Notes under the pieces: model-generated
The model's database searches: none
Told to the model about the DNA's origin: nothing
Seen by the model: only the letters and a program-made list of their open reading frames with translations
From: Chloroflexota bacterium
Lineage (GTDB): Bacteria > Chloroflexota > Limnocylindria > Limnocylindrales > CSP1-4
Assembly: GCA_003141955.1 (NCBI GenBank)
Contig: PLOC01000115.1
Coordinates: 1,864-65,863, forward strand
Length of the DNA: 64,000 bases
Direction of reading: 5' to 3'
Shown here: positions 1 to 64,000 of the stretch, one piece after another
How the letters are laid out: the number at the start of each line of letters is the position of its first letter
Position numbering within the stretch: the first letter of the stretch is position 1
Program-made: the position numbers and the translations under genes

Positions 1-1
1 G

Positions 2-1066
2 CTGCTCGTCACCCAGGTCTGCCTGGCCGCGACCAGCGCCATGCTGGCCTTCCTGGCATTCCTGCCCGCCCCGCCGCTGTGGGGCTTCTACGTCGTCGCC
101 TTCGTGGCGGCTGGGCTCGGCGCCGTGGACGCCCCGACGCGCTCGTCCGCGATCCCGCGGCTCGTCCCCAGAGAGCGGCTCCAGGCCGCGATCGCCGTCA
201 ACTCGCTCAGCTCCCAGACCGTCTCCGTCGTCGGGCCGGTCTTCGGCGGCGTCCTCGTCGCGCTGGCCGGAGCGGGCTGGGCCTTCTCGTTCGACGTGGC
301 GACGTTCATGGCCGCGATCGCGGGGGCCCTGCTGATCGCCCCGATCCCGCCCCACCCCGAAGCCCCGCGCCCGAGTCTCAGTTCCGTTGTCGAGGGGCTC
401 CGCTTCGCCCGGTCACGCAAGATCGTGCTGGCCACCTTCGTCATCGACCTCGACGCGATGATCTTCGGCATGCCGAGCTCGCTCTTCCCGCAGCTCGCCC
501 TGACGGTCTTCAACGTCGGCACGGCGGGCTACGGGCTGCTGACCGCGGCGCCGGCGCTGGGCGCGCTCGTGGGCTCGGCGCTGACCGGCTGGACGGCCCA
601 CACTCGCCACCCCGGGCGGGGAGTGGCGGTGTCCGTGGCGGGCTGGGGTGCCGCGATCGCCGCCTTCGGCCTCCTGGCGGCGAGCTTCCCCCTGGCGCTG
701 CTGTTCCTGGCCGTGGCGGGCGGCGCGGACGTCATAAGCGCCGTGCTGCGCAACTCGATCGTCCAGCTCGAGACGCCGGACCCGCTGCGGGGCCGCCTGA
801 TGTCGATCCACACCCTGGTGGTCACGAGCGGTCCGCGCCTGGGCGACGCCGAGGCGGCGGCCGTATCCGCCATCGCCGGGCCGCAGTTTTCGGTGGTCTC
901 CGGCGGCGTGCTCTGCCTGGTGGGCCTGGCCGCGGTGCTGCGGCTCTTCCCGCAGCTGCTGGGCTACGAGGTTGCGCACGGCGATCGGGTCGCGGCCGCC
1001 ACCGGGGCCGCGGCTAGCGGGTCCTCAGCCACCGGGTCCTCAGCCACCGGGTCCGCGCCCAAATAG
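2..1066 (+). CDS. MFS transporter, 3' portion (gene starts upstream of the window)
   Basis: The frame is open from nt 2, with no stop before the first ATG at 41. The product is a multi-TM hydrophobic protein with an MFS-like loop (PRLVPRERLQAAIAVNS). Stop TAG at 1064-1066. Confidence 0.7.
   Translation: MLVTQVCLAATSAMLAFLAFLPAPPLWGFYVVAFVAAGLGAVDAPTRSSAIPRLVPRERLQAAIAVNSLSSQTVSVVGPVFGGVLVALAGAGWAFSFDVATFMAAIAGALLIAPIPPHPEAPRPSLSSVVEGLRFARSRKIVLATFVIDLDAMIFGMPSSLFPQLALTVFNVGTAGYGLLTAAPALGALVGSALTGWTAHTRHPGRGVAVSVAGWGAAIAAFGLLAASFPLALLFLAVAGGADVISAVLRNSIVQLETPDPLRGRLMSIHTLVVTSGPRLGDAEAAAVSAIAGPQFSVVSGGVLCLVGLAAVLRLFPQLLGYEVAHGDRVAAATGAAASGSSATGSSATGSAPK
1019..1054 (+). repeat. In-frame 15-nt tandem repeat (gggtcctcagccacc x2 plus a partial copy) encoding GSSAT repeats in the MFS C-terminal tail
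   Basis: Two perfect copies read directly at 1019-1033 and 1034-1048. Confidence 0.85.
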
Positions 1067-1067
1067 A

Positions 1068-1094
1068 AGAGCCGGCGCTGTTCGCGCCGGCTCT
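1068..1094. terminator. Hairpin terminator between convergent genes
   Basis: AGAGCCGGCGC-tgttc-GCGCCGGCTCT forms a perfect 11-bp GC-rich stem. It lies between the MFS stop (1066) and the VanW stop (1118). On the minus strand it is followed by TTCTATTT. Confidence 0.6.
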
Positions 1095-1117
1095 TGCCTG
1101 GTCTGGGTCAGGGCCGC

Positions 1118-3421
1118 TTACTTGCGGAGGAGCCGCCTGCGCCGTGAGATCGGCACCAGCGCGGCCAGCAGCGGGAGGAAGGTCAGCGGGAGAAAGGCCG
1201 TGGGCGAGGGCGAGGGCGCCGGCGGAGGCGTCGGCGGAGGCGTGGGCGTGGCCGGCGGTTTCGTGGGCGTGGGCGTGGCCGGGCCCGGAGTGGGCGTCGG
1301 GGTCTTCGAAGGCGGAGGCGTTCCCTTGTACGCCAGCAGGCCGTTGACCACCCCGTAATGGGAGTACCACGTGTCGGTGTGGATGACGGCGCCGCTCGCG
1401 TCCTTGACCGTCCGCGTCACCACGGTGTTGAAGCCGTTCGTCGGGTACTCGAAGCGGTAGGGGCTCTTCTCGCCGGGCGGCAGGGCGGCAACGTACTCCG
1501 TGGTGTCCGTGGCCTTGACTATGCTGGTCTTGACGGGCGGGTTCGGCGAGAAGGTCGTCGTGCGCCCGTTCGGCAGGCTCCACAGCTGGACGTAGATCCT
1601 CCTCTTCGATGAGGTGCCGGCGGTCCAGGACCTGATCACGATCGGGTACGGAGTGTCGTTGGTCCAGCGCAGGTTCCAGGTCGTGCTGCCGTTGGAGTAG
1701 ACGGTGGCGTCCAGACCAACCGGGTAGCGGTCGATGTAATAGAAGTGCGCGTGCCGCTCGTCGATCTGGAGCCCCGCCCGCGCCGCGGCGTTGAACATGG
1801 TCGTGGACATGGAGCAGATGCCGCCGCCGACGGCGCCTGTGTGGTTGCTCGCCCCGTTCAGGATGACGCCGCCCATCTTCCAGCCGGTGGCCAGGCTGAT
1901 CGTGCCGACCCGGCCCAGGAAGTTGAACTCCGCCCCGGGAGCCACCACCTGTCCGTTCAGAATGGTGGCCGGGAGGTTGATGTTCACACCGTTGCCGTTG
2001 GACTCACCCGGGAGGTAGACGACGTCCCACGAACCTATGATCACGAAGCCGGTGAGCTGGGGGTTGTCGGCGAGGGTCGGCTGGGTCACGTCCACGACGA
2101 GCGCCACGTCAGTGCTCGCGTTCTCGCCGCCCGAGCCCAGGTTGTCCAGGTAAGCCTCGATGGCCTGAGCGGTGCCGTCCACGTCGAGGGTGAGGCCGGG
2201 CTTGCCCTGGGTCACGCCGTTGGGCTGCCCGGACTTGTAGACGATGTTGGGCTCGACGGCAGCGACGTTGACGTCCTTGGTCAGCGTGCCGACGTAGGTC
2301 AGGACCAGCGCCGGATTGATGACCGGTCCATAGGTTCCGTCAGTTCGGTTGCCGAAGATGATCCAGCTGCGGATCGTGGCCGCGTCGATCGTCCAGGTCT
2401 TGCCGGCGTACGCCAGGGTGAGATCGGCCGACATCTTGTTGGCGCTGTCGATGGCCGCCTGGGCATCCGCGTCGGTCACGTTGGGCTGGACGGTGACGAA
2501 CTTGCCACCGACCTGGATCTGGCTTGGGGCATCGGCGCTGGCCAGTTGGTCGATCAGCCCGGTCGCGATGGTGTTTTCGTCGATGCCGCGGCCGGGGGTG
2601 CCCGGCACCACCGTGAAGTCCGTGCCGCTGACGGAGACGCTGGCATCCGTGGGCGGATCCTGGGTTGAGCCCGTAATCTGGTGGAGCTTAGTTTCGAGGG
2701 CCAGAGGATCCAGCTTGACGATCACCGGGATCTGGACGCCACCCGCGAAGGTGCGAATCGCCGACGTGACGCTGGTGACGGGATTGTCGCCGTGTCCGAC
2801 CGATAGGGCCGCATCCGCCATGGCGGCCGAGTCGGGGGCTCGTCCGGCTTCCTGGTAAGTGATCGTGCCGGTCCCAGTCGGCGTGGTGATGGTGACCTGA
2901 CCCTGCCCGAGTGACGCATAAGCGGAGTCGATGGCGCTGACGGCCTCGTCGCGGGTGAGCCCCGACAGATCCACCGTTCCGGCGTGGACGCCGGGCATGA
3001 TCTTGCCGTCGTAGGCCTGCGAAAGCCCCAGAACGGCGGCGGAGGCGAGGATGAGCGCGCCGAACACCCCGATGGTGAAGCCGACCACGAATCGCACCGT
3101 GGCCATGGACATCCCGGAGTGCGGCTTGGACGCCGTCCGAGACCTGGCGCGCCTGGCCGCCGCAACGGTCACTTTATCGGTCGCGGCCGACCCGTTCGAA
3201 CCGTTGCCCGACCCGTTGGAGCCGTTGCCCGAACCGTTCGAGGTCGGCAGCGTGGTGGCGGTGCCGCGGACCGACTGGCCGGCCGGAGCGGAGCGAACCG
3301 CGGACGCCGTCTTGCGCGCCGGCGTGCCCGATTCGTCCCACCAGCCCGGGCCTTCCCAGCCCTGAGGGTGCGACGCACTCGGCTTGGCTTGGTTACTTGG
3401 CTCGTGGGAGTCCCAGGTCAT
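1118..3421 (-). CDS. VanW-domain envelope protein with an N-terminal TM anchor and a Pro/Thr-rich C-terminus
   Basis: VanW-type core (GGGICSMSTTMFNAAARAGLQIDERHAHFYYIDRYPVGLDATVY). One TM helix (FVVGFTIGVFGALILASAAVLGL). GAAGGA RBS upstream of the ATG at 3421. Imperfect 21-nt repeat at ~3188-3245 (NGSGNGS). Confidence 0.85.
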   Translation of the reverse strand: MTWDSHEPSNQAKPSASHPQGWEGPGWWDESGTPARKTASAVRSAPAGQSVRGTATTLPTSNGSGNGSNGSGNGSNGSAATDKVTVAAARRARSRTASKPHSGMSMATVRFVVGFTIGVFGALILASAAVLGLSQAYDGKIMPGVHAGTVDLSGLTRDEAVSAIDSAYASLGQGQVTITTPTGTGTITYQEAGRAPDSAAMADAALSVGHGDNPVTSVTSAIRTFAGGVQIPVIVKLDPLALETKLHQITGSTQDPPTDASVSVSGTDFTVVPGTPGRGIDENTIATGLIDQLASADAPSQIQVGGKFVTVQPNVTDADAQAAIDSANKMSADLTLAYAGKTWTIDAATIRSWIIFGNRTDGTYGPVINPALVLTYVGTLTKDVNVAAVEPNIVYKSGQPNGVTQGKPGLTLDVDGTAQAIEAYLDNLGSGGENASTDVALVVDVTQPTLADNPQLTGFVIIGSWDVVYLPGESNGNGVNINLPATILNGQVVAPGAEFNFLGRVGTISLATGWKMGGVILNGASNHTGAVGGGICSMSTTMFNAAARAGLQIDERHAHFYYIDRYPVGLDATVYSNGSTTWNLRWTNDTPYPIVIRSWTAGTSSKRRIYVQLWSLPNGRTTTFSPNPPVKTSIVKATDTTEYVAALPPGEKSPYRFEYPTNGFNTVVTRTVKDASGAVIHTDTWYSHYGVVNGLLAYKGTPPPSKTPTPTPGPATPTPTKPPATPTPPPTPPPAPSPSPTAFLPLTFLPLLAALVPISRRRRLLRK

Positions 3422-3664
3422 AATCGTTCCTTCTGTCGCGCCGATTGATTCGTGGTGGGGGGCGGCGCTGGACGGCAGGGGCTAGCTGGACCCTAGGCGG
3501 TCACGCCCGGGCGCGCGATAGACGCACGACCTGGCGTTACCGTGACGCCGTCTTCCACATGATAAATGAGCGCGCCGATATCGTTTGCCACTCCCCAAAG
3601 AGGGAGCGACGCGTCCGGGCCTTGCCCAACGACGGTTGCCCATCGTTTCCTGGGGCGGGATTGT

Positions 3665-4765
3665 CTACAGTTCTCGCGGAAGCACCACCACGCGACGATT
3701 GGGTTCTTCACCGATTGACTGCGTGGCCACCTTGTCGTGGTCGCGCAGGGCGAGATGGATCCAGCGCCTTTCGAGAGCCGGCATCGGCTCGAGCTGGAGC
3801 ATCTTGCCCGTTTCCATCACGCGCTCGGCGGCGCGATTGGCCAGGTCGCGGAGCTGGCGCTCGCGGCGGCCTCGGTAATCCTCGACGTCGACGAGGATTC
3901 GCGTCCACTCGCCGACCTTCTTGGACAACAGCAGGTTCACGAGGTGCTGCAGGGCGGACAGGCGCTCGCCCTTGCGCCCGATGAGCGCGCCGAGCGATTC
4001 CTTCTCGGCGCCCTCGCCAACCACGTTGAGGCGGTTCGTTTCGCCGGCCTTGATCTCCACGCGGACGTGGAAATCGAGCTGGGCCATGAGATTTTCGAGG
4101 ATCTCCTTGGCCGCGGCCATCGCCTCGGGCGTGACCTCGGCGGACTCGGGTCGCTCGATCGGCGGGGCGACGCGCGCGGCGGCGACCTCCTCGAGTTCTT
4201 TGGCGGTCAGGGCGGCCTGCGGTGCGGGTCGTCCATCCGGGCGCGGGCCACGCGCGCCGCCGTCCGGGCGGCGGCCACGGTCGCGGTCGAATTGCCCTCC
4301 GCCGGGCGCACGATCCGGACGACCGCCGGCGGCGGGGCGGGGCGATCCACCGCGCATAGGAGCGCCTTCGGGGCGGGGTGGCCGCGGGCCGCGGTCGCGA
4401 TCGAAGCCACCACGGTCACCACCGCGATCACCGCCGCGGTCGCCCCATGCAGGACGGCTGCCACGGTCGAAGCCGCGGTCGCGGTCGTGATGCGGGCGAT
4501 CCTCGCGGTCCCGGGCGGGTGGGGGCGGCAGCGGAACCTGGGCCGCGGCCTCGCGCTTGGGGGTGGAGCCGCCAAGCGCGGATCGGGGCGCTGCCAGGAC
4601 GCGGGCCGGCTCGGCGCCCATGCCGAGGACGCCGCGGCTGCCGGGCGTCAGGATCTCGAAGTCGAGCTCGTTGAGGTCCACACCGAATTCGTCGCGAGCC
4701 GCGCGGAGGGCCTCCTCCGGAGTCTTGCCGGTGAACTCGCGGTATGCGTCGCGGTAGCTACTCAT
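3665..4765 (-). CDS. jag: Jag/KhpB-type RNA-binding protein (Jag_N, KH, R3H) with a long Arg/Gly/Asp-rich insert
   Basis: N-terminus MSSYRDAYREFTGKTPEEALRAARDEFGV matches Jag_N. The C-terminus (ERRWIHLALRDHDKVATQSIGEEPNRRVVV) is R3H-like. The ATG at 4765 lies 1 nt after the yidC stop; the ORF-track start at 4954 would overlap yidC. Confidence 0.85.
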   Translation of the reverse strand: MSSYRDAYREFTGKTPEEALRAARDEFGVDLNELDFEILTPGSRGVLGMGAEPARVLAAPRSALGGSTPKREAAAQVPLPPPPARDREDRPHHDRDRGFDRGSRPAWGDRGGDRGGDRGGFDRDRGPRPPRPEGAPMRGGSPRPAAGGRPDRAPGGGQFDRDRGRRPDGGARGPRPDGRPAPQAALTAKELEEVAAARVAPPIERPESAEVTPEAMAAAKEILENLMAQLDFHVRVEIKAGETNRLNVVGEGAEKESLGALIGRKGERLSALQHLVNLLLSKKVGEWTRILVDVEDYRGRRERQLRDLANRAAERVMETGKMLQLEPMPALERRWIHLALRDHDKVATQSIGEEPNRRVVVLPREL

Positions 4766-4766
4766 G

Positions 4767-6002
4767 TCAGCGTCGTCTCCCTCGCCGGCTCGATCGCCGG
4801 TGCGTATTGGGCCGAACCGTTGAGGCCGCCGATGCCCACCGCTCCTCCGGCTTGTACCGGGTTGCGGCCAGCGACTTGCCCGCATTCGCTGGCTCGGGCA
4901 TGGTGACCGGGAACCTTGGAGTGTAGTTTTGCGCGAAGCCCGGGGTCCGTCCAAAGAGCGGGAACAACGCGCCCCATCCGACGATCAGGAACTGCTGCAC
5001 GATCGAGAACACCGAAGTAACGATCCAGTAGATGAACAGACCGGCGGGAAGGATCCCGCCGTACAGGATCGAGATGAGGGGCATGAAGATCATCATGCTG
5101 CGCTGAGTGCTGGCCGAGGGATCGTTCTCGGCATTGGGCGGCATCATCATCCGGCTCTGAACCATCTGAAGCGCCGCGGCGGCGAGAGCCAGGAGGCTCA
5201 CCCCGAGAGCCCACCCGTTGATACCGAGTGGCAGGCTGAAGAGGACCTGCTCCTTGCCCATGTCGATGCCCGCGATGACGGTGTTGATGCACGGCAGGGC
5301 CTTGTCCAGGACGCCGTTCACATAGTGGGCCGGGTTCGGGCAGGTGAGTGGCACGACCTTCTGGCCGAAAACGGTCAGCATCGCATTCGGGTCGAAGTTG
5401 GTCAGTCCGATGCGGATGACCGAGTACATGGGGATGAGCATCCCCATCTGCAGCAGGCTCGGGAGGCAGCCGGCGGTCGGACTGACGCCTCGCTCCTTGT
5501 AGAACTCCTGCTGGGCCTGATACACGGCCTGGCGATCGCCCTTGTAGCGGCGCTGGAGTTCCTTTTGCATGCTCTTGAGCTCGGGCTGAAGACGCTGCAT
5601 GCGCTGCTGGGAGGCGAGCTGGCGGGCCGACAGCTTGACCGTCGCAAGCCGGATGATCAGCGTCAGGAGCACGATCGCGATCAGGACATTGCCAGTGAGC
5701 ACGTACAGCCAGGTCAGCAGGATGAAGAGGGCCTGGAATATGGGCGTGAAGAGCCAACTGAGGAAGCTGAACGGGTCGGTTGGGGCGGCCGCCGCCAGGG
5801 GCAGGGGCACTGGCGTGGGGCTGGGCGACGGAGAGGTGGCCAACCCGCCGGCTCCAGGCGAAGCGATCGCCGAGGCGGCGGCGCCGGCGGACGGCCCCGA
5901 GCTGGAGCTGGCCGTGCCCGCGCCGGCGCACGCTACTACGGCGAGCGCGACGAGCACGACGAAGAGCCCGAGCACGAGCCAGCGCGCCCGGGCCATGGAC
6001 AT
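4767..6002 (-). CDS. yidC: Membrane protein insertase YidC (Gram-positive lipoprotein type)
   Basis: Conserved YidC core (LSARQLASQQRMQRLQPELKSMQKE...GCLPSLLQMGMLIPMY). Signal peptide with a lipobox-like VVAC. Start chosen at MSMARARW (6002), since the upstream part of the ORF overlaps yidD. Confidence 0.9.
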   Translation of the reverse strand: MSMARARWLVLGLFVVLVALAVVACAGAGTASSSSGPSAGAAASAIASPGAGGLATSPSPSPTPVPLPLAAAAPTDPFSFLSWLFTPIFQALFILLTWLYVLTGNVLIAIVLLTLIIRLATVKLSARQLASQQRMQRLQPELKSMQKELQRRYKGDRQAVYQAQQEFYKERGVSPTAGCLPSLLQMGMLIPMYSVIRIGLTNFDPNAMLTVFGQKVVPLTCPNPAHYVNGVLDKALPCINTVIAGIDMGKEQVLFSLPLGINGWALGVSLLALAAAALQMVQSRMMMPPNAENDPSASTQRSMMIFMPLISILYGGILPAGLFIYWIVTSVFSIVQQFLIVGWGALFPLFGRTPGFAQNYTPRFPVTMPEPANAGKSLAATRYKPEERWASAASTVRPNTHRRSSRRGRRR

Positions 6003-6021
6003 GCGCTTTCGAGAGCTCACG

Positions 6022-6228
6022 CTAGCGAACTGGGTCGTAGCCACCGCGACTCCACGGGTGGCAGCGAGCGATTCGACGCATTCCCATCCAGCTCCCTCGA
6101 AACAGACCGTATTTGGCGATCGCCTGCTCGGTGTAGACCGAACAGGTCGGCTCATAGCGACAGACCGACGGGCGCCAGGCGAAAAGGCGGCGGTAGAGCC
6201 TGATGAGCCCGATGCCGACCGTTTTCAC
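6022..6228 (-). CDS. yidD: Membrane protein insertion efficiency factor YidD
   Basis: [19 protein letters not shown]...[13 protein letters not shown] signature. The GTG start overlaps the rnpA stop (GTGA). Confidence 0.9.
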
Positions 6229-6560
6229 GTGACGGTCCGCCCTCCGAGAACGCCTCCTCGGCGGAGGAGACTGTGCAGGGCTCCCGTCAACGCTTGGTAA
6301 TCTGCTGCGATGACGGGCTGTCGGGCGATGATCAGAACGTCCCAGCCGGGCCGGAACGAGGGCGCCATCACCCTTAGCGCCTCACGGAGTCGCCGGCGGA
6401 TTCGGTTCCGGACGACCGCTCCGCCGAGCTTGCGTCCTGTAGAGAGCCCGAATCGCGTCTCCTCGAGGTCATTCCGGCGGATTCGGACGACGAGCAGGGG
6501 ATTGGACCGGATTGATCCTTGACCCTGCAGTGCGGCGAAGTCCTCCAGGCTGGAGAGCAT
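6225..6560 (-). CDS. rnpA: Ribonuclease P protein component
   Basis: Lies between rpmH and yid[26 protein letters not shown] motif. Start uncertain: ATG at 6560 or GTG at 6563. The ORF-track start at 6752 would overlap rpmH. Confidence 0.8.
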
Positions 6561-6595
6561 CACCAGCCGCGGCGAGTTATGGCCGCGGTCCGCCG

Positions 6596-6730
6596 TCAGA
6601 CCGTCAGCTTCTTGCGGCCGTGGGCGCGGCGTGCGGCCAGCACGCGACGTCCCCCGGTGGTCTTCATCCGGGCGCGGAAGCCGTGCTCTTTTGCGCGATG
6701 CCGCTTCTTGGGCTGATAGGTCTGCTTCAT
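6596..6730 (-). CDS. rpmH: 50S ribosomal protein L34
   Basis: [44 protein letters not shown], 44 aa, a near-consensus L34. Confidence 0.95.
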
Positions 6731-6833
6731 CGGACGGCGGGTATCTCTCCATTCGGCCTCGGGGTCAGGATACCCCGAAAGGCACGCGAACGCGCCTGGC
6801 GCCACAAGAGCGCTTCAGCGCGTCTGCCGGCGG

Positions 6834-6863
6834 ATTATATGAACGTGACACACAGAGTGTCAA
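6834..6863 (-). promoter_or_regulatory. Consensus sigma-70/SigA-type promoter for the rpmH operon
   Basis: The minus strand reads TTGACA (6863-6858), an 18-nt spacer, then TATAAT (6839-6834), ~100 nt upstream of the rpmH ATG. Perfect hexamers are conspicuous in ~70% GC DNA. Confidence 0.6.
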
Positions 6864-7169
6864 ACCATGGGGCCGTGACGGCACCCGAAGGGTCGCCGGG
6901 AAGGGTCGGTCGCCCGATACTCCCCGGGAGTATACGATTCGGATCGGGCAGAAGCCTTGCCGGGGCCGCCGGGGCGGTGCTATTCTTCGGCGGCCCGCGG
7001 CGCCAGACAACCCCAGGGCCACGGCCCGGAGGGACCGTGAGGACCGCCAGACTGCTCCGGAGGAGAGCCTGATCGGTCGAGCTCACGGCGCCGAAAGGTA
7101 AAAGCGGAAGCGGGCGTCCGTCACGATTCCGGCTATCCATCTCCGTCTCTTGGGACCAAGCCTGCCTCG

Positions 7170-8567
7170 ATGGACGCAAAGCAAGTCTGGCGCGCAGCAC
7201 TCGGAGAGCTTCAGGTTTCTCTGTCTCCGGCCAACTTCGAGACGTGGCTCCGCGATACGGTGCTCGTCGACGTGGACGACAACCACTTCAGGATCGCGGT
7301 CCCCAACGGCTTCGCCAAGGACTGGCTGGAGACACGCTACCGGTCGCTGATCTCCCAGACGCTGGCCCGCATCGTCGGGTACAGCGTCCAGGTCGAGTTC
7401 GTGGTTCGCCCGGCCGGCGAGACGCCCGGCGCGGCCGCGGGCAACGGCTCGAACGGCGCGGCCGCGGGCAACGGCTCGGCGCCGGCTTCGTCGCAGCCTG
7501 TCCGGGTCGAGGCCACGCGCGCCGGGGCGCCCGAGGGGGCCTCCACCAACATCAACGCGCGCTACACCTTCTCGAATTTCATCGTCGGGTCGGCGAACCG
7601 CCTTGCCCACGCGGCCAGTCTCTCGGTCGCGGAGCGGCCCGGCCACGCCTACAACCCGCTCTTCCTGTACGGCGGCGTGGGCCTGGGCAAGACACACCTG
7701 ATGCACGCCATCGGCAACGCGGTCATTGCCCGCTACCCGCGCAAGCGCGTCGTGTACGCGACCAGCGAGAAATTCACCAACGAGTTCATCACCAGCATCC
7801 AGCAGGGCAAGATCGACGAATTCCGGGCGCGCTACCGCCGGATCGACCTCCTCCTCATCGACGACATCCAGTTCATCGCCGACAAGGAGCGGACCCAGGA
7901 GGAGTTCTTCCACACGTTCAATGCCATCCACGAGGATGGCAAGCAGATCGTGCTGTCGTCGGATCGGCCGCCCAAGGCGATCCTGACGCTGGAGGAGCGG
8001 CTCCGCAGCCGCTTCGAATGGGGCCTCATCGCGGACCTGACCGCGCCGGACCTGGAGACCCGAATCGCCATCCTTCGCGCCAAGGCGGAGGAGCAGGCCG
8101 TGCCGGTCAGCTCGGACGTGCTGGAGTTCATCGCCCGCAAGGTCGTCAGCAACATCCGCGAGCTCGAAGGCGCCCTCAATCGGATCGTCGCCTACGCCAG
8201 CATGGGCGCGGTGCCGATCACGATCGAGCTGGCCCAGGCGGTCCTTTCGAACGTCCTCTACAACCCCAAGAAGCGCCAGGTCACGCCCGAGCGGATCACT
8301 CGCGCGGTGTCCGACTACTACGGCGTCCAGATCGAGGCCCTGAAGGGCCAGAAGCGGGACAAGGCGATCGTGGTGCCGCGCCAGATCGCGATGTTCCTGA
8401 TGCGCGAGGAGACGGATGTCTCGCTGCTGCGTATCGGGGCCGAGCTGGGCGGCCGCGACCACTCCACGGTCCTGCACGCCTGCGACAAGATCAATCGCGA
8501 GATGGGTATCAACGATGAGCTGCGGCGGGAGCTGGCGGCCGTCCGGGAGCTCATCTACGCGGAATAG
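7170..8567 (+). CDS. dnaA: Chromosomal replication initiator DnaA
   Basis: Walker A (GGVGLGKTHLMHA), LLIDDIQF, and a C-terminal DNA-binding domain (VVPRQIAMFLMRE...GGRDHSTVLHA). Confidence 0.97.
   Translation: MDAKQVWRAALGELQVSLSPANFETWLRDTVLVDVDDNHFRIAVPNGFAKDWLETRYRSLISQTLARIVGYSVQVEFVVRPAGETPGAAAGNGSNGAAAGNGSAPASSQPVRVEATRAGAPEGASTNINARYTFSNFIVGSANRLAHAASLSVAERPGHAYNPLFLYGGVGLGKTHLMHAIGNAVIARYPRKRVVYATSEKFTNEFITSIQQGKIDEFRARYRRIDLLLIDDIQFIADKERTQEEFFHTFNAIHEDGKQIVLSSDRPPKAILTLEERLRSRFEWGLIADLTAPDLETRIAILRAKAEEQAVPVSSDVLEFIARKVVSNIRELEGALNRIVAYASMGAVPITIELAQAVLSNVLYNPKKRQVTPERITRAVSDYYGVQIEALKGQKRDKAIVVPRQIAMFLMREETDVSLLRIGAELGGRDHSTVLHACDKINREMGINDELRRELAAVRELIYAE
7431..7478 (+). repeat. 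In-frame 27-nt-period tandem duplication in the dnaA domain I/III linker (AAAGNGS x2)
   Basis: gcggccgcgggcaacggctcg occurs at 7431-7451 and again at 7458-7478. Confidence 0.85.
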
Positions 8568-8675
8568 GGCCGCCGTTCAGCGTCTGGATCGGGCGGCCAG
8601 ATGCTTGGTTGCTCCCTGCGCTCCTCGCTCCCGGACGTCCAAGTCCGCTCGCTCCGGCGCTCGAACGGCCCGCGG

Positions 8676-8975
8676 CGTGGATAACCGGCCCCAAACCGTG
8701 GATAACCGTGGTCGGGCGTGGAGAAACTCGGCCCGCACGGCGGATGCCGGAGTGGTTGAATCACCGCCCCGAGAGGCCGGCGCCCGAAGCGAGGCCGCCC
8801 TCTCCACTGCACTGAAATACATCCATCCCCAATCCGACTCAGTCCATCCACCATCAGCCGGGACACTTCCACCGCCGACCTGAGCGTGGCCACGTGGCGA
8901 ACGCACACTCTCCACACCATGATGATGGTGATGACGGGATGAGAAGATAGATGGACAATCAACCAAGAGTAGGAT
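8676..8975. other. Candidate oriC (DnaA-box cluster plus AT-richer unwinding region) in the dnaA-dnaN spacer
   Basis: CGTGGATAA at 8676-8684 and 8697-8705 (8/9 to TGTGGATAA) and CGTGGAGAA at 8717-8725. Opposite-orientation degenerate boxes, e.g. CTCTCCACA at 8908-8916. The locally AT-richest stretch is ~8917-8975 (atgatgatggtgatgac...gagaagatagatggacaatcaaccaagag). Confidence 0.6.
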
Positions 8976-9041
8976 CGCGCTGCCCGTCACCCAGCTACCC
9001 GATCTGCCCGCCGTGTCCGACCTCAGGGGAGTGAAGCCGAA

Positions 9042-10160
9042 GTGAAACTCTCGGTCATGCAGGAGAACCTGGCGCGAGGTCTCCAGGTCGTCAGCCGCGC
9101 CGTTCCGACACGGAGCACCCTGCCCGTTCTCAATAACGTCCTCCTTCGAACCGAGGATGGTGGCCTCAAGCTGACCGCCACCAACCTCGAGATCGGGATG
9201 ACTTACTGGGTGCCCGGCAAGATCGAGGTGAGCGGGGCGACGACCACGCCAGCCAGGCTCCTCACCGACATCGTGGCAGGATTGCCGACCAACGAGCGAG
9301 TCGATCTTGAGCTCCAGGCCCAGGAGACGCTGCATATCCAGGCTGGCCGGTTCGAGACGCGCGTCAAGGGGATCGATGCCGAGGAGTTCCCGGCGATCCC
9401 GACCGCCGGTGACAAGCCGACCACCAGGATTGCCCAGAACGTCCTGCGCAAAGCCCTCACCGAAGTGACCTTCGCCGCTGCAAGTGACGAGGCCAGGCCG
9501 ATCCTGACCGGCGTCCTGGCTCGTTTCGAGGGCACGCAGCTCACCCTGGCGGCTGCCGACAACTACCGGATCGCAGTCAAGACGATTACCATCCTCGACC
9601 CCGTGGAGGAGACGAGCATCGTCATCCCGGCCCGCTCACTCGACGCTCTGAGCCGGGTGCTGTCGGAAACCGACGACCCGGTCAGTGTCGTGCTCTCACC
9701 CAGCCGTAACCAGATCCTGTTCCATGTCGAGGGCATCGACCTGGTGAGCCGGCTGATCGACGGCCAGTTTCCCAACTATCAGCAGGTGCTGCCGAAGAGC
9801 CACACCACGACCGCGACGGTCGACCGCGACCAGCTCCTCAAGGCCGTTCGTCTGGCCGGCTTCATCGCCTTCTCGTCGGCCAACATCGTCAAGCTCCACA
9901 TCGGCAAGGAGGCGGCGACGGGCCTGATGGTCAGCGCCGCGGCCGACATCGGCGACAACCACAGCGAGATCGAGGCTCAGGTCGACGGTGACGGCACAAC
10001 GATCTCCTTCAACGCCAAGTACCTGGTCGACGTCCTGGCGAACGTTCCGGCAGAGCAGTTCTCGATCGAGCTGAACGGGCCCCTTTCGCCCGGTGTCTTC
10101 CGGCCGGTCGACGACGCGGACTACGTTCACGTCGTCATGCCGGTCAAGACGACCTCTTAG
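9042..10160 (+). CDS. dnaN: DNA polymerase III beta sliding clamp
   Basis: GTG start preceded by AGGGGAG. N-terminus MKLSVMQENLARGLQVVSRAV.TRSTLPVLNNVLL is typical DnaN. Confidence 0.95.
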   Translation: MKLSVMQENLARGLQVVSRAVPTRSTLPVLNNVLLRTEDGGLKLTATNLEIGMTYWVPGKIEVSGATTTPARLLTDIVAGLPTNERVDLELQAQETLHIQAGRFETRVKGIDAEEFPAIPTAGDKPTTRIAQNVLRKALTEVTFAAASDEARPILTGVLARFEGTQLTLAAADNYRIAVKTITILDPVEETSIVIPARSLDALSRVLSETDDPVSVVLSPSRNQILFHVEGIDLVSRLIDGQFPNYQQVLPKSHTTTATVDRDQLLKAVRLAGFIAFSSANIVKLHIGKEAATGLMVSAAADIGDNHSEIEAQVDGDGTTISFNAKYLVDVLANVPAEQFSIELNGPLSPGVFRPVDDADYVHVVMPVKTTS

Positions 10161-10175
10161 GGGCGGGGGATCCCC

Positions 10176-11372
10176 GTGCCCGGGTCGACCCGGGCTAGGG
10201 ACCGCGTGGTCGCGCCTCGGTCGAGGCCGCCGACGCTGCTTCGCTCTCTTGCTCTCCGGAATCTCCGGGGCTACGCCTCGTTGGACCTGACGCTGGGCCC
10301 CGGGCCACAGCTCGTCTGGGGCCCGAACGCAGCCGGGAAGACGACCCTGCTCGAGGCCATCGTGCTGCTGGCGTTGGGCCGCTCCCACCGAACCGGCGCC
10401 GATGCCGAGCTGATCCGCTGGGGCACCGACTTCCTGAGGGTCGAGGGCGTCGTTGGAATCGCCGGGGCCGAGGAGGAGGAGGCGGAGGGCGTTGCGCTGG
10501 ACGTTTCCGTCCAGGCCGGCGGGCGCAAGCGGATCCAGGTGAACGGCGTCCCTCGCCGCCCCGCGGCGCTGGCCGAGCAGCTGCGGACCGTCCTCTTCGC
10601 CCCCGAGGAGATGCTCCTCGTCGTGGGGCCGCCGACCCTGCGGCGGACGGCGCTCGACCAGCTCGCCGGGCCTCACACTCCGATGTACGGGTCGCATCTG
10701 ACCACGTACACCCGCGTCCTGTCCCAGCGGAACAGCCTGCTCAGGCAGATCCGCGATGGCGAAGCCGACCGCGCCCAGCTGCGCTACTGGGACGAGCCGT
10801 TCCTGGCCTCGGGCGCGGCGATAGTGGCTGCGCGCCTGCGCCTGCTGGAGTTGCTCGCAGAGCCTCTGGCGGCCGCTCACCTGGAGATCGCCCCGGCGGA
10901 GGATCCCCTTACGCTGGCCTATGGCACGAACGCGCCGCTGCTCCCCGGAGAGTCGCCACGGGACGCGCTGGCCCGCCGGCTGCACGAGACGGCCGAGAAG
11001 GAGGCGTGGAACGGGACCACGCTGGTGGGCCCGCACCGCGACGACCTGGTCTTTCGGATCGGCGGCCGCGACCTCACCACGTTCGCCTCGCGCGGCCAGC
11101 AGCGCACGGCCATCCTGGCCCTCAAGCTGGCCGAGCTGGATCTCCTCACCGCTCTCGACGGGCGTCCCCCGCTGCTCCTGCTCGACGACGTCTTCAGCGA
11201 GCTCGATCCGCTGCGCCGGGGTCACCTGGTCCGGCGCATCGCCGAGCTGCCCCAGGCGTTGGTCACGACGACGGTGCCGGAGGATCTGGACCCGGATCTG
11301 CGTCGGCGGGCACACGCCTGGCGGGTGATCGCGGACGTCGAGGGTGCGCGGATCGAGGAGGGCGAGGCGTGA
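10176..11372 (+). CDS. recF: DNA replication and repair protein RecF
   Basis: LALRNLRGY...GPNAAGKTTLLEAI (Walker A) and LLLLDDVFSELD (Walker B). Start uncertain: GTG at 10176 or GTG at 10206. Confidence 0.9.
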   Translation: MPGSTRARDRVVAPRSRPPTLLRSLALRNLRGYASLDLTLGPGPQLVWGPNAAGKTTLLEAIVLLALGRSHRTGADAELIRWGTDFLRVEGVVGIAGAEEEEAEGVALDVSVQAGGRKRIQVNGVPRRPAALAEQLRTVLFAPEEMLLVVGPPTLRRTALDQLAGPHTPMYGSHLTTYTRVLSQRNSLLRQIRDGEADRAQLRYWDEPFLASGAAIVAARLRLLELLAEPLAAAHLEIAPAEDPLTLAYGTNAPLLPGESPRDALARRLHETAEKEAWNGTTLVGPHRDDLVFRIGGRDLTTFASRGQQRTAILALKLAELDLLTALDGRPPLLLLDDVFSELDPLRRGHLVRRIAELPQALVTTTVPEDLDPDLRRRAHAWRVIADVEGARIEEGEA

Positions 11373-11437
11373 GCGGGCAGCGCGGAAATCGGGGCGAGGA
11401 CGATCGGGGGGAGAGCGGCCGGTCCGGACGTCGGGGC

Positions 11438-11731
11438 ATGGAGCGACTGGGCGATCTGCTGCCCGACGCGGCCCGCCAGCTCGGCCTCGAAGACGAGCTC
11501 GAGCTGGCCGCGGCCATGACCGCCTGGCAGAGGATCGTGGCCGAGCGAATCCCGCCCGCCGTTGGAGCCTGCCGGATCGTGGCCCTTTCGCAGGGCGTGG
11601 CCACGGTCGAAGTCGACGAGCCGATCGTGGCTCAGGAGCTGCGACTTCGGTCCCCGGAGCTGGTGGCCGCGCTGCGGTCGGCCGTGCCGAGCCCCGTGCG
11701 CCAGCTTCGCATCACGGCGAGACACGTATAA
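11438..11731 (+). CDS. DUF721/DciA-like protein
   Basis: Position right after recF matches Rv0004/DciA in M. tuberculosis. DUF721-like sequence (AWQRIVAERIPPAVGACRIVALSQGVATVEVDEPIVAQELRLRSPELVAAL). An alternative in-frame GTG at 11369 overlaps the recF stop (GTGA). Confidence 0.7.
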   Translation: MERLGDLLPDAARQLGLEDELELAAAMTAWQRIVAERIPPAVGACRIVALSQGVATVEVDEPIVAQELRLRSPELVAALRSAVPSPVRQLRITARHV

Positions 11732-11781
11732 TCGCCACCTGCTGATCCCGGACAGATTCACAGCCGTCGCTAGCAGTCGTC

Positions 11782-14118
11782 ATGACCGTCCGCCTTCAAA
11801 TGAAGCTCGGCCTCGTGGCCGAGTCGCAAAGACCGCCCGACTCGCCAGATACGGTCCTGGTCGTAGAGCCCAGCATCGGGTCGACGACCCGGACCAAGGG
11901 CAACCTCTACCTGGTCGTAACGGGCGAGGGCGGAGGTGAGCTTCGTTCTGCGACGAACATGGTCGCCGAGCGCGTCCGGCACGAGTACTACTACGACGAA
12001 TCGGCCGGCATCACCGTCTGCCTCAAGAAGGCCATCAAGGCGGCGAACCGCGAGCTGCGCGTCACCGAGCGACTGGTCTCCAGGACTGGGGAGGGCGGCC
12101 CGATCGGCATCGCCCTGGCCGTGGTTCGGAGCAACGAGCTGTACGTTGCGACCGTTGGACCGGCCGAGGCCTACCTCGTTCGCGAGGCCAGGCTGCTGAC
12201 TCTGCCTGAGCCAGATCCGGCGAGCGGGCTGCCGTGCGAAGACGGCGCCGAGCCCGTGGTCTGGCACGGCGACCTCCTCGCCGGCGACAGCGTCATCCTC
12301 ATCTCTCCCAACGCCACCCGCCGGATCGGCCTCGCGCCGATCCAGGACGCCGTGATCCAACTCCACCCTCAGGTCGCGATCGACCAGATCCACCGCCAGC
12401 TGGCCGGCGGCGGTCTCGGCGTGTCCGGCGGCGACGGCATGATCGCCCTCGAGGCGGACGAGGTGTCGGTCACGCAGAAGAGCCAGCCGCTGAAGGCGGT
12501 CTGGCCGAGCGACTCGCTGGCCGGGGTGCCGGATCACTCGCCGATCCCGATGGCCGACGCAGTCATCGAGAGCGTATCGACGGTCCAGCACACGGCCAAG
12601 CAGGTCCAGCGCACGGCCGACGGCATGCTCCGCCACAGCGTCTACGGCCTCTTCGACCGGATGCCGCGGCGGCCCGTCCAGCGCGTCCGGGTAACCCCCA
12701 TCGCCGTCCAGCGGGAGCGCCAGCGCCGCGTCGCGAGCGCCATCGTGGGCTTGTTGCTCGTCCTGACGGTCGTGGGCGCCTCGCTGTGGTACCTGGCCGG
12801 CACTCGTCAGAACCTGAACATCGACCGGCAGGGCCGCGCCCAGGCCGCCTATCTGCAGGCCGAGAGCGACGAGATCGCAGTCCTGGGGAACGGCCGCGAC
12901 CTCGTGACAAGCGATCCCGCGACCGCAAAGACGTACCTGGAGGATGCGTACAAGAACCTGCAGATCGCGAGCGACAACGGTTACACCAGCGCTGACCTGG
13001 ACGTCCTCAGCAGCGAGGTCGTCGGCGGACTCAACCACCTGTTCGACGTGAACGTCATCACTCCGCAGGTCGTTCTCTCGTTCGGGAGCGACGATCTGAC
13101 GGGGCTCGTGCTTGGTCCGGACGGCGGGGCGTACGTCATCGACCAGACCGACCAATCCGTCTATCGGGTCGATCTGGTCACGCGTGCCAAGGTTCAGATC
13201 GCGGTCAAGGGAGAGCAGCCGGCGGCCGTGGTGGTCACAAACGCAGCCGTGGGCTCGCCCCGTTTGCTGACGACCGGTGGCCAGGACGTGCTGATCCTCG
13301 ACAACACCAACAACCTGTGGCGCTGGCGGCCCGCGGCCGGGGCGGCGACCGGGCAGGGAACGCTGGCTCAGGTCCTCGTCCAGGACTCCGGAACATGGGG
13401 CTCCAACGTCCGGGCGATCGGGACGTTCCTGACCAGCTACGACCTGGACGAGTACTCGCTGTACGTCGTGGTTCCGTCGGCCGGGCAGGTTCTGAAGTAC
13501 CCGGAGTCGAGCGACGGCAGCGGCTACTACGCCCAGTCCAAGGCGAACTACCTGAGCGGCCAGAACCTTAGTGTGTCCCAGGTGGACGACATGTACATCG
13601 ATGGCAGCCTCTACCTGCTCGACGACGGAGTGGTCAGGCGGTTCGACTCCGGCCAGGAGATCCGAGGCTGGACAGCGGACCTGCCCGGCGACACGGTCAT
13701 GCGGCCCTCGGCGCCGTTCTACACACGGATTTCCGCCGACAACCCCATCGCCGACCAGGGCAACCTCTACGCCTACGACGGCGTTGGCCGGCGGGTCGTC
13801 TCGTTCACGAAGACCAACGGCCAGTACGTGCAGGAATTCGTCCTTCCGAACAACTCGCCGTATTTCTCCGCCCTGCAGGGGATGTTTGTTCGGACCGGTC
13901 CGAACGGTTCGAACCCGACTCTCTTCTGGATCGAGAGTGGCAATCTCATGAGCGCGCCGCTCGGGACCGGGCCGGCGGCCAGCCCCTCGCCGAGCGTCAG
14001 CCCCACATCGTCGTCGAGCGTCAAGCCGACGCCGACGCCCAAGCCGACGCCGACGCCCAAGCCGACGCCGACGCCCAAGCCGACGCCGACGCCCAAGCCG
14101 ACGCCCAAGCCGACCTGA
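11782..14118 (+). CDS. Membrane protein: N-terminal PP2C-like (possibly degenerate) cytoplasmic domain, one TM helix, a large extracytoplasmic beta-rich domain and a PT-repeat tail
   Basis: 778-aa ORF with coherent coding composition. PP2C-like blocks (NLYLVVTGEGGG, IALAVVRSNELYVATVGPAEAYL, GDSVILISPN). TM helix VASAIVGLLLVLTVVGASLWYLAG. The function call is tentative. Confidence 0.7.
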   Translation: MTVRLQMKLGLVAESQRPPDSPDTVLVVEPSIGSTTRTKGNLYLVVTGEGGGELRSATNMVAERVRHEYYYDESAGITVCLKKAIKAANRELRVTERLVSRTGEGGPIGIALAVVRSNELYVATVGPAEAYLVREARLLTLPEPDPASGLPCEDGAEPVVWHGDLLAGDSVILISPNATRRIGLAPIQDAVIQLHPQVAIDQIHRQLAGGGLGVSGGDGMIALEADEVSVTQKSQPLKAVWPSDSLAGVPDHSPIPMADAVIESVSTVQHTAKQVQRTADGMLRHSVYGLFDRMPRRPVQRVRVTPIAVQRERQRRVASAIVGLLLVLTVVGASLWYLAGTRQNLNIDRQGRAQAAYLQAESDEIAVLGNGRDLVTSDPATAKTYLEDAYKNLQIASDNGYTSADLDVLSSEVVGGLNHLFDVNVITPQVVLSFGSDDLTGLVLGPDGGAYVIDQTDQSVYRVDLVTRAKVQIAVKGEQPAAVVVTNAAVGSPRLLTTGGQDVLILDNTNNLWRWRPAAGAATGQGTLAQVLVQDSGTWGSNVRAIGTFLTSYDLDEYSLYVVVPSAGQVLKYPESSDGSGYYAQSKANYLSGQNLSVSQVDDMYIDGSLYLLDDGVVRRFDSGQEIRGWTADLPGDTVMRPSAPFYTRISADNPIADQGNLYAYDGVGRRVVSFTKTNGQYVQEFVLPNNSPYFSALQGMFVRTGPNGSNPTLFWIESGNLMSAPLGTGPAASPSPSVSPTSSSSVKPTPTPKPTPTPKPTPTPKPTPTPKPTPKPT
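14023..14115 (+). repeat. 18-nt perfect tandem repeat (aagccgacgccgacgccc x4 plus partial copies) encoding (KPTPTP)n
   Basis: Copies at 14023, 14041, 14059 and 14077, then partial units up to the stop at 14116-14118. Confidence 0.95.
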
Positions 14119-14190
14119 GCGGCCCGGCTACGGCGCGGGCGGGACTCTGGACCTGGCGCGAGGGCGGACGGGTAGTGGGATAATCCGGCC

Positions 14191-14703
14191 ATGGCAGACT
14201 CGCTTGTCGAGGTCGTCGTCGAGAGCGTCCGAGTCCACATGCTCTCCAGCCAGCACGTTGTTCTCCTCAAGGAGACGGAGCGGGATCGCTATCTGCCAAT
14301 CTGGATCGGCCCGTGGGAGGCCAACGCCATCGCAACGCGGCTGCAGGGCGTGGCTCCCGAGCGGCCGCTAACCCACGATCTCTTCGTCTCCACCCTGGTC
14401 GCCCTCGGCGCGAAGCTTCGACGGGTGATCATCTCCAGCCTGGCAGAGGAGACCTACCACGCCACGCTCGAGGTCGAGCTGGATGGCCAGACCTTCGAGG
14501 TGGACGCCCGACCGTCGGATTCCCTCGCCCTCGCGGTTCGGACCGGAGTCCGGATCTTCGCCTCGGAGGCGGTCCTGGACAAGGCCGGCGTCGAGCCGGA
14601 GACGCACGTCGACGAGAAGCTCGAGGTCTTCCGCGAGTTCGTCAACTCGCTGGATGTCGATCTCGAGGAGGGCCACCGCGAGGGTCCCGGCACTCAGGAG
14701 TAG
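14191..14703 (+). CDS. Bifunctional nuclease family protein (DUF151/BFN)
   Basis: VVLLKETERDRYLPIWIGPWEANAIA...ERPLTHDL...YHATLEV...DARPSDSLALAVR is characteristic of DUF151. Confidence 0.85.
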   Translation: MADSLVEVVVESVRVHMLSSQHVVLLKETERDRYLPIWIGPWEANAIATRLQGVAPERPLTHDLFVSTLVALGAKLRRVIISSLAEETYHATLEVELDGQTFEVDARPSDSLALAVRTGVRIFASEAVLDKAGVEPETHVDEKLEVFREFVNSLDVDLEEGHREGPGTQE

Positions 14704-14752
14704 TGCTCCGGCGGGCCCCTGACCCGCGGGGACCGCACCGGGCCGGTCGTCT

Positions 14753-15559
14753 CTAGCCGAGCATTGCCTCGCCGCGGCGCATGCCCTTCGAGCGGCCCAG
14801 CCACAGGCGGAGTCGCAGCGACCAGAAGTCGCGCACCGCCCGGAAGACCACGCTGGGCTTCGCGCCCGTTGGCGAGCCGGCCGTCCGCGGGTAGTGCGGC
14901 ACGCCGACCTCGGCGATGCGGCGGCCTTCGAAGCGCAGCTTGATCAGCAGCTCGGCGGTGAAGAAGGCGCCGCCCGAGGACACCCTGATCGGCTCGAGGG
15001 CCTCGCGCTTGAAGAGCTTGCAGGCGCAGTCCATGTCGTGGACGCGGACACCGAAGAAGATTCGGTTCGAGAGTCGATAGACGCGGGCATACCAGCGCCG
15101 GATCGGGGGATCGGCGCGCTTCAGGCGGAAGCCCACGACGACGTCCGGGGAGTCGGGCGCGGCGATCCGCTCCGTCAGGCGGCCGACGTCGATCACCCTG
15201 AACTGTCGGTCGCCGTCGACGAAGGCGATCAGGTCGTATTGCGCGGCTCGGAAGCCGGATCGGAGCGCCGCCCCGTAGCCCAGGTTGGTGGGGTGGTGGA
15301 CGACGCGGAAGACGTCCGGATGGCGCTTCGCCAGGTCGTCGGCGATGGCCGGAGTCCGGTCCTTCGAGCCGTCATCGATCGCGATCACCTCGAACTTCTG
15401 CGCCAGCGAGGGCAGTGTCGCCAGCGCCTCGTCTGCCAGCGCCTCGAGGTTCGCCTCCTCGTTGTGGGCAGGGAAGAAGAACGACAGCTCGGCGACCCGG
15501 TTGCCGGGCTCCCCAGCAGACGCCCCTGGGTTGTCCGTTCGATCAGCTTCGCGCATTGG
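14753..15559 (-). CDS. GT2 glycosyltransferase, DPM1/GtrB/Ppm1-like (polyprenyl-phosphate sugar synthase type)
   Basis: FFFPAHNEEANL...VIAIDDGSKDRT...NLGYGAALRSGF...FVDGDRQF (the DxD-type GT-A signature). The ATG at 15559 lies 2 nt after the upstream stop. Confidence 0.85.
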   Translation of the reverse strand, partial: PMREADRTDNPGASAGEPGNRVAELSFFFPAHNEEANLEALADEALATLPSLAQKFEVIAIDDGSKDRTPAIADDLAKRHPDVFRVVHHPTNLGYGAALRSGFRAAQYDLIAFVDGDRQFRVIDVGRLTERIAAPDSPDVVVGFRLKRADPPIRRWYARVYRLSNRIFFGVRVHDMDCACKLFKREALEPIRVSSGGAFFTAELLIKLRFEGRRIAEVGVPHYPRTAGSPTGAKPSVVFRAVRDFWSLRLRLWLGRSKGMRRGEAMLG

Positions 15560-15561
15560 CC

Positions 15562-17382
15562 TCACTTTCGGGCAGTGACTTTGTTGAGAACGTACGGTTG
15601 GCACGGATCTATGACGTAGCGGGCGCATAGGGCCGGAATGCCGTCGCCCGTGACCGGATCGCCGGCATCAGTCCGAATCGTGTAGACGGGCCTCTTGCCT
15701 AGGTACTTGTCGAACACGTCGGTGACCTGCTCGAAGGTGACGCCGTTATCGACCCGGTTGCTATCGTCCACGATCAGGACGTCCGGCCGCAAGCCCTCGA
15801 CCCGCTGGCCGTACCAGAGAGTCGTGGATGCCGACCACCAGCTCACGATGACGGCGTTTTCGGCCACGCCGCCCTGGTCCGGGGGAGCCAGGACGCTATG
15901 CATCCAGGTCGCATTCTCCGTCATGTCGGACTCGCTGACGGCGCCCGGTCCCGATCCGGCCAGCGCCTGACGCGCGGGCACGACAGACACGCTGGCAACC
16001 ACCAGGACAACGGCCGCGACGATCTCGGCGATCAGGAGCGCGCGACGATTCCAGGCCTCGCCGTCAGGGGAGAGGGCGGAGCGAGGGACGTCGGCCGAGG
16101 GCTCAAGTGTGGCCGTTGCCGGCGCAGCAAGGCGGGACCTGAGTCTCTTCTGGCCGCTCGCCACCAGCCACATCCCAAGCTGGAGAGCGTCCGCCAGCCC
16201 AAACCCTACGTAGAGGAAGGCTACGAAGAGCGGCACGAGGAAGTACCGGTCGAGCTCAGCATTGGCGTACGAGGCGGCGAAGTCGGCGGTCACCGCCGCG
16301 GAAATAACGCTCAACAGGACGAAACGCGGCCGCCGAACCAGGCTGGTGCCCAGGCCGATGACGGCCAGGTAGCCCAGCGCCCCGAGCCAACCCGCGAGCA
16401 GGACCAGCACGGCGGCGTACTTGTCCGAAAGGTTGCCCAGCGGGTCGATGAGGCTGCCGCCGAACTGCTGAGCCAGGACGACATATTGGAAGCCGGCCCA
16501 GGTGTCCGGGTTCCCGTACACCTGCGACGCCCCCATCGCCGCACGGATGGGCAACTCCAGGAACAGGATGACGATCGTCGCCGCCAGCACGGCGGCGCAG
16601 CCCAGGATCAGCCGCCACTGCAGCACGATGCGCGGCGCCACGGCCAGGACGAAGAGGGCGATCGCCGGCGGCAGCAGCCACGCCAGGCCGTGGTTGGCGA
16701 AGGCCACCCCGTAGACGAAGGCAGCGGCCACGAGCCAGCGGTCGGCTCTGCGGCGTCTCTCTTGGCCGTGGCCCGTCCGCCACCGCTCCCACACGAGCAA
16801 GAGGAGGAAGAGCAAGGCCACCAGCGCGAGGTGGAGCATGTGGTAGTCGGCGTGGGTGGCGATCTGCCAGAGGAGCGGCGTGGACGTGACGCCGTAGCCA
16901 TCCGGGAACCCGGCCTGCGCCGGCGACAGAGTGGGCATGATCAGGAACAGCAGCCCAGAGGCCAGGGCGACCCAGCGCATGTTCGTCAGCATCTGGATGA
17001 TGGCCACCACGGCCGCCACCGCCCCTGCCGCCAGGATCGCGTTGAGCAGGTTCATTCGGTAGGCCGGGTCGCCGAACGGCAGCAGGTGGGAAGCAATGAA
17101 TCCGAGGATCACGTAGGCCGGATAGCCCGTGGGGTGACCGGTGCCGAGCACCGGCGCGACGGTCTGGAACTCGGCGGTATCCCAGGAGAGGACGCCGGGC
17201 GCCAGCGTGGGAATAACGAGCCAGAGGGTCGCCACGGCCGCGACGAGCGGCGCGAAGGCTGCCGCCGCCAGATCGCGATTCAGGCCGGCGCGCGCAAGGC
17301 GACGCCCGATCGCTTCGGTTCGGCGTGAAGGCGTGGTCGCCTCAGGCGAGCCACCGGTCCGCGGCAGATCGTCACCAGCCAA
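15562..17382 (-). CDS. DUF2723/TMEM260-like GT-C membrane glycosyltransferase
   Basis: Polytopic protein with N-terminal motif SWDTAEFQTVAPVLGTGHPTGYPAY, typical of DUF2723. The TTG start overlaps the upstream stop by 11 nt. Confidence 0.8.
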   Translation of the reverse strand: MAGDDLPRTGGSPEATTPSRRTEAIGRRLARAGLNRDLAAAAFAPLVAAVATLWLVIPTLAPGVLSWDTAEFQTVAPVLGTGHPTGYPAYVILGFIASHLLPFGDPAYRMNLLNAILAAGAVAAVVAIIQMLTNMRWVALASGLLFLIMPTLSPAQAGFPDGYGVTSTPLLWQIATHADYHMLHLALVALLFLLLLVWERWRTGHGQERRRRADRWLVAAAFVYGVAFANHGLAWLLPPAIALFVLAVAPRIVLQWRLILGCAAVLAATIVILFLELPIRAAMGASQVYGNPDTWAGFQYVVLAQQFGGSLIDPLGNLSDKYAAVLVLLAGWLGALGYLAVIGLGTSLVRRPRFVLLSVISAAVTADFAASYANAELDRYFLVPLFVAFLYVGFGLADALQLGMWLVASGQKRLRSRLAAPATATLEPSADVPRSALSPDGEAWNRRALLIAEIVAAVVLVVASVSVVPARQALAGSGPGAVSESDMTENATWMHSVLAPPDQGGVAENAVIVSWWSASTTLWYGQRVEGLRPDVLIVDDSNRVDNGVTFEQVTDVFDKYLGKRPVYTIRTDAGDPVTGDGIPALCARYVIDPCQPYVLNKVTARK

Positions 17383-19225
17383 GCATCACTCCCCAGACGG
17401 CGCCCCACAGGTTGATTGCGATCGAAGCGGCCACGAACGGCATCAGCACCCACCAGTAGCGGCCGAGGCGGTTCGCACCGAGCGCGACAAGAACGATAGC
17501 GAACGGAGCGAAGTCGTTGCTGAAGCGGTAGCCGAACTGCACCCAGCCCTGGCTGAAGTGCATGAGGTTGAAGAAGGCAATCGCCACGACGGCGATGGCG
17601 GCGCCCACGGTCACGCGGTCGAGCCTGCGCCAGAGGGCCGGGATGAAGGCCAGCGGGGCGAGCAGATAGGCCGGGCTGCTCAGGATGACGCTGTTGCCGA
17701 CCGGGTTCGGGATCGCAATCGGGCAGTTGACGTCGAAAATGCCTCTGGCCTGCCCCAGCTGGCAAAGCTGATCGGAACGGTACGGCAGCGTCTCCGGGCT
17801 GAAGATGGGCGTGTTGAACAGCATGATCATCAGGTTCTGCGGCACGTAGCGCAGGTCCTCGATCGACCAATCCGCGTGGTAGTTGAGGAACGGGTACGCG
17901 ACGATCTCCTGCTGGTACAGGTAGTCGTACACGGGGTTGAAGAGGTGACCCGTTTCCGCGTACGTGTAGACGAGCAGCGCGACGAGCGGGACCGCCGCTC
18001 CGGCGCCGGCCAGCAGCCCGCGACGCAGCCAGCTGCTGCTGCCGCCCACCAGGAGCAGGAACGGGAAGCCGAAGACGATCGTCAGACGCGCCGTGCAGGC
18101 GAGGCCGAAGAGAAGCCCGGCGGCCACCTGGCGCGTCTCCGGCCGGGCCATCGCATCCCAGAAGGCGGTCACCGCGCGATCGATCGACTGGGGTCGAACG
18201 CGGGCCATGACCACCAGCCCGACGACCAGCACCAGGACCACGGCGTCCACGAGTGCCAGCGCCTCCGGGTCCTGGGCCCCGAGTACCAGGGCCGCGGGCA
18301 CGCCGCCGACGATGACGACGACCGCGACGAGCGGCACCAGAACGCCGCGCTGGCCGGACACGGCGAGGGCCAGGATGGCGGCCCCGACCGCCAGGAGCAC
18401 GCCCAGGCCGGCGACCGTGGCCGCTGACGTGCCGGCTTCCGCCAGCTTGAAGAGCAGCTCGCCGAGCACACCAAGGACGACGACCGTCACCGCCGAGCGC
18501 CACCAGCCGGGCCACGCCAGACGCCGGGCCGCGGCGATCTCATTTGCGAGGGGCCGCGGCTCCGCGGCCTCCCGATCGGCGGAGAGCGCGAAAGCAATCG
18601 CCGCCAGCAGGCAGCCGACGGCGACTATGTGGGCCCAGAACCAGGTGCTTCCTATGGCGGCCGCGTACCAGAGGACCGTGCCCAGGCCCAGGAACAAGGT
18701 GGTCAGCTGGCGCACCTCCTGTCGGATCGGCAGGTAGCCCAGCATCCAGTAGGCAATCCCAACATCCAGCGCGGCGAAGATCGTGGCCAGCAGCTGCTCG
18801 TTGGTGAACAGATGCCAGATGGCGACGAACGGCAGCAGGACCAGCGCCGGGAGCGGCGGGAACGGAAGGTCGCCGCGGTTGGTGTCGCTGCCGCTGGCGT
18901 CGAGGATCGGCTGGAAGTCCTGATACCAGGAGTCGCCCGGCGAGGTCGCCGACGGCGCGACGTGGGTCGCGATCGAGGTCTGGCCGTCGAGCCACGCCTG
19001 TGCCTGCCAGACGAAGTGGATGTACGGGTTCTGGCGGTTCGGGTTCGTGAAGATGAACACGACCAGGCACAGGACGACGAGGGAGATGCCCCAGACGAAG
19101 GGCGCCAGGCGCACGTTCTCCTGCTGGGCGCCGGTGGCGCCGGCAGACAGATCATCCGCCGGCCCGGCAGCGGGGCTGGCCGGTGCGCCGTCCCCAGGCG
19201 TGGCCTGGGTTATACTCCGCTCCAC
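17372..19225 (-). CDS. Polytopic GT-C-fold membrane glycosyltransferase (ArnT/PMT_2-like)
   Basis: More than 12 predicted TM helices. First-loop motif (DLPFPPLPALVLLPF). First gene of the three-gene minus-strand operon. GTG start at 19225; an alternative GTG at 19114 lies just before TM1. Confidence 0.7.
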   Translation of the reverse strand: MERSITQATPGDGAPASPAAGPADDLSAGATGAQQENVRLAPFVWGISLVVLCLVVFIFTNPNRQNPYIHFVWQAQAWLDGQTSIATHVAPSATSPGDSWYQDFQPILDASGSDTNRGDLPFPPLPALVLLPFVAIWHLFTNEQLLATIFAALDVGIAYWMLGYLPIRQEVRQLTTLFLGLGTVLWYAAAIGSTWFWAHIVAVGCLLAAIAFALSADREAAEPRPLANEIAAARRLAWPGWWRSAVTVVVLGVLGELLFKLAEAGTSAATVAGLGVLLAVGAAILALAVSGQRGVLVPLVAVVVIVGGVPAALVLGAQDPEALALVDAVVLVLVVGLVVMARVRPQSIDRAVTAFWDAMARPETRQVAAGLLFGLACTARLTIVFGFPFLLLVGGSSSWLRRGLLAGAGAAVPLVALLVYTYAETGHLFNPVYDYLYQQEIVAYPFLNYHADWSIEDLRYVPQNLMIMLFNTPIFSPETLPYRSDQLCQLGQARGIFDVNCPIAIPNPVGNSVILSSPAYLLAPLAFIPALWRRLDRVTVGAAIAVVAIAFFNLMHFSQGWVQFGYRFSNDFAPFAIVLVALGANRLGRYWWVLMPFVAASIAINLWGAVWGVMLGW

Positions 19226-22200
19226 CTCAGCGCTCGTCCAGGAGGCCGTTTCGGTTGGCAGGCCCGAGCACGCGAGAGGCCAGCCCGCGGGGGAACGCGG
19301 CAGCGGGAACGAACGGCGTCGAAACCTTTGTTCCCGCCATCGTCGTCCTTCTCCTCCTGGGTTTGGCCCTCCGACTCATCATCGCATACGTTCTGCTTCC
19401 GGGGTCGGGCTTCCCCACCGACCTCGCTTCGTTCCAGGGATGGAGCAGCCAGCTAGTGGCGCAGGGCCCCGTCGGGTTCTACGACAAGGCCGGCTTCCTG
19501 GACTATCCCCCCGTCTACCTGCTCTTCCTGTGGGTTCTGGGCCTGATCGTCTCGCCGTTCGGTGGCGTTGGTGAGTCGATCAAGCTGATCCCGATCTTCA
19601 CGGACCTGGCCCTGGCCTTGGTCGTCTTCGTCATGGCGCACGAGCTGGGTGCGTCGCGGTGGCGGGCCGTGGGCGCGGCCGCGATCGTCCTGTTCAACCC
19701 CATCACCTGGTTCAACAGCGCGATCTGGGGCCAGGCGGACGTGGTCGGCTCCCTGTTCATGCTTCTCGGCCTGCGGGAGCTCCTGCGGGATCGCCGCGAG
19801 CTCGCCGCGGCCTTCGCAGTCGTAGCCGCGCTGACCAAGATCCAGCTCGGCATCCTCGGCGTCCTCGTCGGCTTCGTCATCCTCCGGCGGTCGCTGGCGC
19901 CGCGCGAGGGCCGGCCCGATCCAGAGCGCGTCCTGACGTCCATCGCGTCGGGGTTGGCCGCGGGCGCCCTTGTCTGCCTGCCATTCACGGGCCTCGATTT
20001 CGTGGGCCTGGCCGGGCGCCTGGCCACGCCCCAAGGACTTCTGACGCTGCCCGCGGGGTTGATCGCCGGCCTGGGCGTCTACCTGCTGGTCCGGCGGTCC
20101 GACCTCGTTTCGGCCGCGTATCGCGACCTCGCCGCCGCGTCAGCCGGCGCGGCCACCGTCGTCGGCTTCGCCGCGATGGCTTTGGGCTCGATCGCCAGCC
20201 ACATCATCAACACGTTCGGCGAGTACCCGTACCTGACTCTCAACGCCTACAACCCCTGGGCGCTGGTCGGCACCGGGACCGGCGGCGCCATGGACCAGAC
20301 CCTGGGCTGGATCCACGATGTCCTGGTCTACGACAACGGCGCCGCCCAACCGTACTTCAGCGTCGGGCCGTTCTCGACCCATGTCGCGATCGCCATGGCG
20401 GTCACCGTACTCGTGCTCGTCGCGGTCGCCGCCGTCGCCTGGACGCGCGCCAGGGCGACGGATCCGGGGGAGGTGTCGGTGCCGCCAGATGTGGACGCCG
20501 CGGCGGCGCCCGCAGCCAACCAGCTCGAGGCGAAGCCGCAGGCGGCGGCCGAATCCCGCAAGCCCGCCTTCTCGCTGCCGTCCGAGCTGCGCGCGCTCGC
20601 GGTCGGGTGCCTGGTCGCGGCGGGCGCGATCGTCTTCCTCCTCGCCGGCCAGCCCATCGGCGGGCTTCCGGCCGCCGCCGTCGGCGACGGGTTCCTGGTG
20701 GCCATCCTGGTCGGGGTGAGCGTCTGGGCGGCCTGGCGCGACGACCGACTCTCGATCGTGGTCGCCCTCGCGATCCTCGCCATTGCCTTCTTCGTCGTCC
20801 CGACCCGGGCGCACGAGCGCTACCTGTTCCCGTTCTTCGCGGTGGGCGCGATCCTGCTGGCCATGTCGTGGCGCTGGAGCGTCGCGTACGTCGTGCTGGC
20901 GGTGGTCAACGCCGCGAACCTGCTGGCCGTCCTGGTCGAATACCAGGGCATCCCCGGCGTGCAGGGGGCCAATGGGACGGCCGGCCCGATCTCGGGGCTG
21001 CTGGGCGACTGGGGCAACTTCCTCAAGACCGCCGAGTGGGCCGGGGTGATCTGGCCGATCGCGCTTTCGGGCGTCGTCACCGGGCTGGCCCTCCTGTGGG
21101 CCCTGACGCAGATGCGACCCCGAGCCGTCGCGGTGCTGGCATGGGAGACGGAAAGGGCGGGCCGCGAGCCCGAGCCCGAGCCCGAGCCCAGGGTCGAGCC
21201 CGAGGTCGAGCCGGCCGCCGCGGAGAGCCTCGCGGGCCGCGAGACGGCGGTATCGGACGCGACAGCCGGCTACGCGACAGCCGGCGACGCCTACGACGCC
21301 AACGAGGACTACGAGGACTACGAGGACTACGAGGACGACACGCCGTCCGGCGAGCAGCCGGAGTTCGTCCCCGGCTTCGTGATGTCGGCCTGGCGATGGC
21401 TCAACCGCCCGGGGACGATGCCGGATCGTTCTGCCTCTCTTGCGACCGAGCCCAAGGGGCGCTTCGACAAGCTCGACCTCTGGGTCGTCGTGGCCCTGGT
21501 CGTCGTGATTCTCTCGATGCGGGTCTATCGCCTCGACGAGCCGTCCCAGATGTACTTCGACGAGGTCTACCACGCCCGCTCCGCCACGGAGTTCCTGCAG
21601 GACTGGCAGTACGGCATCTACCACGGCATCTACGAGTGGACTCACCCGATGCTGGCCAAGTACGCCATTGCGGGCGGCCTGGTCGTTTTCGCGGACGACA
21701 AGGTCACGGCCACGAGCAGCCTCGACGTGCCGGTGAAGGATGCGGTCGTTCAGCCGCGGATCACGCCCGCCAGCGCGGACTCCGGGGCCAGCTCCACCGA
21801 CCCCCGGGACAACCCCAACGCGCGCCTCGGCGATCGTCTGTACGTCGCCACGGGCACAGATGTGATCGCGTACGATCTCCAGACGCGAGCTGTGGAGGCG
21901 ACGTACCAGATCCCCGGAGCGTCCGCGCTCTCCATCGCCGGCGACACGGGCGACCTCTTCGTCGGCACCTCGGACGGGCGTATCTGGCGCATCGACATGT
22001 TCCAGCTCGACGATGTGCGCCTCGGCGCGGCGAGCGAGCCCGCACCGCCGGTCGAGCTGTCGACCCAGACGGGATTCCCGATCGTCAAGATCTATGCTGA
22101 CTCGCCGCCGTTGATCCTGGCCGTCGACGCCACCGGAACGATCGTGTCGCTCGATGGCACGGGCAAGATCCTGGCCCGCGAAGTGGTGGATGGCGCCGCC

Positions 22201-25200
22201 GATTTCGCACCGCTGACTTCTACCGCGACGACGGTCGTGCGGACGGCGACCTCGAGCTCGACTGCGGAGCTGTCGGCGGAAGCCAACGCCATTGCCGCGG
22301 CGCTGAGCATGTCGCCGGATGACGTCGCGGCGGCGCTGAGCTCGCCGGCGACCTCGGGTCTCGACACAGTCCTGGACCTGGGCACGCTCTCGCAGGACGA
22401 GGTAACCGCACTCCAGCAACTCATCGACGCCGGCCAGCTGCCGGACATCGCCGTCAGGACGGACGACCCGCAGGTGGTGGTCGCGTACGCCAGCGGCGTC
22501 GGCATCATGGACGTGCGGGACCTCAACGTCACCTCGACGATCCCCTCGGCCACGGTCGTTTGGACCCCGACCGCCAGCTCGAGCCCGGCCCCGGACGTGT
22601 CCGCGGAAGCCCAGGCCATCGGCTCGGCGTTGGGCCAGGATCCATCGGCAATCGAGGCGGCGCTTAACGCGGTGGCCGGCTCGAACGTGGAACAGCCGAT
22701 CAACCTGGGGACGCTCACGCTGGACCAGATCGCCGCGATACAGCAGCTCGTCGACGCCGGCCAGCTGCCCGATGTCGCCATCCGCGACCACCCGGCGACC
22801 TCGATTGCGATCGATTCGGACCCCAGCCAGGAGTGGTACGTAGCGGAGGGCGCCTCGATCCTCCTGCTCGACGTGAGCGACTCGGGCACTGCCTCAATCA
22901 CCACTGCCCCCGATCAGCCGCTCGAGGTGATGCCCGGGCTGATCACCAAGATCGTCTTCGACGACTCGACCAAGGTCACCCAGGCCCTCGGCAAGACTCC
23001 CGACGGGTCGGGCTGGGCGGTCTATGCGATCGAAAGCAACGGCAACGCCGTCTTTTCGGACGCGACGCTGCCGTTCGATCCGGTCGCGATCGGGGCCGAC
23101 TCGACCCCGGACCTGCCCAACACCGACCGCCAGGATCTGCTCGCCGTCGCACCCAACGGCGACATGGCCCAGGTTGACATCGGCCAGTTCGCCTTCGCCT
23201 GGCGCATCGTCGGGGTCCTCTTCGGAGCGCTCATGGCCGTCTGCCTCTACCTGCTGGCGCGGCTCCTCTTCCGCCGGCGCTCGGTCGGACTGCTGGTGGC
23301 CCTCTTCTCGTGCGTGGACGGGATGTTATTCGCCCAGTCGCGCATCGCCATGAACGACACGTACGTAGGCGGCTTCCTGTTACTGGCCTACCTAATATTC
23401 GCGTACATCTGGCTCGGCGCGAAGAACAATCGCCGGTCGTGGCTCGGCTTCTGGGTCGGCATGCCGGTGCTGGGGGTGGTGCTGGGCCTGGCCCTCGCAT
23501 CCAAGTGGGTGGGGCTGTATGCGATCGCGAGCATCGGCATCCTGATCTTCATCCGATCGGCCCTGGGACGGCTCCTCACCATCCTGGGCCTGGTCGCCGG
23601 GACGGGAATCCTCGGCTGGAACGCAATCGCGGAGATGCAGACCCTGCCGGGAACGGGGAACGTCGCCGCTCTCCTGCTCATCCTCGGCGTGGGAGTTGCG
23701 GTCCTGGTGGGCGGCGTGTGGTACGCCATGGTGCGTGCGCGGACGACGCCCGACAAGGTGCTCTTCGTGGCAGTCGCGGCCCTGATCAGCCTGCCGTTCT
23801 TCTACTGGGCGATGAAGTTCTACCCGGCGCCCGACCAGAACGGCGGCCCGGACTACACGTTCTTCTTGATCATGCTCGTGGCGACTGCGATCGCCGCCGC
23901 CGTGAACGCCTACCACCCGATCGCATGGAGCAAGCAGGAGTTCTGGTTCGCGGTTTTCGCCCCGCTCGGGATCGGTCTGGTGGCCGGTCTCGGCCGGCTG
24001 ATAGTCGGCGTCCTCGACTTCGTGCCCTTGCAGGGCATCCTGGCCTATGTCGCCTCGCGGGGCATCGTGGGCGGCATCGCCGCCGTCCCCGCCATCGCCT
24101 TCGTCTTCTGGCTCGCCGGCAGGTTGGGATTCGGGCCGCTGGCCGTCCCGCCGAGTGCGGACGATCCGGCGTCCTTCGCCGAACCACCTGCGCCGGCGGC
24201 GGAGGGCTGGCTGCGCCTCGGCTCGGGCTTCGGCCTGCCGGCGGCGTGGATGATGGCCTGTCTCCTGGTCCTACCGCTCGCCGTCTACGTCGCCCTGTAC
24301 GTCCCGTGGGCGGTGCCCTGGCAACAGGAGACGACGGACAGCGGCCGGCTGCCCATCCTGATGTGCTGGAACACCGACGCGAACGGCGACTGCACGAACG
24401 CCTGGCCATCGGGCCACACCGGCCAGACGCTGATGCAGCTGACCGAGCAGATGTACGCCTACCACAACGATCTGCGCGCCCAGCATGCCGCCAGCTCGCC
24501 GTGGTGGGCCTGGCCCCTGGATCTGAAGCCCGTCTGGTTCGAGAGCGTCAGCTACGGCCCTGACCTTGGCTCATGGATCCACGACGGCGGCAACCCGGTG
24601 CTGTGGTGGCTGGCCATCCCGGGCATGGCCTTCGTGTGCTGGCAGGCCTTCAAACGGCACAGCCTGGGGCTGGCGCTGATAGCGGTTGCGTTCTTCTGGC
24701 AATGGCTCTCGTGGGCCCGCATCGACCGGGCTGCCTTCCAGTACCACTTCTACACGGCGCTGCCGTTCTTCCTGTTAGGCCTGGCGTATTTCCTGGCCGA
24801 ACTGTGGCACGGGCCGTCCCGCAGGACATGGCTGCTCGCTCGCGTCGCCGCCGTCGCGGCGGCGATGGTTCCGGCTGCCCTGTGGGTGGCGAAGTACCCG
24901 CTGTGCAGTCTCGCCCGCGTAGATACGACGAACTACTTCGGCAACACCGCCTGCGGTTCCGTGACGGGTACGCTCACGGTCGACACGCGCACCTTCCTGA
25001 TAGCGGTGGTCCTCGTAGGAGCATTGGCCGTGCTCGCCCTGACGCTGATCCGCCTCGAGCGGCACGCCTCGCAGGGAGGTGAAGAGGGTCAAGCCTGGAT
25101 CTTCCAGATGATCATCCCCGTTGCCGTGGCCGGAGGCCTGATCCTCTGGCTTGGCGCGAACGGTCCGCGCGACGTGATCTTCCAGGCGGCCCTGCCGCCC

Positions 25201-25680
25201 GACCTGCTGGCGCTCGTCATGGCGGTGTTGGGCGTGTGCCTGGGCATCCTCGCCATCACCGCCCGCGACTCGCGCCGCCTGGTGCTCGGGATCTGCATCT
25301 TCGCGGTGGTGGCGTTCGCCCTCCTGTATCCGGACCTGTCGGCCCTGCCCATGCCAAACCTGCTGCTCAACGTCTACGACGCCATCCTGCCGACCTGGTT
25401 CTACGGCTTCCAGTTCGCGGACAACCTGCAAGCGTCGCAGACCGTGTCGCTCATCAGCGGCGCCGCAATCGTGGTTTCGATCTCGGCCCTCTTCGTCGCC
25501 TTGCTGGCGGGTTACGCGGCCTGGGTGCAGCGCGTGGTCAACGGGTACCGCCGCCACCAGCGGCTGATCGCCGGTCCGGGCGAAGGTGATGGTGCCGGGA
25601 GCGATTCCGCAGACGAGCCGGCGGGCGGAGCGGCGGGCGAGGGCGGAGCGTCAGACCGGCCGGCGAGCTCCGGAGGCTGA
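19183..25680 (+). CDS. Giant (up to 2165 aa) double GT-C glycosyltransferase: N-terminal DUF2029/Gpi18-like module, acidic linker, then a PMT (GT39)-like module with a large loop insertion
   Basis: Module 1: DLASFQGWSSQLVAQGPVGFYDKAGFLDYPPVYL. Module 2: MYFDEVYHARSATEF (the DE motif of PMT loop 1), LFAQSRIAMNDTYVG, and a PMT C-terminal region (YAYHNDLRAQHAASSPWWAWPLDLKPVWF). Start uncertain: GTG at 19183 overlaps the divergent gene, whereas in-frame TTG at 19255 sits 9 nt downstream of GGAGG. Confidence 0.85.
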   Translation: MRRPQAWPGLYSAPPQRSSRRPFRLAGPSTREASPRGNAAAGTNGVETFVPAIVVLLLLGLALRLIIAYVLLPGSGFPTDLASFQGWSSQLVAQGPVGFYDKAGFLDYPPVYLLFLWVLGLIVSPFGGVGESIKLIPIFTDLALALVVFVMAHELGASRWRAVGAAAIVLFNPITWFNSAIWGQADVVGSLFMLLGLRELLRDRRELAAAFAVVAALTKIQLGILGVLVGFVILRRSLAPREGRPDPERVLTSIASGLAAGALVCLPFTGLDFVGLAGRLATPQGLLTLPAGLIAGLGVYLLVRRSDLVSAAYRDLAAASAGAATVVGFAAMALGSIASHIINTFGEYPYLTLNAYNPWALVGTGTGGAMDQTLGWIHDVLVYDNGAAQPYFSVGPFSTHVAIAMAVTVLVLVAVAAVAWTRARATDPGEVSVPPDVDAAAAPAANQLEAKPQAAAESRKPAFSLPSELRALAVGCLVAAGAIVFLLAGQPIGGLPAAAVGDGFLVAILVGVSVWAAWRDDRLSIVVALAILAIAFFVVPTRAHERYLFPFFAVGAILLAMSWRWSVAYVVLAVVNAANLLAVLVEYQGIPGVQGANGTAGPISGLLGDWGNFLKTAEWAGVIWPIALSGVVTGLALLWALTQMRPRAVAVLAWETERAGREPEPEPEPRVEPEVEPAAAESLAGRETAVSDATAGYATAGDAYDANEDYEDYEDYEDDTPSGEQPEFVPGFVMSAWRWLNRPGTMPDRSASLATEPKGRFDKLDLWVVVALVVVILSMRVYRLDEPSQMYFDEVYHARSATEFLQDWQYGIYHGIYEWTHPMLAKYAIAGGLVVFADDKVTATSSLDVPVKDAVVQPRITPASADSGASSTDPRDNPNARLGDRLYVATGTDVIAYDLQTRAVEATYQIPGASALSIAGDTGDLFVGTSDGRIWRIDMFQLDDVRLGAASEPAPPVELSTQTGFPIVKIYADSPPLILAVDATGTIVSLDGTGKILAREVVDGAADFAPLTSTATTVVRTATSSSTAELSAEANAIAAALSMSPDDVAAALSSPATSGLDTVLDLGTLSQDEVTALQQLIDAGQLPDIAVRTDDPQVVVAYASGVGIMDVRDLNVTSTIPSATVVWTPTASSSPAPDVSAEAQAIGSALGQDPSAIEAALNAVAGSNVEQPINLGTLTLDQIAAIQQLVDAGQLPDVAIRDHPATSIAIDSDPSQEWYVAEGASILLLDVSDSGTASITTAPDQPLEVMPGLITKIVFDDSTKVTQALGKTPDGSGWAVYAIESNGNAVFSDATLPFDPVAIGADSTPDLPNTDRQDLLAVAPNGDMAQVDIGQFAFAWRIVGVLFGALMAVCLYLLARLLFRRRSVGLLVALFSCVDGMLFAQSRIAMNDTYVGGFLLLAYLIFAYIWLGAKNNRRSWLGFWVGMPVLGVVLGLALASKWVGLYAIASIGILIFIRSALGRLLTILGLVAGTGILGWNAIAEMQTLPGTGNVAALLLILGVGVAVLVGGVWYAMVRARTTPDKVLFVAVAALISLPFFYWAMKFYPAPDQNGGPDYTFFLIMLVATAIAAAVNAYHPIAWSKQEFWFAVFAPLGIGLVAGLGRLIVGVLDFVPLQGILAYVASRGIVGGIAAVPAIAFVFWLAGRLGFGPLAVPPSADDPASFAEPPAPAAEGWLRLGSGFGLPAAWMMACLLVLPLAVYVALYVPWAVPWQQETTDSGRLPILMCWNTDANGDCTNAWPSGHTGQTLMQLTEQMYAYHNDLRAQHAASSPWWAWPLDLKPVWFESVSYGPDLGSWIHDGGNPVLWWLAIPGMAFVCWQAFKRHSLGLALIAVAFFWQWLSWARIDRAAFQYHFYTALPFFLLGLAYFLAELWHGPSRRTWLLARVAAVAAAMVPAALWVAKYPLCSLARVDTTNYFGNTACGSVTGTLTVDTRTFLIAVVLVGALAVLALTLIRLERHASQGGEEGQAWIFQMIIPVAVAGGLILWLGANGPRDVIFQAALPPDLLALVMAVLGVCLGILAITARDSRRLVLGICIFAVVAFALLYPDLSALPMPNLLLNVYDAILPTWFYGFQFADNLQASQTVSLISGAAIVVSISALFVALLAGYAAWVQRVVNGYRRHQRLIAGPGEGDGAGSDSADEPAGGAAGEGGASDRPASSGG
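21304..21336 (+). repeat. 9-nt tandem repeat (gaggactac x3 plus gaggac) encoding EDYEDYEDYED in the inter-module linker
   Basis: Read directly. Preceded by a gagccc repeat (EPEPEPEP) at ~21167-21190. Confidence 0.9.
22270..22815 (+). repeat. Internal duplication (period 327 nt, 109 codons) inside the PMT-loop insertion
   Basis: LSAEANAIAAALSMSPDDVAAAL...LGTLSQDEVTALQQLIDAGQLPDIAV aligns with VSAEAQAIGSALGQDPSAIEAAL...LGTLTLDQIAAIQQLVDAGQLPDVAI. Copies start at 22270 and 22597. Confidence 0.8.
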
Positions 25681-25709
25681 CGGCCGCCCGAGGCGGGCGA
25701 CCAGCCAGC

Positions 25710-26894
25710 TCAGGCCTCGGGGGGTCCTCCGCGCGGCGGAAGCGGGATCTCGGCCGCGAAGCCGGGTGGCAGCTGGCCCTGGGCGGCGAGGCGGCGGATC
25801 ACGAAGCCGTAGTACTCTTCGACCTTGGCCGTGACCCGCTCCCAGCTGAACTGCTCGGCCCGGGCCTGGCCACTCGCCCCAAGGCGGGCCCGCAGCGCCG
25901 GATCCGTGAGCAGTTCGGTGATTCCGGCGGCCAGCGCCTTGGCGTCGCGCGGCGGCACGAGGATTGCCTGGCGACCGCGCTGGACCACGCCCTTATAGCC
26001 GTGGATGTCGCTGCACACGATCGGGGCGCCGGCGGCCATCGCCTCGAGGAGGACGATCCCGAACGACTCACGGCCCGTGGCCGGCGAGACGAAAACGTCC
26101 GCCGTTTTGAACAGCTGCGCCTTTTCGGCGTCGCTCACCCGGCCCAGGAATTCCACGCTCTGGAGGCCGCGGGTCATGACATAGCGCCGCGCCTCACGCT
26201 CCTGCGGCCCCGATCCGACGACGAGCAGGCGCGCCTCCAGGCCGCTCTTGCGGATCAGCCGAAACGCCTTGAGCAGGTGCGGCAGGCCCTTGCGGTCTTC
26301 CAGGCGGCCGACGAACAGCACGTTCGGCGTCCCGTCCTGCCAGCGGGCAACGGGTACGGCGCGCTGGAAGCGACCCGTGTCCACGCCGTTGGGGATGACC
26401 TTGTAGTCGCCCGGGAAGAAGCGATCGACGAAGTGGCGGGCCGCGGCGCTGACCGCGATGCGGCCGTCCAGCCTTGCCGCGTAGCCTTTCAGCGTCTTGC
26501 TGCCGAGTTCCATCGCCGGCGAGAACCCGGCGTAGGCGTGGAAGGTGGCTATGTTGACGCTGGTCGACTGGCGCAGCACGACCAGCGAGAGGAACGGCAC
26601 GAACGGCTCGTGGAAATGGAGCAGGTCGAAGCGCTCCTGCTCCAGCACGCGCTTCACCTGGGAGACGTAGCGCGGCGAAACCGTGATCGTGCCCACCGAG
26701 CCGTTGCTCGGCATGCTGAAGCCCTTGCCGATGCGGATGACGTCGCCTTCGGAGGAGCGCTGCAGGCCGTGGCTGCTGGTGATGATCCGGACGTCGTGGC
26801 CGCGCAGGCGGAGGTTCTCGTAGAGGAAGCGGACGTGCTCGTTGACTCCGCCGGGGATCGGGTAGACGTAGGGAGTCACGAGCCCGATCTTCAT
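25710..26894 (-). CDS. pimA: GT4 glycosyltransferase, PimA-like (phosphatidylinositol mannosyltransferase type)
   Basis: MKIGLVTPYVYPIPGGVNEHV..., the C-terminal EX7E region (ESFGIVLLEAMAAGAPIV), and operon context with pgsA and an acyltransferase. The ATG overlaps the upstream stop (ATGA). The symbol is given by analogy only. Confidence 0.8.
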   Translation of the reverse strand: MKIGLVTPYVYPIPGGVNEHVRFLYENLRLRGHDVRIITSSHGLQRSSEGDVIRIGKGFSMPSNGSVGTITVSPRYVSQVKRVLEQERFDLLHFHEPFVPFLSLVVLRQSTSVNIATFHAYAGFSPAMELGSKTLKGYAARLDGRIAVSAAARHFVDRFFPGDYKVIPNGVDTGRFQRAVPVARWQDGTPNVLFVGRLEDRKGLPHLLKAFRLIRKSGLEARLLVVGSGPQEREARRYVMTRGLQSVEFLGRVSDAEKAQLFKTADVFVSPATGRESFGIVLLEAMAAGAPIVCSDIHGYKGVVQRGRQAILVPPRDAKALAAGITELLTDPALRARLGASGQARAEQFSWERVTAKVEEYYGFVIRRLAAQGQLPPGFAAEIPLPPRGGPPEA

Positions 26895-27904
26895 GCGGGC
26901 GGCTCCTCGACCTCGTGGCGGTGTGCGGCGGCCATTGATCGGGCCCGGGCTCCCCGGCGCACGTTGAGCAGGCGTCGGGCCAGGCCGGGCTCGGTCTCGC
27001 GGTCGGTCGTGCCGGCGGTCGAGCCTTCGGCGAGGCGGCGCGCCTCGCGTTCCAGGAGATAACGGCGCTCGGCCTCGCGCTGCAACTCGAGCTGATGGGT
27101 CGGAACGCCCAGGTCGCGCGGAGAGTCGTCGCGGAGGAGGTTCCGCCGGCCCCAGCGCGAGACGTCGCGGGCCTGCTTTCGAACCTGCTGGCCGTAGATC
27201 AGGACCTCGCGGACCGCGCCCCAGGTGACGCAGCTGCCGTCTGTCGTCCCGGCCAGGACGGCCTGGCGGTAGTCCTCGGCCACGGCGCCGGGGAAGAGCG
27301 TGTAGCCGTCGCCGATCGTGTCGACGGTGTGGGCGTCGCTATTGCCTACGAGCGGCAGCCCCAGCTCCGCGGCGATGCGGGCGGTGGCGGCACGTCCGTA
27401 TCGCCCCGCGGTGGAGGGGTTGTAGCCCTCCAGGGCGTCCCAGTAGACGAGCGGATCCTTGGAAAGATGGACGCGTAGGATGGCGTGCTTGCGCATTCCC
27501 AGAGTGAACGCGGAGAAGGGATGGGGCACGATCGCCAGGCCGCCCTGTTCGTGGATCTCCGCGACCGTCGTCTCGAGGCGCTGGCTGCGCTTCAGGCGCG
27601 CCTGCAGGAAGACGCCCAGGAGATGCCCGCTGCGGGTCGTCACTTCCTCGGCTACGACGACCTGGATCCGGCTGCCGCGCTCCCGAGCCAGGCGCTGGCA
27701 CTCGATCGCCGCTTCGATTCGCTCGTGGTCGGCGATCGCTATCAGGTCCAGGTCCGTGTGGTTCTCGGCGAAGTCGAGGATCTCGGCGGCCGAGGCGGTG
27801 CCGTCGGAGGCGATCGAATGGATGTGCACGTCGGCCTTGCCCGGGCGTGAACCCGCGCAGGATCCATCGAGCGAGCTCTGGGGTGATCCGTCGGCCAGCT
27901 TCAC
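26891..27904 (-). CDS. PHP-domain metal-dependent phosphoesterase (TrpH/YciV-like)
   Basis: ADVHIHSIASDGT...IAIADHERI...AIVPHP...GNSDAHT are the PHP His/Asp motifs. The GTG start at 27904 overlaps the upstream stop (GTGA). The N-terminal 290 aa of ORF 26891..28774 is an out-of-frame shadow. Confidence 0.8.
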   Translation of the reverse strand: MKLADGSPQSSLDGSCAGSRPGKADVHIHSIASDGTASAAEILDFAENHTDLDLIAIADHERIEAAIECQRLARERGSRIQVVVAEEVTTRSGHLLGVFLQARLKRSQRLETTVAEIHEQGGLAIVPHPFSAFTLGMRKHAILRVHLSKDPLVYWDALEGYNPSTAGRYGRAATARIAAELGLPLVGNSDAHTVDTIGDGYTLFPGAVAEDYRQAVLAGTTDGSCVTWGAVREVLIYGQQVRKQARDVSRWGRRNLLRDDSPRDLGVPTHQLELQREAERRYLLEREARRLAEGSTAGTTDRETEPGLARRLLNVRRGARARSMAAAHRHEVEEPPA

Positions 27905-28974
27905 CGGGCTTCTCCAGTGTTGGTCTCTTGCGCCCGCTGCAGATCGGGCCAGATCGGGTGGAAGACTGCCAGCCACTGCTCCGGCGCGTCGGCTATGACG
28001 CGCTCGAACAGCAGCGCCTCTTCCCGAGCCATCGACCGGCTCCGCTCCCGCCTGCTCAACCCCCCGGGCGTCGGAACCGGCCAGAGAACGCCACGATAGC
28101 GGCCCGGGCCCACCCGCCGCACGCCCGCAACGTACGCCGGCGCTCCGGTCTCGGTGGCCAGCAGGGCCGGCCCGGCCGGAATCTTCGTCTTCGCGCCGAA
28201 GAGCTCGACCGCGAGCCCGCTGCCGGTCAGATCGCGGTCGGCGATGATGCCGATCGGCTCGTTGCGGCGCAGGACCGCCAGCAGCTCGGGGCCCGCCTCT
28301 TCGATGGTCAGGATGCGGACGCCGATGACGCCTCGCGTCCTCTTCATGTAGGCCTGGATGCGCTCGTTGCGAAGCGACTCCATCGGGGCGACGACCTGGC
28401 CGAGGCGCTGGAGGGCGAGGAACCCGGGCAGCTCGATCGTGCCGAAATGGAGACCTACGAGAATCAGTGCCCTGCGCTCGGCAAGGGCTGCGTCGACCTC
28501 GTCCGGCGTCTCGATTACGAGCCGGTTCTCCAGGTAGTGGAAGTCGAAGCGGGGCGCCCGGGCCAGCTCGATGTAGTAGTGGGCGTGATGGCGGAAGGCC
28601 GATCGGACGATCGCCTCCAGGGCGCGTGGGTCGGTGGCCGCGCGGTGGTATCTCTCGTCCCCCACGCCGTGCGCGGCCATCCACTCCGCCACGCGGCGGA
28701 GGTTGCGGCGGGCTTCGTCGCGGCGGCTCCGGGCTGCCCGGTACTCGATGTTGCCGGCGGTGTTGCCGAGCCACCAGAGCGGGGCGTCCGGCATGCGCCG
28801 GATCAGCTCCATCGCGCCGATGACGACGGCGGCCACCGCCCGGTCGGCCACTCGCCGGCGCAGGCCCCGGCGGGCACCTGGGCCTGCCCTGAGGCCGGCC
28901 TTGGAGCCGGTTGCGGCGGGCTCGGCCGGGTGGGCGGGCTCGGCCGCCGCCGAGGGGGACGCCTCGGGGCTCAT
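27901..28974 (-). CDS. Lipid A biosynthesis lauroyl/PatA-like acyltransferase (LPLAT), copy 2
   Basis: GLHFGTIE (the HX4D/E-type box), IPAGPALLA and APEQW blocks shared with copy 1. The ATG at 28974 overlaps the upstream stop (ATGA). Confidence 0.8.
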   Translation of the reverse strand: MSPEASPSAAAEPAHPAEPAATGSKAGLRAGPGARRGLRRRVADRAVAAVVIGAMELIRRMPDAPLWWLGNTAGNIEYRAARSRRDEARRNLRRVAEWMAAHGVGDERYHRAATDPRALEAIVRSAFRHHAHYYIELARAPRFDFHYLENRLVIETPDEVDAALAERRALILVGLHFGTIELPGFLALQRLGQVVAPMESLRNERIQAYMKRTRGVIGVRILTIEEAGPELLAVLRRNEPIGIIADRDLTGSGLAVELFGAKTKIPAGPALLATETGAPAYVAGVRRVGPGRYRGVLWPVPTPGGLSRRERSRSMAREEALLFERVIADAPEQWLAVFHPIWPDLQRAQETNTGEAR

Positions 28975-30284
28975 CGACCCTTGCGCCTCCGCGGATTGCT
29001 CACGCCGCCCTCTGGAGAGTCGGCGGCACCGGCCGAGCCGCCGGCCCCCGCGGCAGTGGCAGCCCCGGCCGCCTCGGTGGCCATGGCCGCGGCATGCCGC
29101 GCCTCGAGGGCGGCCGCCTCCTCGCTTGTCTCCGGCCAAATCGGCTTGAAGATGTACCACTGCTCCGGGGCAGGGGCGATGTGGCCCTCCAGCGCGGTCG
29201 CGATCTCCTGCGTGGCGCGGGCGAGATCGGCCGGCGAGCTGGAGGCGACGTGGATCGGATCGTCCGCGGCCGCCCGGAACGTGCCGTCGGGCAGCCGATT
29301 GATCGAGAACGGCACTATCGTCGAGCCGTGCTTGGCCGCCAGGATCGCCGGACCGGCCGGGAGCGTCGTCCAGGCGCCGAACATCTTGACCGGGATCCCG
29401 TCCTCTCGATAGCCCCAGTCGACCAGCAGGACGAGGCCTTCGTGGCGCCGCAGGGCGCCGTAGACGCCGCGCAGGTTGCGCCAGGAGATCATCTTGACGC
29501 CCCAGCTTTCCCGCTGGCTCTCGAACAGCTCATAGAGCTCGCGGTAGGAGCTGTCGTCGCCGACGACGTTGATCTCCAGGCCGTGCTTGGCGAAGCCGGC
29601 CGCGGCCGCCTCATTGTTGCCCAGGTGGGCGGCCACGAGGACCACGCCCCTGGACGCCCGGTAGATCTCCAGGAACTTGTCCAGGCTCTTGACCTCGAGC
29701 AGCTGATCGACCTTGTCGGGCTTCAGCCACGGCAGGCGCATCAGCTCCATGACGTAGCGGGCGTAGTTGCGATAGGCGGCGCGGGCGAGGCGGCCCGCGG
29801 CCTTGTCCTTGGGCGAGACGCCGAGCACGTGCCCGAAGTTGGCTCGCAGCCAGCGCCGTCGCAAGGGGCTCGCGGCATAGCCGATCATCGCCAGCCAGCC
29901 GCCGACGCGGTATGTCGGGCCGGCCGGGAGGTGGCCCATGATCCACGACGACGTCCGCCAGAAGCTGAGCAGCGTCACACCCGCGACGTGGGTGAGGAAG
30001 GTCTCCTTCTGCAGGCGGTGAGGCGCCTCGAACTTCCTGGTCGCGCCACCGTTCTCCGGTCTCGCCTCGGCCTTCTTGGGTTGTCCGGAGCGAGACCGCG
30101 CCGACCCTGCCCCGGGAAGATCGGAGGCATCGCCCGCCAGCGTGGATGAGGCGGCGCCGGCGGAACCGGCGCCGTCGCCAACCTCGGCACCGACGGCCAG
30201 ACGTTCCTGCGTCACTTGGCCTCGGCCCTCGCGGTCGCGACGCCGCCGCTGGTCTTGTCGCTCACTGTGCTCTCTGCTCCTCAT
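28971..30284 (-). CDS. Lipid A biosynthesis lauroyl/PatA-like acyltransferase (LPLAT), copy 1
   Basis: AAHLGNNE box, LPAGPAILA, APEQW. Start uncertain: ATG at 30284 overlaps pgsA by 23 nt; GTG at 30215 is the alternative. Confidence 0.8.
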   Translation of the reverse strand: MRSREHSERQDQRRRRDREGRGQVTQERLAVGAEVGDGAGSAGAASSTLAGDASDLPGAGSARSRSGQPKKAEARPENGGATRKFEAPHRLQKETFLTHVAGVTLLSFWRTSSWIMGHLPAGPTYRVGGWLAMIGYAASPLRRRWLRANFGHVLGVSPKDKAAGRLARAAYRNYARYVMELMRLPWLKPDKVDQLLEVKSLDKFLEIYRASRGVVLVAAHLGNNEAAAAGFAKHGLEINVVGDDSSYRELYELFESQRESWGVKMISWRNLRGVYGALRRHEGLVLLVDWGYREDGIPVKMFGAWTTLPAGPAILAAKHGSTIVPFSINRLPDGTFRAAADDPIHVASSSPADLARATQEIATALEGHIAPAPEQWYIFKPIWPETSEEAAALEARHAAAMATEAAGAATAAGAGGSAGAADSPEGGVSNPRRRKGR

Positions 30285-30915
30285 TGCGAAGCTGCGTATG
30301 GACGTGCCAGGTTCGTTGGATCGCGGTGATGCTGGCCGTGACGGCGATGATGCCGAGGCCGAGCGCCAGCCAGAGCTGGCCTCGGGCGCCCGCGGCGACG
30401 CCGCCGTCCAGGCCGGCCGCGACGAGGCCGATGGTCAGGAGGACAAGCCGCTCGGCGCGTGGCGCGATGCCCACCTCGCCGTGGAGCTTGAGGCTCTCCG
30501 CCTTGGCCCGGGTGTAGCTGACCTGGAAGCTGCAGACGGCCGCGGCGGCGGCCAGGACCGCCCCCGCGACGAAGCCGGCGGCCGAAGCCCCGGCGACGAT
30601 CCCGATGTAGACGGCCCCTTCGCCCCAGCGATCCAGGGTCGAATCGAGGAAGGCTCCGAAACGAGTCACGCGGTTCTGAGCGCGGGCGAGTCCGCCGTCC
30701 AGCATGTCGAACGAGCCGCCGAGGATGACCAGGGCCGCGGCCGGGATCCACAGCTGGGCTGCGGCTGTCGCGGCGGCCACGACCGAGATAAGGAAGCCGA
30801 TGACGGTCAGGGCGTTCGGCGTGAGGCCTACCCTGCCGGCGCCGAGGGCGATGGGCGTGATCGCGCCGCGAACGCGGGCCCGCGTCTTCTGCGAGACGAA
30901 CGACTGGTCGCCCAC
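30262..30915 (-). CDS. pgsA: CDP-alcohol phosphatidyltransferase (PgsA1/PIP-synthase-like)
   Basis: DMLDGGLARAQNRVTRFGAFLDSTLDR matches D-G-x2-A-R-x8-G-x3-D-x3-D. Six TM helices. GTG start 3 nt after the arsR stop. Confidence 0.85.
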   Translation of the reverse strand: MGDQSFVSQKTRARVRGAITPIALGAGRVGLTPNALTVIGFLISVVAAATAAAQLWIPAAALVILGGSFDMLDGGLARAQNRVTRFGAFLDSTLDRWGEGAVYIGIVAGASAAGFVAGAVLAAAAAVCSFQVSYTRAKAESLKLHGEVGIAPRAERLVLLTIGLVAAGLDGGVAAGARGQLWLALGLGIIAVTASITAIQRTWHVHTQLRNEEQRAQ

Positions 30916-30918
30916 GGC

Positions 30919-31278
30919 TCAGTGCGCCTCGACCCGCTGGGCGGGCCCGGCCGGCATGCCGAGCAGGATGCGCTGTCGTTCGGCTACTTCGTCGAAGACG
31001 TTGGGCCGGAGCTGGCAGAAGACCTCGCGGCCGGTTCGCCTGGTTTCCACGACGCCTGCCGCCTTGAGGCGTGAAATGTGCCAGCTCACCAGGGGCTGGC
31101 TCAGGCCGACGGTGTCGATCAGCTCGCCCACGGTCGCCGGCCCCTCGGCGAGCTTACGGACGATGCGAAGGCGGTTCACGTCCGCGAGCGCCTTGTGGAA
31201 GACGCGCAACTCACGCAGATCGTCCGGCTGGTCGATGATCGTTGCGACGGTGGACCTGATGTGCGCTGGAGAGGGCAA
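30919..31278 (-). CDS. ArsR/SmtB-family transcriptional regulator
   Basis: FHKALADVNRLRIVRKLAEGPATVGELIDTVGLSQPLVSWHISRLKAAGVV is a winged HTH. The TTG start is uncertain. Confidence 0.85.
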   Translation of the reverse strand: MPSPAHIRSTVATIIDQPDDLRELRVFHKALADVNRLRIVRKLAEGPATVGELIDTVGLSQPLVSWHISRLKAAGVVETRRTGREVFCQLRPNVFDEVAERQRILLGMPAGPAQRVEAH

Positions 31279-31313
31279 GGTGCGCGACCTCGGTATCTAT
31301 CGTGCGGGCCCGT

Positions 31314-31340
31314 GCGGGTCTCCGCTCGGCGGGTCTCCGC
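31314..31340. promoter_or_regulatory. Two copies of the palindromic 12-mer GCGGGTCTCCGC, a possible operator in the arsR-operon leader
   Basis: Perfect copies at 31314-31325 and 31329-31340. Each is GCGG-N4-CCGC. They lie 36-62 nt upstream of the arsR start. Confidence 0.3.
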
Positions 31341-31398
31341 GTGCCTCTGTCGAGGCGGCCAGCGCCCCGGACGTGAGCCCATATATAAAGGCCGGTTG

Positions 31399-31428
31399 AT
31401 GCTAGGTTGCGGGGGCGGCGGGTGTCAA
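31399..31428 (-). promoter_or_regulatory. Candidate promoter of the arsR-pgsA-...-pimA operon
   Basis: The minus strand reads TTGACA (31428-31423), an 18-nt spacer, then TAGCAT (31404-31399). Confidence 0.35.
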
Positions 31429-31687
31429 GCCCGGAACGGAGAGTCGTGGCGGGCACGCCACTTGGTGCGGTCGCGCGGATCGTCCTGGAACTCGGAGGCG
31501 AACTCGACGTGCGGGTCCGCTGGCGCGGCGAGCAGTTGGATCGGCGGCTGGGCGGGCTCCCAGGCCCGGCGAAGCTGGTAGCAGTCGCCTCGTGGCCGGT
31601 TCGTGGCCTGTTGCCGCCGCGCCGCGCCCGCCGCCGCTCCCCGGGAGTCAGGCGGCGGAGAAACCCGTGGTTTATCGCGGCCTCCCC

Positions 31688-31693
31688 TAAACT
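31688..31693 (+). promoter_or_regulatory. Candidate -10 element (TAAACT) 7 nt upstream of the MFS ATG; suggests a leaderless mRNA
   Basis: TAAACTcacggctATG, with no Shine-Dalgarno between the -10 and the ATG. No convincing -35. Confidence 0.3.
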
Positions 31694-31700
31694 CACGGCT

Positions 31701-33323
31701 ATGCAGCGGCGCTACTCGTACCTGCTTCTGGCAGTGCTCGGCCTCGGTGTGTTCCTGGCCGGCCTGGAGCTGATGGTCACGGCCGTGGCGTTGCCCCAGA
31801 TCCTGGCCTCCGTGGCCGACTGGACGGACCTGCGCAAGGCCTCGTGGATCATCAACGGCTACCTGCTGGTCTACGTCGTCACGATGCCGCTGGCGGGCCG
31901 CCTCACCGACACCTGGGGCGCTCGCCGCCTCTTCCTGGCGGCCCTCACCGTTTTCACCATCGGCTCGTTTCTGGCGGGGATCGCCCAGGATCTCGACCAG
32001 TTGATCGCGGCCCGGCTCGTCCAGGCGGTGGGCGGCGGCGCCATCATCCCCGTCGCAACCGCCGCCGCCTCGCACCTCTTCGAGGGGCCGTCCCGGTCCC
32101 GGGCCCTGGGCATCATCGGCGCGCTGACCTTCCTGGGGATGGCCGCCGGGCCTTTCGTCGGCGCCGCGGTTCTGGAGACCGTCCATCCCGACACCGCCCT
32201 GGCGCAGCTGGGGATCAGCGGCGGTCCTCTCGTCGGCACCGTCTCGCCGGCGTGGCGTTGGGTCTTCTACGTCAACGTCCCGTTCGGCATCTGCGGGCTC
32301 GCCATAGCCTGGGCCGCCAGCTCCGGCTGGGACACCCGCCGCGTGCCCGCGCGAGTGGATCTGCTCGGAGCGCTGCTCTTCACCGTGGGCCTGGCCGCGG
32401 TCCTGTTCGGGACCACCCTCGTCGGCAGCGGCGACGAGGTCTTCGGCGTGCCCATCGCCCTGGCGATCGGCGCGCTCTTTGCCGCCGGCGTCGTGTCCCT
32501 TATCGCCGCCGTTGTCCACGGCCTGCGCCGGCCGGATCCCTTCCTCGACCCGCGCCTTTTCGCCGACCGGGTATTCAGCTCGGCCGCGCTCATCTCGCTG
32601 CTGACCGGCTACGGCCTGGCCACGGCGATCGTGGGCGGGGCCGTGTTCGTGGACCGCGTCCTCTACGGCGGTCCGGCGGAGCAGCGAGTGGTGCTCGGCG
32701 CCCTCGCCGGGGCCATGGCCCTGGGCGCGCTGCTGTCGGGCTTCCTGACTCGGCTGCTCTCCCTCCGCCTGATGACTCTGGCCGGGCTGGCGCTGAGCGT
32801 GGGCGGCCTGGTGTGGATGTCGGCGTGGAGCCCGACCGCGCCGACCGACGCCTTCGCCGCGTCGGCGGCCGTCTTCGGCTTCGGATTCGGACTGACGGTT
32901 ACGCCACGGTCGACGGCCGCGGTGGAAGCCGCGGGTCGGGCCGCATTCGGCGCCGCATCCGCGACCGTGACCGTGGCGCGGATGATAGGCATGGCTGTTG
33001 GCATGGCCGCGCTCACGGCGTTCGGCTCCACCACCATCACGGCCATCTCCAACGAGATCTACGGCTCGGGCGATGCTTACAAGCAGTACATTCCGGCATA
33101 CCTGCGCGATAGACCGCTGCACGACGGGTTGGTGGCACAGGCGCTCGAAAGCTGGGCCGCCAGCAAGGCGGCCTCGATCCTGGTCGGCGTCTTCCTGGTG
33201 GCCGCGGCAGTGACGCTGGTCGCCGTCATTCCGGCCCTGGCGCTTCGAACCCGGAGTGGGCGCGGCGCGGCGAGCGACGGCCCGGCCGAGGAGACGGCGC
33301 ATGACGAATCGATCCGCTTCTGA
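31701..33323 (+). CDS. MFS transporter, DHA2 (EmrB/QacA-like, 14-TMS) family
   Basis: MQRRYSYLLLAVLGLGVFLAGLELMVTAVALPQI..., GRLTDTWGARRLFL (motif A-like), ~14 hydrophobic segments. The ORF-track start at 31407 is an upstream extension without TM content. Confidence 0.85.
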   Translation: MQRRYSYLLLAVLGLGVFLAGLELMVTAVALPQILASVADWTDLRKASWIINGYLLVYVVTMPLAGRLTDTWGARRLFLAALTVFTIGSFLAGIAQDLDQLIAARLVQAVGGGAIIPVATAAASHLFEGPSRSRALGIIGALTFLGMAAGPFVGAAVLETVHPDTALAQLGISGGPLVGTVSPAWRWVFYVNVPFGICGLAIAWAASSGWDTRRVPARVDLLGALLFTVGLAAVLFGTTLVGSGDEVFGVPIALAIGALFAAGVVSLIAAVVHGLRRPDPFLDPRLFADRVFSSAALISLLTGYGLATAIVGGAVFVDRVLYGGPAEQRVVLGALAGAMALGALLSGFLTRLLSLRLMTLAGLALSVGGLVWMSAWSPTAPTDAFAASAAVFGFGFGLTVTPRSTAAVEAAGRAAFGAASATVTVARMIGMAVGMAALTAFGSTTITAISNEIYGSGDAYKQYIPAYLRDRPLHDGLVAQALESWAASKAASILVGVFLVAAAVTLVAVIPALALRTRSGRGAASDGPAEETAHDESIRF

Positions 33324-33884
33324 GCCGACCGGCGTGCCGGTTACGCGGGCGAACCTGGCTGCCGGCGAATCGGCGGCCCCGTCGGCCGCGCCGACCAATG
33401 CCGGACCGGCTCCGGCGACGTCCCCAGCGCAGCTGCCCAACACGGTCCGTGTGGTCTCGTTCGAGGCCGGGGTCCTTCGCGACCTCGAAGGCGACCCGGC
33501 GCTGACCGAGCTCAGGAGAGCAGTAGGCTCCGGTCAGGCTCGAGTCTGGGTCGACGTGTGCGAGCCGGCGCCGAGCCTTCTGGCGGAAATAGGCCAGATC
33601 CTCGAGCTCCATCCGCTGCTGGCCGAAGATCTGGCCGAGCGCGATCAGCGGGCCAAGCTCGACCAGATCGGCGAGCTGCTCCACCTGGTCGTCTTCTCGC
33701 TCGGATTCGACGGCGGCCAGTACTTCGAACAGGGATTGGCGCGATCGCCGGCGTCTTCGGCATGAGCGAGGCTCAGGCCGCCTTCCGCGCCGATGAAGGC
33801 CCGGGCTTCTGGATCATCACCTTCGGCAGCATGATCCTGGCTGCGATAGCAGTCGCGGTACTTCGCAAGGTCGACTGGATCTAG
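33301..33884 (+). pseudogene. Decayed corA-like Mg2+/Co2+ transporter remnant (internal deletion plus frameshift; GMN changed to GMS)
   Basis: Frame 1 gives a CorA N-terminal domain (WVDVCEPAPSLLAEIGQILELHPLLAEDLAERDQRAKLDQIGELLHLVVF) that runs into a stop at 33765. Another frame gives only the CorA C-terminus (GAIAGVFGMSE...FWIITFGSMILAAIAVAVLRKVDWI). Total ~580 nt versus ~950-1000 nt for intact corA. The junction is at ~33725. Confidence 0.6.
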
Positions 33885-33922
33885 CGGCCGCGAGGCTGGT
33901 GAGGGTCCGGCCGCTCGGGCGT

Positions 33923-34894
33923 CTAGCGGCGGCAGCCGCCCTGGTTCGGCGCCGTGCACAGCGGAGCGTCGGGGCAGACGATCGCGTTGTCCTTGGGGTG
34001 GGCCTCCGCCTGAGTCGCGGCCACTACGCCCAAGGGCATGGCGACCAACTGCAGCTTCGTCGACGAGTTGGCGTGGCCCTCCGACGTCTGCAGCCAAAGC
34101 TGATCCGTCGTGGCGGCCAGCGCCTGGTCTGCGAACGCCGACGTCGGCGGGACGTGGCGGATCACCTGGGTGATCACGTAGATGTGGTTCTGGTTGTCGT
34201 TCGTGTAGACCTCGACCCAGTCGCCGAGCATGGCCGCGCCGTTGTTGACCTTGGACTGCACGAGCAGGTTCCAGAACATGTTGACGCGGGCGTGGGCGTA
34301 CAGGTAGGTGGCCTGCGGGGCTCCGGGATACGCATAGACCTTGCCCAGGGTCAGGTACTCGGCCACGTTGCAGAGAGGGAACTGCTCGTTGGGGGGCGAG
34401 GCCACGACGGCATCGTCGATATTGAGAGCCGGTATGGCCACCCGCGTGGCGATGGCATACGTGCTCGTCCCAGACGCGCCGGGCGACGCGTTGCCCGAAG
34501 TCGAGGGCGACGCCGTCACGAGTGGCGGAAGAGTGTACGGTTCCGGCGACGCGGACGTGGCGACGTTGCTCGGCGACGGGCTGGACCCGGCCGCGGACGA
34601 GAGGTATGCGGGCGAGAAGTAGTTGAAGAGCCCGGCCACGACCAGAAAGACGCCGGCCCCGGCGAGAAGCGCGGGTACGAGGCCCACCAGGTCGCGCAAG
34701 AACCCCCGCAGCGATCGAACGAGCCGGCGGAGTGGGCGGGTGATCGGACCGGCGACCCGGGCCGCCGTGCCGGCCAGCGCTGCCAGCGCCGCCCCGACCG
34801 GGCGAAGGATCGAAACGACCGCGCGGAACGGCCGCGCGAGCAATCCGCGGATCGCGCCCTGGACCGTGCGACCGAGCGAGCGAAGTCGATGCAT
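33923..34894 (-). CDS. Membrane-anchored sortase-like protein with non-canonical catalytic positions
   Basis: N-terminal TM (LVGLVPALLAGAGVFLVVAGLF). Sortase-like blocks: RVAIPALNIDDAVV, YLYAHARVNMFWNL, GDWVEVYT...YVITQV, LWLQTSEG in place of the TLxTC block. The ATG at 34894 is preferred over the ORF-track start at 35059. Confidence 0.55.
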   Translation of the reverse strand: MHRLRSLGRTVQGAIRGLLARPFRAVVSILRPVGAALAALAGTAARVAGPITRPLRRLVRSLRGFLRDLVGLVPALLAGAGVFLVVAGLFNYFSPAYLSSAAGSSPSPSNVATSASPEPYTLPPLVTASPSTSGNASPGASGTSTYAIATRVAIPALNIDDAVVASPPNEQFPLCNVAEYLTLGKVYAYPGAPQATYLYAHARVNMFWNLLVQSKVNNGAAMLGDWVEVYTNDNQNHIYVITQVIRHVPPTSAFADQALAATTDQLWLQTSEGHANSSTKLQLVAMPLGVVAATQAEAHPKDNAIVCPDAPLCTAPNQGGCRR

Positions 34895-35052
34895 TGGCCG
34901 GCATCCTAGCAGGCGAATCGCCGGTCCGCCTCGGGTGACACCCTGAGAGGCGGCGCCAGGAACGCGGCCGCAACGCGTCTTCGGCGCCACTCCGCCGCTT
35001 GTCCTGGCATCGCCGGTCGCCAAGAAAGCCGATTCCTGGTAACCTCCGGTGC

Positions 35053-35292
35053 ATGGCACGACGCTTCAACTTCATCTTCGCGGCCCTTCTCGGGGTCGTC
35101 ACTGCCCTCGTGCTCCTGGTGGGGGCGGCGGTGGCGATGCCAGCTCAGCAGACGACGCTGCCGGCGAAGCCCACCTTCGTGGTCCTGCCGACTCCCACGT
35201 CGACGCCCCTGCCGATCGTGACGCCTACGCCCACACCCGGCCCCGCCGGCGACAGCCCCGCCACGACGATCGCACCCTTCGGAGACGGCTGA
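35053..35292 (+). CDS. Small hypothetical exported or membrane-anchored Pro/Thr-rich protein
   Basis: MARRFNFIFAALLGVVTALVLLVGAAVA is signal/TM-like, followed by a TPTSTPLPIVTPTPTPGP tract. No homology recognised. Confidence 0.35.
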   Translation: MARRFNFIFAALLGVVTALVLLVGAAVAMPAQQTTLPAKPTFVVLPTPTSTPLPIVTPTPTPGPAGDSPATTIAPFGDG

Positions 35293-35384
35293 GTCCGGGC
35301 ACTTCCGGGTACCGGCCGGATAGACTCGACGACCGCGGTGCCGTCTGAGCGTGCCGCCCTGCGCCTCGCGCCCCGAGCCTCGGG

Positions 35385-36845
35385 CTACCCCTTCAGGACG
35401 CCGGCGGCGCTGCTGGCGGCGTTGAGGATCGCCGGGAAGAGCCCGAAGACGAGCGTGGCGATGCCGGTCACGGCCAGGCCGACCCGGAAGAGCAGGCCCG
35501 GCGACAGGGGCGGGGCATCCTCGGCGGGATCGCGCATGTACATGTACACGACCACGCGCAGGTAGTAGAACGCCGCTGCGGCCGCATTCAGCATCGCCAG
35601 CACCGCGAGGGCCGTCAGCCAGCCCCCGGCCTGGATCGCCGCGACGATGACGTAGGCTTTGGCCCAGAAACCGGCGAGCGGCGGAATCCCCGTGAGCGAC
35701 AGCAGGAAGAGCGCCATCAGCGCCCCCAGCCACGGACTGCGCCGCCCCAGGCCGGCAAACGTGGAGATCTGGCTCGTGACCCCGGGCCGGCGCTGCAGGG
35801 CGGTGATCACCGCGAACGCGCCCATGTTCATGAACGTGTACGCGGCGCCGTAGAAGAGGATCGCCGAGATGCCGCTGTGCTGGCCGCCGGCGTAGGCCGC
35901 CAGGCCGACCAGGATGTAGCCGGTGTGCGCGATCGAGGAGTACGCCAGCATCCGCTTGACGTTGTCCTGGGTGATCGCCACCAGGTTGCCCAGGGTCATC
36001 GTCAGGGCGGCCAGGACGATCACGATCGGCAGCCAGTCGGCCTTGAGCGGGCCCAGGGCGGCCACGAACAGCCGCAGGGCGACGGCGAAGGCGCCGATCT
36101 TGGGACCGACCGAAAGGTACGCCGTAACGGGCGTCGGAGAGCCCTGGTACGCGTCTGGAGTCCAGTAGTGGAACGGCACCGCGGCCATCTTGAAGGCCAC
36201 GCCCGCGGTCATGAACGCCAGGCCCATGGCCAGGCCTGGGGCGATCGAGCCCTTCGCTGCCGCCTGTGCCAGCGCCGCGGCCACGACGTCGACGCGCGTG
36301 CTGCCGGTCAGGCCCCAGACATAGGCCAGGCCAAACAGCAGGATTGCGCTGGAGAAGGAGCCCAAGAGGAAGTACTTGATCGCGCCTTCGGTCGAGTAGG
36401 GGTCGTTCCGAGCGTAGCCGGCCAGCAGGTAGCCGGGCAGGACCATCAGCTCCAGGGCCACGAAGAGGAGGAGCAGGTCGGCGGAGCCCGCGACGAGCAT
36501 CGCCCCGGTGATGGCGAAGATCAGGACCGCGGCGAACTCGGCGATCGGCAGGCCGCGCGGCTGCAGGTAGTCATCGGCGAACATGATCGTGAGGGCGGCG
36601 ATGGCCACGAACAGCAGGTCCAGGAATGCGGTCAGGCCGTCCACGACGTAGGCGCCCCCGAAGGCGGTTTCGGTGTGTCCTGCGAGCGACAGGACCACGG
36701 CCGCCGTCACGGCCAGCCCCATGAGCGCCGTAGCGATGGCCGGAGCGCGCCGCCCGGGCGCCGCGATGTCCACGAGCAGCACCGCCGCGGCCGTGAGAAC
36801 GGCCCAGATGATCGGCGCCAGGGAGCCCAGGTCGGACCAGTTCAT
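35385..36845 (-). CDS. nuoN: NADH-quinone oxidoreductase subunit N
   Basis: Antiporter-like polytopic protein at the last position of the operon (GYLLAGYARNDPYSTEGAIKYFLLGSFSSA). Confidence 0.9.
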   Translation of the reverse strand: MNWSDLGSLAPIIWAVLTAAAVLLVDIAAPGRRAPAIATALMGLAVTAAVVLSLAGHTETAFGGAYVVDGLTAFLDLLFVAIAALTIMFADDYLQPRGLPIAEFAAVLIFAITGAMLVAGSADLLLLFVALELMVLPGYLLAGYARNDPYSTEGAIKYFLLGSFSSAILLFGLAYVWGLTGSTRVDVVAAALAQAAAKGSIAPGLAMGLAFMTAGVAFKMAAVPFHYWTPDAYQGSPTPVTAYLSVGPKIGAFAVALRLFVAALGPLKADWLPIVIVLAALTMTLGNLVAITQDNVKRMLAYSSIAHTGYILVGLAAYAGGQHSGISAILFYGAAYTFMNMGAFAVITALQRRPGVTSQISTFAGLGRRSPWLGALMALFLLSLTGIPPLAGFWAKAYVIVAAIQAGGWLTALAVLAMLNAAAAAFYYLRVVVYMYMRDPAEDAPPLSPGLLFRVGLAVTGIATLVFGLFPAILNAASSAAGVLKG

Positions 36846-36857
36846 CTAGTTCTCCTC

Positions 36858-38381
36858 TCAGCCGCCGACCGCTGAGCCAGCGGCCACGAGGAAGTGCTGG
36901 ACCGGGCCGTTCAGGAAGTCGAGGATCAGGCTCGGGAAGAGCCCGAATACCACGATCAGGGCGGCAAGCGGGGCGAGAGTGGCGAACTCGACCCGGCTCA
37001 TGTCGGTCACGTGGTCGCCCAGGCCCGCCAGGAAGTCCGAGACGGGGCCGAAGGCGACGCGCTGGAACATCCACAGCAGGTACGTCGCCACCAGGACCAT
37101 GACGATGATCGAGGCGACGACGATTCCGGGCGCGTAGACGAAGGACCCGACGAAGACCAGGAACTCGCCGACGAAGCCGGAGAGCCCCGGCAGCCCGGCC
37201 GAGGCCAGGATGAAGAAGCCGAAGACGGTCGACCAGATCGGCATCGTCGCCGCCAGGCCGCCCATCTTGGCGATCGATCGGTCGTGGGTGCGCTCGTAGA
37301 CGACGCCGACCAGGAGGAAGAGCCCGCCCGTGATCAGGCCGTGGTTGATCATCTGCAGGATCGCGCCCTGCAGGGCGGTGGCGGTGAAGACGAAGATGCC
37401 CAGAGTCACGAAGCCCATGTGGCTGACGGAGCTGTAGGCGATGAGGCGCTTGAGGTCCGGCTGGACGATCGAGACGATCGCGCCGTACACGATCGCGATC
37501 ACGCTCAGGACGATGATCGGCCAGGCGAACGTGTGGGCCGCGTACGGGTAGAGAGGCACGGCGAAGCGGATCAGGCCGTATGCGCCGAGCTTGAGGAGGA
37601 CGCCCGCGAGGATCACCGAGCCGGCCGTCGGGGCCTCGGTGTGGGCGTCGGGCAGCCAGGTATGGAACGGGAACATCGGGACCTTGATGGCGAAGGCAAG
37701 GAAGAGCGCCAGGAAGGCCAGCAGCTGGAAGTTCTGGCCGAAGGAGCCGGCGGCGGCGAACGCCTGCAGCTTCTCATAGTCGAAGGCGCCCGCCCACGAC
37801 CCGGTCGCCGCCTGGTACGTGAAGGCCGTGGCCAGGATCGCCACCAGCATCAGCAGCGACCCGACGAGCGTGTACAGAACGAACTTCATCGTTGCGTAGA
37901 TGCGGTTCGCCCCGCCCCAGATGCCGATGATCAGGTACATCGGGACCAGGACCAGCTCCCAGAAGATGTAGAAGAGGAAGAGGTCGAGGGCGACGAAGAC
38001 GCCGATCATGCCGACCTCGAGGACCAGGAAGGAGATCATGTACTCCTTCACCCGGAACTTGATCGGCCCGAAGCTGGCCAGGATGCTGATCCAGCTGAGC
38101 GTCGTCGTCAGGACGACCATCAGCACGCTCAGGCCGTCGACGCCCAGCTTGTACTGGATGCCGAACGACGGGATCCAGTCGGCCGCTTCCGTGAACTGGA
38201 AGCCGGCCTGGGTGCGGGCAAAGGCCACGAGCAGGATCAGGGACAGGACCCACGTCGCCAGTGCCGTTCCGAGGGCCGTGCGGCGGATCAGGTTGGGGTC
38301 CCCGGAGGGCAGAACCGCGATGAGCACCGCTCCCAGGAGCGGCAGGAAGGTGATCAGGCTCAGGATCGGCAGGCCGGACAT
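36858..38381 (-). CDS. nuoM: NADH-quinone oxidoreductase subunit M
   Basis: MSGLPILSLITFLPLLGAV...FPFHTWLPDAHTEAPTAGSVILAGVLLKLG. ATG at 38381 with AGAGGAG upstream. The rest of the 1047-aa ORF is an out-of-frame overlap with nuoL. Confidence 0.9.
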   Translation of the reverse strand: MSGLPILSLITFLPLLGAVLIAVLPSGDPNLIRRTALGTALATWVLSLILLVAFARTQAGFQFTEAADWIPSFGIQYKLGVDGLSVLMVVLTTTLSWISILASFGPIKFRVKEYMISFLVLEVGMIGVFVALDLFLFYIFWELVLVPMYLIIGIWGGANRIYATMKFVLYTLVGSLLMLVAILATAFTYQAATGSWAGAFDYEKLQAFAAAGSFGQNFQLLAFLALFLAFAIKVPMFPFHTWLPDAHTEAPTAGSVILAGVLLKLGAYGLIRFAVPLYPYAAHTFAWPIIVLSVIAIVYGAIVSIVQPDLKRLIAYSSVSHMGFVTLGIFVFTATALQGAILQMINHGLITGGLFLLVGVVYERTHDRSIAKMGGLAATMPIWSTVFGFFILASAGLPGLSGFVGEFLVFVGSFVYAPGIVVASIIVMVLVATYLLWMFQRVAFGPVSDFLAGLGDHVTDMSRVEFATLAPLAALIVVFGLFPSLILDFLNGPVQHFLVAAGSAVGG

Positions 38382-38392
38382 CGTCGCTCCTC

Positions 38393-40363
38393 TTACCTGG
38401 CCGCGATCACGAGATAGCCGGCGGCCACGAGGATCAGGCCGAGGGCGATGCCGAGCGCGTAGTTCTGGACCCGGCCCGTCTGGACGCGGCGAAGCCACCC
38501 GCCGGCGCCGGCGGTGACGGTGCCGATGCCGTTGACGGTCCCGTCGACGACGGTCCGATCGAACCAGAACGCGGCGGCGGCGAGCTTGCCGCCCCACTCG
38601 ACGAAGAGCTTGTTGTTGATGTCGTCGAACCACCACTTGTTGAACGAGCCCTTGTAAAGCAATGCCAGGCCGCGCCGGGCGCTGATCTCGCGGACCTGGT
38701 CGGGACGCGGCTGGGCCCGCAGGCCCAGGACCGGGATCTCGACGCCGAAGAGCCGCCAGGCAAGCACGATTGCCACGGCGACGAGAGCCGTCGTCCCGAT
38801 CGCCAGGGCGCCGTCGACGCCGAAGAAGTTGTAGGCGGCCTCCGTGTGGCCGCTGGCGGCGATCGTGCTCGCGAAGACCGGCGCCAGCCACTGGTGGAGC
38901 AGGCCCGTCTCCGGCGGGAAGCCGATCGCCAGGCCCAGCAGCGCGGCCGGGATGGCGAGCAGGATCAGCGGCCCGGTCATCGACCGCGGCGACTCGTGGA
39001 TATGGTGCTCGACCTCGGGATCGACGTGACTCGGGCCCCAGAAGGTCATGCCCATGAGCCGGAACATGTAGAAGGCGGTCATGCCGGCGACGACGAACCC
39101 GATCGCCCAGACCCACAGGAACCCGTTCTTGAACGCGCCGCCCAGGATTTCGTCCTTGGAGAAGAACCCGGCCAGTGGCGGAACGCCGGAGATTGCCACC
39201 GCGCCGACGAGCATGGTCGCGTACGTGATCGGGATCTTGCGGGCCAGCCCGCCCATCTTGCGCATGTCCTGCTCGCCGTCGACGGAGTGGATGACGGAGC
39301 CCGAGTCCAGGAAGAGCAGGCCCTTGAAGAAGCCGTGGCTCATGAGGTGGAAAATCGCCGCCGTCCACGCCCCGACGCCCAGGGAGGCGAACATGTAGCC
39401 GAGCTGGGAGAGCGTCGAGTAGGCCAGCACGCGCTTGATGTCGGTCTGGGTGAAGGCGATCGAGGCGGCCAGGATGGCGGTAAAGATGCCGATCGCGGCC
39501 ACCACGACCATGACCTCGGGGGCGGCTCCGAAGATAGGGTTGCAGCGGGCGACGAGGTATACGCCGGCGTTGACCATCGTCGCGGCGTGGATCAGGGCGG
39601 AGACCGGGGTGGGGCCCTCCATAGCGTCCGGCAGCCAGACGTGGAGCGGGAACTGGGCGCTCTTGCCCACGGCACCGCAGAAGATGAGCAGCGCGATCGC
39701 GATCTGCCACTCGTGGGGCACGCTGCCGAACTTCGCGAAGACGTCTTGCATGTTCAGAGTGCCGAGTTGAGTCCAGATGGCCATGATGCCGAGCGCGAAG
39801 CCCATGTCGCCGATGCGGTTGACCAGGAAGGCCTTCTTGGCCGCCACCGCCGCGGTTCGGCGCGGGTACCAGAAGCCGATCAACAGGTAGCTGCACAGGC
39901 CCACCAGTTCCCAGCCGGCGAAGACGAGCAGGAAGTTGTCGGCCATGACCAGGAGGAGCATCGAGAACATGAACAGGTTCAGGTAGGCGAAGAAGCGCCA
40001 CCGCCCCGGGTCATGGGCCATGTAGCCGATCGAGTAGACATGGACGAGCATGCCGATCGTCGTAACGACGATGAGCAGGCACGCGGTCAGCGGGTCTACG
40101 AAGAGGCCCATGCTGGCGTTGAAGCCGCTGGCAAAGCCGTTGGCCGGGATCCACGTCCAGAGCGTGATGCCGGCGCCCCCCGTCCCGAAGGGTGAGGCGT
40201 GGAGCAGGGCCATGACGGCCACGATCGAAGCCACGACCCAGGACGCCACCACCGCCCAGACGGCGATGCGGTGGGCGTCGTCGGGGTAGCGGCGGCCCAG
40301 CAGGCCGGTCAGGACGAAGCCGCCGAGCGGCAGGATCGGGATGAGCGGAAGGAGCGCGGTCAT
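38393..40363 (-). CDS. nuoL: NADH-quinone oxidoreductase subunit L
   Basis: GWELVGLCSYLLIGFWY...FPLHVWLPDAMEGPTPVSALIHAATMV, with a C-terminal lateral helix region. Confidence 0.93.
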   Translation of the reverse strand: MTALLPLIPILPLGGFVLTGLLGRRYPDDAHRIAVWAVVASWVVASIVAVMALLHASPFGTGGAGITLWTWIPANGFASGFNASMGLFVDPLTACLLIVVTTIGMLVHVYSIGYMAHDPGRWRFFAYLNLFMFSMLLLVMADNFLLVFAGWELVGLCSYLLIGFWYPRRTAAVAAKKAFLVNRIGDMGFALGIMAIWTQLGTLNMQDVFAKFGSVPHEWQIAIALLIFCGAVGKSAQFPLHVWLPDAMEGPTPVSALIHAATMVNAGVYLVARCNPIFGAAPEVMVVVAAIGIFTAILAASIAFTQTDIKRVLAYSTLSQLGYMFASLGVGAWTAAIFHLMSHGFFKGLLFLDSGSVIHSVDGEQDMRKMGGLARKIPITYATMLVGAVAISGVPPLAGFFSKDEILGGAFKNGFLWVWAIGFVVAGMTAFYMFRLMGMTFWGPSHVDPEVEHHIHESPRSMTGPLILLAIPAALLGLAIGFPPETGLLHQWLAPVFASTIAASGHTEAAYNFFGVDGALAIGTTALVAVAIVLAWRLFGVEIPVLGLRAQPRPDQVREISARRGLALLYKGSFNKWWFDDINNKLFVEWGGKLAAAAFWFDRTVVDGTVNGIGTVTAGAGGWLRRVQTGRVQNYALGIALGLILVAAGYLVIAAR

Positions 40364-40370
40364 CGTCGGC

Positions 40371-40682
40371 TCACTGACTCATGGAATCGTATTCGTCGAC
40401 AAGAGGCGTCTTCTTGTTCCGATAGATCGCGATGACGATCGCCAGGCCGACCGTGGCCTCGGCCGCGGCCACGGCGATCACGATCAGGGCGATGACCGAG
40501 GCGTGGACGTGGAGCGGCTTCACGAATGCCCCGAAGGCGATGATGGTGAGGTTGACCGCGTTGAGCATCAGCTCGATCGACATCAGCATGCTGATGGCGT
40601 TGCGCCGGGCCAGGAAGCCGAAGGTGCCGATGGCGAAGAGCAGGCCCGACAGGACGAGGTAGGAGTCGAGCGAATTGCTCAC
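40371..40682 (-). CDS. nuoK: NADH-quinone oxidoreductase subunit K
   Basis: 103 aa, three TM helices, [22 protein letters not shown]. The GTG start overlaps the nuoJ stop (GTGA). Confidence 0.93.
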
Positions 40683-41227
40683 GACCGATCCTCCTTGTCG
40701 GCGGGCGGCTCACGCCTGGCCAGCAGAACCCCGCCCACCACGGCGGCGGTGAGCAGCACGCTCACGACCTCGAACGGCAGGACGTACTGGCCGAAGAGCA
40801 TCGTGGCGATGTCGGACGTGGCGGTCCAGGCCACGGCACCGGTGGATGGCCAGGTGGTGGTCAGGACCGTGCCGGCGATGATCGCCGCGATCACGACCGC
40901 GGCAACGGCTCCAATCCAGGCCTGGGTCTGGAAGACCAGTCGCGTGGGGGCGTTCTTGGTCTGGGTCAGCATGATCGCGAACAGGACCAGGATGCTGATC
41001 GCGCCGATGTAGACCAGGACCTGGGTGGCCGCGAGGAGCGGATTGCCGAGCAGGACGTAGATGCCGGCCAGCGAGGCGAACGAGGCGATCATCGCCAGAC
41101 CGCAGCGAATGATGTCGCGCATGGTCACGACCAGCAGCGCCGAGCCGAGAAGCATGATCGCCAGCACGACGAACAGGACGTCGTCCCAGCGGACCGCCGT
41201 GAACGGGAGAGTCTGGCCTATCGGCAT
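40679..41227 (-). CDS. nuoJ: NADH-quinone oxidoreductase subunit J
   Basis: [64 protein letters not shown] at 41227. Confidence 0.88.
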
Positions 41228-41252
41228 GCCTCCCTGCCCTCCTCGTCGTGGA

Positions 41253-44036
41253 TCACTGGTGCTCGGCTCCATTTCCATCGCCGGGGGCGGCGGCGAGCGC
41301 CGGCGGGAGTGCCGGCAGCCCGTCCCCGGGGTTCGCGAGTCGACCGTCGGCCACGGCGTGGGCGAGCCAGTCGCGTTCGCGCCGGATGTAGGTCACTTCG
41401 GTTTCGCCGCCCATGGCCGCCAGGCCGATCAGGTCGATCATCGGCTGGGACCGGTCGATGTGGGCGAGCTCGTTGTCGGGGCCGCCGCGCAGCGCGTCGT
41501 ACGGGCAGGCGTCGACGCAGATGCCGCATAGGATGCAGCGGCTCTCGTCCACGTCGTACTTCTCCAGGACGCGCGGCTTGGGCATGAGCGCGCCCGTGGG
41601 GCACGTCTCGGCGCAGCGGCCGCAGGAGACGCACGGCGTGTCGTTGAGGCTCATGTCGAGCGGCGTCGTCACCAGGGTGTCGAAGCCGATGCGCATGAAG
41701 TCGTAGCAGGCGGCGCCCACGACATCGGCGCAGACGGCGGCGCAGCGGCCGCAGTCGATGCAGCGCGACGGCTCGCGCAGGATGAAGGCGTGGCTGTCGT
41801 CGCGGATGTAGTCGTGGTTGGCGCCGGTGAAGCGGTTCTCGGTGACGCTTCTGAAGCCGGCGCCTTCGTTGTGGCGAGGCTCCAGCGTTTCGAGCGTCGT
41901 CCCGTACTCCAGGCCGAGATTGCGCAGGTCGCAGTAGCCGATCGCCTCGCAGGTGCACTGCAGGCAGCGGCTCGATTCGGCCATGGCCTCGGTCTGGGGG
42001 TAGGGGATCTCGTACTCGACGTAGCTCCTGTTGCGGTCCTCCGCCGGCATCGCCTTGAGGCGGTGGCGGGGTTCCTTGGGCTCGTCGGTGTAGGGCGTGA
42101 TCGAGAGGAACTTGAGCTCGGGCTCGGCGAGGGTCTCCCGTGCGCGCAGCTCCGAGAGGTCCGTCCCGCGCAGGAAAGCGTCCACGGCGTAGGCGCAGCG
42201 CCGCCCCTCGGCGATGGCCTGTACCACGGTCGCGGCTCCGATACGAACGTCGCCGGTGCCGAAGACGCCGGGCCGGCCGGTCTCGAAGGTGACCGCGTCG
42301 GCCTTGAGCCTGTACCTGGCTTCCTCGATGCCCTCGTTGCCGGGTCCGATCCACGACAGATCGGGACCCTGGCCGATGGCGAGCAGGACGCGGTCGCACT
42401 TGATCACGAACTCGGTCCCCGGCGCGGGCTCGGGGCGGCGACGGCCGGAGGCATCCGGCGCGCCGGGGCGCATGCGGATGAACTCGACGCCTGTGACGCG
42501 ATTCTTGCGGTCGACGATGACGCGCGTCGGGCCGGCCTGGAAGATGGCTCGAGCCCCTTCCTCGAGCCCCTCGTGGACCTCGCTGGCGGCCGGCATGTCC
42601 TTCATGTCGCGGCGGTAGACGAGCGTGACCTCCTTCGCGCCCTGGCGGACGGAGGTGCGCATGCAGTCCATGGCGGTGAAGCCGCCGCCGATGACGACGA
42701 CGCGGCTGCCGGCGTGGCCCGGATAGGGCAGGCCGAGAGTGGCGATCTTGAGGTATTCGAGGCCGTCGATGACGCCGTTGGCGTTCTCGTTTTCAACGCC
42801 GAGCTTATTCGTGTCGTAGCAGCCCGTGGCGACGATCGTGGCGTCGAAGCCCCGCTCGCGCAGGTCGTCCAGGCTGAAGTCGCGGCCGAGGGCCTGGTTG
42901 ACCTCGAGGCTGGCGCCCAGGCGCCAGACGGCGTCGTACTCGGGCTCGAGGACGTCCTTCTTGGGCAGGCGGTACTCCGGGATGCCGTAGCGGAGCATTC
43001 CGCCCGGCTCGGGGTCGCGCTCGAAGACGGTCGTGTCGTGGCCGGATATCTGCAGGTAGTAGGCCGCCGCCATGCCGGCCGGCCCGGAGCCGACGATGGC
43101 GACGCGCTTGTCGGTCCGGGGCTGGGTTTCGAACGGCAGCGGCGGCTCCATGCCGTCCTTCTGCGCCGCGAGCACCACGTCGCCGGCGTAGCGATGGCTG
43201 TCGCGGATGGCGATTGCCTCGTCCACCTCGTCGCGGCGGCAGTGCTCCTCGCACGGTGCCGGGCAGACTCGGCCAAGGATCGAGGGGAACGGGATGGTGC
43301 GCTTGAAGATGCGCGCCGACTCGCGGAACTGGCCCTCGGCGTTGGCCTTGAGGAAGCCCGGGATGTCGATGTGGCTCGGGCACTTGTTCTGACACGGCGG
43401 CAGGCAGTAGGCGTTGTGGTCGCTGAAGATCAGCTCGAGGTTGGTCCGGCGCAGCCGGCGGACCTCGTCGGTCTGGGTTCGGACGACCATGCCCGCCACA
43501 GCTTCGCGGGCGCACGAGATCGTCGGATGATCCTCACCCTCGACCTCCACGACGCACATCCGGCAGGCGCCGAAGCCCGGCAGCTTGGGCTCGTAGCAGA
43601 GCGTGGGGACGTCGATGCCGTTGGCCCGGCAGACCTCGAGGATCGTCTGACCCTCGGTGCCGATGACCTCGCGGTCGTCGATCGTGAGCTTGATGGTGGG
43701 CGTCGAAAGCGGGCGCTGGGGGGCTTGCGCCGTGATCAACCGCTCGGCCGGCGAGTCGTTGAGCGGCGTGACCGTGTCGCGCGGCGCCCTGGCGTCGGGG
43801 CGGCTGTCGACGCGTCCGGCCCTGCGGTTCCAGACCGGCTTTTCGTTGGCGGCGGGCCGCAGGCTCTTCACCGAGGGGGCGTTGGGCAGGGCCGGCAGAG
43901 GGCCGGGGGCGACGACGGGCGGCGCCGCCGGGAGCCTGCTGGCGGGCATGGCGGGCGGGGCGGGCATGGCGGGTTTCCCGGCCGGCGGGGTGGCGGGCGG
44001 GGCGCTCGGGCTGGGTCGGAGGTTCGGTTGACGCAT
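41253..44036 (-). CDS. Composite Fe-S flavoprotein: Pro-rich N-terminal extension, NuoG-type 2Fe-2S domain, inserted GltD-type (FAD/NAD(P)H, 2x[4Fe-4S]) module, NuoG-type 4Fe-4S domains, and the C-terminal half of NuoI
   Basis: 2Fe-2S: [20 protein letters not shown]...ISC. GltD: [19 protein letters not shown]...[42 protein letters not shown], GDV...VVQAIAEGR. NuoG Fe-S: [41 protein letters not shown]. NuoI C-half: [23 protein letters not shown]. There is no molybdopterin-like NuoG C-terminal domain. ATG at 44036 lies 9 nt after the nuoF stop. Confidence 0.85.
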   Translation of the reverse strand: [927 protein letters not shown]

Positions 44037-44044
44037 GGGACGCC

Positions 44045-45424
44045 TCAGGAGACGGCCCGGGCGCGAGAGGCTGCCATCGGCTGGCAGATCCCGGCGGGGC
44101 ACGTGCTGCGGACGATGTGGTCATCGAGCTCGTCGCGGAAGTACCGGACGAGGCTCAGGAGGGGCAGCGTGGAGCGGCGTTCGTGGTCGCACAGCCGGCT
44201 GGCCACGATGTCCGCGGAAAGGTCGGTCAGGCGCTCGATCTCGTCGCCACGGGGCTGACCCTCGCAGAAGCGCGCCCCGATCTCGGCCATGCGGCGCAGC
44301 CCGATCCGGCAGGGGATCGTCTTGCCGCAGGCCTGGTCGGCGCAGAAACGGGTCAGCACCGACGCGAGATCGACCAGGCAGACGCGCTCGTCGACGACGA
44401 CGATCGAGCCGGAGCCCATCCATGCGCCGGCGGCTTCGAGCGCCTCGAACTCGTAGGGGGTCTTGCCGGCGCCGGGCGGGAGGATGCCACCGGACGGGCC
44501 GCCGACGAGGAACGCCTTGACCGTGTGGGGCGCCGGAACGCCGCCGGCCAGGACCACGATCTCGCCGATCGTCGTGCCGAGCGGAACCTCTGCCAGGCCG
44601 GGATTGACGACCGAGCCGGAGATCTGGACCAGCACGGTGCCCGCGCCCCCTTTGGCCGCGGCCTCGAGGTACGTGCCGGGGCCGCCGGTGATGATCCCCG
44701 GGACCACGGCGAATGTCTGGGCGTTGTGGACGAGGGTCGGCTTGCCGTACAGGCCTCTTGTCGTCGGGTACGGGGGCTGCTGCTCGGGCTGGCCGCGGTG
44801 ACCTTCGATGCCCTTGAGCAGGACCGTCTCCTCGCCCAGCATGTATGCGCCCTGGAGCGGCTTGACCTCGACGTTGATGTCGCGGCCGCTGCCGAGGACG
44901 TCGTTGCCCAAGTAGCCCGCAACCTCGGCCTCGCGGATCGCGGTCTCGAGCGTGGCGATGGCTTCCGTGGCCTCGGCGTGCAGCGCGACGATGATGTCGG
45001 AGGCTCCCACTGCGACGGCAGCGATGGCCGCTCCCTCGAGAACTGCGTAGGGGCTGCGCTCGAGGAGGACGCGATCGGTGAAGACGGCGGGATCGGCCTG
45101 GTAGGCGTGAACGACAACGTAGCGGCGGTCGGCCGCCGTGAGGGCGCAGGCGCGCCACTTCTCGCTCGTGGGGAACCCCGCCCCGCCACGGCCGCGCAAC
45201 CCGGAATTGGCCAGGACCGCCACGATCTCGCCCGCGGTCATTTCCTTGATCGCCTCGGTCAACCCCTTGAAGGCGCCGGCCGCGACGGCGGCGTCGAGGT
45301 CCGTTGGCGCCGCGCCACTCGCGCCGGCCGCGCCACTCGCGCCGGCCGCGCCACTCGCGCCGGCCGCGGGCAGCAGCAGATGCGGCCACTTGTCCGGCGT
45401 CGGAAGGACGTTCACGGTCGTCAT
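44045..45424 (-). CDS. nuoF: NADH-quinone oxidoreductase subunit F-like (FMN/NADH-binding 51-kDa type)
   Basis: GLRGRGGAGFPTSEKW, GAYMLGEETVLLKGIEG, CGKTIPCRIG. The ATG at 45424 overlaps the upstream stop (ATGA). Confidence 0.88.
   Translation of the reverse strand: MTTVNVLPTPDKWPHLLLPAAGASGAAGASGAAGASGAAPTDLDAAVAAGAFKGLTEAIKEMTAGEIVAVLANSGLRGRGGAGFPTSEKWRACALTAADRRYVVVHAYQADPAVFTDRVLLERSPYAVLEGAAIAAVAVGASDIIVALHAEATEAIATLETAIREAEVAGYLGNDVLGSGRDINVEVKPLQGAYMLGEETVLLKGIEGHRGQPEQQPPYPTTRGLYGKPTLVHNAQTFAVVPGIITGGPGTYLEAAAKGGAGTVLVQISGSVVNPGLAEVPLGTTIGEIVVLAGGVPAPHTVKAFLVGGPSGGILPPGAGKTPYEFEALEAAGAWMGSGSIVVVDERVCLVDLASVLTRFCADQACGKTIPCRIGLRRMAEIGARFCEGQPRGDEIERLTDLSADIVASRLCDHERRSTLPLLSLVRYFRDELDDHIVRSTCPAGICQPMAASRARAVS
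45311..45364 (-). repeat. 18-nt perfect tandem repeat x3 encoding (AGASGA)3 near the NuoF N-terminus
   Basis: cgcgccactcgcgccggc at 45311, 45329 and 45347. Confidence 0.95.
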
Positions 45425-46236
45425 GCCACGCTCTTCCCTGCCAGGGAGCGGCTCCACGCGGCGGCGCTCGTCTCGGTAACGTCGGCCTGGGGCTTGCCGT
45501 CCAGCGTTACGAGCGGCGAAGCCGCGCCGGGGGTATGGGTGGGCAGCTGCTCGAGCGCCACGCCACCCGCCGGCCCGCCGCCGAGCTTCGTCCCAAGCCC
45601 CTCGCCGATCGCGTTCGCGATTCGGCCGGACCCGGCGAGCAGGCAGCTGGTGCAGCGGCAGACCGCGACGGTTCGGGCCTGTCGCTCGAAGCTCAGGTGG
45701 CTGTAATAGGTTGCCGTCCCGTACACGAGTGCGTACGAGGCGCCGGTGACGTGGCTGATATGCTTGATCGCGGCAATCGGCAGATAGCCATACGCCGCCT
45801 GGACCTCTTCGAGGATCGGCAGCATGTTGCCCGGGTCGTAGTCGCGGGCCTCCAGGATCTCCTCGACCGCGACCAGGTCGATCGGCCCGAAGTGCGTGAA
45901 CGCCTGGTCGGGCACCGGCCGGCCGGAGCGCCGCAGGGCGGACTCCTCGCGCCGCTCGCCGTACGTCTCGGCCGGGCCCCAATGGGTGTAGAAGCGGCCC
46001 TTGGTGTCGTGGCCGCCCATGTCGATGCATTCCACCGGGCAGGCCTGGGCGCACTGGAAGCACGTCTCGCACTTGAGGTTGCCGAACTCGTCGTACAGCA
46101 GCTGCAGCCGGCCGCGGAAGCGGACTGCGATGTCCGGCTTCGTCTCGGGGTACTGGATCGTCGCCTTTGGCGCGAAGAAGCGGCGCAGCGTCAGCGCCAT
46201 TCCCTTCGCGATGCCGAGGCCGGGGATGAAGCTCAT
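45421..46236 (-). CDS. Fusion of the NuoI N-terminal half (one 4Fe-4S motif) to a NuoE-like thioredoxin-fold domain
   Basis: The N-terminus is colinear with NuoI/Nqo9 (GMALTLRRFFAPKATIQYPETKPDIAVRFRGRLQLL...NLKCETCFQCAQACPVECI). It continues into NuoE-like LPILEEVQAAYGYLP...TATYYSHLSF...VAVCRCTSCLLAG. The ATG at 46236 overlaps the nuoH stop (ATGA). Confidence 0.8.
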   Translation of the reverse strand: MSFIPGLGIAKGMALTLRRFFAPKATIQYPETKPDIAVRFRGRLQLLYDEFGNLKCETCFQCAQACPVECIDMGGHDTKGRFYTHWGPAETYGERREESALRRSGRPVPDQAFTHFGPIDLVAVEEILEARDYDPGNMLPILEEVQAAYGYLPIAAIKHISHVTGASYALVYGTATYYSHLSFERQARTVAVCRCTSCLLAGSGRIANAIGEGLGTKLGGGPAGGVALEQLPTHTPGAASPLVTLDGKPQADVTETSAAAWSRSLAGKSVA

Positions 46237-47594
46237 CGCGGGATCACCGGTTGGTTGAGGATGATGATCGCGGCGGCCGTCACGAACAGGTTCAGGAGCG
46301 AGGCGGGCAGGAGCCATTTCCAGGCGAAGCCCATCAGCTGATCCACCCGGACTCGCGGCAGGGTGCCCCGCATCCAAACGAAGGTGAAGACGAAGACGTA
46401 GGTCTTGGCAAAGAACCAGAAGATGCCCTGGACCCAGTCGAAGGCGATGAAGCAGGCCAGGCCGACTGCGGCCGTGACGCCGGCGCCCGCGATCAGGAGG
46501 CCGAGCCCGAAGGCGCTCGGAGCGCTCCACTCCCGGCCGCCGATCAGCCAGATCGCCGCGCCCAGGATGTCCGTGGCCACCACCAGCGCGACGAGCGCGA
46601 TCGGGATCCAGAGAATGCCGATCCCGGCGGCGTCGAGCCAGTTGAGGTTGTACGGCCAGGGCCAGTTGATCGGGGCCGTCCAGCCGCCGAAGAAGAGCGT
46701 CACCAGCAGGGCCGAGATGATGAAGACGTTCACGTACTCGGCGAAGAAAAAGAAGCCGAAGCGCATCCCCGAGTATTCGGTGGCGAAGCCGGCGACGATC
46801 TCAGAGTCGGCCTCGGTCATGTCGAATGGGGTGCGGTTGGCCTCCGCCGTGGCGGCGATGAAGAAGATGAGCACCGCCAGGGGCTGCTTGAAGGCGAACC
46901 AGTCGAGAGCCGAGCCGGACTGCGACAGGACGATGCCGTTCATGCTCATCGTGCCGGCGAGCAGGACCACGCCCACGACGGAAATGGTCAGCGGGATCTC
47001 GTAGCTGACGATCTGCGCCGCCGAGCGGAGCCCGCCCAGGAGCGAGTACTTGTTGAAGCTCGCCCAGCCGGCCATGAGCAGGCCCAGGACGGCGAGGCCG
47101 CCCATGGCGAAGAAGTAGAGCACGCCGATGTTGAGGTCCTGGCCGAAGATGCCGGGCGCGAACGGGATGACCAGGAGGGTCATGACGCTGGCCAGGAAGG
47201 TGACGACCGGGGCCAGGGTGAAGACCGTCAGATCGGCGCCGGTGGGCGCGAAGTCCTCCTTGGAGAGGACCTTGAAGCCGTGGAACAGGCTCATCGCCGC
47301 ACCCCACGGGCCGATCCGGTTGGGGCCGACCCGCAGGTTCATGCGGGCGATGACCTTCAGCTCCATGTAGATCAGCACGAAGGCCGTCGGAATGGTCAGG
47401 ACCAGGATGCCCACGACGGCGACGACGAACCGGACCAGCGGCATGTTCGCCCCCAGGAAATCCATCGTGGGCGGCAGGATGAAGACGATACCCACGACGG
47501 TGCCGACGGCCAGCAGCACGGCCAGCGGCAGCAGGATCGCCGTCAGGCGGGCGGTCAGGGACATGCGGCCCCAGGTCCGAGCGGCGAGGGTCAT
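46233..47594 (-). CDS. nuoH: NADH-quinone oxidoreductase subunit H
   Basis: ELKVIARMNLRVGPNRIGPWGAAMSLFHGFKVLSKEDF...EYSGMRFGFFFFAEY. Confidence 0.92.
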   Translation of the reverse strand: MTLAARTWGRMSLTARLTAILLPLAVLLAVGTVVGIVFILPPTMDFLGANMPLVRFVVAVVGILVLTIPTAFVLIYMELKVIARMNLRVGPNRIGPWGAAMSLFHGFKVLSKEDFAPTGADLTVFTLAPVVTFLASVMTLLVIPFAPGIFGQDLNIGVLYFFAMGGLAVLGLLMAGWASFNKYSLLGGLRSAAQIVSYEIPLTISVVGVVLLAGTMSMNGIVLSQSGSALDWFAFKQPLAVLIFFIAATAEANRTPFDMTEADSEIVAGFATEYSGMRFGFFFFAEYVNVFIISALLVTLFFGGWTAPINWPWPYNLNWLDAAGIGILWIPIALVALVVATDILGAAIWLIGGREWSAPSAFGLGLLIAGAGVTAAVGLACFIAFDWVQGIFWFFAKTYVFVFTFVWMRGTLPRVRVDQLMGFAWKWLLPASLLNLFVTAAAIIILNQPVIPR

Positions 47595-47604
47595 CGGACG
47601 GCCC

Positions 47605-48906
47605 TCACTTGTCGATCCCGCCCAGGACCGGGTCGAGCGAGGCGACGATGGTCATCGTGTCCGCCAGCAGGTTGCCGGGCAGCAGCGTGGGCACCGTCTC
47701 CAGGTTCAGGAAGCTGGGGTCGTGGATGCGGAAGCGGAACGGCTGGTCCGAGCCGTCGCTGATCGTGTACACGCCGAGCATTCCTCTTGGCCCCTCGCAC
47801 GCGCCCCAGGCGCGCCCGGGCCGCGGCCGGAGCAGCCGTGGCAGCTTCGCCATGACCGGGCCGTCGGGCATGTTGTGGAGGCACTGGTCGATGATCTTGA
47901 TCGACTCGCGAACCTCGTCCACGCGGATCAGGTAGCGGGCCAGCGAGTCGCCCTCCAGGCGAGTCGGGACGTTGAAGTCGAGCTCCGGGTAGATGCTGTA
48001 CGGGTGGGCTCGTCGGATGTCGAACGGCACGCCGGCGGCGCGCAGGTTCCCGCCCGTGACCCCAAAGCGGAGGGCCGTGGCCCGGTCCAGGACGCCGACC
48101 CCCCGGGCCCGCCGGACGAAGATTTCGTTCTCGTTCAGCAGCCCGGCATTGGCCTCGGTCTGCCTCGCGGCACGGCTCATCCAGTCGCCCAGGCGGCTCA
48201 TGAACTCGTGATTGAGGTCGCCGTTCACGCCGCCGATTCGGAAGTAGTTGAACAGCATCCGCGCGCCGGTGAGGGCCGCGAGCATCTCCACGATCTCGTC
48301 GCGCTCGATGAAGCTGTAGAGGATCGGCGTCAGACCGCCCAGGTCCAGGGCCAGGAAGCCCATGTAGAGGGTGTGGCTGGCGACGCGCAGCAGCTCGCCG
48401 GAGAGGACCCGAATGTACTCAGCCCGTCGCGGCACCTCCACGTCCATGAGCTTCTCGAACGAGAGGACCGCGGCCCACTCCTGGAACAGAGAGCTGACGT
48501 ACTCGAGCGGATCCACCTGGTCGATGACGTGGTAGTAGTCCGAGTTCTCGCAGATCTTCTCGACGCCGCGGTGGAGATAGCCGAGGACCGGGTCCACGTC
48601 GACTATCTGCTCGCCCGAGAGCTTCAGGACGAGGCGAAGGACGCCGTGAGTGGCCGGGTGGTGCGGGCCGATGTTGATGAACATCTCCCCGTCGCCGCGG
48701 GTGTAGAACTCGCCCTCGCGTTCGGTCCGGGTGGGGTAGGGCGGGATCGGCTCGTACAGGTCCGCACCGACGTCGCGGTCGAGCATGATGCGCGGGTCGT
48801 CCTCGGAGCGGTGCTGCTCGGGCGGGCGCGGCTCCTGGGGTCGCGTCTCACCGCGGGTCTCGGCGCGGGCGGCGCGAGTCGTCGGGCGGGTGGGGCGGGC
48901 CGGCAT
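47605..48906 (-). CDS. nuoD: NADH-quinone oxidoreductase subunit D
   Basis: INIGPHHPATHGVLRLVLKLSGEQIVDVDPVLGYLHRGVEK. Carries a ~40-aa Arg/Pro-rich N-terminal extension if the start is 48906; an alternative ATG is at 48786. Confidence 0.92.
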   Translation of the reverse strand: MPARPTRPTTRAARAETRGETRPQEPRPPEQHRSEDDPRIMLDRDVGADLYEPIPPYPTRTEREGEFYTRGDGEMFINIGPHHPATHGVLRLVLKLSGEQIVDVDPVLGYLHRGVEKICENSDYYHVIDQVDPLEYVSSLFQEWAAVLSFEKLMDVEVPRRAEYIRVLSGELLRVASHTLYMGFLALDLGGLTPILYSFIERDEIVEMLAALTGARMLFNYFRIGGVNGDLNHEFMSRLGDWMSRAARQTEANAGLLNENEIFVRRARGVGVLDRATALRFGVTGGNLRAAGVPFDIRRAHPYSIYPELDFNVPTRLEGDSLARYLIRVDEVRESIKIIDQCLHNMPDGPVMAKLPRLLRPRPGRAWGACEGPRGMLGVYTISDGSDQPFRFRIHDPSFLNLETVPTLLPGNLLADTMTIVASLDPVLGGIDK

Positions 48907-48914
48907 CTATGGCC

Positions 48915-49472
48915 TCAGCTCGCCGGCGCCCGGCGGACGCCGGCCGCGGGATCGTCGGCCACGACGGCCGGGGCGTAGGGTCGCTCCACGTGCCGGACGC
49001 CCTCACCCGGGGATCGGGCCGCATCGTCGGGCAGGAGGAAATCCTTGCGGAGCGGGAAGCTCGTGTAGTCGGGCGGCATGAAGATGCGGCGCAGGTCGCG
49101 GTTGCCCTCGAAGACGATGCCGAACATGTCGTAGGCCTCGCGCTCGAGCCACTCCGCGCCGGTCCACAGGAACGTGGCGGAGGGGCATCGCGGGTCCTCG
49201 CGGGAGATCCCGTCGACGATGATGCGCAGCCAGTCCGGGCTGGTTTCGCTCCAGAGGTGGTACACGACCTGCATCGACTCGCCCGTGTCGACGCCGGCCA
49301 GATCCGCCAGGATCTCGAAGCGGAAATCGACGGAGTCGTGCAGGGTGCGGAGCACGTCCGGAACGTCGCCGGGCTGGATTCGGATTTCGGTCTGGTCGTG
49401 GCGCTGGCGAATCGGGCCCTGGATCTGCGTGCCCAGGCGCGCTTCCAGCCGGCGCTTGAGAGTTCGGTCCAT
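48915..49472 (-). CDS. nuoC: NADH-quinone oxidoreductase subunit C
   Basis: WTGAEWLEREAYDMFGIVFEGNRDLRRIFMPPDY..FPLRKDF. Confidence 0.92.
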   Translation of the reverse strand: MDRTLKRRLEARLGTQIQGPIRQRHDQTEIRIQPGDVPDVLRTLHDSVDFRFEILADLAGVDTGESMQVVYHLWSETSPDWLRIIVDGISREDPRCPSATFLWTGAEWLEREAYDMFGIVFEGNRDLRRIFMPPDYTSFPLRKDFLLPDDAARSPGEGVRHVERPYAPAVVADDPAAGVRRAPAS

Positions 49473-49475
49473 CGG

Positions 49476-50189
49476 TCAGATCTTGTCCGGTACGGTGGGG
49501 CCGATCTCGCGCTCGGGCCAGTGGCCGCGCTGATCCTTGACCAGCTGCCCGAGCTGGAGCATGCCGTAGATGAGGCCTTCGGGGCGAGGCGGGCAGCCCG
49601 GGATGTACACGTCCACGGGCATGACCCGGTCGATTCCCTGGACCGTCGAGTAGCTCCTCTTGTAGCGGCCGCCCGAGACGGTGCAGTCGCCGAGGGCGAC
49701 GCACCACTTGGGCTCCGGCATCTGCTCCCACAGCCGGATCAGCGGTCCTGACATCTTGGTGGTCAGGGTGCCGGCGACGATCAGCACGTCCGACTGTCGG
49801 GGCGACGCGCGGAACGGGAACATGCCCCAGCGGTCCATGTCGAACTTGCTGGTGGCACCCGACATCATCTCGAAGGCACAGCAGGCCAGGCCCGAGAGGA
49901 GCGGCCAGAGGCTGTTGGCCCGGATGAGGTCGAGGATGTAGTCCGCCCTGGTCGGAACGATCTGGAGCGCGCCCCAGCGCGCGTCGTCGCGGCGCCCGGC
50001 GTCGGTCAGGCCGAACTCGCGCAGGTGGGTGATCTCGGCCGGACGCCCGCCGTCGTACGCGAGCGGGTTGGCCGCCCGCCAGAGAGTGTTGGGAACGACG
50101 ATCGGCGCGCTCAGCTCGCCTGGAGCAAGGGGTGCGAGCTGACCCGGGGCCGCCTTGGCTCCCTTCGGCCCCCGGTCCCCTACCGCCAC
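49476..50189 (-). CDS. nuoB: NADH-quinone oxidoreductase subunit B
   Basis: SLWPLLSGLACCAFEMM...RQSDVLIVAGT...CVALGDCTVSGG...DVYIPGCPPRPE. The in-frame GTG at 50189 (10-nt overlap with nuoA) is preferred over the ORF-track start at 50300. Confidence 0.9.
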   Translation of the reverse strand: MAVGDRGPKGAKAAPGQLAPLAPGELSAPIVVPNTLWRAANPLAYDGGRPAEITHLREFGLTDAGRRDDARWGALQIVPTRADYILDLIRANSLWPLLSGLACCAFEMMSGATSKFDMDRWGMFPFRASPRQSDVLIVAGTLTTKMSGPLIRLWEQMPEPKWCVALGDCTVSGGRYKRSYSTVQGIDRVMPVDVYIPGCPPRPEGLIYGMLQLGQLVKDQRGHWPEREIGPTVPDKI

Positions 50190-50536
50190 GTCAGGACTCC
50201 CTTCCGCCAGGCGTAGGCCAATCCGAGCATGAGAACGAGCACGAAAGTGCCCATGCTCACCAGGCCGCCCAGCAGCAGACTTCGGAAGACGATCGCCCAC
50301 AGGAAGAGGAACACCACCTCCACGTCGAAGGCGACGAAGAGAAGGGCGTAGATGTAGAAGGACACACCGAACCTGCCCCAGGTGTCGCCGACCGTGTCGA
50401 TGCCGCTCTCATACGGCAAGCCCTTGTCGCCGTCGCCGCGGTTGCGGTGTGAGAGAACCCAGGCCAGGCCGATGACGAGGAATACGAAACCGACTCCCGC
50501 GGCGGCCAAGCCAAGGACGTACCAGATGCCGGTCAT
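50180..50536 (-). CDS. nuoA: NADH-quinone oxidoreductase subunit A
   Basis: 118 aa, three TM helices, LPYESGIDTVGDTWGRFGVSFYIYALLFVAFDVEVVFLF. ATG at 50536. Confidence 0.92.
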   Translation of the reverse strand: MTGIWYVLGLAAAGVGFVFLVIGLAWVLSHRNRGDGDKGLPYESGIDTVGDTWGRFGVSFYIYALLFVAFDVEVVFLFLWAIVFRSLLLGGLVSMGTFVLVLMLGLAYAWRKGVLTWR

Positions 50537-51458
50537 CTCTCTCCAGCCGTACCTGCCGTCCGCGGGGGGCGTTCCGCGGTGCACTCGGGCATAAGCGTTT
50601 GATCTCGGGACGCGGGGACGGGTTCGATGCCCGTTCCCTCGCGGTCCAGCCGAAAGTCTACCAGCAGGGCCGGGGGTGTCGGGAATCGCAGGTGCCGCCT
50701 GTGCGTGCGGGCAGACGGCCGGTGAGACGGCGGGGAGGGTTGGGCGTCCCAGAAAAGCCGGCGCGGGCGGCTCGGGGCTAGTCGTGCCGCCCGCGTCCCC
50801 GGCTAGGCCGTCAGTGGGGTAGCGACTGGCGGCTGCACACGGATCTTCGATATCAGCGGAGCCGGCGCGAGGAGGGGCCCGATCGCTCCAACGACCCGAC
50901 GGCCTCGTCGCGTTCCCACGCTCCGCCGCGTAGGTTGCCGCCATCGCCGAGGTCCGGCAATACGGGAGGTGCCCTATCGCTGGCCGGCCGAGACGCGTTC
51001 GCTCCCGCCGGGTCGGTCTTTGCCCAATATCAGCTCCGGCGATACAACGAAACGTGGACCGGGCTCCGACAGCCCGTGTGTCGCAGTTGTCTGGCGCTCG
51101 CGGCTATCACCGTCGGCCTGGGCGCGCTTTCTCGTGCCACGGCGCCTCTGGTCCCGACCCCCGACTTGCCTCTCTCACTTGGCATAGCCCCGGGTGTTGT
51201 TGAGGAATTGCGGCCGCGGGTCGAGGTTGACGAGACGACCTCCTGGCCCGCCAGACCGGAGCTGTCGTCCAGGTCGTGCCGTAGTCACCAGGGCAGACCA
51301 ACGCCTCGGCTGGCTTGACTCAATGCGCGACCCCGCCGATGCTCTCCTCCGTCGGAGCCAGGGGAACGACGTAGCAGAAGGCGGGGCTCCAGGTGGACAC
51401 TTCCGACGTCGGCGCGGTCAGAGGGTTTGGTGCTCGTCTCGTCTCTGCAGGCGGGGCG

Positions 51459-52415
51459 ATGGCTTATCGCCTGGCCTCTCTCGCACGACCCAGGAGGCAC
51501 GCCGCGGGTCGTTGGCCGATCGTCCCCCTGGTGACGGTTGCGATTCTGGTGGTGATTTCCCTCTGGTGGATGAGTTCGGTCAACCTGATCGACCCGCCGG
51601 GTGTGAAACTGACCCTCGACCAGATGGGCTCCGGTCCGGTCCCGGCCGGAACCGAGAGGGTCACGGTCTCCGGGTACACACGGGACTCACTCGTCGAGAC
51701 GAACGCACTCTACAACGGAGGCGTGGCTACCCAGGGCTTCAGCGTCTCCGTCCTCACCAACCAGGCGCGCACAGCCGGCCTCGTGGTCTTGTCTCCCGAG
51801 CCGCTCGGCGACCCCGGCTCTGAAGTCACGATCACGGGCGTACTCCAGGAATGGGCCCCAGACAATCCCTGGGAAGGCTGGGCTGCAATGGTGCTTCCCT
51901 CGGCCCAGCTGGTCCGGAACGCCTACATACAAGCCGACCCGACCCCGGCTTCGCCACTGTGGCTCGTTCCCGGTTTGGCTCTGCTGCTGCTCGCTGCATG
52001 GCTGCTCGCTGGCTGCCTGGCAGGCTATGTCGTCTTCATCCCGTCGCGGCTGGCGCCGGCGGCTTCCGGTGCCGCCTACCCAGGCCGCTACTCACAGGTC
52101 CGAGTTAGCGGTGCTGCGGTCGATCTCAAGGGACGCGGCGTCGCCTTACGCGAGGTCCCGATGGTGAAGCGGCCTGACTACGCGGCGGCGACGGCCGGCG
52201 TGACCTTGATCGACTGCAGCCTCGTTCCTTGGCTCGAGATCGATGTCAGCGCCATCTGTGAGGCTCGGCCTGGAGGTGTCTACCCGTGGCACGGGCCTCG
52301 ACCGGCAGTCCAGATCAGCATCGGCAAGAAACTGCTGGTGGTCAGCTTCGACGACTTCGCGGCTCGCGACGGCTGGCTCCGGGTTTTCGGTCAGGCCGCG
52401 CCGACCACGGACTAG
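51459..52415 (+). CDS. Hypothetical membrane protein (two TM helices)
   Basis: ATG at 51459. TM helices IVPLVTVAILVVISLWW and LVPGLALLLLAAWLLAGCLAGYVVF. No family recognised. Confidence 0.5.
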   Translation: MAYRLASLARPRRHAAGRWPIVPLVTVAILVVISLWWMSSVNLIDPPGVKLTLDQMGSGPVPAGTERVTVSGYTRDSLVETNALYNGGVATQGFSVSVLTNQARTAGLVVLSPEPLGDPGSEVTITGVLQEWAPDNPWEGWAAMVLPSAQLVRNAYIQADPTPASPLWLVPGLALLLLAAWLLAGCLAGYVVFIPSRLAPAASGAAYPGRYSQVRVSGAAVDLKGRGVALREVPMVKRPDYAAATAGVTLIDCSLVPWLEIDVSAICEARPGGVYPWHGPRPAVQISIGKKLLVVSFDDFAARDGWLRVFGQAAPTTD

Positions 52416-52473
52416 GGAGCCTTCAAGCCGAATACGAAGGCACACCGGCCCGCCGGTGGGTGTTCTGGCTCGT

Positions 52474-53691
52474 CTACCAACTGGCCGCGGGTCGAGCGGC
52501 CAGCGTCAGCACCCGGAAGCGGCCCATGTGGCGAGGATCGAGCATGCGGACGATGCCGGAGCGGGCACGCATGTAGTCGGCAACGGTGGTTGCGGGTGAT
52601 GCCTGAAGCCTCTGCAGCTCCGACTCCATGCCGGCGGCGATGAGGAATTCGGCCTGGGTGGTCAGAGCCACGGAACGGAGACCGCGCCGCTCCCCGAGGA
52701 GCGCAAGAGCGGTGAAGTCGACGTGGGCGGTCAGGTCGGTGAGCCCGACCTCCACGAACGGGTTCTCCTGAACGCGGTGGCCGCGATAGCCGAGCAGCGT
52801 CCCGGCGAGGCGGCGCGGGCCGTAGAGCTCGGCTGCTTCGCAGCCGTAGTCGATGGCCAGGACGTAACCGCGAGCCAGGCGGCGAGATACGTCGTCGAGC
52901 CACGGGGCGAGGCCGAGGCAGATCTCGCCGACCTGGCCCTCGGCGAGCTGGTCGGGCACGATCCCGTCGCCGGCGAGGCGGCCGGCGAGCTCGGGCGTGG
53001 ATGGCTCGGCCGGCACTTCGACGAAGCCCTCCCGCCACGCGACGAAGAGCTCGAGCAGCTTCCCGCCCCGGACGACGACGCGGTGGACCGGCAGGGCGTC
53101 GAGGAACTCGTTGGCAAGGATGACGCCGGTGACGGGCACGGGACCGTTCGACGGAGAGCCGGTTGGCGACAGGAGCCCGGCAAGGCTGGCCTTTTCGAAC
53201 CTTTCGCGGAGGTCGATCAGCCGGTTGGGGTTCGACTCGATCGGCTCGTATCGGATGGCCGCCAGCAGGTCGGTCGAGCCGTGGCGGCGCAGCCCCTCCA
53301 GGATCGCGAGCGCGAGCGTGCCCGACCCGGCGCCGTACTCGATCAGGTCGAGCGGCCGCGGCTCTCCCATCTCGGCCCACATCGCCTCGATCCGGCGGGC
53401 GATCGTCCAGCCGAAGATCGGGTGCGTCTCGGGCGCGGTCAGGAAGTCGCCGGCGTCGGTGGGGCGGTCCTCGGGCTGGCTGTAGTAGCCGAGCTCGGGC
53501 TCGTACAGGGCGCGTTCCATGAAGCAGGCGAAGGTGATTCGGCGGTAGGGAGTCGATTCGATCTCGTCCCGAATGAGGGCGGCCAGGCGGGCCGAACGGT
53601 CGGACGGAAGTTCGATTGAAGGATCGGTCGGAGGCCGGGGGCCGGAAGCCGACGGGAGCCCGGCCGGCGGAGGTAGACGATCGGGCGTCAT
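52474..53691 (-). CDS. SAM-dependent methyltransferase, MidA/NDUFAF7 (DUF185) family
   Basis: FMERALYEPELGYYS...GDFLTAPETHPIFG...LIEYGAGSGTLA...ILANEFLDALPVH...DLTAHVDF. The ATG at 53691 overlaps the upstream stop (ATGA). Confidence 0.8.
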   Translation of the reverse strand: MTPDRLPPPAGLPSASGPRPPTDPSIELPSDRSARLAALIRDEIESTPYRRITFACFMERALYEPELGYYSQPEDRPTDAGDFLTAPETHPIFGWTIARRIEAMWAEMGEPRPLDLIEYGAGSGTLALAILEGLRRHGSTDLLAAIRYEPIESNPNRLIDLRERFEKASLAGLLSPTGSPSNGPVPVTGVILANEFLDALPVHRVVVRGGKLLELFVAWREGFVEVPAEPSTPELAGRLAGDGIVPDQLAEGQVGEICLGLAPWLDDVSRRLARGYVLAIDYGCEAAELYGPRRLAGTLLGYRGHRVQENPFVEVGLTDLTAHVDFTALALLGERRGLRSVALTTQAEFLIAAGMESELQRLQASPATTVADYMRARSGIVRMLDPRHMGRFRVLTLAARPAASW

Positions 53692-54806
53692 CGAGCCCCC
53701 GCACGAGCTCGCTGCGCGACCAGGCGCAGTCCGCCGTTCACCAGAGTGTGGCCGCCGAGCAGGATCGGGTGGTCGACGGGTGAGGTGGCGGCCGACGCCG
53801 TGAGAGCGCGAAGCCACGGATCGGCGATGGACTCGGGCAGCGACAGGTCGGAGGCGAAGCGATCCTCGGCCGCTGGCCAGGGACCCGAAGACGACGGCGC
53901 CGACGCGGGCGCCGACTCGTCGGCGCCGTGGCGATGGGCGAGCAGGACGCGCGTGTCGATGAGCGCCGCGTCGGCCAGGCGGGCGACGATTCCGGCCAGG
54001 GATTCGGGGCCGTCGCGGTCCAGCAGCTCCCCGAGGACTGAGCGAGGTGGCCGAGAGCCGGTGGTGGCGCCCGACTGGGCGAGGCCCGTCGCGGCGCGGA
54101 GCCCGCGCTCTTCGACGAGTGCCCGGACGCGGCAGGCCGCGCCGCTCTCCAGCCACCGCAGAGTGGCCGAGGAGACCCGGCCCGCGACCAGCAGCTCTGC
54201 GCGGCGATTCGTGAGGACTTCGGAGAGTGCCGCCAGCCGCTCGCCAATGAGTGGCGCCGTTCCGTGGCGATCGCCGAGCACGATCAGGTCGAGCGGAGTG
54301 TCGATGTCGACGCCCAGCCGCCAGCGCGAACGCAGGTCCGCGACGGCCACTCCGGCCCGTTCCTCCAGCCACCGGGGAAGGGCGTTGTCGACGGGGAGCG
54401 GCGGCAGCTCGGCCAGATCCGCCGCACGGGAGACCGCCACCACGTCGGCCGAATAGCGGTTGTTCGCCAGGGCGTGCCCGGCCGGTCCCGCGGCGACCTC
54501 CACGAAGCGTCGCAGGTCTGCCGCTTGCGCCAGGGGGATGCTCCCCGAACCGAGGACGATCGCGCCGCCGGCGACCGCGCCGCCGGGGCTGCCGGTCCGT
54601 GCCCGCATCGCCGCCCCGAGCCGCTCGCCAAACGATCGGCCGTCCGGGGGCCCGGCCACGATCTCCGCTTCGTCGCCACCGGCCGCAAGGAACGCGATGC
54701 GTTGCCGCTCCGCCAGAGACCGGCGTGCCTCCGCCAGCGCGCGCACCAGCGGCCCGGCCCCATCCGGAGCCGCGGCGTGGAAAATGAGCACTACAACGGG
54801 GCGCAC
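53688..54806 (-). CDS. Hypothetical protein (N-terminal half weakly reminiscent of a MobA/DUF2064-type nucleotidyltransferase fold)
   Basis: 372-aa ORF translationally coupled to the MidA-like gene. The function is not supported beyond weak pattern similarity. Confidence 0.5.
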   Translation of the reverse strand: MRPVVVLIFHAAAPDGAGPLVRALAEARRSLAERQRIAFLAAGGDEAEIVAGPPDGRSFGERLGAAMRARTGSPGGAVAGGAIVLGSGSIPLAQAADLRRFVEVAAGPAGHALANNRYSADVVAVSRAADLAELPPLPVDNALPRWLEERAGVAVADLRSRWRLGVDIDTPLDLIVLGDRHGTAPLIGERLAALSEVLTNRRAELLVAGRVSSATLRWLESGAACRVRALVEERGLRAATGLAQSGATTGSRPPRSVLGELLDRDGPESLAGIVARLADAALIDTRVLLAHRHGADESAPASAPSSSGPWPAAEDRFASDLSLPESIADPWLRALTASAATSPVDHPILLGGHTLVNGGLRLVAQRARAGAR

Positions 54807-54883
54807 CAGCGGAGTCTAGTCGCGGCGCTCCGAGGCGCGGCTGCTCGAGTCGTGACTACCGGCCGCCAGATCGGGAGAGATCG

Positions 54884-55555
54884 ATGCCAGCAGTTCGGGC
54901 GTACATCGGGCTCGGGGCCAACGTCGGCGATGCCCGCAGGACACTGACCGCCGCCGTCCACGCCCTCGCGGCGCTGCCCGGGGCCACTCTGGTCGGCGTG
55001 TCGCGCCTGTACGTCACGACGCCTGTCGAGGTGGCCGATCAGCCCGACTTTCACAACGCGGTCGTCGCGCTGGACGTGCCGGCCGGCCGGGGCGGCGCGG
55101 GGTCTGGCAGCGCGGGGTCTGGCAGCGCGGTGGGCGCGGCCGGGCCCGAGGCTTCTCGGTCCGCGCCCACCGGCCCGATCGCGCTGCTGCTCGCCCTGAA
55201 GTCGATCGAGCGCGCATTCGGTCGCCAGGAGCGGTTCCGCTACGGCCCGCGCGAGTTGGACCTGGATCTGCTGCTCTTTGGCGAGGAGCGGGTGCTGGTT
55301 GAGCGGCCGGAGGCGGGCCGCTCGCCCGATCCGGCCAAGGCCACTCGCCTGCTGGAAATCCCGCACCCGGACGCCGACCGCCGCCTCTTCGTCCTGGCGC
55401 CTCTGGCGGACCTCGCCCCGGACCTGGTTCCGCCCGGCTGGACCGAATCGGTCGAGCAGGCCCGCGCCCGCCGGGAATCGATCGAGGGCGCCTCGGCGGT
55501 GCGCCCCGTAGCGCGCTGGGACTCGGCCGCGGGTGCCTGGGTGGAGCCGGCCTAG
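54884..55555 (+). CDS. folK: 2-amino-4-hydroxy-6-hydroxymethyldihydropteridine pyrophosphokinase (HPPK)
   Basis: AYIGLGANVGD...VSRLYVTTPV...QPDFHNAVV...GPRELDLDLLLFG...EIPHPDADRRLFVLAPLADL. Confidence 0.85.
   Translation: MPAVRAYIGLGANVGDARRTLTAAVHALAALPGATLVGVSRLYVTTPVEVADQPDFHNAVVALDVPAGRGGAGSGSAGSGSAVGAAGPEASRSAPTGPIALLLALKSIERAFGRQERFRYGPRELDLDLLLFGEERVLVERPEAGRSPDPAKATRLLEIPHPDADRRLFVLAPLADLAPDLVPPGWTESVEQARARRESIEGASAVRPVARWDSAAGAWVEPA
55096..55130 (+). repeat. 15-nt tandem repeat (cgcggggtctggcag x2 plus a partial copy) encoding AGSGS repeats inside a folK loop insertion
   Basis: Perfect copies at 55096-55110 and 55111-55125. Confidence 0.9.
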
Positions 55556-55626
55556 AACACGGTCGGCGGATCTGGGGCCGACCCGGGCCGCGGATCAACG
55601 AGCGCCGAGGATTGGCCGCCGAACCC

Positions 55627-55657
55627 GGGTCGCGGACTGGGGCCGACCCATTCTTTG
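55627..55657 (+). terminator. Weak intrinsic-terminator-like hairpin downstream of folK
   Basis: GGGTCG-11 nt-CGACCC followed by ATTCTTTGCT. The stem is short, so confidence is low. Confidence 0.3.
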
Positions 55658-55828
55658 CTGATTCACACTGGAATGGCATGCGGCAAGGACTTGGCCACCC
55701 GGAGGGCCCACGACCCGAGATGGCGGCCGACGGGGACGCCGACTGAGCGTGGCCGGTGTCGCGTGCAACGACCGTGGCTGCCCCGCGGGGCGTCGAGGCT
55801 TGCCGGATGCCGGCGTGGTGTGAATCGG
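55658..55828. repeat. ~28-nt imperfect inverted repeats enclosing ~110 nt in a convergent intergenic spacer (structured RNA or MITE-like relic?)
   Basis: Left arm gattcacac-tggaat-ggcatgcggcaag. Reverse complement of the right arm gattcacac-cacgcc-ggcatccggcaag. 21 of 28 positions match. Confidence 0.4.
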
Positions 55829-55897
55829 GAAACTTCCCCCCGGCGCGGGTCGTTTCCCGCGGGCGCGGCATACGCCCAGGGTTCGCCGAGCGGCCCG

Positions 55898-56704
55898 CTA
55901 CCAGCTCTTGCCGATGGTCACCGCGCCGGTGACGGCGTCGACGTCGACCATCGCGCCGTGATCTGGCGCGGCGCTCGCGCCGGCACCCGGCGTCCCAAGG
56001 GCGACCGACCAGGTCGCACTATCGAACCCGAGCTGGAGGTCCGCAGAGAGGACGACCTCACCCGGAGCCGAAACCGTGGCCAGCGCCAATCTCCCGGCCT
56101 CGGCCGCGCTGATCGACGGCGGAACGAACTGGACCCCGAACCGCTGGTCGGCGAAGGCGTATGGCGTGCCTGTCGATGGGTTCACCCAGACCGATATCTG
56201 CCCGGCGCCGCCGCTCTTGTCGGCCCATGTCACCACGTAGGCCGAGGCGGCCCCGCTCTGGAGCGTGGTCGTGGCGAGGAGGATGCCCGTGTCTCTGTCG
56301 CGATCGCTCAGGAACGACGTCGCTTGAGCCTGCGCATCGGCGCTGGTGATGGCGACGTCGGGCGAGTCCGGGATCGCGTCGACCTGGACGTATTCGATCA
56401 CCATGTCCCCGATGGCGTCGACTATGGCGTCGACGCTGCTTCCATGGACCGCGAACAGCGGGCGTTTGGGATCCTCAGACGCGTAGCCCATGTAGGCGGC
56501 CAGATCGCCTGGTTGCGTGCCCGTGCTTCCGGCGGCGAACTTCGCTGCGGCCGCCGTGGCGTCCTGCGGCGAAACCGGGACCGGCGTCCAGTTCGGATCG
56601 GGCGTCGAAGCGCATGCGCAGCTGATGTTGCACGCGCCCGCGGTAAGCGGGAGGAGGCCCAGCAGCAACGCCACGGCCGCGAGCCTGGCGGCGAGTCGTC
56701 TCAT
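55898..56704 (-). CDS. Lipoprotein with PepSY-like repeats
   Basis: MRRLAARLAAVALLLGLLPLTAGAC is a signal peptide plus lipobox. Two similar modules end in ...VDAVTG.V. The domain call is tentative. Confidence 0.6.
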   Translation of the reverse strand: MRRLAARLAAVALLLGLLPLTAGACNISCACASTPDPNWTPVPVSPQDATAAAAKFAAGSTGTQPGDLAAYMGYASEDPKRPLFAVHGSSVDAIVDAIGDMVIEYVQVDAIPDSPDVAITSADAQAQATSFLSDRDRDTGILLATTTLQSGAASAYVVTWADKSGGAGQISVWVNPSTGTPYAFADQRFGVQFVPPSISAAEAGRLALATVSAPGEVVLSADLQLGFDSATWSVALGTPGAGASAAPDHGAMVDVDAVTGAVTIGKSW

Positions 56705-57069
56705 GTCCCACCTCCACGGCCGACTGAGCCTCCGGGGTCCGGGGCCCTCGGCTGCATGCACGAAGCGTAGCAGCCGGCAGCTGCCGGCGGGTGTCCCAGG
56801 TATGCGAAACGGGCGACAGGGCCCCTCGTCGGCTGTCTGGGCACCGACCTGTCGCCCGCTTCGTCCCTCGGCCCGGAAGACCGGGCTTTCCTTCCTCCGA
56901 CCGACCGACCGGCCCGTCAGGTTCCGATCGGTTGTCACCCTCTGATTCGGATGAGCAGGCTTGCCGGATCACTCGATCTTCGAAATCGCCGTCGGCGCGG
57001 GCGCCGGGGCTTCGGCCACCCGCTAGCGCCGCCGCCCCCGCGCGTCGCCACCCCCTCGCGCCCCGCAGG

Positions 57070-58644
57070 CTAGTGGCGGAAGTGGCGCCGCCCCGTGAAG
57101 ACCATCGCCATGTGGTGGCGGTCGGCGACCTCGATGGCCATGTCGTCGCGGATCGAGCCGCCCGGCTGGATGATCGCGGTGACCCCGGCCTGGGCCGCGA
57201 ATTGGATCCCGTCCGGGAACGGGAAGTAGGCGTCGCTGGCCATGACCGCCAGCCTGGCCCGATCGCCGGCTCGCCGCAGGGCTATTTCGACGGCCGTCTG
57301 GCGGCTCGCCTGGGCTGCCCCGATGCCCACCGTCGATGCACCGCGCGCCAGCACGATCGCGTTCGATCGGACGTGGCGGACGGTCCGCCAGGCGAAGAGC
57401 AGGTCGGTCAGCTCTTCGAGCGTGGGCCTTCGCTTCGTCACCACGTGGAGCTGCGTCTTGTCGAGCCCGAGCTCGTCTTTCGCCTCGACCAGCAGCCCGC
57501 CGGCGATGCGCTTGAAGTCCAGGTTGGCGATGCCATAGTCGCGCGGGCCCTCGATCGGGCTCTCCGGCACGGCGAGGAGCCGGAGCTGCGGCTTGTGGGC
57601 GAGGATGCCGACGGCGGCCTGGCTGAACGACGGAGCCACGACCGCCTCGAACGAGTTGGCCCCGATCTCGCGCGCCGTGGCGCCGTCGAGGTCGCGGTTG
57701 ACGCCGACGATCCCGCCGAAGCACGAAACCGAATCGGTCTCGAGAGCCTTGCGGTACGCCTCGACCAGCTCGTCGGCGGAGGCCAGGCCCACCGGATCGG
57801 TGTGCTTGACGATGACCGCCGTCGGCGAGGTGAAGTCCATCGCGAACGCGTAGGCCGCATCCAGGTCGAGCAGGTCGTTGAAGGATGGCCTCGAACCCTG
57901 GATCTGAGTCGCGTCGGCGAGTGTGCCGGCGCGATGCGTCGTCTCGCGGTAGAAGGCGGCCGCCTGGGTTGGGTTCTCGCCGTAGCGGAGGTCGTCGACC
58001 TTCTCGAGGACCATCGCCAGCCGGTTCGGGAAGGTTTGGCCGCAGACGTTGGAGAGGTATGCCGCGACCTCGGCGTGGTACGCGGCTACCAGTCCGTATG
58101 CCTCGGCGGCAAGAGTCTGGCGGAGTTCGGCGGAGACGGCCCCGCGCTGGCGGAACTCGGCGATGACGGTCGGGTAGCGAGTCGGGTTCGCGACCGCCGC
58201 CACGGCGGCGTAGTTGCGCGCCGCCGCCGCCAGGAGCGCGGCCCCGCCCACGTCGATCATCTCTATAGCTTCGTCGATCGGCACCAGGCGGGCGCCGACC
58301 TGCGGGGCGAAATGGCTGACGTTGACGGCCACCAGATCGATCAGGCCGATCCCCTGGGATTCCAGCTCGGCGAGCTGCCCGGGCTGGTCGCGGCGGGCCA
58401 GGATCCCGGCGTAGATCGCGGGGTGGAGAGTCTTGACCTGACCGCCGGCGATCGGCTCCGTGCCGGTCAGCTCGGAAACCGATCGGACCTCGACGCCCTC
58501 ATTGGCGAGGAACTCGCGCGTCCCCTCGGTGGCGAAGACCTCGACGCTCAGCGACACGAGATCTCGAGCGAACGGGCCTATGCCCTCGCGGTTGGCCACC
58601 GAGAGCAGGGCTCGCACCAGGCGTACCTCCCAACTGCCGGCCAT
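57070..58644 (-). CDS. purH: Bifunctional AICAR transformylase / IMP cyclohydrolase
   Basis: RALLSVANREGI...TEGTREFL...GGQVKTLHPAIYAGILARRD...VADRHHMAMVFTGRRHFRH. ATG at 58644. Confidence 0.93.
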   Translation of the reverse strand: MAGSWEVRLVRALLSVANREGIGPFARDLVSLSVEVFATEGTREFLANEGVEVRSVSELTGTEPIAGGQVKTLHPAIYAGILARRDQPGQLAELESQGIGLIDLVAVNVSHFAPQVGARLVPIDEAIEMIDVGGAALLAAAARNYAAVAAVANPTRYPTVIAEFRQRGAVSAELRQTLAAEAYGLVAAYHAEVAAYLSNVCGQTFPNRLAMVLEKVDDLRYGENPTQAAAFYRETTHRAGTLADATQIQGSRPSFNDLLDLDAAYAFAMDFTSPTAVIVKHTDPVGLASADELVEAYRKALETDSVSCFGGIVGVNRDLDGATAREIGANSFEAVVAPSFSQAAVGILAHKPQLRLLAVPESPIEGPRDYGIANLDFKRIAGGLLVEAKDELGLDKTQLHVVTKRRPTLEELTDLLFAWRTVRHVRSNAIVLARGASTVGIGAAQASRQTAVEIALRRAGDRARLAVMASDAYFPFPDGIQFAAQAGVTAIIQPGGSIRDDMAIEVADRHHMAMVFTGRRHFRH

Positions 58645-59040
58645 TCGGGGCTCCCGGGCCAGGCGGCGCCGCGCTTCGGAGGCGCTCGGCAAGTGGCGAA
58701 CCGCGCGCCAGGCAGCGTGGTGGCCCTGGGTTGCCGGATTGGGCCGAGTATAGCGCCGACCCCGTCGTCGCCGGCCTCGCCTTTCAGGCATCGCGTCCCG
58801 CGGCCTCCCTCCGGAGAACGCCGGCGGCGCCGGGCCAAGCCCGGTCGGTGGATCCGGGCTAAGTCAGTCGGGCCGTGTCATGGCATACTCAGCGGACGCA
58901 GAGATCGCAGGCGCCCGGTCGCCGGCGTCGGCAGCCGGGCCCTCCCTCGATGCCGCCGTTCGAGGCCGGGCCTGGCAGATCGGCGTACATCCAGGTCGCA
59001 CGACCACATCGATTGATCACGCCCGGAGGTCCGCGCGAAC

Positions 59041-59472
59041 ATGGAGCCGTGGCAATATCTCTTCATCGGCTATGACCAGGACAACTTCGCGCCCATATTC
59101 ACGGTCACGTGGATGTTCGCGCTGGCCATGCTCGTGCTCACGATCGCCTTCTACAACTTCCAGGGTCGGCGGCTCCGCAACTACGCCGTCTTCCTGGACC
59201 TGAACGAGTGGCTGCTGTGGACCTCGATCGGGACGTTCAGCCTGCTGCTCATGTACACGGTCTTCGCCTTCGACTTCCTGTTCGTCCTGCCCACGATGGT
59301 CGGCGGCGCGATCCTGTTCGTCTGGATCCGCTTCATCCACTTCCCACCGCTCATCCAGGCCTACGAGGAGCGGCTGGCCCGGCAGCGCTACTTCCAGCGC
59401 TCCAAGACCGCGCACCCGGAAGCCACTATCCGCAAGCGCCCGGTCTCCAGCACCAAGCGCCGCCGCCGCTAG
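59041..59472 (+). CDS. Hypothetical small membrane protein (three TM helices, basic C-terminal tail)
   Basis: Hydrophobic segments FTVTWMFALAMLVLTIAFY, LLWTSIGTFSLLLMYTVFAF and PTMVGGAILFVWIRF. No family recognised. Confidence 0.5.
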   Translation: MEPWQYLFIGYDQDNFAPIFTVTWMFALAMLVLTIAFYNFQGRRLRNYAVFLDLNEWLLWTSIGTFSLLLMYTVFAFDFLFVLPTMVGGAILFVWIRFIHFPPLIQAYEERLARQRYFQRSKTAHPEATIRKRPVSSTKRRRR

Positions 59473-59534
59473 CTTCTCCGGCAGAGCGCGTGCGTCCCAC
59501 CGCGGCTCTCGAGATCTGGCGGGTCTGATCGGCC

Positions 59535-60032
59535 ATGGAGATCCGCCGGTTCGGCATCGGGCACCGGCGCCATGAAGGGCCCTCTGGCACGCGCGGGGTT
59601 GACGGGCAGTCCATCCACGGCGACGACCGGGGCGCGATCGCCGAGCTTGCCTTTCGGCCGAACGCGGCGATGGCGCCGCACTCGAACCCGAACTTGAGCT
59701 ACTTCGTTGTCATCGAGGGCGGCGGCTTCGTCCAGGTCGGCGACGAGCGCGCCCGTGTCGCCGCCGGGGAGGCAGTCGTCTGGCCCCCCAACGTCGACCA
59801 CGCCGCGTGGACGGAACAGACCCCGATGCGAGCGCTGGTCGTGGAGTTCGCGGTCGATGGCCCCGGCCTGCTCATGCTCGAGGGCGGGGCGGTCGAGCTT
59901 GCGGTTGAGCCGGCCGAGGGTTCGAACGCCCGACGGTCGCGTCCCGAAGGAAAGCCGCCCGATGGCGGACTCGTTGCCGAGCCGGGCGGCCGGCCCGATG
60001 ACCACGAATCGCCCGAGCGGGAGCCCTGGTAG
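59535..60032 (+). CDS. Cupin-domain protein
   Basis: APHSNPNLSYFVVIEGGGFVQVGDERARVAAGEAVVWPPNVDHAAW matches the two-motif cupin pattern. Confidence 0.6.
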   Translation: MEIRRFGIGHRRHEGPSGTRGVDGQSIHGDDRGAIAELAFRPNAAMAPHSNPNLSYFVVIEGGGFVQVGDERARVAAGEAVVWPPNVDHAAWTEQTPMRALVVEFAVDGPGLLMLEGGAVELAVEPAEGSNARRSRPEGKPPDGGLVAEPGGRPDDHESPEREPW

Positions 60033-60161
60033 CGCTGCCCGGAACAGCGCCGCAATCGAGGGCTGGCGGCCACGGCCCGCCCGTGGTACACGGATGGCAA
60101 GCTTCGCCGCGATCGCGTCTGCTCGCAGGTGAGCGTCGCCCGCGGCGGCCGGGGAGGAGCG

Positions 60162-61463
60162 ATGGAGCGAACGCAACGGCTCGCGGCCCGAGTCGCGGCG
60201 ATGACCGTCGTGGTGCTGGTCGCGGCCGGCTGCGGCGCCACTCCCAGGCCGACCGACGTGGCCGCGGCCGAATCCGCGACCCCGACCGTCCTCGAGACGC
60301 CGACCGCGGTTCCCGCCCCGACCCCCGCCGCCACGCCGACTCCCGTCTCAACCGGCCTCACCATCGGCTGGGCGCCCGTCCTCGCCTCGGCCAGCGCCGG
60401 CAAGGTTGCCGCAGATCTGGGGGGCGGCATCTCCGCCGCGGTGGCCTTCGGGGACGGGTTCGTCCTGGCCGGCAGCGAGAACCAGGGCCAGCACGCCGTC
60501 GTCTGGTATTCGCCGGACGGCACGCACTGGCAGGCCATCGACAACGCGCCCGGCTTCGCCGACGGTGTCATCGACAGTCTCGTTCGGTTACCCGACGGGC
60601 TGCTCGCCGTGGGTACGTCTCAGGGGCTCGACTCGCAGTGCGCCGGCGGCGCCCTCGGGTGCAACCCCGTCTCGCCGATCCGGCTCTGGACCTCGCCCGA
60701 CGGCCTGACCTGGCACCTGCTCCCGGGCACGGCAACGGCGCCATTCGGTCGGGCGCAGCTGGAGCTGGCCGTGGACGGACCTTCCGGCCTGGTCGCGTTC
60801 GGTGAGCTGGTCCCAGCCCAGGGCACAAACATCACGTCCATGATCTGGACCTCTGACGATGGCCGCTCCTGGACCAGGGCGCCGCAGTTCTCGACCGCCT
60901 TCCCGACCGATTCGATGTCCGACCTGGAGGGCGGACCGGGCGGCTACGTGGCCGTCGGCTCGGGCTGGGCGGACGGCAACCCGACGCTGCCCCAGCTGGC
61001 CTGGTACTCGAGCGACGGCAAGAGCTGGAAGCTCGGTTCGGGTCCGGGGGATCAGGGGCCGACGATCGTGCTGGCCTGCGCGGGCGGCTTCCTCGGCGTC
61101 GCCAACCCGCTGGCCCAGGCTTCGTTCTGGACCACGGCGGACGGCGTGAACTGGACCGTCCAGCCTGCCGTCGTCGGCCGGCCGAACTGGCCGTCGTACG
61201 TGGGGACGGGCCTTTTCTCCGACGGCAAAGGGATCCTGGCGCTGGGCTCTGACTCGTTCCAGACACCGGGCGCGTGGATCACCACGGACGGCCGCGACTG
61301 GCAGTCGGTCGCGATGATCGGAGTGCAGCCGCCGTTCGACTCCGCCGTCGCCGGCAGCGTCGTGGGAGCGCTCGGTTCGAAGGGCGTCATCGTCACGACC
61401 GAGACCCAGCCTGCGACGGGAGGCTCGATCTGGACGCTGTGGCTCGGGACGATCGCGGAGTAG
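60162..61463 (+). CDS. Lipoprotein with six BNR/Asp-box (SxDxGxxW) repeats; predicted beta-propeller
   Basis: Lipobox LVAAGC. Repeats YSPDGTHW, TSPDGLTW, TSDDGRSW, SSDGKSW, TTADGVNW, TTDGRDW. Confidence 0.7.
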   Translation: MERTQRLAARVAAMTVVVLVAAGCGATPRPTDVAAAESATPTVLETPTAVPAPTPAATPTPVSTGLTIGWAPVLASASAGKVAADLGGGISAAVAFGDGFVLAGSENQGQHAVVWYSPDGTHWQAIDNAPGFADGVIDSLVRLPDGLLAVGTSQGLDSQCAGGALGCNPVSPIRLWTSPDGLTWHLLPGTATAPFGRAQLELAVDGPSGLVAFGELVPAQGTNITSMIWTSDDGRSWTRAPQFSTAFPTDSMSDLEGGPGGYVAVGSGWADGNPTLPQLAWYSSDGKSWKLGSGPGDQGPTIVLACAGGFLGVANPLAQASFWTTADGVNWTVQPAVVGRPNWPSYVGTGLFSDGKGILALGSDSFQTPGAWITTDGRDWQSVAMIGVQPPFDSAVAGSVVGALGSKGVIVTTETQPATGGSIWTLWLGTIAE

Positions 61464-61491
61464 CGGCCCCCGGCTGACCGGCGGCAGCGGC

Positions 61492-62670
61492 TCAGCCCAG
61501 GAAGCGGCTCAGCAGTAGTCGATCCTCGCCGCGGGCCTGGATGCGGCGATCGACCGCGAGGTCGGTGAAGCCGTTGGAGCGGAAGAACGCGCGGGCGGCG
61601 ACCGACGAAGGGTGCATGTCCGAGTCGGCGAGCGTCCACGCCAGCAGGCGAGGACTGCCGGCGCCTGCGGCAGCCTCCGCGACGGCGTTCGTCAGCCGCC
61701 GGCCGATCCCCCGGCTGCGCAGCTGAGGCGCCACGGCGAGCAGCGTGAGCTCTGCCGGCGGGTGGTCGTCTTCATCGAAGGTGAGCCTGTCGAAGCCACG
61801 CGGCGTGTCGGCCGGGCGCGGTCGGTCCCAGGGCGCCCAGCTGGCCAGTCCCACGATCTCGCCTGAGCTCTCGGCGACGAACAGGTCGAACGCGGGCGGC
61901 AGCGCCGCGTTGAGCTCGGGGGCGATTGCGGCCAGAAACGCGTCGATGGCGGCCCGGTCGTCGACTCGGGCGGCTCGAACGGCCGGCTCGTTGGCCTCGG
62001 TCGCGGGCGGCGGCTCGGTCGCCGGTTCGGTCGCCGGCTCCGTCGCCAGGAGCGCTCCAAGCTGGCCGAGCATTCTGGCGGTGGCGCCCCAGACGCGCTC
62101 GCCTTCGACCGGGTAGACGCCGTAGCGGATCAGGCGCTCGCGGATGACGCGCTCTTCGAGCTCGACCGGGGCATCAGGCAGGAAAGCCTCGACCGGTGGT
62201 TCGATGATGCGGGCGACCTCCCCGGGGGCCGGGTGGCAGTCCGGCCGCCGCTCGGCCAGGGCGACCACCGGTGTCACGCGAAATCCGGAGACGGGTATCG
62301 CGAAGCGATCGAGCGCGCCCACCACCCGCAGTCCGCATGCCTTCGGGTCGAGTCCGACCTCTTCGGCCGCCTCCCGAAGCGCGGTTGCCACCGGGTCCGC
62401 GTCGTCCGGCTCGGCCGAACCGCCGGGGAAGCTGACCTCGCCGGCATGCGAGCTCAGCTCGGGGACGCGGGCCGTCAGCAGGACGCGACCGTCGCCGCGC
62501 TCGTCGGGGAAGAGCAGAACCAGGACGGCCGCCTGCCTGACCGGCGCCAGCGGCCGCGGCGGGAACAGGGCCTCGGACGAGTCGATGCGGATCGGCGTCA
62601 GGATCGCCGGTGCCGCCGGCAGCTCTCGCGGCAGCGCCCGCAGCCTCTCGCGAACGTCCTCGAACTTCAC
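61492..62670 (-). CDS. Fusion protein: Nudix hydrolase (CoA pyrophosphatase-like) plus GNAT N-acetyltransferase
   Basis: Nudix box GGSAEPDDADPVATALREAAEEVGL, with an upstream LLTAR...HAGEVSFPGG typical of the NudL/NUDT7 type. C-terminal GNAT (LLAVAPQLRSRGIGRRL). Confidence 0.8.
   Translation of the reverse strand: MKFEDVRERLRALPRELPAAPAILTPIRIDSSEALFPPRPLAPVRQAAVLVLLFPDERGDGRVLLTARVPELSSHAGEVSFPGGSAEPDDADPVATALREAAEEVGLDPKACGLRVVGALDRFAIPVSGFRVTPVVALAERRPDCHPAPGEVARIIEPPVEAFLPDAPVELEERVIRERLIRYGVYPVEGERVWGATARMLGQLGALLATEPATEPATEPPPATEANEPAVRAARVDDRAAIDAFLAAIAPELNAALPPAFDLFVAESSGEIVGLASWAPWDRPRPADTPRGFDRLTFDEDDHPPAELTLLAVAPQLRSRGIGRRLTNAVAEAAAGAGSPRLLAWTLADSDMHPSSVAARAFFRSNGFTDLAVDRRIQARGEDRLLLSRFLG
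62012..62047 (-). repeat. 12-nt tandem repeat x3 encoding (ATEP)3 in the Nudix-GNAT linker
   Basis: ggctcggtcgcc, ggttcggtcgcc and ggctccgtcgcc at 62012, 62024 and 62036. Confidence 0.85.
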
Positions 62671-62739
62671 GCCTGCTGGCCTCCGACCAGTAGTTGCCTG
62701 CGCACGCTGACGCGATCGACGCGTGAGCCCTTCGCCGGG

Positions 62740-64000
62740 TCAGTTCACCCGCTTCGGGCCCTCGTCGTCGGGGCGGCCCGGCGTCGAGATGCGGTCCGCC
62801 GCGGCGGTCGCGGCCGGTTGCGGCGCCGCTCTCTTGCGGGCGTCCCGGCGAGCGGTGGCGTCGGCCACGACCGTGGCGTCGCCCGAGCGGAAGACCAGCA
62901 CGCCGCCGATCGCGTCGGCGTCGGTCACGACCTTCATGCCGGGCTTGAACTCGCCGCGCAGCAGCGCCCGGGCCAGCGGGTTTTCGACGAGCCGCTGGAT
63001 GGTGCGCTTGAGGGGCCGGGCTCCGTACGCCGGATCGGTCCCTTCCCGGACGATCAGCGAGCGTGCCGCCGGCGTCAGCTCCAGCACGATCTCCTGATCC
63101 GCCAGCCGCCGCTCCAGATCGGCGACGAGCAGGTCCACGATCGCCGCCAGATCCGCGTCGTTGAGGGCGTGGAAGACGATCACCTCGTCGATGCGGTTCA
63201 GGAACTCCGGGCGGAACTGGACCCGAAGAGCTTCCGTGATCTGGTTCTTCATCTGGTCGTAGGCCTTCGCGTCGCCGGCGTCGCCGCGCTCCGTGAATGC
63301 CGAGATGAACTGGCTCCCGACGTTGCTCGTCATGATCAAGACCGTGTTCCGGAAGTCGACCGTTCGACCCTGGCCGTCCGTCAGCCGTCCGTCGTCGAGC
63401 ACCTGGAGGAGGATGTTGAAGACGTCCGGGTGTGCCTTCTCGATCTCGTCGAGCAGGACGACCTGGTATGGCCGCCGCCGAACCGCCTCGGTCAGCTGGC
63501 CACCCTCGTCGTAGCCGACGTAGCCGGGAGGCGCGCCGACCATGCGCGAGACGGAGAACTTCTCCATGTACTCGCTCATGTCGATGCGAACCATGGCCGA
63601 GTCGTCGTCGAAGAGGAACTGCGCAAGGGAGCGTGCCAGCTCGGTCTTGCCGACGCCGGTGGGTCCGAGGAACAGGAACGAGCCGATGGGGCGGCGCGGA
63701 TCCTTGAGCCCGGCGCGGGCGCGACGAACGGCGTCCGAGACGGCCTGGATGGCCTCTTCCTGGCCGACGACGCGCTGGTGCAGCCGCTCTTCCATGTGGA
63801 CGAGCTTGGCCGTCTCGGCTTCGAGCAGCCTGGTCACCGGCACGCCCGTCCAGGCGGCGACGATCTCGGCGATGTCGTCCGACGTGACCTCTTCCTTGAG
63901 CAGGCGGTCGGGGCCCGAAAGGGCGGCGATCGCCGCTTCCCGCTCCTTCATCTGCGCCTGCAGCTCGGGCAACCTGCCGTACTTGAGCTGGGCCGCGGTG
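62740..64000 (-). CDS. clpB: ATP-dependent chaperone ClpB, 3' portion (gene continues beyond the window end)
   Basis: NBD2 Walker A ([15 protein letters not shown]), Walker B ([16 protein letters not shown]), sensor region ([10 protein letters not shown]). The frame stays open to nt 63999 (…[14 protein letters not shown]). Confidence 0.93.

Follow-up and report, generated by a model that had tools for sequence, protein, structure and literature searches.

Results and Discussion

On balance, we somewhat favor the reading that a conserved gene cluster of the Limnocylindria directs polyprenyl-phosphate-sugar–dependent extracytoplasmic glycosylation, in which a PMT module starts protein O-glycosylation and a GT87-like module fused to it extends the glycan. 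The cluster adjoins the replication origin, and all five modules of its glycosylation island (GT2, TMEM260-like, ORF3, GT87-like, and PMT) were present in the window, which is the whole stretch of DNA analyzed (64,000 nucleotides). The original prediction had been a dedicated envelope glycosylation system with O-mannosyl proteins and/or a lipoglycan as its product, and the family assignments and the synteny support it; the part that concerned a polyprenyl-sugar system held, with mannose as the sugar being an assumption. The features are as follows.

11782..14118, plus strand: 778-aa bitopic protein with an extracytoplasmic domain (one TM helix at aa 317-340; syntenic)
14753..15628 (alternative start 15556), minus strand: soluble GT2 of the polyprenyl-phosphate-sugar synthase type (PF00535, solved relatives, motifs)
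15562..17382, minus strand: TMEM260-like (DUF2723) GT-C, 606 aa (PF11028, PDB 9rql, orthologue conservation)
17372..19225, minus strand: ORF3, 617-aa polytopic membrane protein, putatively GT-C-like (AF2 fold, weak Foldseek matches, transitive matches)
19183..25680, plus strand: giant gene, 2,165 aa, with a GT87-like GT-C, an acidic linker, and a PMT module with a propeller (single ORF, conserved architecture)
19315..21117, plus strand: module A, GT87-like GT-C, aa ~45-645 (PF09594, orthologous modules, invariant columns)
21118..21462, plus strand: acidic linker (EPEPEP..., DYEDYEDYEDD), poorly conserved
21469..21663, plus strand: PMT TM1 (aa 763-781) and catalytic loop-1 motif YFDEVYH (D793-E794) with THPMLAKY (invariance, Pmt4 alignment)
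21703..23178, plus strand: seven-bladed beta-propeller (aa ~841-1332) in extracytoplasmic loop 1 of the PMT module (AF2, Foldseek, Pmt4 alignment)
23188..25530, plus strand: PMT core from TM2 on (aa 1336-~1900), then 4-5 extra C-terminal TM helices (PF02366, PMT_4TMC, Pmt4 9e61)
25710..26894, minus strand: PimA-like GT4 of the PI alpha-mannosyltransferase type (PDB PimA 2gej/4n9w)
26891..27900, minus strand: PHP-family phosphoesterase inside the PIM-type operon (PHP_C E=2.3e-10; NF038032 60 bits)
27901..29160, minus strand: first PatA/HtrB-type acyltransferase (PF03279 E=2.7e-28; syntenic in 43/44 loci)
28971..30284, minus strand: second PatA-like acyltransferase (PF03279 E=5.7e-36)
30262..30915, minus strand: phosphatidylinositol-phosphate (PIP) synthase, a CDP-alcohol phosphatidyltransferase (PF01066 E=2.8e-16)

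Conservation of the cluster

The Limnocylindria are an uncultured group of freshwater and soil bacteria, and every genome used was a MAG or a metagenome contig. Gene order and strands on the upstream side of the island were kept in 52 of the 59 related loci whose upstream flank was long enough, and those on the downstream side, where the PIM-type operon lies, in 43 of the 44 loci whose downstream flank was, the half of the giant protein with module A being only 35-86% identical across the syntenic loci. In the relatives, the genes formed a tight and consistent cluster and were not dispersed, in line with the claim that the clustering is not a coincidence. It is very improbable, in our judgment, that unrelated glycosyltransferases have simply been kept together by an origin-proximal region that rarely rearranges. 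The dnaN, recF, bifunctional nuclease, and MFS transporter genes are syntenic to the same degree as the island, and, because this dnaN-to-MFS block includes unrelated genes, synteny by itself is no proof of cooperation between the GT-C island and the PIM operon. However, the modules are tied together by the minus-strand ORF3, TMEM260-like, and GT2 genes, which overlap or nearly abut, by the fusion of module A to the PMT module (module B) in every homologue among the matches listed, by ORF3-TMEM260-like fusions elsewhere, and by the recurrence of the pair of ORF3 and the A-B fusion in a different phylum-level lineage and a different surrounding context; furthermore, all five modules need the same substrate type.

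Predicted donor synthase and minus-strand membrane proteins

The GT2 matched PF00535 in Pfam (102.6 bits, E=2.9e-29), and its best solved relatives were the polyprenyl-P-sugar synthases ArnC, P. furiosus DPMS, and GtrB (E about 1e-11), from which it is about equally far. These matches agree with the DPM1/Ppm1-like donor type that had been proposed. The start proposed with it, 15559 with a 2-nt gap, was rejected, as no start codon lies at that position, which leaves as candidates ATG 15628, with a 67-nt overlap with the upstream gene, and ATG 15556, with a 5-nt gap. In NCBIfam, the GT2 scored far under every equivalog cutoff, the sub-threshold matches including ArnC, PgfS, PpgS, Dol-P-hexose transferase, and AglJ, and the top match, PgaC/IcaA, covered a partial stretch only. 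The motifs DDGSxDxT and DGD (aa 138-140) were conserved in 60 orthologues, no TM helix was predicted, and the protein has a C-terminal amphipathic helix. By analogy with known systems, mannose would be the likeliest sugar.

The next protein, predicted to be a DUF2723/TMEM260-like GT-C, was confirmed as such by matches to PF11028 in Pfam (89.2 bits; cutoff 24.2) and to the human TMEM260 structure 9rql (E=8.7e-11), and the 11-nt overlap of its gene with the upstream gene was also correct. Its first-loop motif WDTAEFQ...GHPTGYP (D68, E71) was conserved in 62 orthologues, and it ends in a soluble domain of roughly 130 aa; the Pfam search gave no TPR match in the protein.

ORF3 belongs to a large family (1,064 cluster representatives at E<=1e-3) without a Pfam model, with invariant positions at D102, PFPPLP (aa 120-125), and NLMHFSQGWVQFGYRFSNDFAPF (aa 552-574). 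Foldseek matched its AF2 model (pLDDT 81, pTM 0.85) to nothing at E<=1e-3; STT3A (0.95), Pmt2 (0.87), and Pmt4 (0.66) alone reached high probability, all with E>0.01. A few distant relatives match GT87, PMT_2, or TMEM260-like proteins, and two relatives are fused to a TMEM260-like domain. These non-significant fold matches and transitive matches suggest that ORF3 is GT-C-like. It had been called a GT-C, of which the polytopic membrane protein stood and the assignment to a known GT-C family did not, there being no Pfam match; hence, HMM searches placed three of the four membrane modules (TMEM260-like, GT87, and PMT) in GT-C families and gave weak GT-C-type matches only for the fourth.

The giant fusion protein

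The expected plus-strand giant gene with DUF2029/Gpi18-like and PMT (GT39) modules was found as one uninterrupted ORF. Its architecture was common to 120 of the 120 homologues among the matches listed, and because more than 100 of these are full-length, an assembly artefact as the source of the fusion could be ruled out. Module A matched GT87 (PF09594) barely above the threshold (26.1 bits, cutoff 25, aa 105-266); 21 of the 28 orthologous modules A also matched GT87 and the others matched PIG-U, Mannosyl_trans4, or Alg6_Alg8, and a profile of the module found no sequence match to solved PimE. Its invariant residues are D107-Y-P-P, K134, D141, W182/Q184/D186, and R542-x-H544-E-R-Y547. The acidic linker is probably cytoplasmic, judging from basic residues that immediately precede the following TM helix and from the N-terminus of PMT, which is cytosolic (PMC12331936).

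The PMT module matched PF02366 with 44.9 bits (aa 1337-1458) and PMT_4TMC with 27-29 bits, under the 32.4 cutoff, and its core profile was collinear with Pmt4 9e61. The catalytic signature was invariant in two alignments, of 36 and 46 homologues, the loop-1 motif aligning with VFDEVHFGKF of yeast Pmt4, and D1379 (EL2) and R1849-x2-F1852 were invariant in the core; mutagenesis of MtPMT established what the corresponding residues D74, D176, and R441-x2-Y444 do (PMC12331936). Since the catalytic Asp-Glu, the second-loop Asp, and the R-x2-F are all kept, the module is predicted to move the first sugar to Ser/Thr. In mycobacteria, initiation by Pmt and subsequent elongation of the O-mannose chain by PimE are documented, the enzymes that elongate PMT-added mannose in M. 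tuberculosis including this GT87 enzyme (PMC12331936), and the GT87-like-PMT fusion would therefore represent two consecutive steps of a known pathway.

The beta-propeller (AF2 model with pLDDT 78 and pTM 0.76) resembled G-beta, YncE, and a bacterial WD40 protein in Foldseek (prob 1.0; target-normalised TM-score up to 0.72). It is inserted at the point between Pmt4 residues 93 and 140, adjoining the catalytic Asp-Glu, and has one or two small helical subdomains, duplicated in the window at nt 22273-22458 and 22600-22785. By analogy with the MIR domain or TPR repeats of eukaryotic O-mannosyltransferases, it most likely selects or holds the acceptor.

Regarding possible acceptors, three Pro/Thr-rich tracts had been reported in exported proteins; two were confirmed, in the exported VanW-like protein at 1118..3421 and in the 778-aa protein, and the third lies in a putative 97-aa ORF. 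The 778-aa protein, which had no Pfam match, was present in 58 of 59 loci, with its Ser/Pro/Thr/Lys-rich C-terminal tail kept in nearly all of the 58 orthologues, and might, speculatively, be an acceptor. As a point against protein glycosylation, S/T/P-rich linkers are frequent in high-GC bacteria.

The PIM-type operon and the lipoglycan alternative

That a PIM-type operon adjoins the island was strongly borne out: the PimA-like GT4 matched PDB PimA over its full length (E=1e-60, 208 bits; next, PimB' with 86 bits), the PDB matches of the second acyltransferase were PatA only (E=5e-20) with the PIM acyltransferase NF005919 as its top match (137 bits, below cutoff), and the PIP synthase matched NF045883 and NF040950 (136 and 147 bits, both under cutoff). 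The PHP phosphoesterase, at the same position in two further loci (L001 and L002), is a candidate PIP phosphatase.

It is possible, but distinctly less probable, that the GT-C proteins mainly extend PI-mannoside to a lipomannan-like PI-anchored lipoglycan, with the GT2 as polyprenyl-phosphate-mannose synthase; a Chloroflexota lineage would then have the PIM/LM pathway of actinobacteria, and this could coexist with protein O-glycosylation. The directly adjoining operon is co-conserved in 43/44 loci, its order of PIP synthase, acyltransferase, and PimA mirrors the mycobacterial pgsA1-patA-pimA, and four lipid-sugar transferases suggest a multi-sugar product. PimE and the other characterized GT87 enzymes use PIM/LM acceptors (PMC12041525), and as all of them act also, or mainly, on glycolipids, a PI-anchored lipomannan-like product is possible; moreover, cultured Ktedonobacteria have PI among their major lipids and mannose among their wall sugars (PMC12453558). 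On the other hand, the cluster has no PimB'-type second GT4, module B keeps the protein O-mannosyltransferase residues, two Limnocylindria loci (L025 and L050) have the island without a match to the PIM operon downstream (more than 6.5 kb of downstream flank in L025 only), and, because synteny extends over the entire origin-proximal block, the adjacency may be inheritance rather than function.

An ORF3-family gene and, divergent from it, a GT87-like-PMT fusion recur as a pair in CPR/Microgenomates (33-39% G+C), with no PIM genes within 8 kb and adjoining LCP and FemAB wall genes. Because the pair exists there without a PIM operon beside it, the balance tilts toward protein or wall-polymer glycosylation over an LM/LAM-like lipoglycan. 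The CPR fusions (Microgenomates, Woesebacteria), annotated as "glycosyltransferase family 39 protein" and on which no paper was found, are compact (~800 aa) and share with the giant protein the domain order of a GT87/PIG-U-like N half and a PMT plus PMT_4TMC C half, but lack the propeller and the long acidic linker, have fewer TM helices, and, unlike the Limnocylindria gene, have no GT2 or TMEM260-like gene nearby.

This neighborhood also bears on an improbable third reading, in which the target is a cell-wall glycopolymer or a peptidoglycan-linked polysaccharide rather than proteins or PI lipids. GtrB/GtrX, CsbB/YfhO, and PpgS/Rv3779 are three-component systems of the same GT2 plus GT-C logic, PpgS and PgfS are among the NCBIfam matches, and ORF3 lies outside all known protein-glycosylating families. 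Nevertheless, for two of the four modules, PMT and TMEM260, the characterized family members are protein O-mannosyltransferases and the catalytic residues are conserved, and no gene for wall-polymer synthesis (LCP, TagO-like, or ABC exporter) was found adjoining the island in the window.

Comparison with known systems

The mycobacterial polyprenyl-phosphate-mannose (PPM) network of Ppm1 (GT2), Pmt (GT39), PimE/MptC (GT87), and the pgsA1-patA-pimA operon has the same enzyme types as the cluster, whose GT2, like the Ppm1 catalytic domain, lacks TM helices and whose PMT has the same catalytic residues as mycobacterial Pmt. In contrast, the network belongs to Actinomycetota and its genes are scattered around the genome, whereas the Limnocylindria cluster is contiguous, fuses two enzymes that are separate in mycobacteria, and alone has the propeller, two additional GT-Cs (TMEM260-like and ORF3, whose family has no Pfam model), and an operon with two acyltransferases and a PHP phosphoesterase but no PimB'. 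Identity to solved actinobacterial enzymes is low, with the exception of PimA. Eukaryotic ER O-mannosylation (DPM1; PMT/POMT, TMTC, TMEM260) likewise combines a DPM1-type GT2 with PMT- and TMEM260-family GT-Cs and places an extra luminal or extracytoplasmic domain on the GT-C core, presumably for acceptor recognition. This domain is a MIR beta-trefoil in loop 5 of eukaryotic PMT and the propeller in loop 1 here; eukaryotic TMTC and TMEM260 end in C-terminal TPRs, none of which was found in the cluster's TMEM260-like protein, and the carrier is dolichyl phosphate in the ER, whereas polyprenyl phosphate is expected in the cluster. Bacterial three-component systems (GtrA/GtrB/GtrX, ArnC/ArnEF/ArnT, CsbB/GtcA/YfhO, PgfS/PgfM) also encode the GT2 synthase with its GT-C user, ArnC and GtrB being the closest solved GT2s, but have one GT-C module rather than four; the cluster has no recognizable GtrA/SMR-type flippase gene, and the TM helices at the C-terminus of GtrB and ArnC have no counterpart in its GT2.

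Proposed mechanism

For protein O-glycosylation, the favored reading, we infer the identity of the sugar, the acceptors, the order of action, and the flipping step as follows. The GT2 would move the sugar from a nucleotide sugar to polyprenyl phosphate at the inner membrane face, and the lipid-sugar would be flipped outward; no flippase is evident in the cluster. At the outer face, the four GT-C modules would spend it: the PMT module would attach the first sugar to Ser or Thr residues in exported proteins while the propeller beside the catalytic Asp selects or holds them, and the fused GT87-like module would lengthen the glycan, a division of labor known from the separate mycobacterial enzymes Pmt and PimE. 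Adding further sugars or serving other acceptors may be the task of ORF3 and the TMEM260-like enzyme, and the PimA/PatA/PIP-synthase operon would produce an acylated PI-mannoside at the inner face, a possible second acceptor for that donor.

Beyond the original prediction, this analysis adds the propeller within the PMT module, the conservation of the cluster throughout the Limnocylindria, and the occurrence of the ORF3/fusion pair in CPR/Microgenomates.

A gene cluster beside the replication origin of Limnocylindria

Lakes, soils, and peat harbour abundant Limnocylindria, a class that to our knowledge has no cultured representative. The presence of dnaA, dnaN, and recF indicated that the window lies at the replication origin. 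Its G+C content of about 70% was consistent with the published profile of this uncultured class, which is about 2.4 Mb with 68.9% G+C (PMC10608941). Named homologues and related GTDB genomes were nearly all 'Candidatus Limnocylindrales' or Chloroflexota MAGs, and a JGI metagenome protein (P0121) was 100% identical to the 617-aa membrane protein referred to here as ORF3. The genes concerned are as follows.

Genes at the replication origin and in the cluster
7170..8567, dnaA
9042..10160, dnaN
10176..11372, recF
11782-14118 (+), 778-aa bitopic protein
14753..15628 (-), GT2
15562..17382 (-), TMEM260-like protein
17372..19225 (-), ORF3
19183..25680 (+), giant protein, one ORF of 2,165 aa
minus strand, downstream of the giant gene, PimA-like GT4 with a PDB match to PimA
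about 26891-27900 (-), PHP phosphoesterase, between the PimA-like GT4 and the acyltransferases
27901-29160 (-), Lip_A-type (PatA/HtrB-type) acyltransferase 1
28971-30284 (-), Lip_A-type (PatA/HtrB-type) acyltransferase 2
minus strand, PIP synthase, after the acyltransferases in operon order
minus strand, ArsR-type regulator, last in operon order

The original prediction of a glycosylation island was examined in 77 loci from GTDB species representatives, taken from more than 571 confirmed relatives, and in two contigs obtained by exact protein look-up (L001 and L002, with 82% and 39% identity); all sequences compared were derived from MAGs or metagenomes. The shared order was dnaN, recF, (DciA), 778-aa protein, BFN nuclease, then GT2, TMEM260-like gene, and ORF3, then the giant gene, PimA, PHP, the two acyltransferases, PIP synthase, and then an MFS transporter. 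The three genes upstream of the giant gene (GT2, TMEM260-like, and ORF3) were all kept in order and strand in 52 of the 59 loci with enough flank, and PimA with both acyltransferases was present in 43 of 44, indicating that the genes are not scattered in relatives. This synteny was kept despite identities ranging from 35 to 86% for the N-terminal module of the giant protein (module A) and from 48 to 96% for dnaN. The full Limnocylindria-type cluster also occurs on a contig, L052 (DATHRO010000032.1), that is labelled Candidatus Deferrimicrobiaceae and is probably mis-binned.

Predicted donor synthase and TMEM260-like enzyme

The 14753 gene had been taken for a polyprenyl-phosphate-sugar synthase-type GT2, and the results agreed: it matched PF00535 at 102.6 bits against a Pfam cutoff of 23.3, and its closest solved relatives in a PDB search were the polyprenyl-phosphate-sugar synthases ArnC, P. 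furiosus DPMS, and GtrB. The motifs D138-G-D140, of the DxD type that serves metal and nucleotide-sugar binding, and DDGSxDxT were at least 95% conserved among 60 orthologues. The NCBIfam matches were mostly ArnC, PgfS, PpgS, Dol-P-hexose transferase, and AglJ; the best single one, PgaC/IcaA, covered a partial stretch only, and none of the equivalog models was passed, all scores being far under their cutoffs. The protein was equally distant from the Ara4FN, Man, and Glc enzymes, and no TM helix was found in it. The start formerly set at 15559 needs correction, as there is no start codon at that position; the candidates are 15628 and 15556.

The neighbouring gene proved to be a DUF2723/TMEM260-like GT-C as proposed, with a PF11028 match of 89.2 bits against a Pfam cutoff of 24.2 and a match of human TMEM260 (9rql_A) to aa 22-312 (E=8.7e-11). 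The first-outer-loop motifs WDTAEFQ (D68 and E71) and GHPTGYP were kept in 62 orthologues, and D68/E71 may be equivalent to the human catalytic residues. Human TMEM260 has a C-terminal TPR domain, whereas the protein of the window, whose TM domain has only about 130 soluble residues after it, gave no match to TPR families at E<=0.01.

No GtrA- or SMR-type flippase was found among the genes at 11.7-33.3 kb, where the only nearby transporter was of the MFS type. In this respect the island differs from the three-component Gtr-type systems, in which a small flippase is encoded together with the GT2 and the GT-C. A search of the window outside the island for sugar-nucleotide or polyprenyl genes found none.

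A GT87-like module fused to a PMT with an inserted propeller

The giant protein is laid out as follows.

Layout of the giant protein
aa ~45-645, module A, polytopic, with invariant D107-Y-P-P and R542-x-H-E-R-Y
aa 646-760, acidic linker, little conserved
aa 763-827, start of module B: TM 763-781, then invariant YFDEVYH (D793-E794) and THPMLAKY
aa ~841-1332, soluble stretch, seven-bladed beta-propeller
aa 1336 onward, module B core, TM bundle

All of the 120 listed homologues shared this architecture. A mis-assembly or a read-through of two genes was excluded by more than 100 homologues of identical architecture. A PDB sequence search with the giant protein returned nothing.

The DUF2029/Gpi18-like assignment of module A held marginally, with PF09594 (GT87) at 26.1 bits against a cutoff of 25. 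Of 28 orthologous modules, 21 matched GT87 (best E=7.6e-7), and the other matches were to PIG-U, Mannosyl_trans4, or Alg6/Alg8, all of the GT-C clan; PimE is structurally similar to PIG-U (PMC12041525). The invariant D107 of DYPP sits where the GT87 match begins and may correspond to PimE D58, the catalytic Asp at the tip of the first periplasmic loop, and a module A profile gave no GT-C match in the PDB at E<=10, hence no detectable similarity to solved PimE. The family matches thus weakly suggest that module A belongs to GT87. At L012 (10001-11950), an in-frame stop lies inside module A, and the product (P0079) is called as 1,498 aa; the locus is either a pseudogene or carries a sequencing error.

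Module B bore out the proposed PMT (GT39) identity, in that PF02366 matched aa 1337-1458 at 44.9-47.1 bits against a Pfam cutoff of 22.7. PMT_4TMC stayed under its cutoff of 32.4 at aa 1749-1896 (27-29 bits), and it reached 32.6 bits in a stand-alone paralogue and 78.6 bits in a fusion from CPR bacteria; most homologues of the giant protein have a precomputed PMT_4TMC match. Mutagenesis of MtPMT has shown D74 in loop 1, D176 in loop 2, and R441-x2-Y444 in loop 5 to be essential (PMC12331936). In the giant protein, F792-D793-E794-V-Y-H797 was invariant and aligned with FDEVHF of Pmt4, D1379 was invariant and aligned with the Asp of the Pmt4 'AID' in the TM2-EL2 block, and R1849-A-A-F1852 was nearly invariant. 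By alignment and conservation, D793/E794 and D1379 appear to be the counterparts of MtPMT D74 and D176, and by conservation R1849-x2-F1852 may be that of the loop-5 motif.

An AF2 model of module B (aa 750-1949; pLDDT 78, pTM 0.76) contained a beta-rich domain that Foldseek recognized as a seven-bladed propeller, with matches to G-beta, periplasmic YncE, and a bacterial WD40 protein at probability 1.0 and a target-normalised TM-score of at most 0.72. The Foldseek results for this model were swamped by beta-propellers, and the PMT fold was confirmed through Pfam and profile alignment. A profile of 46 homologues was collinear with yeast Pmt4: the DE motif aligned to residues 54-93, the first post-propeller helix with the invariant D1379 loop to TM2-EL2 (140-253), and the start of 4TMC to 546-609. 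Because the DE motif and TM2-EL2 are collinear with Pmt4, the propeller is predicted to lie inside extracytoplasmic loop 1, beside the catalytic Asp. The short helix THPMLAKYAIAGGLVVF might be read as PMT TM2, in which case the propeller would be cytoplasmic; this reading was rejected, as the helix has only 13 residues in the model and the Pmt4 alignment puts TM2 after the propeller. Eukaryotic PMTs carry a MIR domain in loop 5; the module of the window, in which Pfam found no MIR domain, has instead the predicted loop-1 propeller. Bacterial PMTs likewise have no MIR domain.

Window 22273-22458 and 22600-22785 (+), within the propeller region, encode tandem copies of a 62-aa helical subdomain with 32 of 62 residues identical; in most homologues it occurs just once. 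In addition, L021 (9437-13945, beside serS), L009, L018, L023, and L027 carry a stand-alone paralogue, a propeller-PMT of about 1,500 aa that lacks module A and lies in an unrelated context.

ORF3, a large family absent from Pfam

ORF3 gave no Pfam match, and a PDB sequence search returned nothing, yet its family is large (1,064 cluster representatives at E<=1e-3) and keeps D102 and PFPPLP invariant. Its AF2 model was confident (pLDDT 81, pTM 0.85). Foldseek of this model against the PDB gave no significant fold match, every E being above 0.01; the sole high-probability matches were the GT-C enzymes STT3A (0.95), Pmt2 (0.87), and Pmt4 (0.66), with E values that were not significant. Among 38 distant relatives, GT87 was matched by two, PMT_2 by one, and TMEM260-like by two. 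The earlier GT-C call for this gene is therefore retained in a reduced form, in that the matches are of GT-C type and weak, and no Pfam family takes it in; we call ORF3 GT-C-like only, because the model gave no significant Foldseek match, and these matches weakly suggest its fold class. The idea of a paralogous relation to module A was set aside, as hhalign showed none.

In the window, ORF3 and the TMEM260-like gene share 11 nt, and the same two domains are fused in two long metagenomic proteins, P0280 (1298 aa) and P0277 (743 aa). Taken as their longest ORFs, the divergent ORF3 and giant gene share 43 nt head-to-head (window 19183-19225), and in L001 their called starts are merely 29 nt apart.

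A compact counterpart in CPR/Microgenomates

Scanning of metagenomes with core forms of the ORF3 family of about 400 aa led to loci of low G+C, where a gene for a protein of about 800 aa adjoins one or two ORF3-like genes, mostly in divergent orientation; this protein matches the giant protein in the order module A, DE-motif region, and 4TMC region.

Compact GT87-like-PMT fusions of about 800 aa in CPR/Microgenomates (33-39% G+C)
L119, 2344-7101
L160, 6855-10442
L161, 5618-10364

At L119 (33% G+C), the C-terminal half was a clear compact PMT (PMT 57 bits, PMT_2 63 bits, PMT_4TMC 79 bits), and the whole protein had 1,436 homologues at E<=1e-10. Those with a name came from Patescibacteria/CPR (Microgenomates, Woesebacteria) and are annotated as 'glycosyltransferase family 39 protein', and several of their N-terminal halves matched GT87 or PIG-U. 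On two long CPR contigs, the divergent pair stood beside LCP (LytR-CpsA-Psr) and FemAB genes, and no GT2 or PIM genes were found within 8 kb of it. As the pair thus occurs in CPR without these neighbours, the ORF3 family with the GT87-like-PMT fusion would be the older unit; the Limnocylindria version appears, from gene content, to be an expanded form of the pair, to which the TMEM260-like gene, the GT2, and the PIM operon have been added.

The PIM-type operon and a possible lipoglycan product

The adjoining operon had rightly been named PIM-type. Its GT4 matched M. smegmatis PimA over the full length (E=1e-60, 208 bits), with PimB' well separated at 86 bits; PatA was the only PDB match of one acyltransferase (E=5e-20); and the leading NCBIfam matches were PIM acyltransferase and PIP synthase, both under the equivalog cutoffs. 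PimB' was not found in the operon, a single GT4 being present in the window, L001, and L002. PIP synthase makes PI-phosphate, and the PHP protein is for this reason a candidate PI-phosphate phosphatase. It holds the same operon place in L001 (17772-18782) and L002 (16810-17616). The operon carries two tandem PatA/HtrB-type acyltransferases, not one, and that of the distant relative L002 (19747-20991) additionally holds an inositol-1-phosphate synthase.

This operon raises the main alternative, namely that the cluster elongates what PimA/PatA make, giving a lipomannan-like glycan with a PI anchor. Both the position of the operon next to the island and the known glycolipid substrates of GT87 enzymes speak for it, whereas the CPR pair, with no PIM genes nearby, speaks against it; it is also compatible with protein O-glycosylation. 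A literature search on PIMs or lipoglycans in Chloroflexota or Limnocylindria, and on the envelope of Limnocylindria, found nothing relevant; the only related fact found was that PI is a known polar lipid of cultured Ktedonobacteria (PMC12453558).

Candidate acceptors

As to protein O-glycosylation, candidate acceptors are encoded nearby, namely the 778-aa protein and a VanW-like wall protein. The former has no Pfam match; its syntenic place, with recF/DciA on one side and the BFN nuclease on the other, is kept at 58 of 59 loci, and nearly all orthologues have its S/P/T/K-rich C-terminal tail. Its ectodomain was tested for a relation to the inserted propeller, and no similarity was found. Of the Pro/Thr-rich tracts proposed as acceptor sites, those in the VanW-like and 778-aa proteins stood, and that at 35160-35290 falls in a putative ORF of 97 aa. 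In the VanW/PG_binding_4 protein (window 1118-3421, -), the terminal Pro/Thr-rich tract precedes a hydrophobic helix and the tail RRRRLLRK, an arrangement resembling a sorting signal. At a distance of 30 kb (window 33923-35059, -), a weak sortase-like protein is encoded (Pfam Sortase 23 bits, under cutoff), and its linker is S/P/T-rich.

Proposed mechanism and significance

Family memberships, conserved catalytic residues, propeller position, fusions, and synteny were observed, and from them we infer the following pathway. The GT2 would make a polyprenyl-phosphate sugar, by analogy probably mannose, at the inner face. After flipping, the PMT module, with the propeller as its putative acceptor-binding domain, would O-glycosylate Ser/Thr of exported proteins, and the fused GT87-like module would elongate the glycan next; ORF3 and the TMEM260-like enzyme might add more residues or serve other acceptors. 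The logic is that of the mycobacterial PPM network and, more broadly, of GT2 + GT-C three-component systems. Eukaryotic ER O-mannosylation draws on the same enzyme families. In M. tuberculosis, the enzymes that extend the mannose added by PMT include PimE, a member of GT87 (PMC12331936), so that the fusion would join consecutive steps of a known pathway.

A wider reading, tentative and as a whole rather unlikely, is that an ancestral O-glycosylation machine exists in Limnocylindria and, in compact form, in CPR/Microgenomates, with PMT and GT87-type enzymes in one polypeptide that is always accompanied by ORF3 as an unrecognised GT-C family. The loop-1 propeller would then be a new means of acceptor selection, the lipid-mannose donor would be shared with the synthesis of a PI-anchored mannolipid or lipomannan, and the fusion would be a rare character linking CPR and Chloroflexota.

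We found no paper on a class-wide contiguous cluster of this kind in Chloroflexota, nor one describing the GT87-like-PMT fusion, the loop-1 propeller, or the Pfam-unmodelled ORF3 family. The results widen the scope of GT-C proteins by a natural fusion of an initiating PMT with an elongating GT87-type enzyme, a PMT with a beta-propeller beside its catalytic loop, and a membrane-protein family of more than 1,000 cluster representatives, unmodelled in Pfam, that is consistently paired with the fusion. They also predict, in a testable manner, that the Limnocylindria surface carries O-glycosylated proteins and/or PI-anchored mannolipids. The fusion, common to CPR and Limnocylindria, may serve as an evolutionary marker. 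Furthermore, a clear PimA/PatA/PIP-synthase operon in a phylum other than Actinomycetota is relevant to how PIM/LM-type glycolipids arose, and if the wider reading is true, envelope glycoconjugates of this type would not be an actinobacterial invention.

What the first reader, a model, noticed from the sequence alone, without database searches (positions are those of the whole stretch)
41253..46236. nuoI is split in two and the NADH-input module (E-, F-, G-like) is encoded inside the split
The minus-strand order is nuoA-B-C-D-H-[X]-F-[Y]-J-K-L-M-N instead of the canonical A-B-C-D-E-F-G-H-I-J-K-L-M-N.

- **X (45421..46236):** it starts colinear with the N-terminal half of NuoI/Nqo9 (GMALTLRRFFAPKATIQYPETKPDIAVRFRGRLQLL…NLKCETCFQCAQACPVECI). 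It has exactly one CxxCxxCxxxCP motif, then runs straight into a NuoE-like domain.
- **Y (41253..44036):** it ends with the matching C-terminal half of NuoI ([38 protein letters not shown]), which is the second motif.
- **No intact nuoI** is present in the operon.

In 2x[4Fe-4S] ferredoxin folds each cluster takes three Cys from one motif and the fourth from the other. The two halves must therefore re-associate, which would tether the N-module covalently to the Q-module at both ends. Y otherwise contains two complete NuoG-type motifs plus this odd third one, consistent with it pairing to the odd motif in X. The junctions are translationally coupled: ATGA at 46233-46236 and 45421-45424, and a 9-nt gap at 44036-44045. 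I am not aware of a described complex I with this gene or protein topology.
Basis: partly seen in the sequence, partly recalled or inferred. Interest (0 to 1): 0.88.

Follow-up and report, generated by a model that had tools for sequence, protein, structure and literature searches.

The report
Complex I with a split NuoI
In this bacterium, and across its whole class (Limnocylindria), one core iron-sulfur subunit of respiratory complex I is encoded as two half-genes, and between them sits a borrowed NAD(P)H-oxidising module related to the Nfn/Stn transhydrogenases; I found no description of such a layout.

Summary
The minus-strand operon reads nuoA-B-C-D-H-X-F-Y-J-K-L-M-N.

- **Split NuoI.** X (271 aa) carries the N-terminal half of NuoI fused to a NuoE-like domain. 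Y (927 aa) ends with the C-terminal half of NuoI. Joined in silico, the halves match the NuoI profile and solved NuoI/TYKY structures colinearly. The break lies in the loop between the two cluster motifs.
- **Not an artefact.** Gene order and both half-motifs are conserved in dozens of independently assembled Limnocylindria (Chloroflexota) genomes. More than 468 stretches in the one-genome-per-species collection encode an X relative.
- **Wider spread.** The same design occurs in a Thermoleophilia (Actinomycetota) genome and two other lineages.
- **New point.** The inserted genes are not canonical nuoEFG. X's E-like domain, F and Y each match the three subunits of the soluble NfnABC/StnABC transhydrogenases best. 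Y has a GltD-like FAD/NADPH domain and lacks NuoG's large C-terminal domain.
- **Trimmed here.** F has lost the extra iron-sulfur domains, and cluster ligands are remodelled.
- **Most likely mechanism (inferred).** The halves re-form the N6a/N6b ferredoxin domain, anchoring and wiring an NAD(P)H module to the quinone module.
- **Literature.** Ten full-text searches found no description.
- **Untested.** Whether an intact nuoI exists elsewhere in the genome, and any biochemistry.

The parts
50180..50536 (-). nuoA
   Evidence: NCBIfam NuoA families are the top hits, E 4e-25, below the curated cut-offs.
49476..50300 (-). nuoB. It has a ~110-aa N-terminal extension and the start codon is uncertain.
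   Evidence: TIGR01957 206 bits against a cut-off of 142.7.
48915..49472 (-). nuoC
   Evidence: TIGR01961 109.6 bits, just below the 122 cut-off; all top hits are NuoC.
47605..48906 (-). nuoD. It has a ~70-aa N-terminal extension.
   Evidence: NF004739 404 bits against a cut-off of 360.
46233..47594 (-). nuoH. Its stop overlaps the X start as ATGA.
   Evidence: NF004741 313 bits against a cut-off of 305. The junction sequence was read.
45421..46236 (-). Gene X (271 aa): a fusion of the NuoI N-terminal half and a NuoE-like domain.
   Evidence: Family matches. Full-length homologues at 59-97% identity occur in hundreds of Limnocylindria assemblies.
45979..46236 (-). NuoI N-terminal half (X aa 1-86): an amphipathic N-terminal helix, the YP...RxRG segment and the first cluster motif.
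   Evidence: PRK05888.1-1 positions 14-91/180 and TIGR01971 positions 1-66/121. It aligns to TYKY 23-89. The sequence is nearly invariant across 79 orthologues.
46036..46071 (-). First [4Fe-4S] motif: C56-x2-C59-x2-C62-x3-C66-P67.
   Evidence: Motif scan. The columns are invariant in alignment A4, including the distant lineages.
45460..45885 (-). NuoE/NfnC-like thioredoxin-fold domain (X aa 118-259). Only two of the canonical four [2Fe-2S] cysteines are kept (C193, C198). C195 and H234 are additional invariant residues.
   Evidence: PF01257, E 1.7e-19. The best solved relatives are StnA 8oh5_A and NfnC. The AF2 model has pLDDT 80-95 here.
44045..45424 (-). Gene F (459 aa): a NuoF/NfnB-like flavoprotein core without the N-terminal [2Fe-2S] and C-terminal 2x[4Fe-4S] domains of NfnB/StnB. 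The start overlaps the X stop as ATGA.
   Evidence: It aligns to StnB 115-527 of 584 at 339 bits, against 249 bits for Nqo1. TIGR01959 gives 349 bits, below the 558 cut-off. Remodelled motifs are documented.
41253..44036 (-). Gene Y (927 aa as called; start uncertain): NfnA/StnC-like large subunit fused to the NuoI C-terminal half.
   Evidence: 9bov_A (C. saccharolyticus NfnA) E 6e-162 over aa 115-844. Orthologues at 74-93% identity.
43470..43697 (-). N-terminal [2Fe-2S] ferredoxin domain of Y (aa 114-189).
   Evidence: PF13510, E 5e-20.
42162..43406 (-). GltD/NfnL-like insertion in Y (aa 211-625). It has two [4Fe-4S] sites, an FAD site (GSGPAG) and an NAD(P)H site (GGGFTAMD...VYRR).
   Evidence: PF14691 and PF07992. 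PRK12814, E 4e-159. It aligns to NfnA/StnC/NfnL/GltD. The motif region is invariant across 52 orthologues.
41586..41783 (-). Two-cluster ferredoxin-like domain of Y (aa 752-817): motifs M1 (C759/762/765/769) and M2 (C802/805/808/812-P).
   Evidence: PF22117 Fer4_Nqo3. It is colinear with the same domain of 9bov_A and 8oh5_C.
41436..41573 (-). NuoI C-terminal half (Y aa 822-867). It includes the second NuoI motif C834-x2-C837-x2-C840-x3-C844-P845 (nt 41502-41537) and the ...NELAH... segment.
   Evidence: TIGR01971 positions 71-116/121. It aligns to TYKY 97-152. '[24 protein letters not shown]' is invariant across 52 orthologues.
40679..41278 (-). nuoJ. The ORF start overlaps the end of Y by 26 nt; the true start may lie downstream.
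   Evidence: NuoJ families are the top hits. The junction was read.
40371..40682 (-). nuoK
   Evidence: NF004320 103.7 bits against a cut-off of 57.
38393..40363 (-). nuoL
   Evidence: NF005141 710 bits against a cut-off of 556.
36858..38381 (-). nuoM
   Evidence: TIGR01972 575 bits against a cut-off of 264. The start was placed.
35385..36845 (-). nuoN
   Evidence: TIGR01770 424 bits against a cut-off of 333.

Best explanation
**What it is.** This is a respiratory complex I operon with an 11-subunit-type core (nuoABCDH..JKLMN). A three-gene NAD(P)H-oxidoreductase cassette of the NfnABC/StnABC kind (the Bfu family) sits inside nuoI.
- The cassette's first product is fused to the NuoI N-terminal half, giving X.
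- Its last product has lost the formate-dehydrogenase-like C-terminal domain and is fused to the NuoI C-terminal half instead, giving Y.

**How it most likely works.**
- Shown: each half carries one CxxCxxCxxxCP motif.
- Established knowledge of 2x[4Fe-4S] ferredoxin folds: each cluster takes three Cys from one motif and the fourth from the other.
- Inferred: X and Y must therefore assemble into one composite N6a/N6b domain on NuoB/D/H.
- Inferred: that shared domain does two jobs. It is the last electron-transfer link from the module's iron-sulfur chain to cluster N2 and quinone. It is also the mechanical anchor, replacing the docking role of the missing large NuoG domain.
- Inferred: electrons enter from NADPH at the GltD-like FAD site of Y, and perhaps from NADH at the FMN site of F. 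They then pass through Y's clusters to N6a/N6b, N2 and (mena)quinone, driving proton pumping by the NuoL/M/N/H/J/K/A subunits.

**State in this lineage (shown).** The module has lost the features tied to electron bifurcation. F lacks both extra iron-sulfur domains. The E-like domain lacks two of its four [2Fe-2S] cysteines. So it is most likely a plain, non-bifurcating NAD(P)H dehydrogenase module.
For: - **Complementary, colinear halves.** Profile and structure-sequence matches of X and Y to NuoI are complementary and colinear.
- **Additive scores.** X alone 55.1 bits plus Y alone 41.4 bits is close to the 93.0 bits of the joined sequence.
- **No other NuoI nearby.** There is no other NuoI-like ORF in the window or in about 20 kb around the operon in the related loci. 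All Nqo9 hits fall in X or Y.
- **Rest of the core is present.** All ten other core subunits are present in order.
- **Conservation.** Gene order is conserved in every sufficiently long locus of 80 genomes taken from a one-per-species collection. At least 468 related stretches were found. Both half-motifs and their flanks are nearly invariant.
- **Same design elsewhere.** It recurs in a Thermoleophilia genome (L087) and in lineages L084 and L081, each with its own NuoI C-half at the end of the last module protein.
- **Origin of the module.**
  - F: StnB 339 bits against Nqo1 249 bits.
  - Y: NfnA 544 bits over aa 115-844, against about 82 bits over roughly the first 130 residues of complex I's 75-kDa/NuoG subunit.
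  - E-like domain: StnA 58.5 bits against Nqo2 30.6 bits. The top fold matches are NfnC of 9bp5 and other Bfu C subunits.
- **Motif parity.** M1 and M2 of Y align with the complete two-cluster domain of NfnA/StnC, leaving the third motif unpaired.
- **Weak support from modelling.** AF2 folds X's E-like domain confidently (pLDDT 80-95). It leaves the most conserved stretch, aa 24-115 including the cluster motif, unfolded at pLDDT 32-48.
- **Translational coupling.** ATGA overlaps at both X junctions fit co-assembly.
Against: - **No direct evidence of association.** No multimer model could be run, and there are no proteomic or structural data.
- **Y's M2 and M3 could pair.** They are spaced CP-x18-C, like a classical two-cluster ferredoxin. 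Pfam Fer4_7 spans aa 802-848, and Nqo9 aa 53-127 can be aligned to M2+M3 with a 13-residue gap.
- **Curated NuoI cut-off not reached.** The joined halves score 93 bits against the TIGR01971 cut-off of 113.
- **F is remodelled.** The FMN pocket reads H/N-A/G-Y-Q/E-A/S-D-P-A instead of N-A-D-E-G-D/E-P-G. The second Cys of cluster N3 is Thr in 63 of 64 orthologues. NADH oxidation at F is therefore uncertain.
- **Donor specificity rests on homology only.**
- **Rest of the genome unseen.** An intact nuoI or a second nuo operon elsewhere was not excluded.
Confidence: 0.8

Rival explanations
1. Y's last two motifs (M2 and M3) form a self-contained two-cluster ferredoxin domain that plays the NuoI role. 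X's single motif is then a vestige, or pairs with Y's M1. On this view NuoI is rearranged rather than split and re-associated.
For: - The M2-M3 spacing, CP-x18-C, is typical of clostridial-type ferredoxins.
- Pfam Fer4_7 covers aa 802-848.
- BLAST aligns Nqo9 aa 53-127 to M2+M3, E 4e-9.
Against: - M1 and M2 are homologous along their whole length to the complete two-cluster domain of NfnA/StnC/HydA, where they pair with each other (PF22117).
- Adding M2 to M3 raises the NuoI score by only about 16 bits. Adding X's half raises it by about 52 bits and gives one colinear match.
- X's motif and its NuoI-specific N-terminal segment are the most conserved part of X. That is not expected of a vestige.
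- A lone motif cannot complete a cluster.
Confidence: 0.1
2. An intact nuoI elsewhere in the genome supplies the real subunit. The half-motifs on X and Y are then accessory ferredoxin-like extensions of a soluble or loosely attached NAD(P)H oxidoreductase that merely sits in the nuo operon.
For: - Only 64 kb of this genome, and about 20 kb around the operon in relatives, could be examined.
- Many Chloroflexota carry more than one nuo cluster (own knowledge; PMC5736913 describes separate nuoEFG and 11-subunit clusters).
Against: - The operon lacks nuoI exactly where the halves flank the insert.
- The halves are NuoI-specific beyond the cysteine motifs.
- They are under strong purifying selection.
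- The arrangement is kept in four divergent lineages.
- ATGA coupling links H to X and X to F.
Confidence: 0.07
3. The split is an assembly, frameshift or gene-calling artefact, or the operon is decaying.
For: - High-GC metagenome assemblies do contain frameshifts.
- Several relatives in the protein libraries are visibly frameshifted, for example P0166, P0193 and P0200.
Against: - X has the same length, 271 aa, in more than 100 protein clusters drawn from NCBI, JGI, ENA and Logan assemblies.
- The gene order is identical in dozens of independent genome assemblies.
- All cofactor motifs are intact and conserved.
Confidence: 0.01
4. The architecture is as in the best explanation but the chemistry differs. 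NADH enters at F, and the GltD-like domain works as an NADP+ reductase. The enzyme would then be a complex I with a built-in transhydrogenase, or it would run in reverse to make NADPH from quinol and proton-motive force.
For: - Nfn/Stn enzymes interconvert NADH and NADPH (PMC10482914, PMC12018979).
- Both nucleotide-binding domains are conserved.
- The Thermoleophilia version keeps every domain of a bifurcating NfnB/StnB.
Against: - In this lineage the ferredoxin-binding and bifurcation-linked domains of F are gone.
- F's flavin pocket and cluster N3 are altered.
- No experiment bears on it.
Confidence: 0.3

Closest known systems
Canonical complex I subunit NuoI / Nqo9 / TYKY (NDUFS8), carrying clusters N6a and N6b
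   Same: - The N-terminal segment, both CxxCxxCxxxCP motifs and the C-terminal ...FELA...-type segment are all present. They are colinear with NuoI of T. thermophilus, M. smegmatis, E. coli and mitochondria.
- The gene position is the same, between nuoH and nuoJ.
   Different: - It is encoded on two polypeptides, broken in the inter-motif loop.
- Each half is fused to a subunit of the input module.
- The joined score of 93 bits is below the curated NuoI cut-off of 113.
NfnABC / StnABC electron-bifurcating transhydrogenases (Bfu family; PDB 9bov/9bp5, 8oh5, 9n5u)
   Same: - The same three-gene order: E-like, F-like, then a large GltD-containing subunit.
- The best sequence and fold matches for all three proteins.
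- Y shares the [2Fe-2S] domain, the inserted GltD-like FAD/NADPH domain and the two-cluster ferredoxin domain (PMC10482914).
   Different: - The gene context predicts membrane attachment.
- Y lacks the FdhF-like C-terminal domain.
- In this window, F lacks the N-terminal [2Fe-2S] and C-terminal 2x[4Fe-4S] domains, and the E-like domain lacks two cluster cysteines.
- The Lys ligand of the cluster next to FAD is His here (alignment; PMC12018979).
- The Thermoleophilia relative keeps the full NfnB-type subunit.
Complex I relatives with non-canonical input modules: the 11-subunit Nuo, F420H2 dehydrogenase (FpoF), cyanobacterial NDH-1, and NUO-2 of Nitrospina gracilis/Kuenenia with a HydB-like NuoF2
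   Same: - A conserved membrane and quinone module combined with a swapped electron-input module.
- NUO-2 also uses an F subunit with extra HydB-type clusters and an altered flavin site (PMC3578206).
   Different: - In all of these, NuoI (or FpoI/NdhI) is one intact protein and the input module docks non-covalently.
- None is reported with a GltD-type NADPH domain.
Known nuo gene fusions (nuoCD, nuoBCD)
   Same: Subunit boundaries of complex I differ between lineages without loss of function (bioRxiv 10.1101/2025.03.13.643058).
   Different: Those are end-to-end fusions of neighbouring whole subunits. Here one ferredoxin domain is fissioned and an operon segment is nested inside it.

Membership tests
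NuoI (TIGR01971 / PRK05888) | NuoI-specific N-terminal segment followed by the first CxxCxxCxxxCP motif | tested here: met
   X aa 10-86 match PRK05888.1-1 positions 14-91/180, E 4.5e-16, and TIGR01971 positions 1-66.
NuoI (TIGR01971 / PRK05888) | Second CxxCxxCxxxCP motif with the NuoI-type C-terminal flank | tested here: met
   Y aa 822-867 match TIGR01971 positions 71-116. NuoI models are the top six hits for the third motif plus tail alone.
NuoI (TIGR01971 / PRK05888) | Both motifs on one polypeptide | tested here: not met
   The halves lie in genes X and Y, about 4.4 kb apart, with F between them.
NuoI (TIGR01971 / PRK05888) | Score above the curated family cut-off | tested here: not met
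   The joined halves score 93.0 bits against a cut-off of 113.05. The equivalog models are also below their cut-offs.
NuoI (TIGR01971 / PRK05888) | Binds two [4Fe-4S] clusters between NuoG and NuoB | not testable with these tools
   All eight Cys are present and invariant. Assembly needs a structure or spectroscopy.
Proton-pumping complex I (Nuo) | Core subunits A, B, C, D, H, J, K, L, M and N in one operon | tested here: met
   NCBIfam hits for all ten, seven of them above curated cut-offs.
Proton-pumping complex I (Nuo) | Canonical N-module NuoE, NuoF and NuoG | tested here: not met
   - NuoE models: 48-50 bits against cut-offs of 141-142.
- NuoF TIGR01959: 349 against 558.
- NuoG TIGR01973: 94 against 470, N-terminal ~100 aa only.
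NfnABC / StnABC (Bfu family) | Large subunit with N-terminal [2Fe-2S], an inserted GltD-like FAD/NADPH domain and a two-cluster ferredoxin domain | tested here: met
   Y aa 115-844 align to 9bov_A 4-699, E 6e-162, and to 8oh5_C 4-700.
NfnABC / StnABC (Bfu family) | FdhF/NuoG-like C-terminal domain on the large subunit | tested here: not met
   Y ends about 90 aa after the ferredoxin domain, with the NuoI half in its place.
NfnABC / StnABC (Bfu family) | HydB-type subunit with an N-terminal [2Fe-2S] domain and a C-terminal 2x[4Fe-4S] domain, both linked to bifurcation and ferredoxin binding | tested here: not met
   F (459 aa) covers only StnB 115-527 of 584. The feature is met in the Thermoleophilia relative L087, whose subunit is 643 aa.
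NfnABC / StnABC (Bfu family) | NuoE-like subunit with a four-Cys [2Fe-2S] site | tested here: not met
   The canonical third and fourth Cys align to T233 and P236. C193, C195, C198 and H234 are invariant. The feature is met in L081 and L087.
NfnABC / StnABC (Bfu family) | NADH/NADPH/ferredoxin transhydrogenase activity | not testable with these tools
   This needs enzyme assays.

The most novel reading that the evidence does not exclude
The most novel reading not excluded is a family of complex I enzymes whose electron-input arm is a transhydrogenase-type module hard-wired through a two-chain ferredoxin domain.
- In Limnocylindria it would make complex I an NADPH-oxidising (or dual NADH/NADPH) proton pump.
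- In the Thermoleophilia-type relatives, which keep a complete bifurcating NfnABC/Stn module, it could couple flavin-based electron bifurcation or confurcation (NADH, NADPH, ferredoxin) directly to quinone reduction and proton pumping.
Probability: 0.3. Interest if true: 0.92.

Novelty: new variant of a known kind. Interest (0 to 1): 0.82.

Why it matters
- **A fixed point turns out not to be fixed.** NuoI/TYKY is one of the 14 conserved core subunits and is treated as a constant of the enzyme. Here it is made of two chains in an abundant class of freshwater, peat and soil bacteria.
- **Modular evolution caught in the act.** This is a concrete case of an input module from a soluble redox enzyme grafted onto an 11-subunit core. 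The graft itself, a shared ferredoxin domain, shows how docking and wiring can be solved in one step.
- **Possible direct link from NADPH to the respiratory chain.**
- **Annotation is misleading today.** X is called 'NAD(P)H-dependent oxidoreductase subunit E'. Y is called 'FAD-dependent oxidoreductase', 'formate dehydrogenase major subunit' or 'GltD-like'. HMM-based surveys would therefore score these organisms as lacking NuoI and NuoG and would misjudge their respiration.
- **The trick may be general.** A similar nested module next to pyruvate:ferredoxin oxidoreductase genes (L086) hints at this.

Tried and rejected
1. **AF2 of the joined NuoI halves as a single sequence.** The model was useless, mean pLDDT 32.
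3. **A block-diagonal alignment of separate halves.** It misaligned: the C-halves fell on the N-half motif (alignment A2). Mixing full-length X and Y homologues polluted the columns. Both were abandoned.
4. **AF2 of X alone.** It only shows that the E-like domain folds and the NuoI half does not. No coordinates are returned, so cluster geometry could not be measured.
5. **Looking for an intact nuoI elsewhere in the genome.** This was not possible.
6. **Literature.** Ten full-text searches found no description. Terms included Limnocylindria/complex I, NuoI split/fusion, StnABC/complex I, GltD+NuoI+NuoF, Bfu+NuoH and N-module+NADPH. The nearest items are the mbx-like operons with gltD in place of NuoI (PMC4758237) and Nitrospina NUO-2 (PMC3578206). 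Subscription-only papers were not searched.
7. **Considered and rejected.**
   - Generic ferredoxin motifs.
   - Pseudogene or misassembly.
   - Y as a true NuoG.

Full report
**1. What is in the sequence**

The minus strand between 35385 and 50536 carries thirteen tightly packed genes. Ten are ordinary complex I genes. NCBIfam identifies NuoA, B, C, D, H, J, K, L, M and N. NuoB, D, H, K, L, M and N each score above a curated Nuo cut-off.

Three genes lie between nuoH and nuoJ.
- **X** (45421-46236, 271 aa).
- **F** (44045-45424, 459 aa).
- **Y** (41253-44036, 927 aa as called).

The junctions are as follows.
- H/X and X/F overlap as ATGA.
- F and Y are 8 nt apart.
- The nuoJ ORF overlaps the end of Y.

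**2. The split**

X aa 10-86 match only the first half of the NuoI models: PRK05888.1-1 positions 14-91 of 180, and TIGR01971 positions 1-66 of 121. X aa 125-259 are a NuoE-type thioredoxin-like domain. Y aa 822-867 match the complementary part of TIGR01971, positions 71-116.

I joined X 1-100 to the C-terminal tail of Y (Y 814-927, Y 818-927) and tested the result.
- Against solved structures, it hits mitochondrial TYKY in two colinear pieces. X 9-75 aligns to 7ar7_I 23-89 and the Y part to 97-152, leaving only about seven loop residues unaccounted for.
- It hits T. thermophilus Nqo9 and M. smegmatis NuoI in a single stretch.
- Against TIGR01971 it scores 93.0 bits in one stretch over profile positions 1-116. 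X alone scores 55.1 bits and Y's third motif plus tail scores 41.4.
- NuoI models are the best hits even for Y's last motif and tail alone. The match is therefore NuoI-specific, not a generic ferredoxin resemblance.
- The joined score stays below the curated cut-off of 113, so this is a divergent NuoI.

The 64-kb window holds only three CxxCxxCxxxCP motifs: one in X and two in Y.

**3. Which motif pairs with which**

Y has three cysteine motifs near its end.
- M1: C759/762/765/769.
- M2: C802/805/808/812-P.
- M3: C834/837/840/844-P.

M2 and M3 are spaced like a classical two-cluster ferredoxin. Pfam and BLAST can align them that way. However, Y aa 115-844 is colinear with the large subunit of the solved NfnABC and StnABC enzymes. 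In those, M1 and M2 together form a complete two-cluster domain (PF22117).

That leaves M3 and X's single motif as the only unpaired ones: eight cysteines for two clusters. Adding M2 to M3 raises the NuoI score by about 16 bits. Adding X's half raises it by about 52 bits. The alternative pairing remains a rival until a structure exists.

**4. Not an artefact, and how widespread it is**

- X has hundreds of full-length relatives of 270-272 aa at 59-97% identity. Where they are named, they are 'Candidatus Limnocylindrales/Limnocylindria' or Chloroflexota.
- A scan of one genome per species found at least 468 stretches encoding an X relative.
- Of the 80 loci fetched, every one long enough shows the order A-B-C-D-H-X-F-Y-J-K-L-M-N.
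- Across 79 X and 52 Y orthologues, 'KCETCFQCAQACPVECIDMGG' and '[24 protein letters not shown]' are essentially invariant.
- Automatic annotation never calls either protein NuoI.

**5. The design exists outside this class**

A search of 50%-identity representatives found X-like proteins at 26-41% identity. Their contexts are as follows.

- **L087 (a Thermoleophilia genome, NCBI GCA_052139595.1) and L088.** The order is nuoABCDH, then X' (251 aa, canonical four-Cys NuoE domain), then a 643-aa full NfnB/StnB-type subunit, then Y' (831 aa), then nuoJKLMN.
  - The 643-aa subunit has the N-terminal [2Fe-2S] domain, a canonical 'ICNADEGDPGAFMDR' flavin motif, canonical N3 cysteines and a C-terminal 2x[4Fe-4S] domain.
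  - Y' ends '[33 protein letters not shown]'.
- **L084/L085 (59% GC).** A partial relative of its X-like protein is named Chloroflexi. The order is nuoABCDH-X'-F-Y'. Y' ends in a NuoI half, and nuoJKLMN is not adjacent.
- **L081 (50% GC).** The order is nuoH, X', a [2Fe-2S]-NuoF-GltD fusion of 1048 aa, a 265-aa HoxU-like protein that ends in a NuoI half, and then nuoJKLMN.

Core subunits of these variants are 34-55% identical to the window's. Y is 46% identical over aa 115-863, except in L081 where it is 32%.

The split is therefore old or has been transferred. The position of the GltD domain varies between lineages.

**6. What the inserted module is**

The three proteins match the NfnABC/StnABC transhydrogenases better than complex I NuoEFG.

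| Protein | Best NfnABC/Stn match | Best complex I match |
|---|---|---|
| X, E-like domain | StnA 58.5 bits | Nqo2 30.6 bits |
| F | StnB 339 bits | Nqo1 249 bits; M. smegmatis NuoF 266 bits |
| Y | C. saccharolyticus NfnA 544 bits over aa 115-844 | complex I 75-kDa/NuoG subunit about 82 bits, N-terminal ~130 aa only |

The AF2 model of X has its top fold matches in NfnC of 9bp5 and other Bfu-family C subunits.

Y has the [2Fe-2S] domain, a GltD/NfnL-like insertion with FAD and NAD(P)H motifs, and the two-cluster domain. '[11 protein letters not shown]' in the insertion is invariant. Y lacks the FdhF-like domain that follows in StnC (PMC10482914).

In the window's lineage the module is reduced.
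- F lacks both extra iron-sulfur domains of StnB.
- F's flavin-pocket motif has Tyr in place of the canonical Asp in 62 of 64 orthologues.
- The second Cys of N3 is Thr in 63 of 64 orthologues, and a nearby His414 is invariant.
- The E-like domain keeps C193 and C198. It has T233 and P236 where the other two ligands should be, and C195 and H234 are invariant.

These changes are conserved. They are adaptations, not decay. Their chemical meaning is unknown.

**7. Mechanism**

Shown:
- The gene topology.
- The homology of each part.
- The conservation.
- The cysteine count.

Inferred:
- X and Y co-assemble so that their two motifs build the N6a/N6b domain on the NuoB/D/H platform.
- This shared domain both wires and anchors an NAD(P)H-oxidising arm that has no NuoG-type docking domain.
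- NADPH is a donor at Y's FAD, by homology with NfnA, StnC, NfnL and GltD.
- NADH at F is possible but uncertain.
- Loss of the bifurcation-linked domains argues for a simple dehydrogenase in Limnocylindria. The Thermoleophilia-type enzyme could still bifurcate.

AF2 leaves the highly conserved aa 24-115 of X unfolded while folding the rest. This fits a segment that needs a partner, but it is weak evidence.

**8. Comparison with what is known**

- The closest relatives are canonical NuoI for the halves and NfnABC/StnABC for the insert.
- Complex I relatives with swapped input modules are known (Fpo, NDH-1). So is a HydB-like NuoF2 with an altered flavin site in Nitrospina NUO-2 (PMC3578206). 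All of these keep NuoI intact.
- Known nuo fusions (CD, BCD) join whole neighbouring subunits (bioRxiv 10.1101/2025.03.13.643058).
- Ten full-text searches found no description of a split NuoI or of an Nfn/Stn-type module in a nuo operon. Subscription-only literature was not covered.

**9. Verdict**

- It is a new variant of a known kind of enzyme.
- It is conserved across a major environmental bacterial class and present in a second phylum.
- The main open points are physical proof of re-association, donor specificity, and whether an intact nuoI exists elsewhere in these genomes.

Noticed in passing
L086 10001-15933 (ENA ERZ25039462 contig_18644, 563 kb): A similar nested module sits in a pyruvate:ferredoxin oxidoreductase operon.
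- The order starts porG, a porD-like gene and porA.
- Next comes a 280-aa protein with one ferredoxin motif plus a NuoE domain, then a 637-aa HydB-like protein.
- Next comes a GltD-like ORF that looks frameshifted.
- Last is a 509-aa protein with Y-like motifs M1, M2 and M3 fused to the PorB TPP domain.

This suggests the split-ferredoxin docking trick is used with other enzymes.
   Followed up: partly
L087 6205-20756 (NCBI GCA_052139595.1, JBKQWK010000285.1, Thermoleophilia genome assembly): This split-nuoI complex I operon holds a complete bifurcating-type NfnB/StnB subunit of 643 aa. The subunit has all extra iron-sulfur domains and canonical flavin and N3 motifs. It is a candidate for a complex I coupled to electron bifurcation.
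   Followed up: partly
L081 359-11571 (Logan SRR22388304, 50% GC): In this variant the GltD-like domain is fused to the C-terminus of the NuoF-like subunit (1048 aa). The NuoI C-half is carried by a short HoxU-like protein of 265 aa. The taxon is unknown.
   Followed up: partly
L084 4693-12917 and L085: This lineage has nuoABCDH-X'-F-Y' but no nuoJKLMN directly downstream. A transposase gene lies at the contig end. The membrane-arm genes must be elsewhere.
   Followed up: no
window 45308-45364 (F aa 21-39): A perfect threefold repeat, (GASGAA)x3, lies in the non-conserved N-terminus of F, ahead of the region that aligns to NuoF/StnB.
   Followed up: no
window 43737-44036 (Y aa 1-100): This is a Pro/Ala-rich, non-conserved N-terminal stretch of Y. 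Orthologues align only from about aa 78-115, and the ORF is open upstream to a GTG at 44102. The true start of Y is therefore uncertain.
   Followed up: partly
window 44800-45120 and 44160-44350 (F motifs): F has lineage-wide remodelling of cofactor sites.
- Asp is replaced by Tyr in the flavin-pocket motif.
- The second Cys of N3 is replaced by Thr.
- 'LCGLG' is replaced by 'LC(D/A)HE', with an invariant His.

The L084 lineage changes different N3 ligands.
   Followed up: partly
window ~43188 (Y His283 in '[10 protein letters not shown]'): In NfnABC/Stn enzymes a Lys ligates the [4Fe-4S] cluster next to FAD. That position is an invariant His in Y, and also in the L084 and L087 relatives. It is Glu in L081 (alignments; PMC12018979).
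   Followed up: partly
L026 5784-6599 (JBIOII010000098.1): An intact X gene sits in a foreign context. Restriction/methylase-like and hypothetical genes lie upstream, with no nuoH. The sequence diverges from F soon after the X stop. This is probably a chimeric contig.
   Followed up: partly
window 49476-50300 and 47605-48906: NuoB and NuoD carry Arg/Pro-rich N-terminal extensions of about 110 and about 70 aa as called. Parts of these align only weakly in relatives, so the start codons may be miscalled.
   Followed up: no
window 19183-33323: Neighbouring genes seen in a quick Pfam check:
- A 2165-aa ORF with a protein-O-mannosyltransferase-like region.
- A GT4 glycosyltransferase.
- A lipid A acyltransferase-like protein.
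- A PHP_C protein.
- An MFS transporter.

The ORFs directly flanking the operon (33923-35059 and 51393-52415) have no Pfam hit.
   Followed up: no
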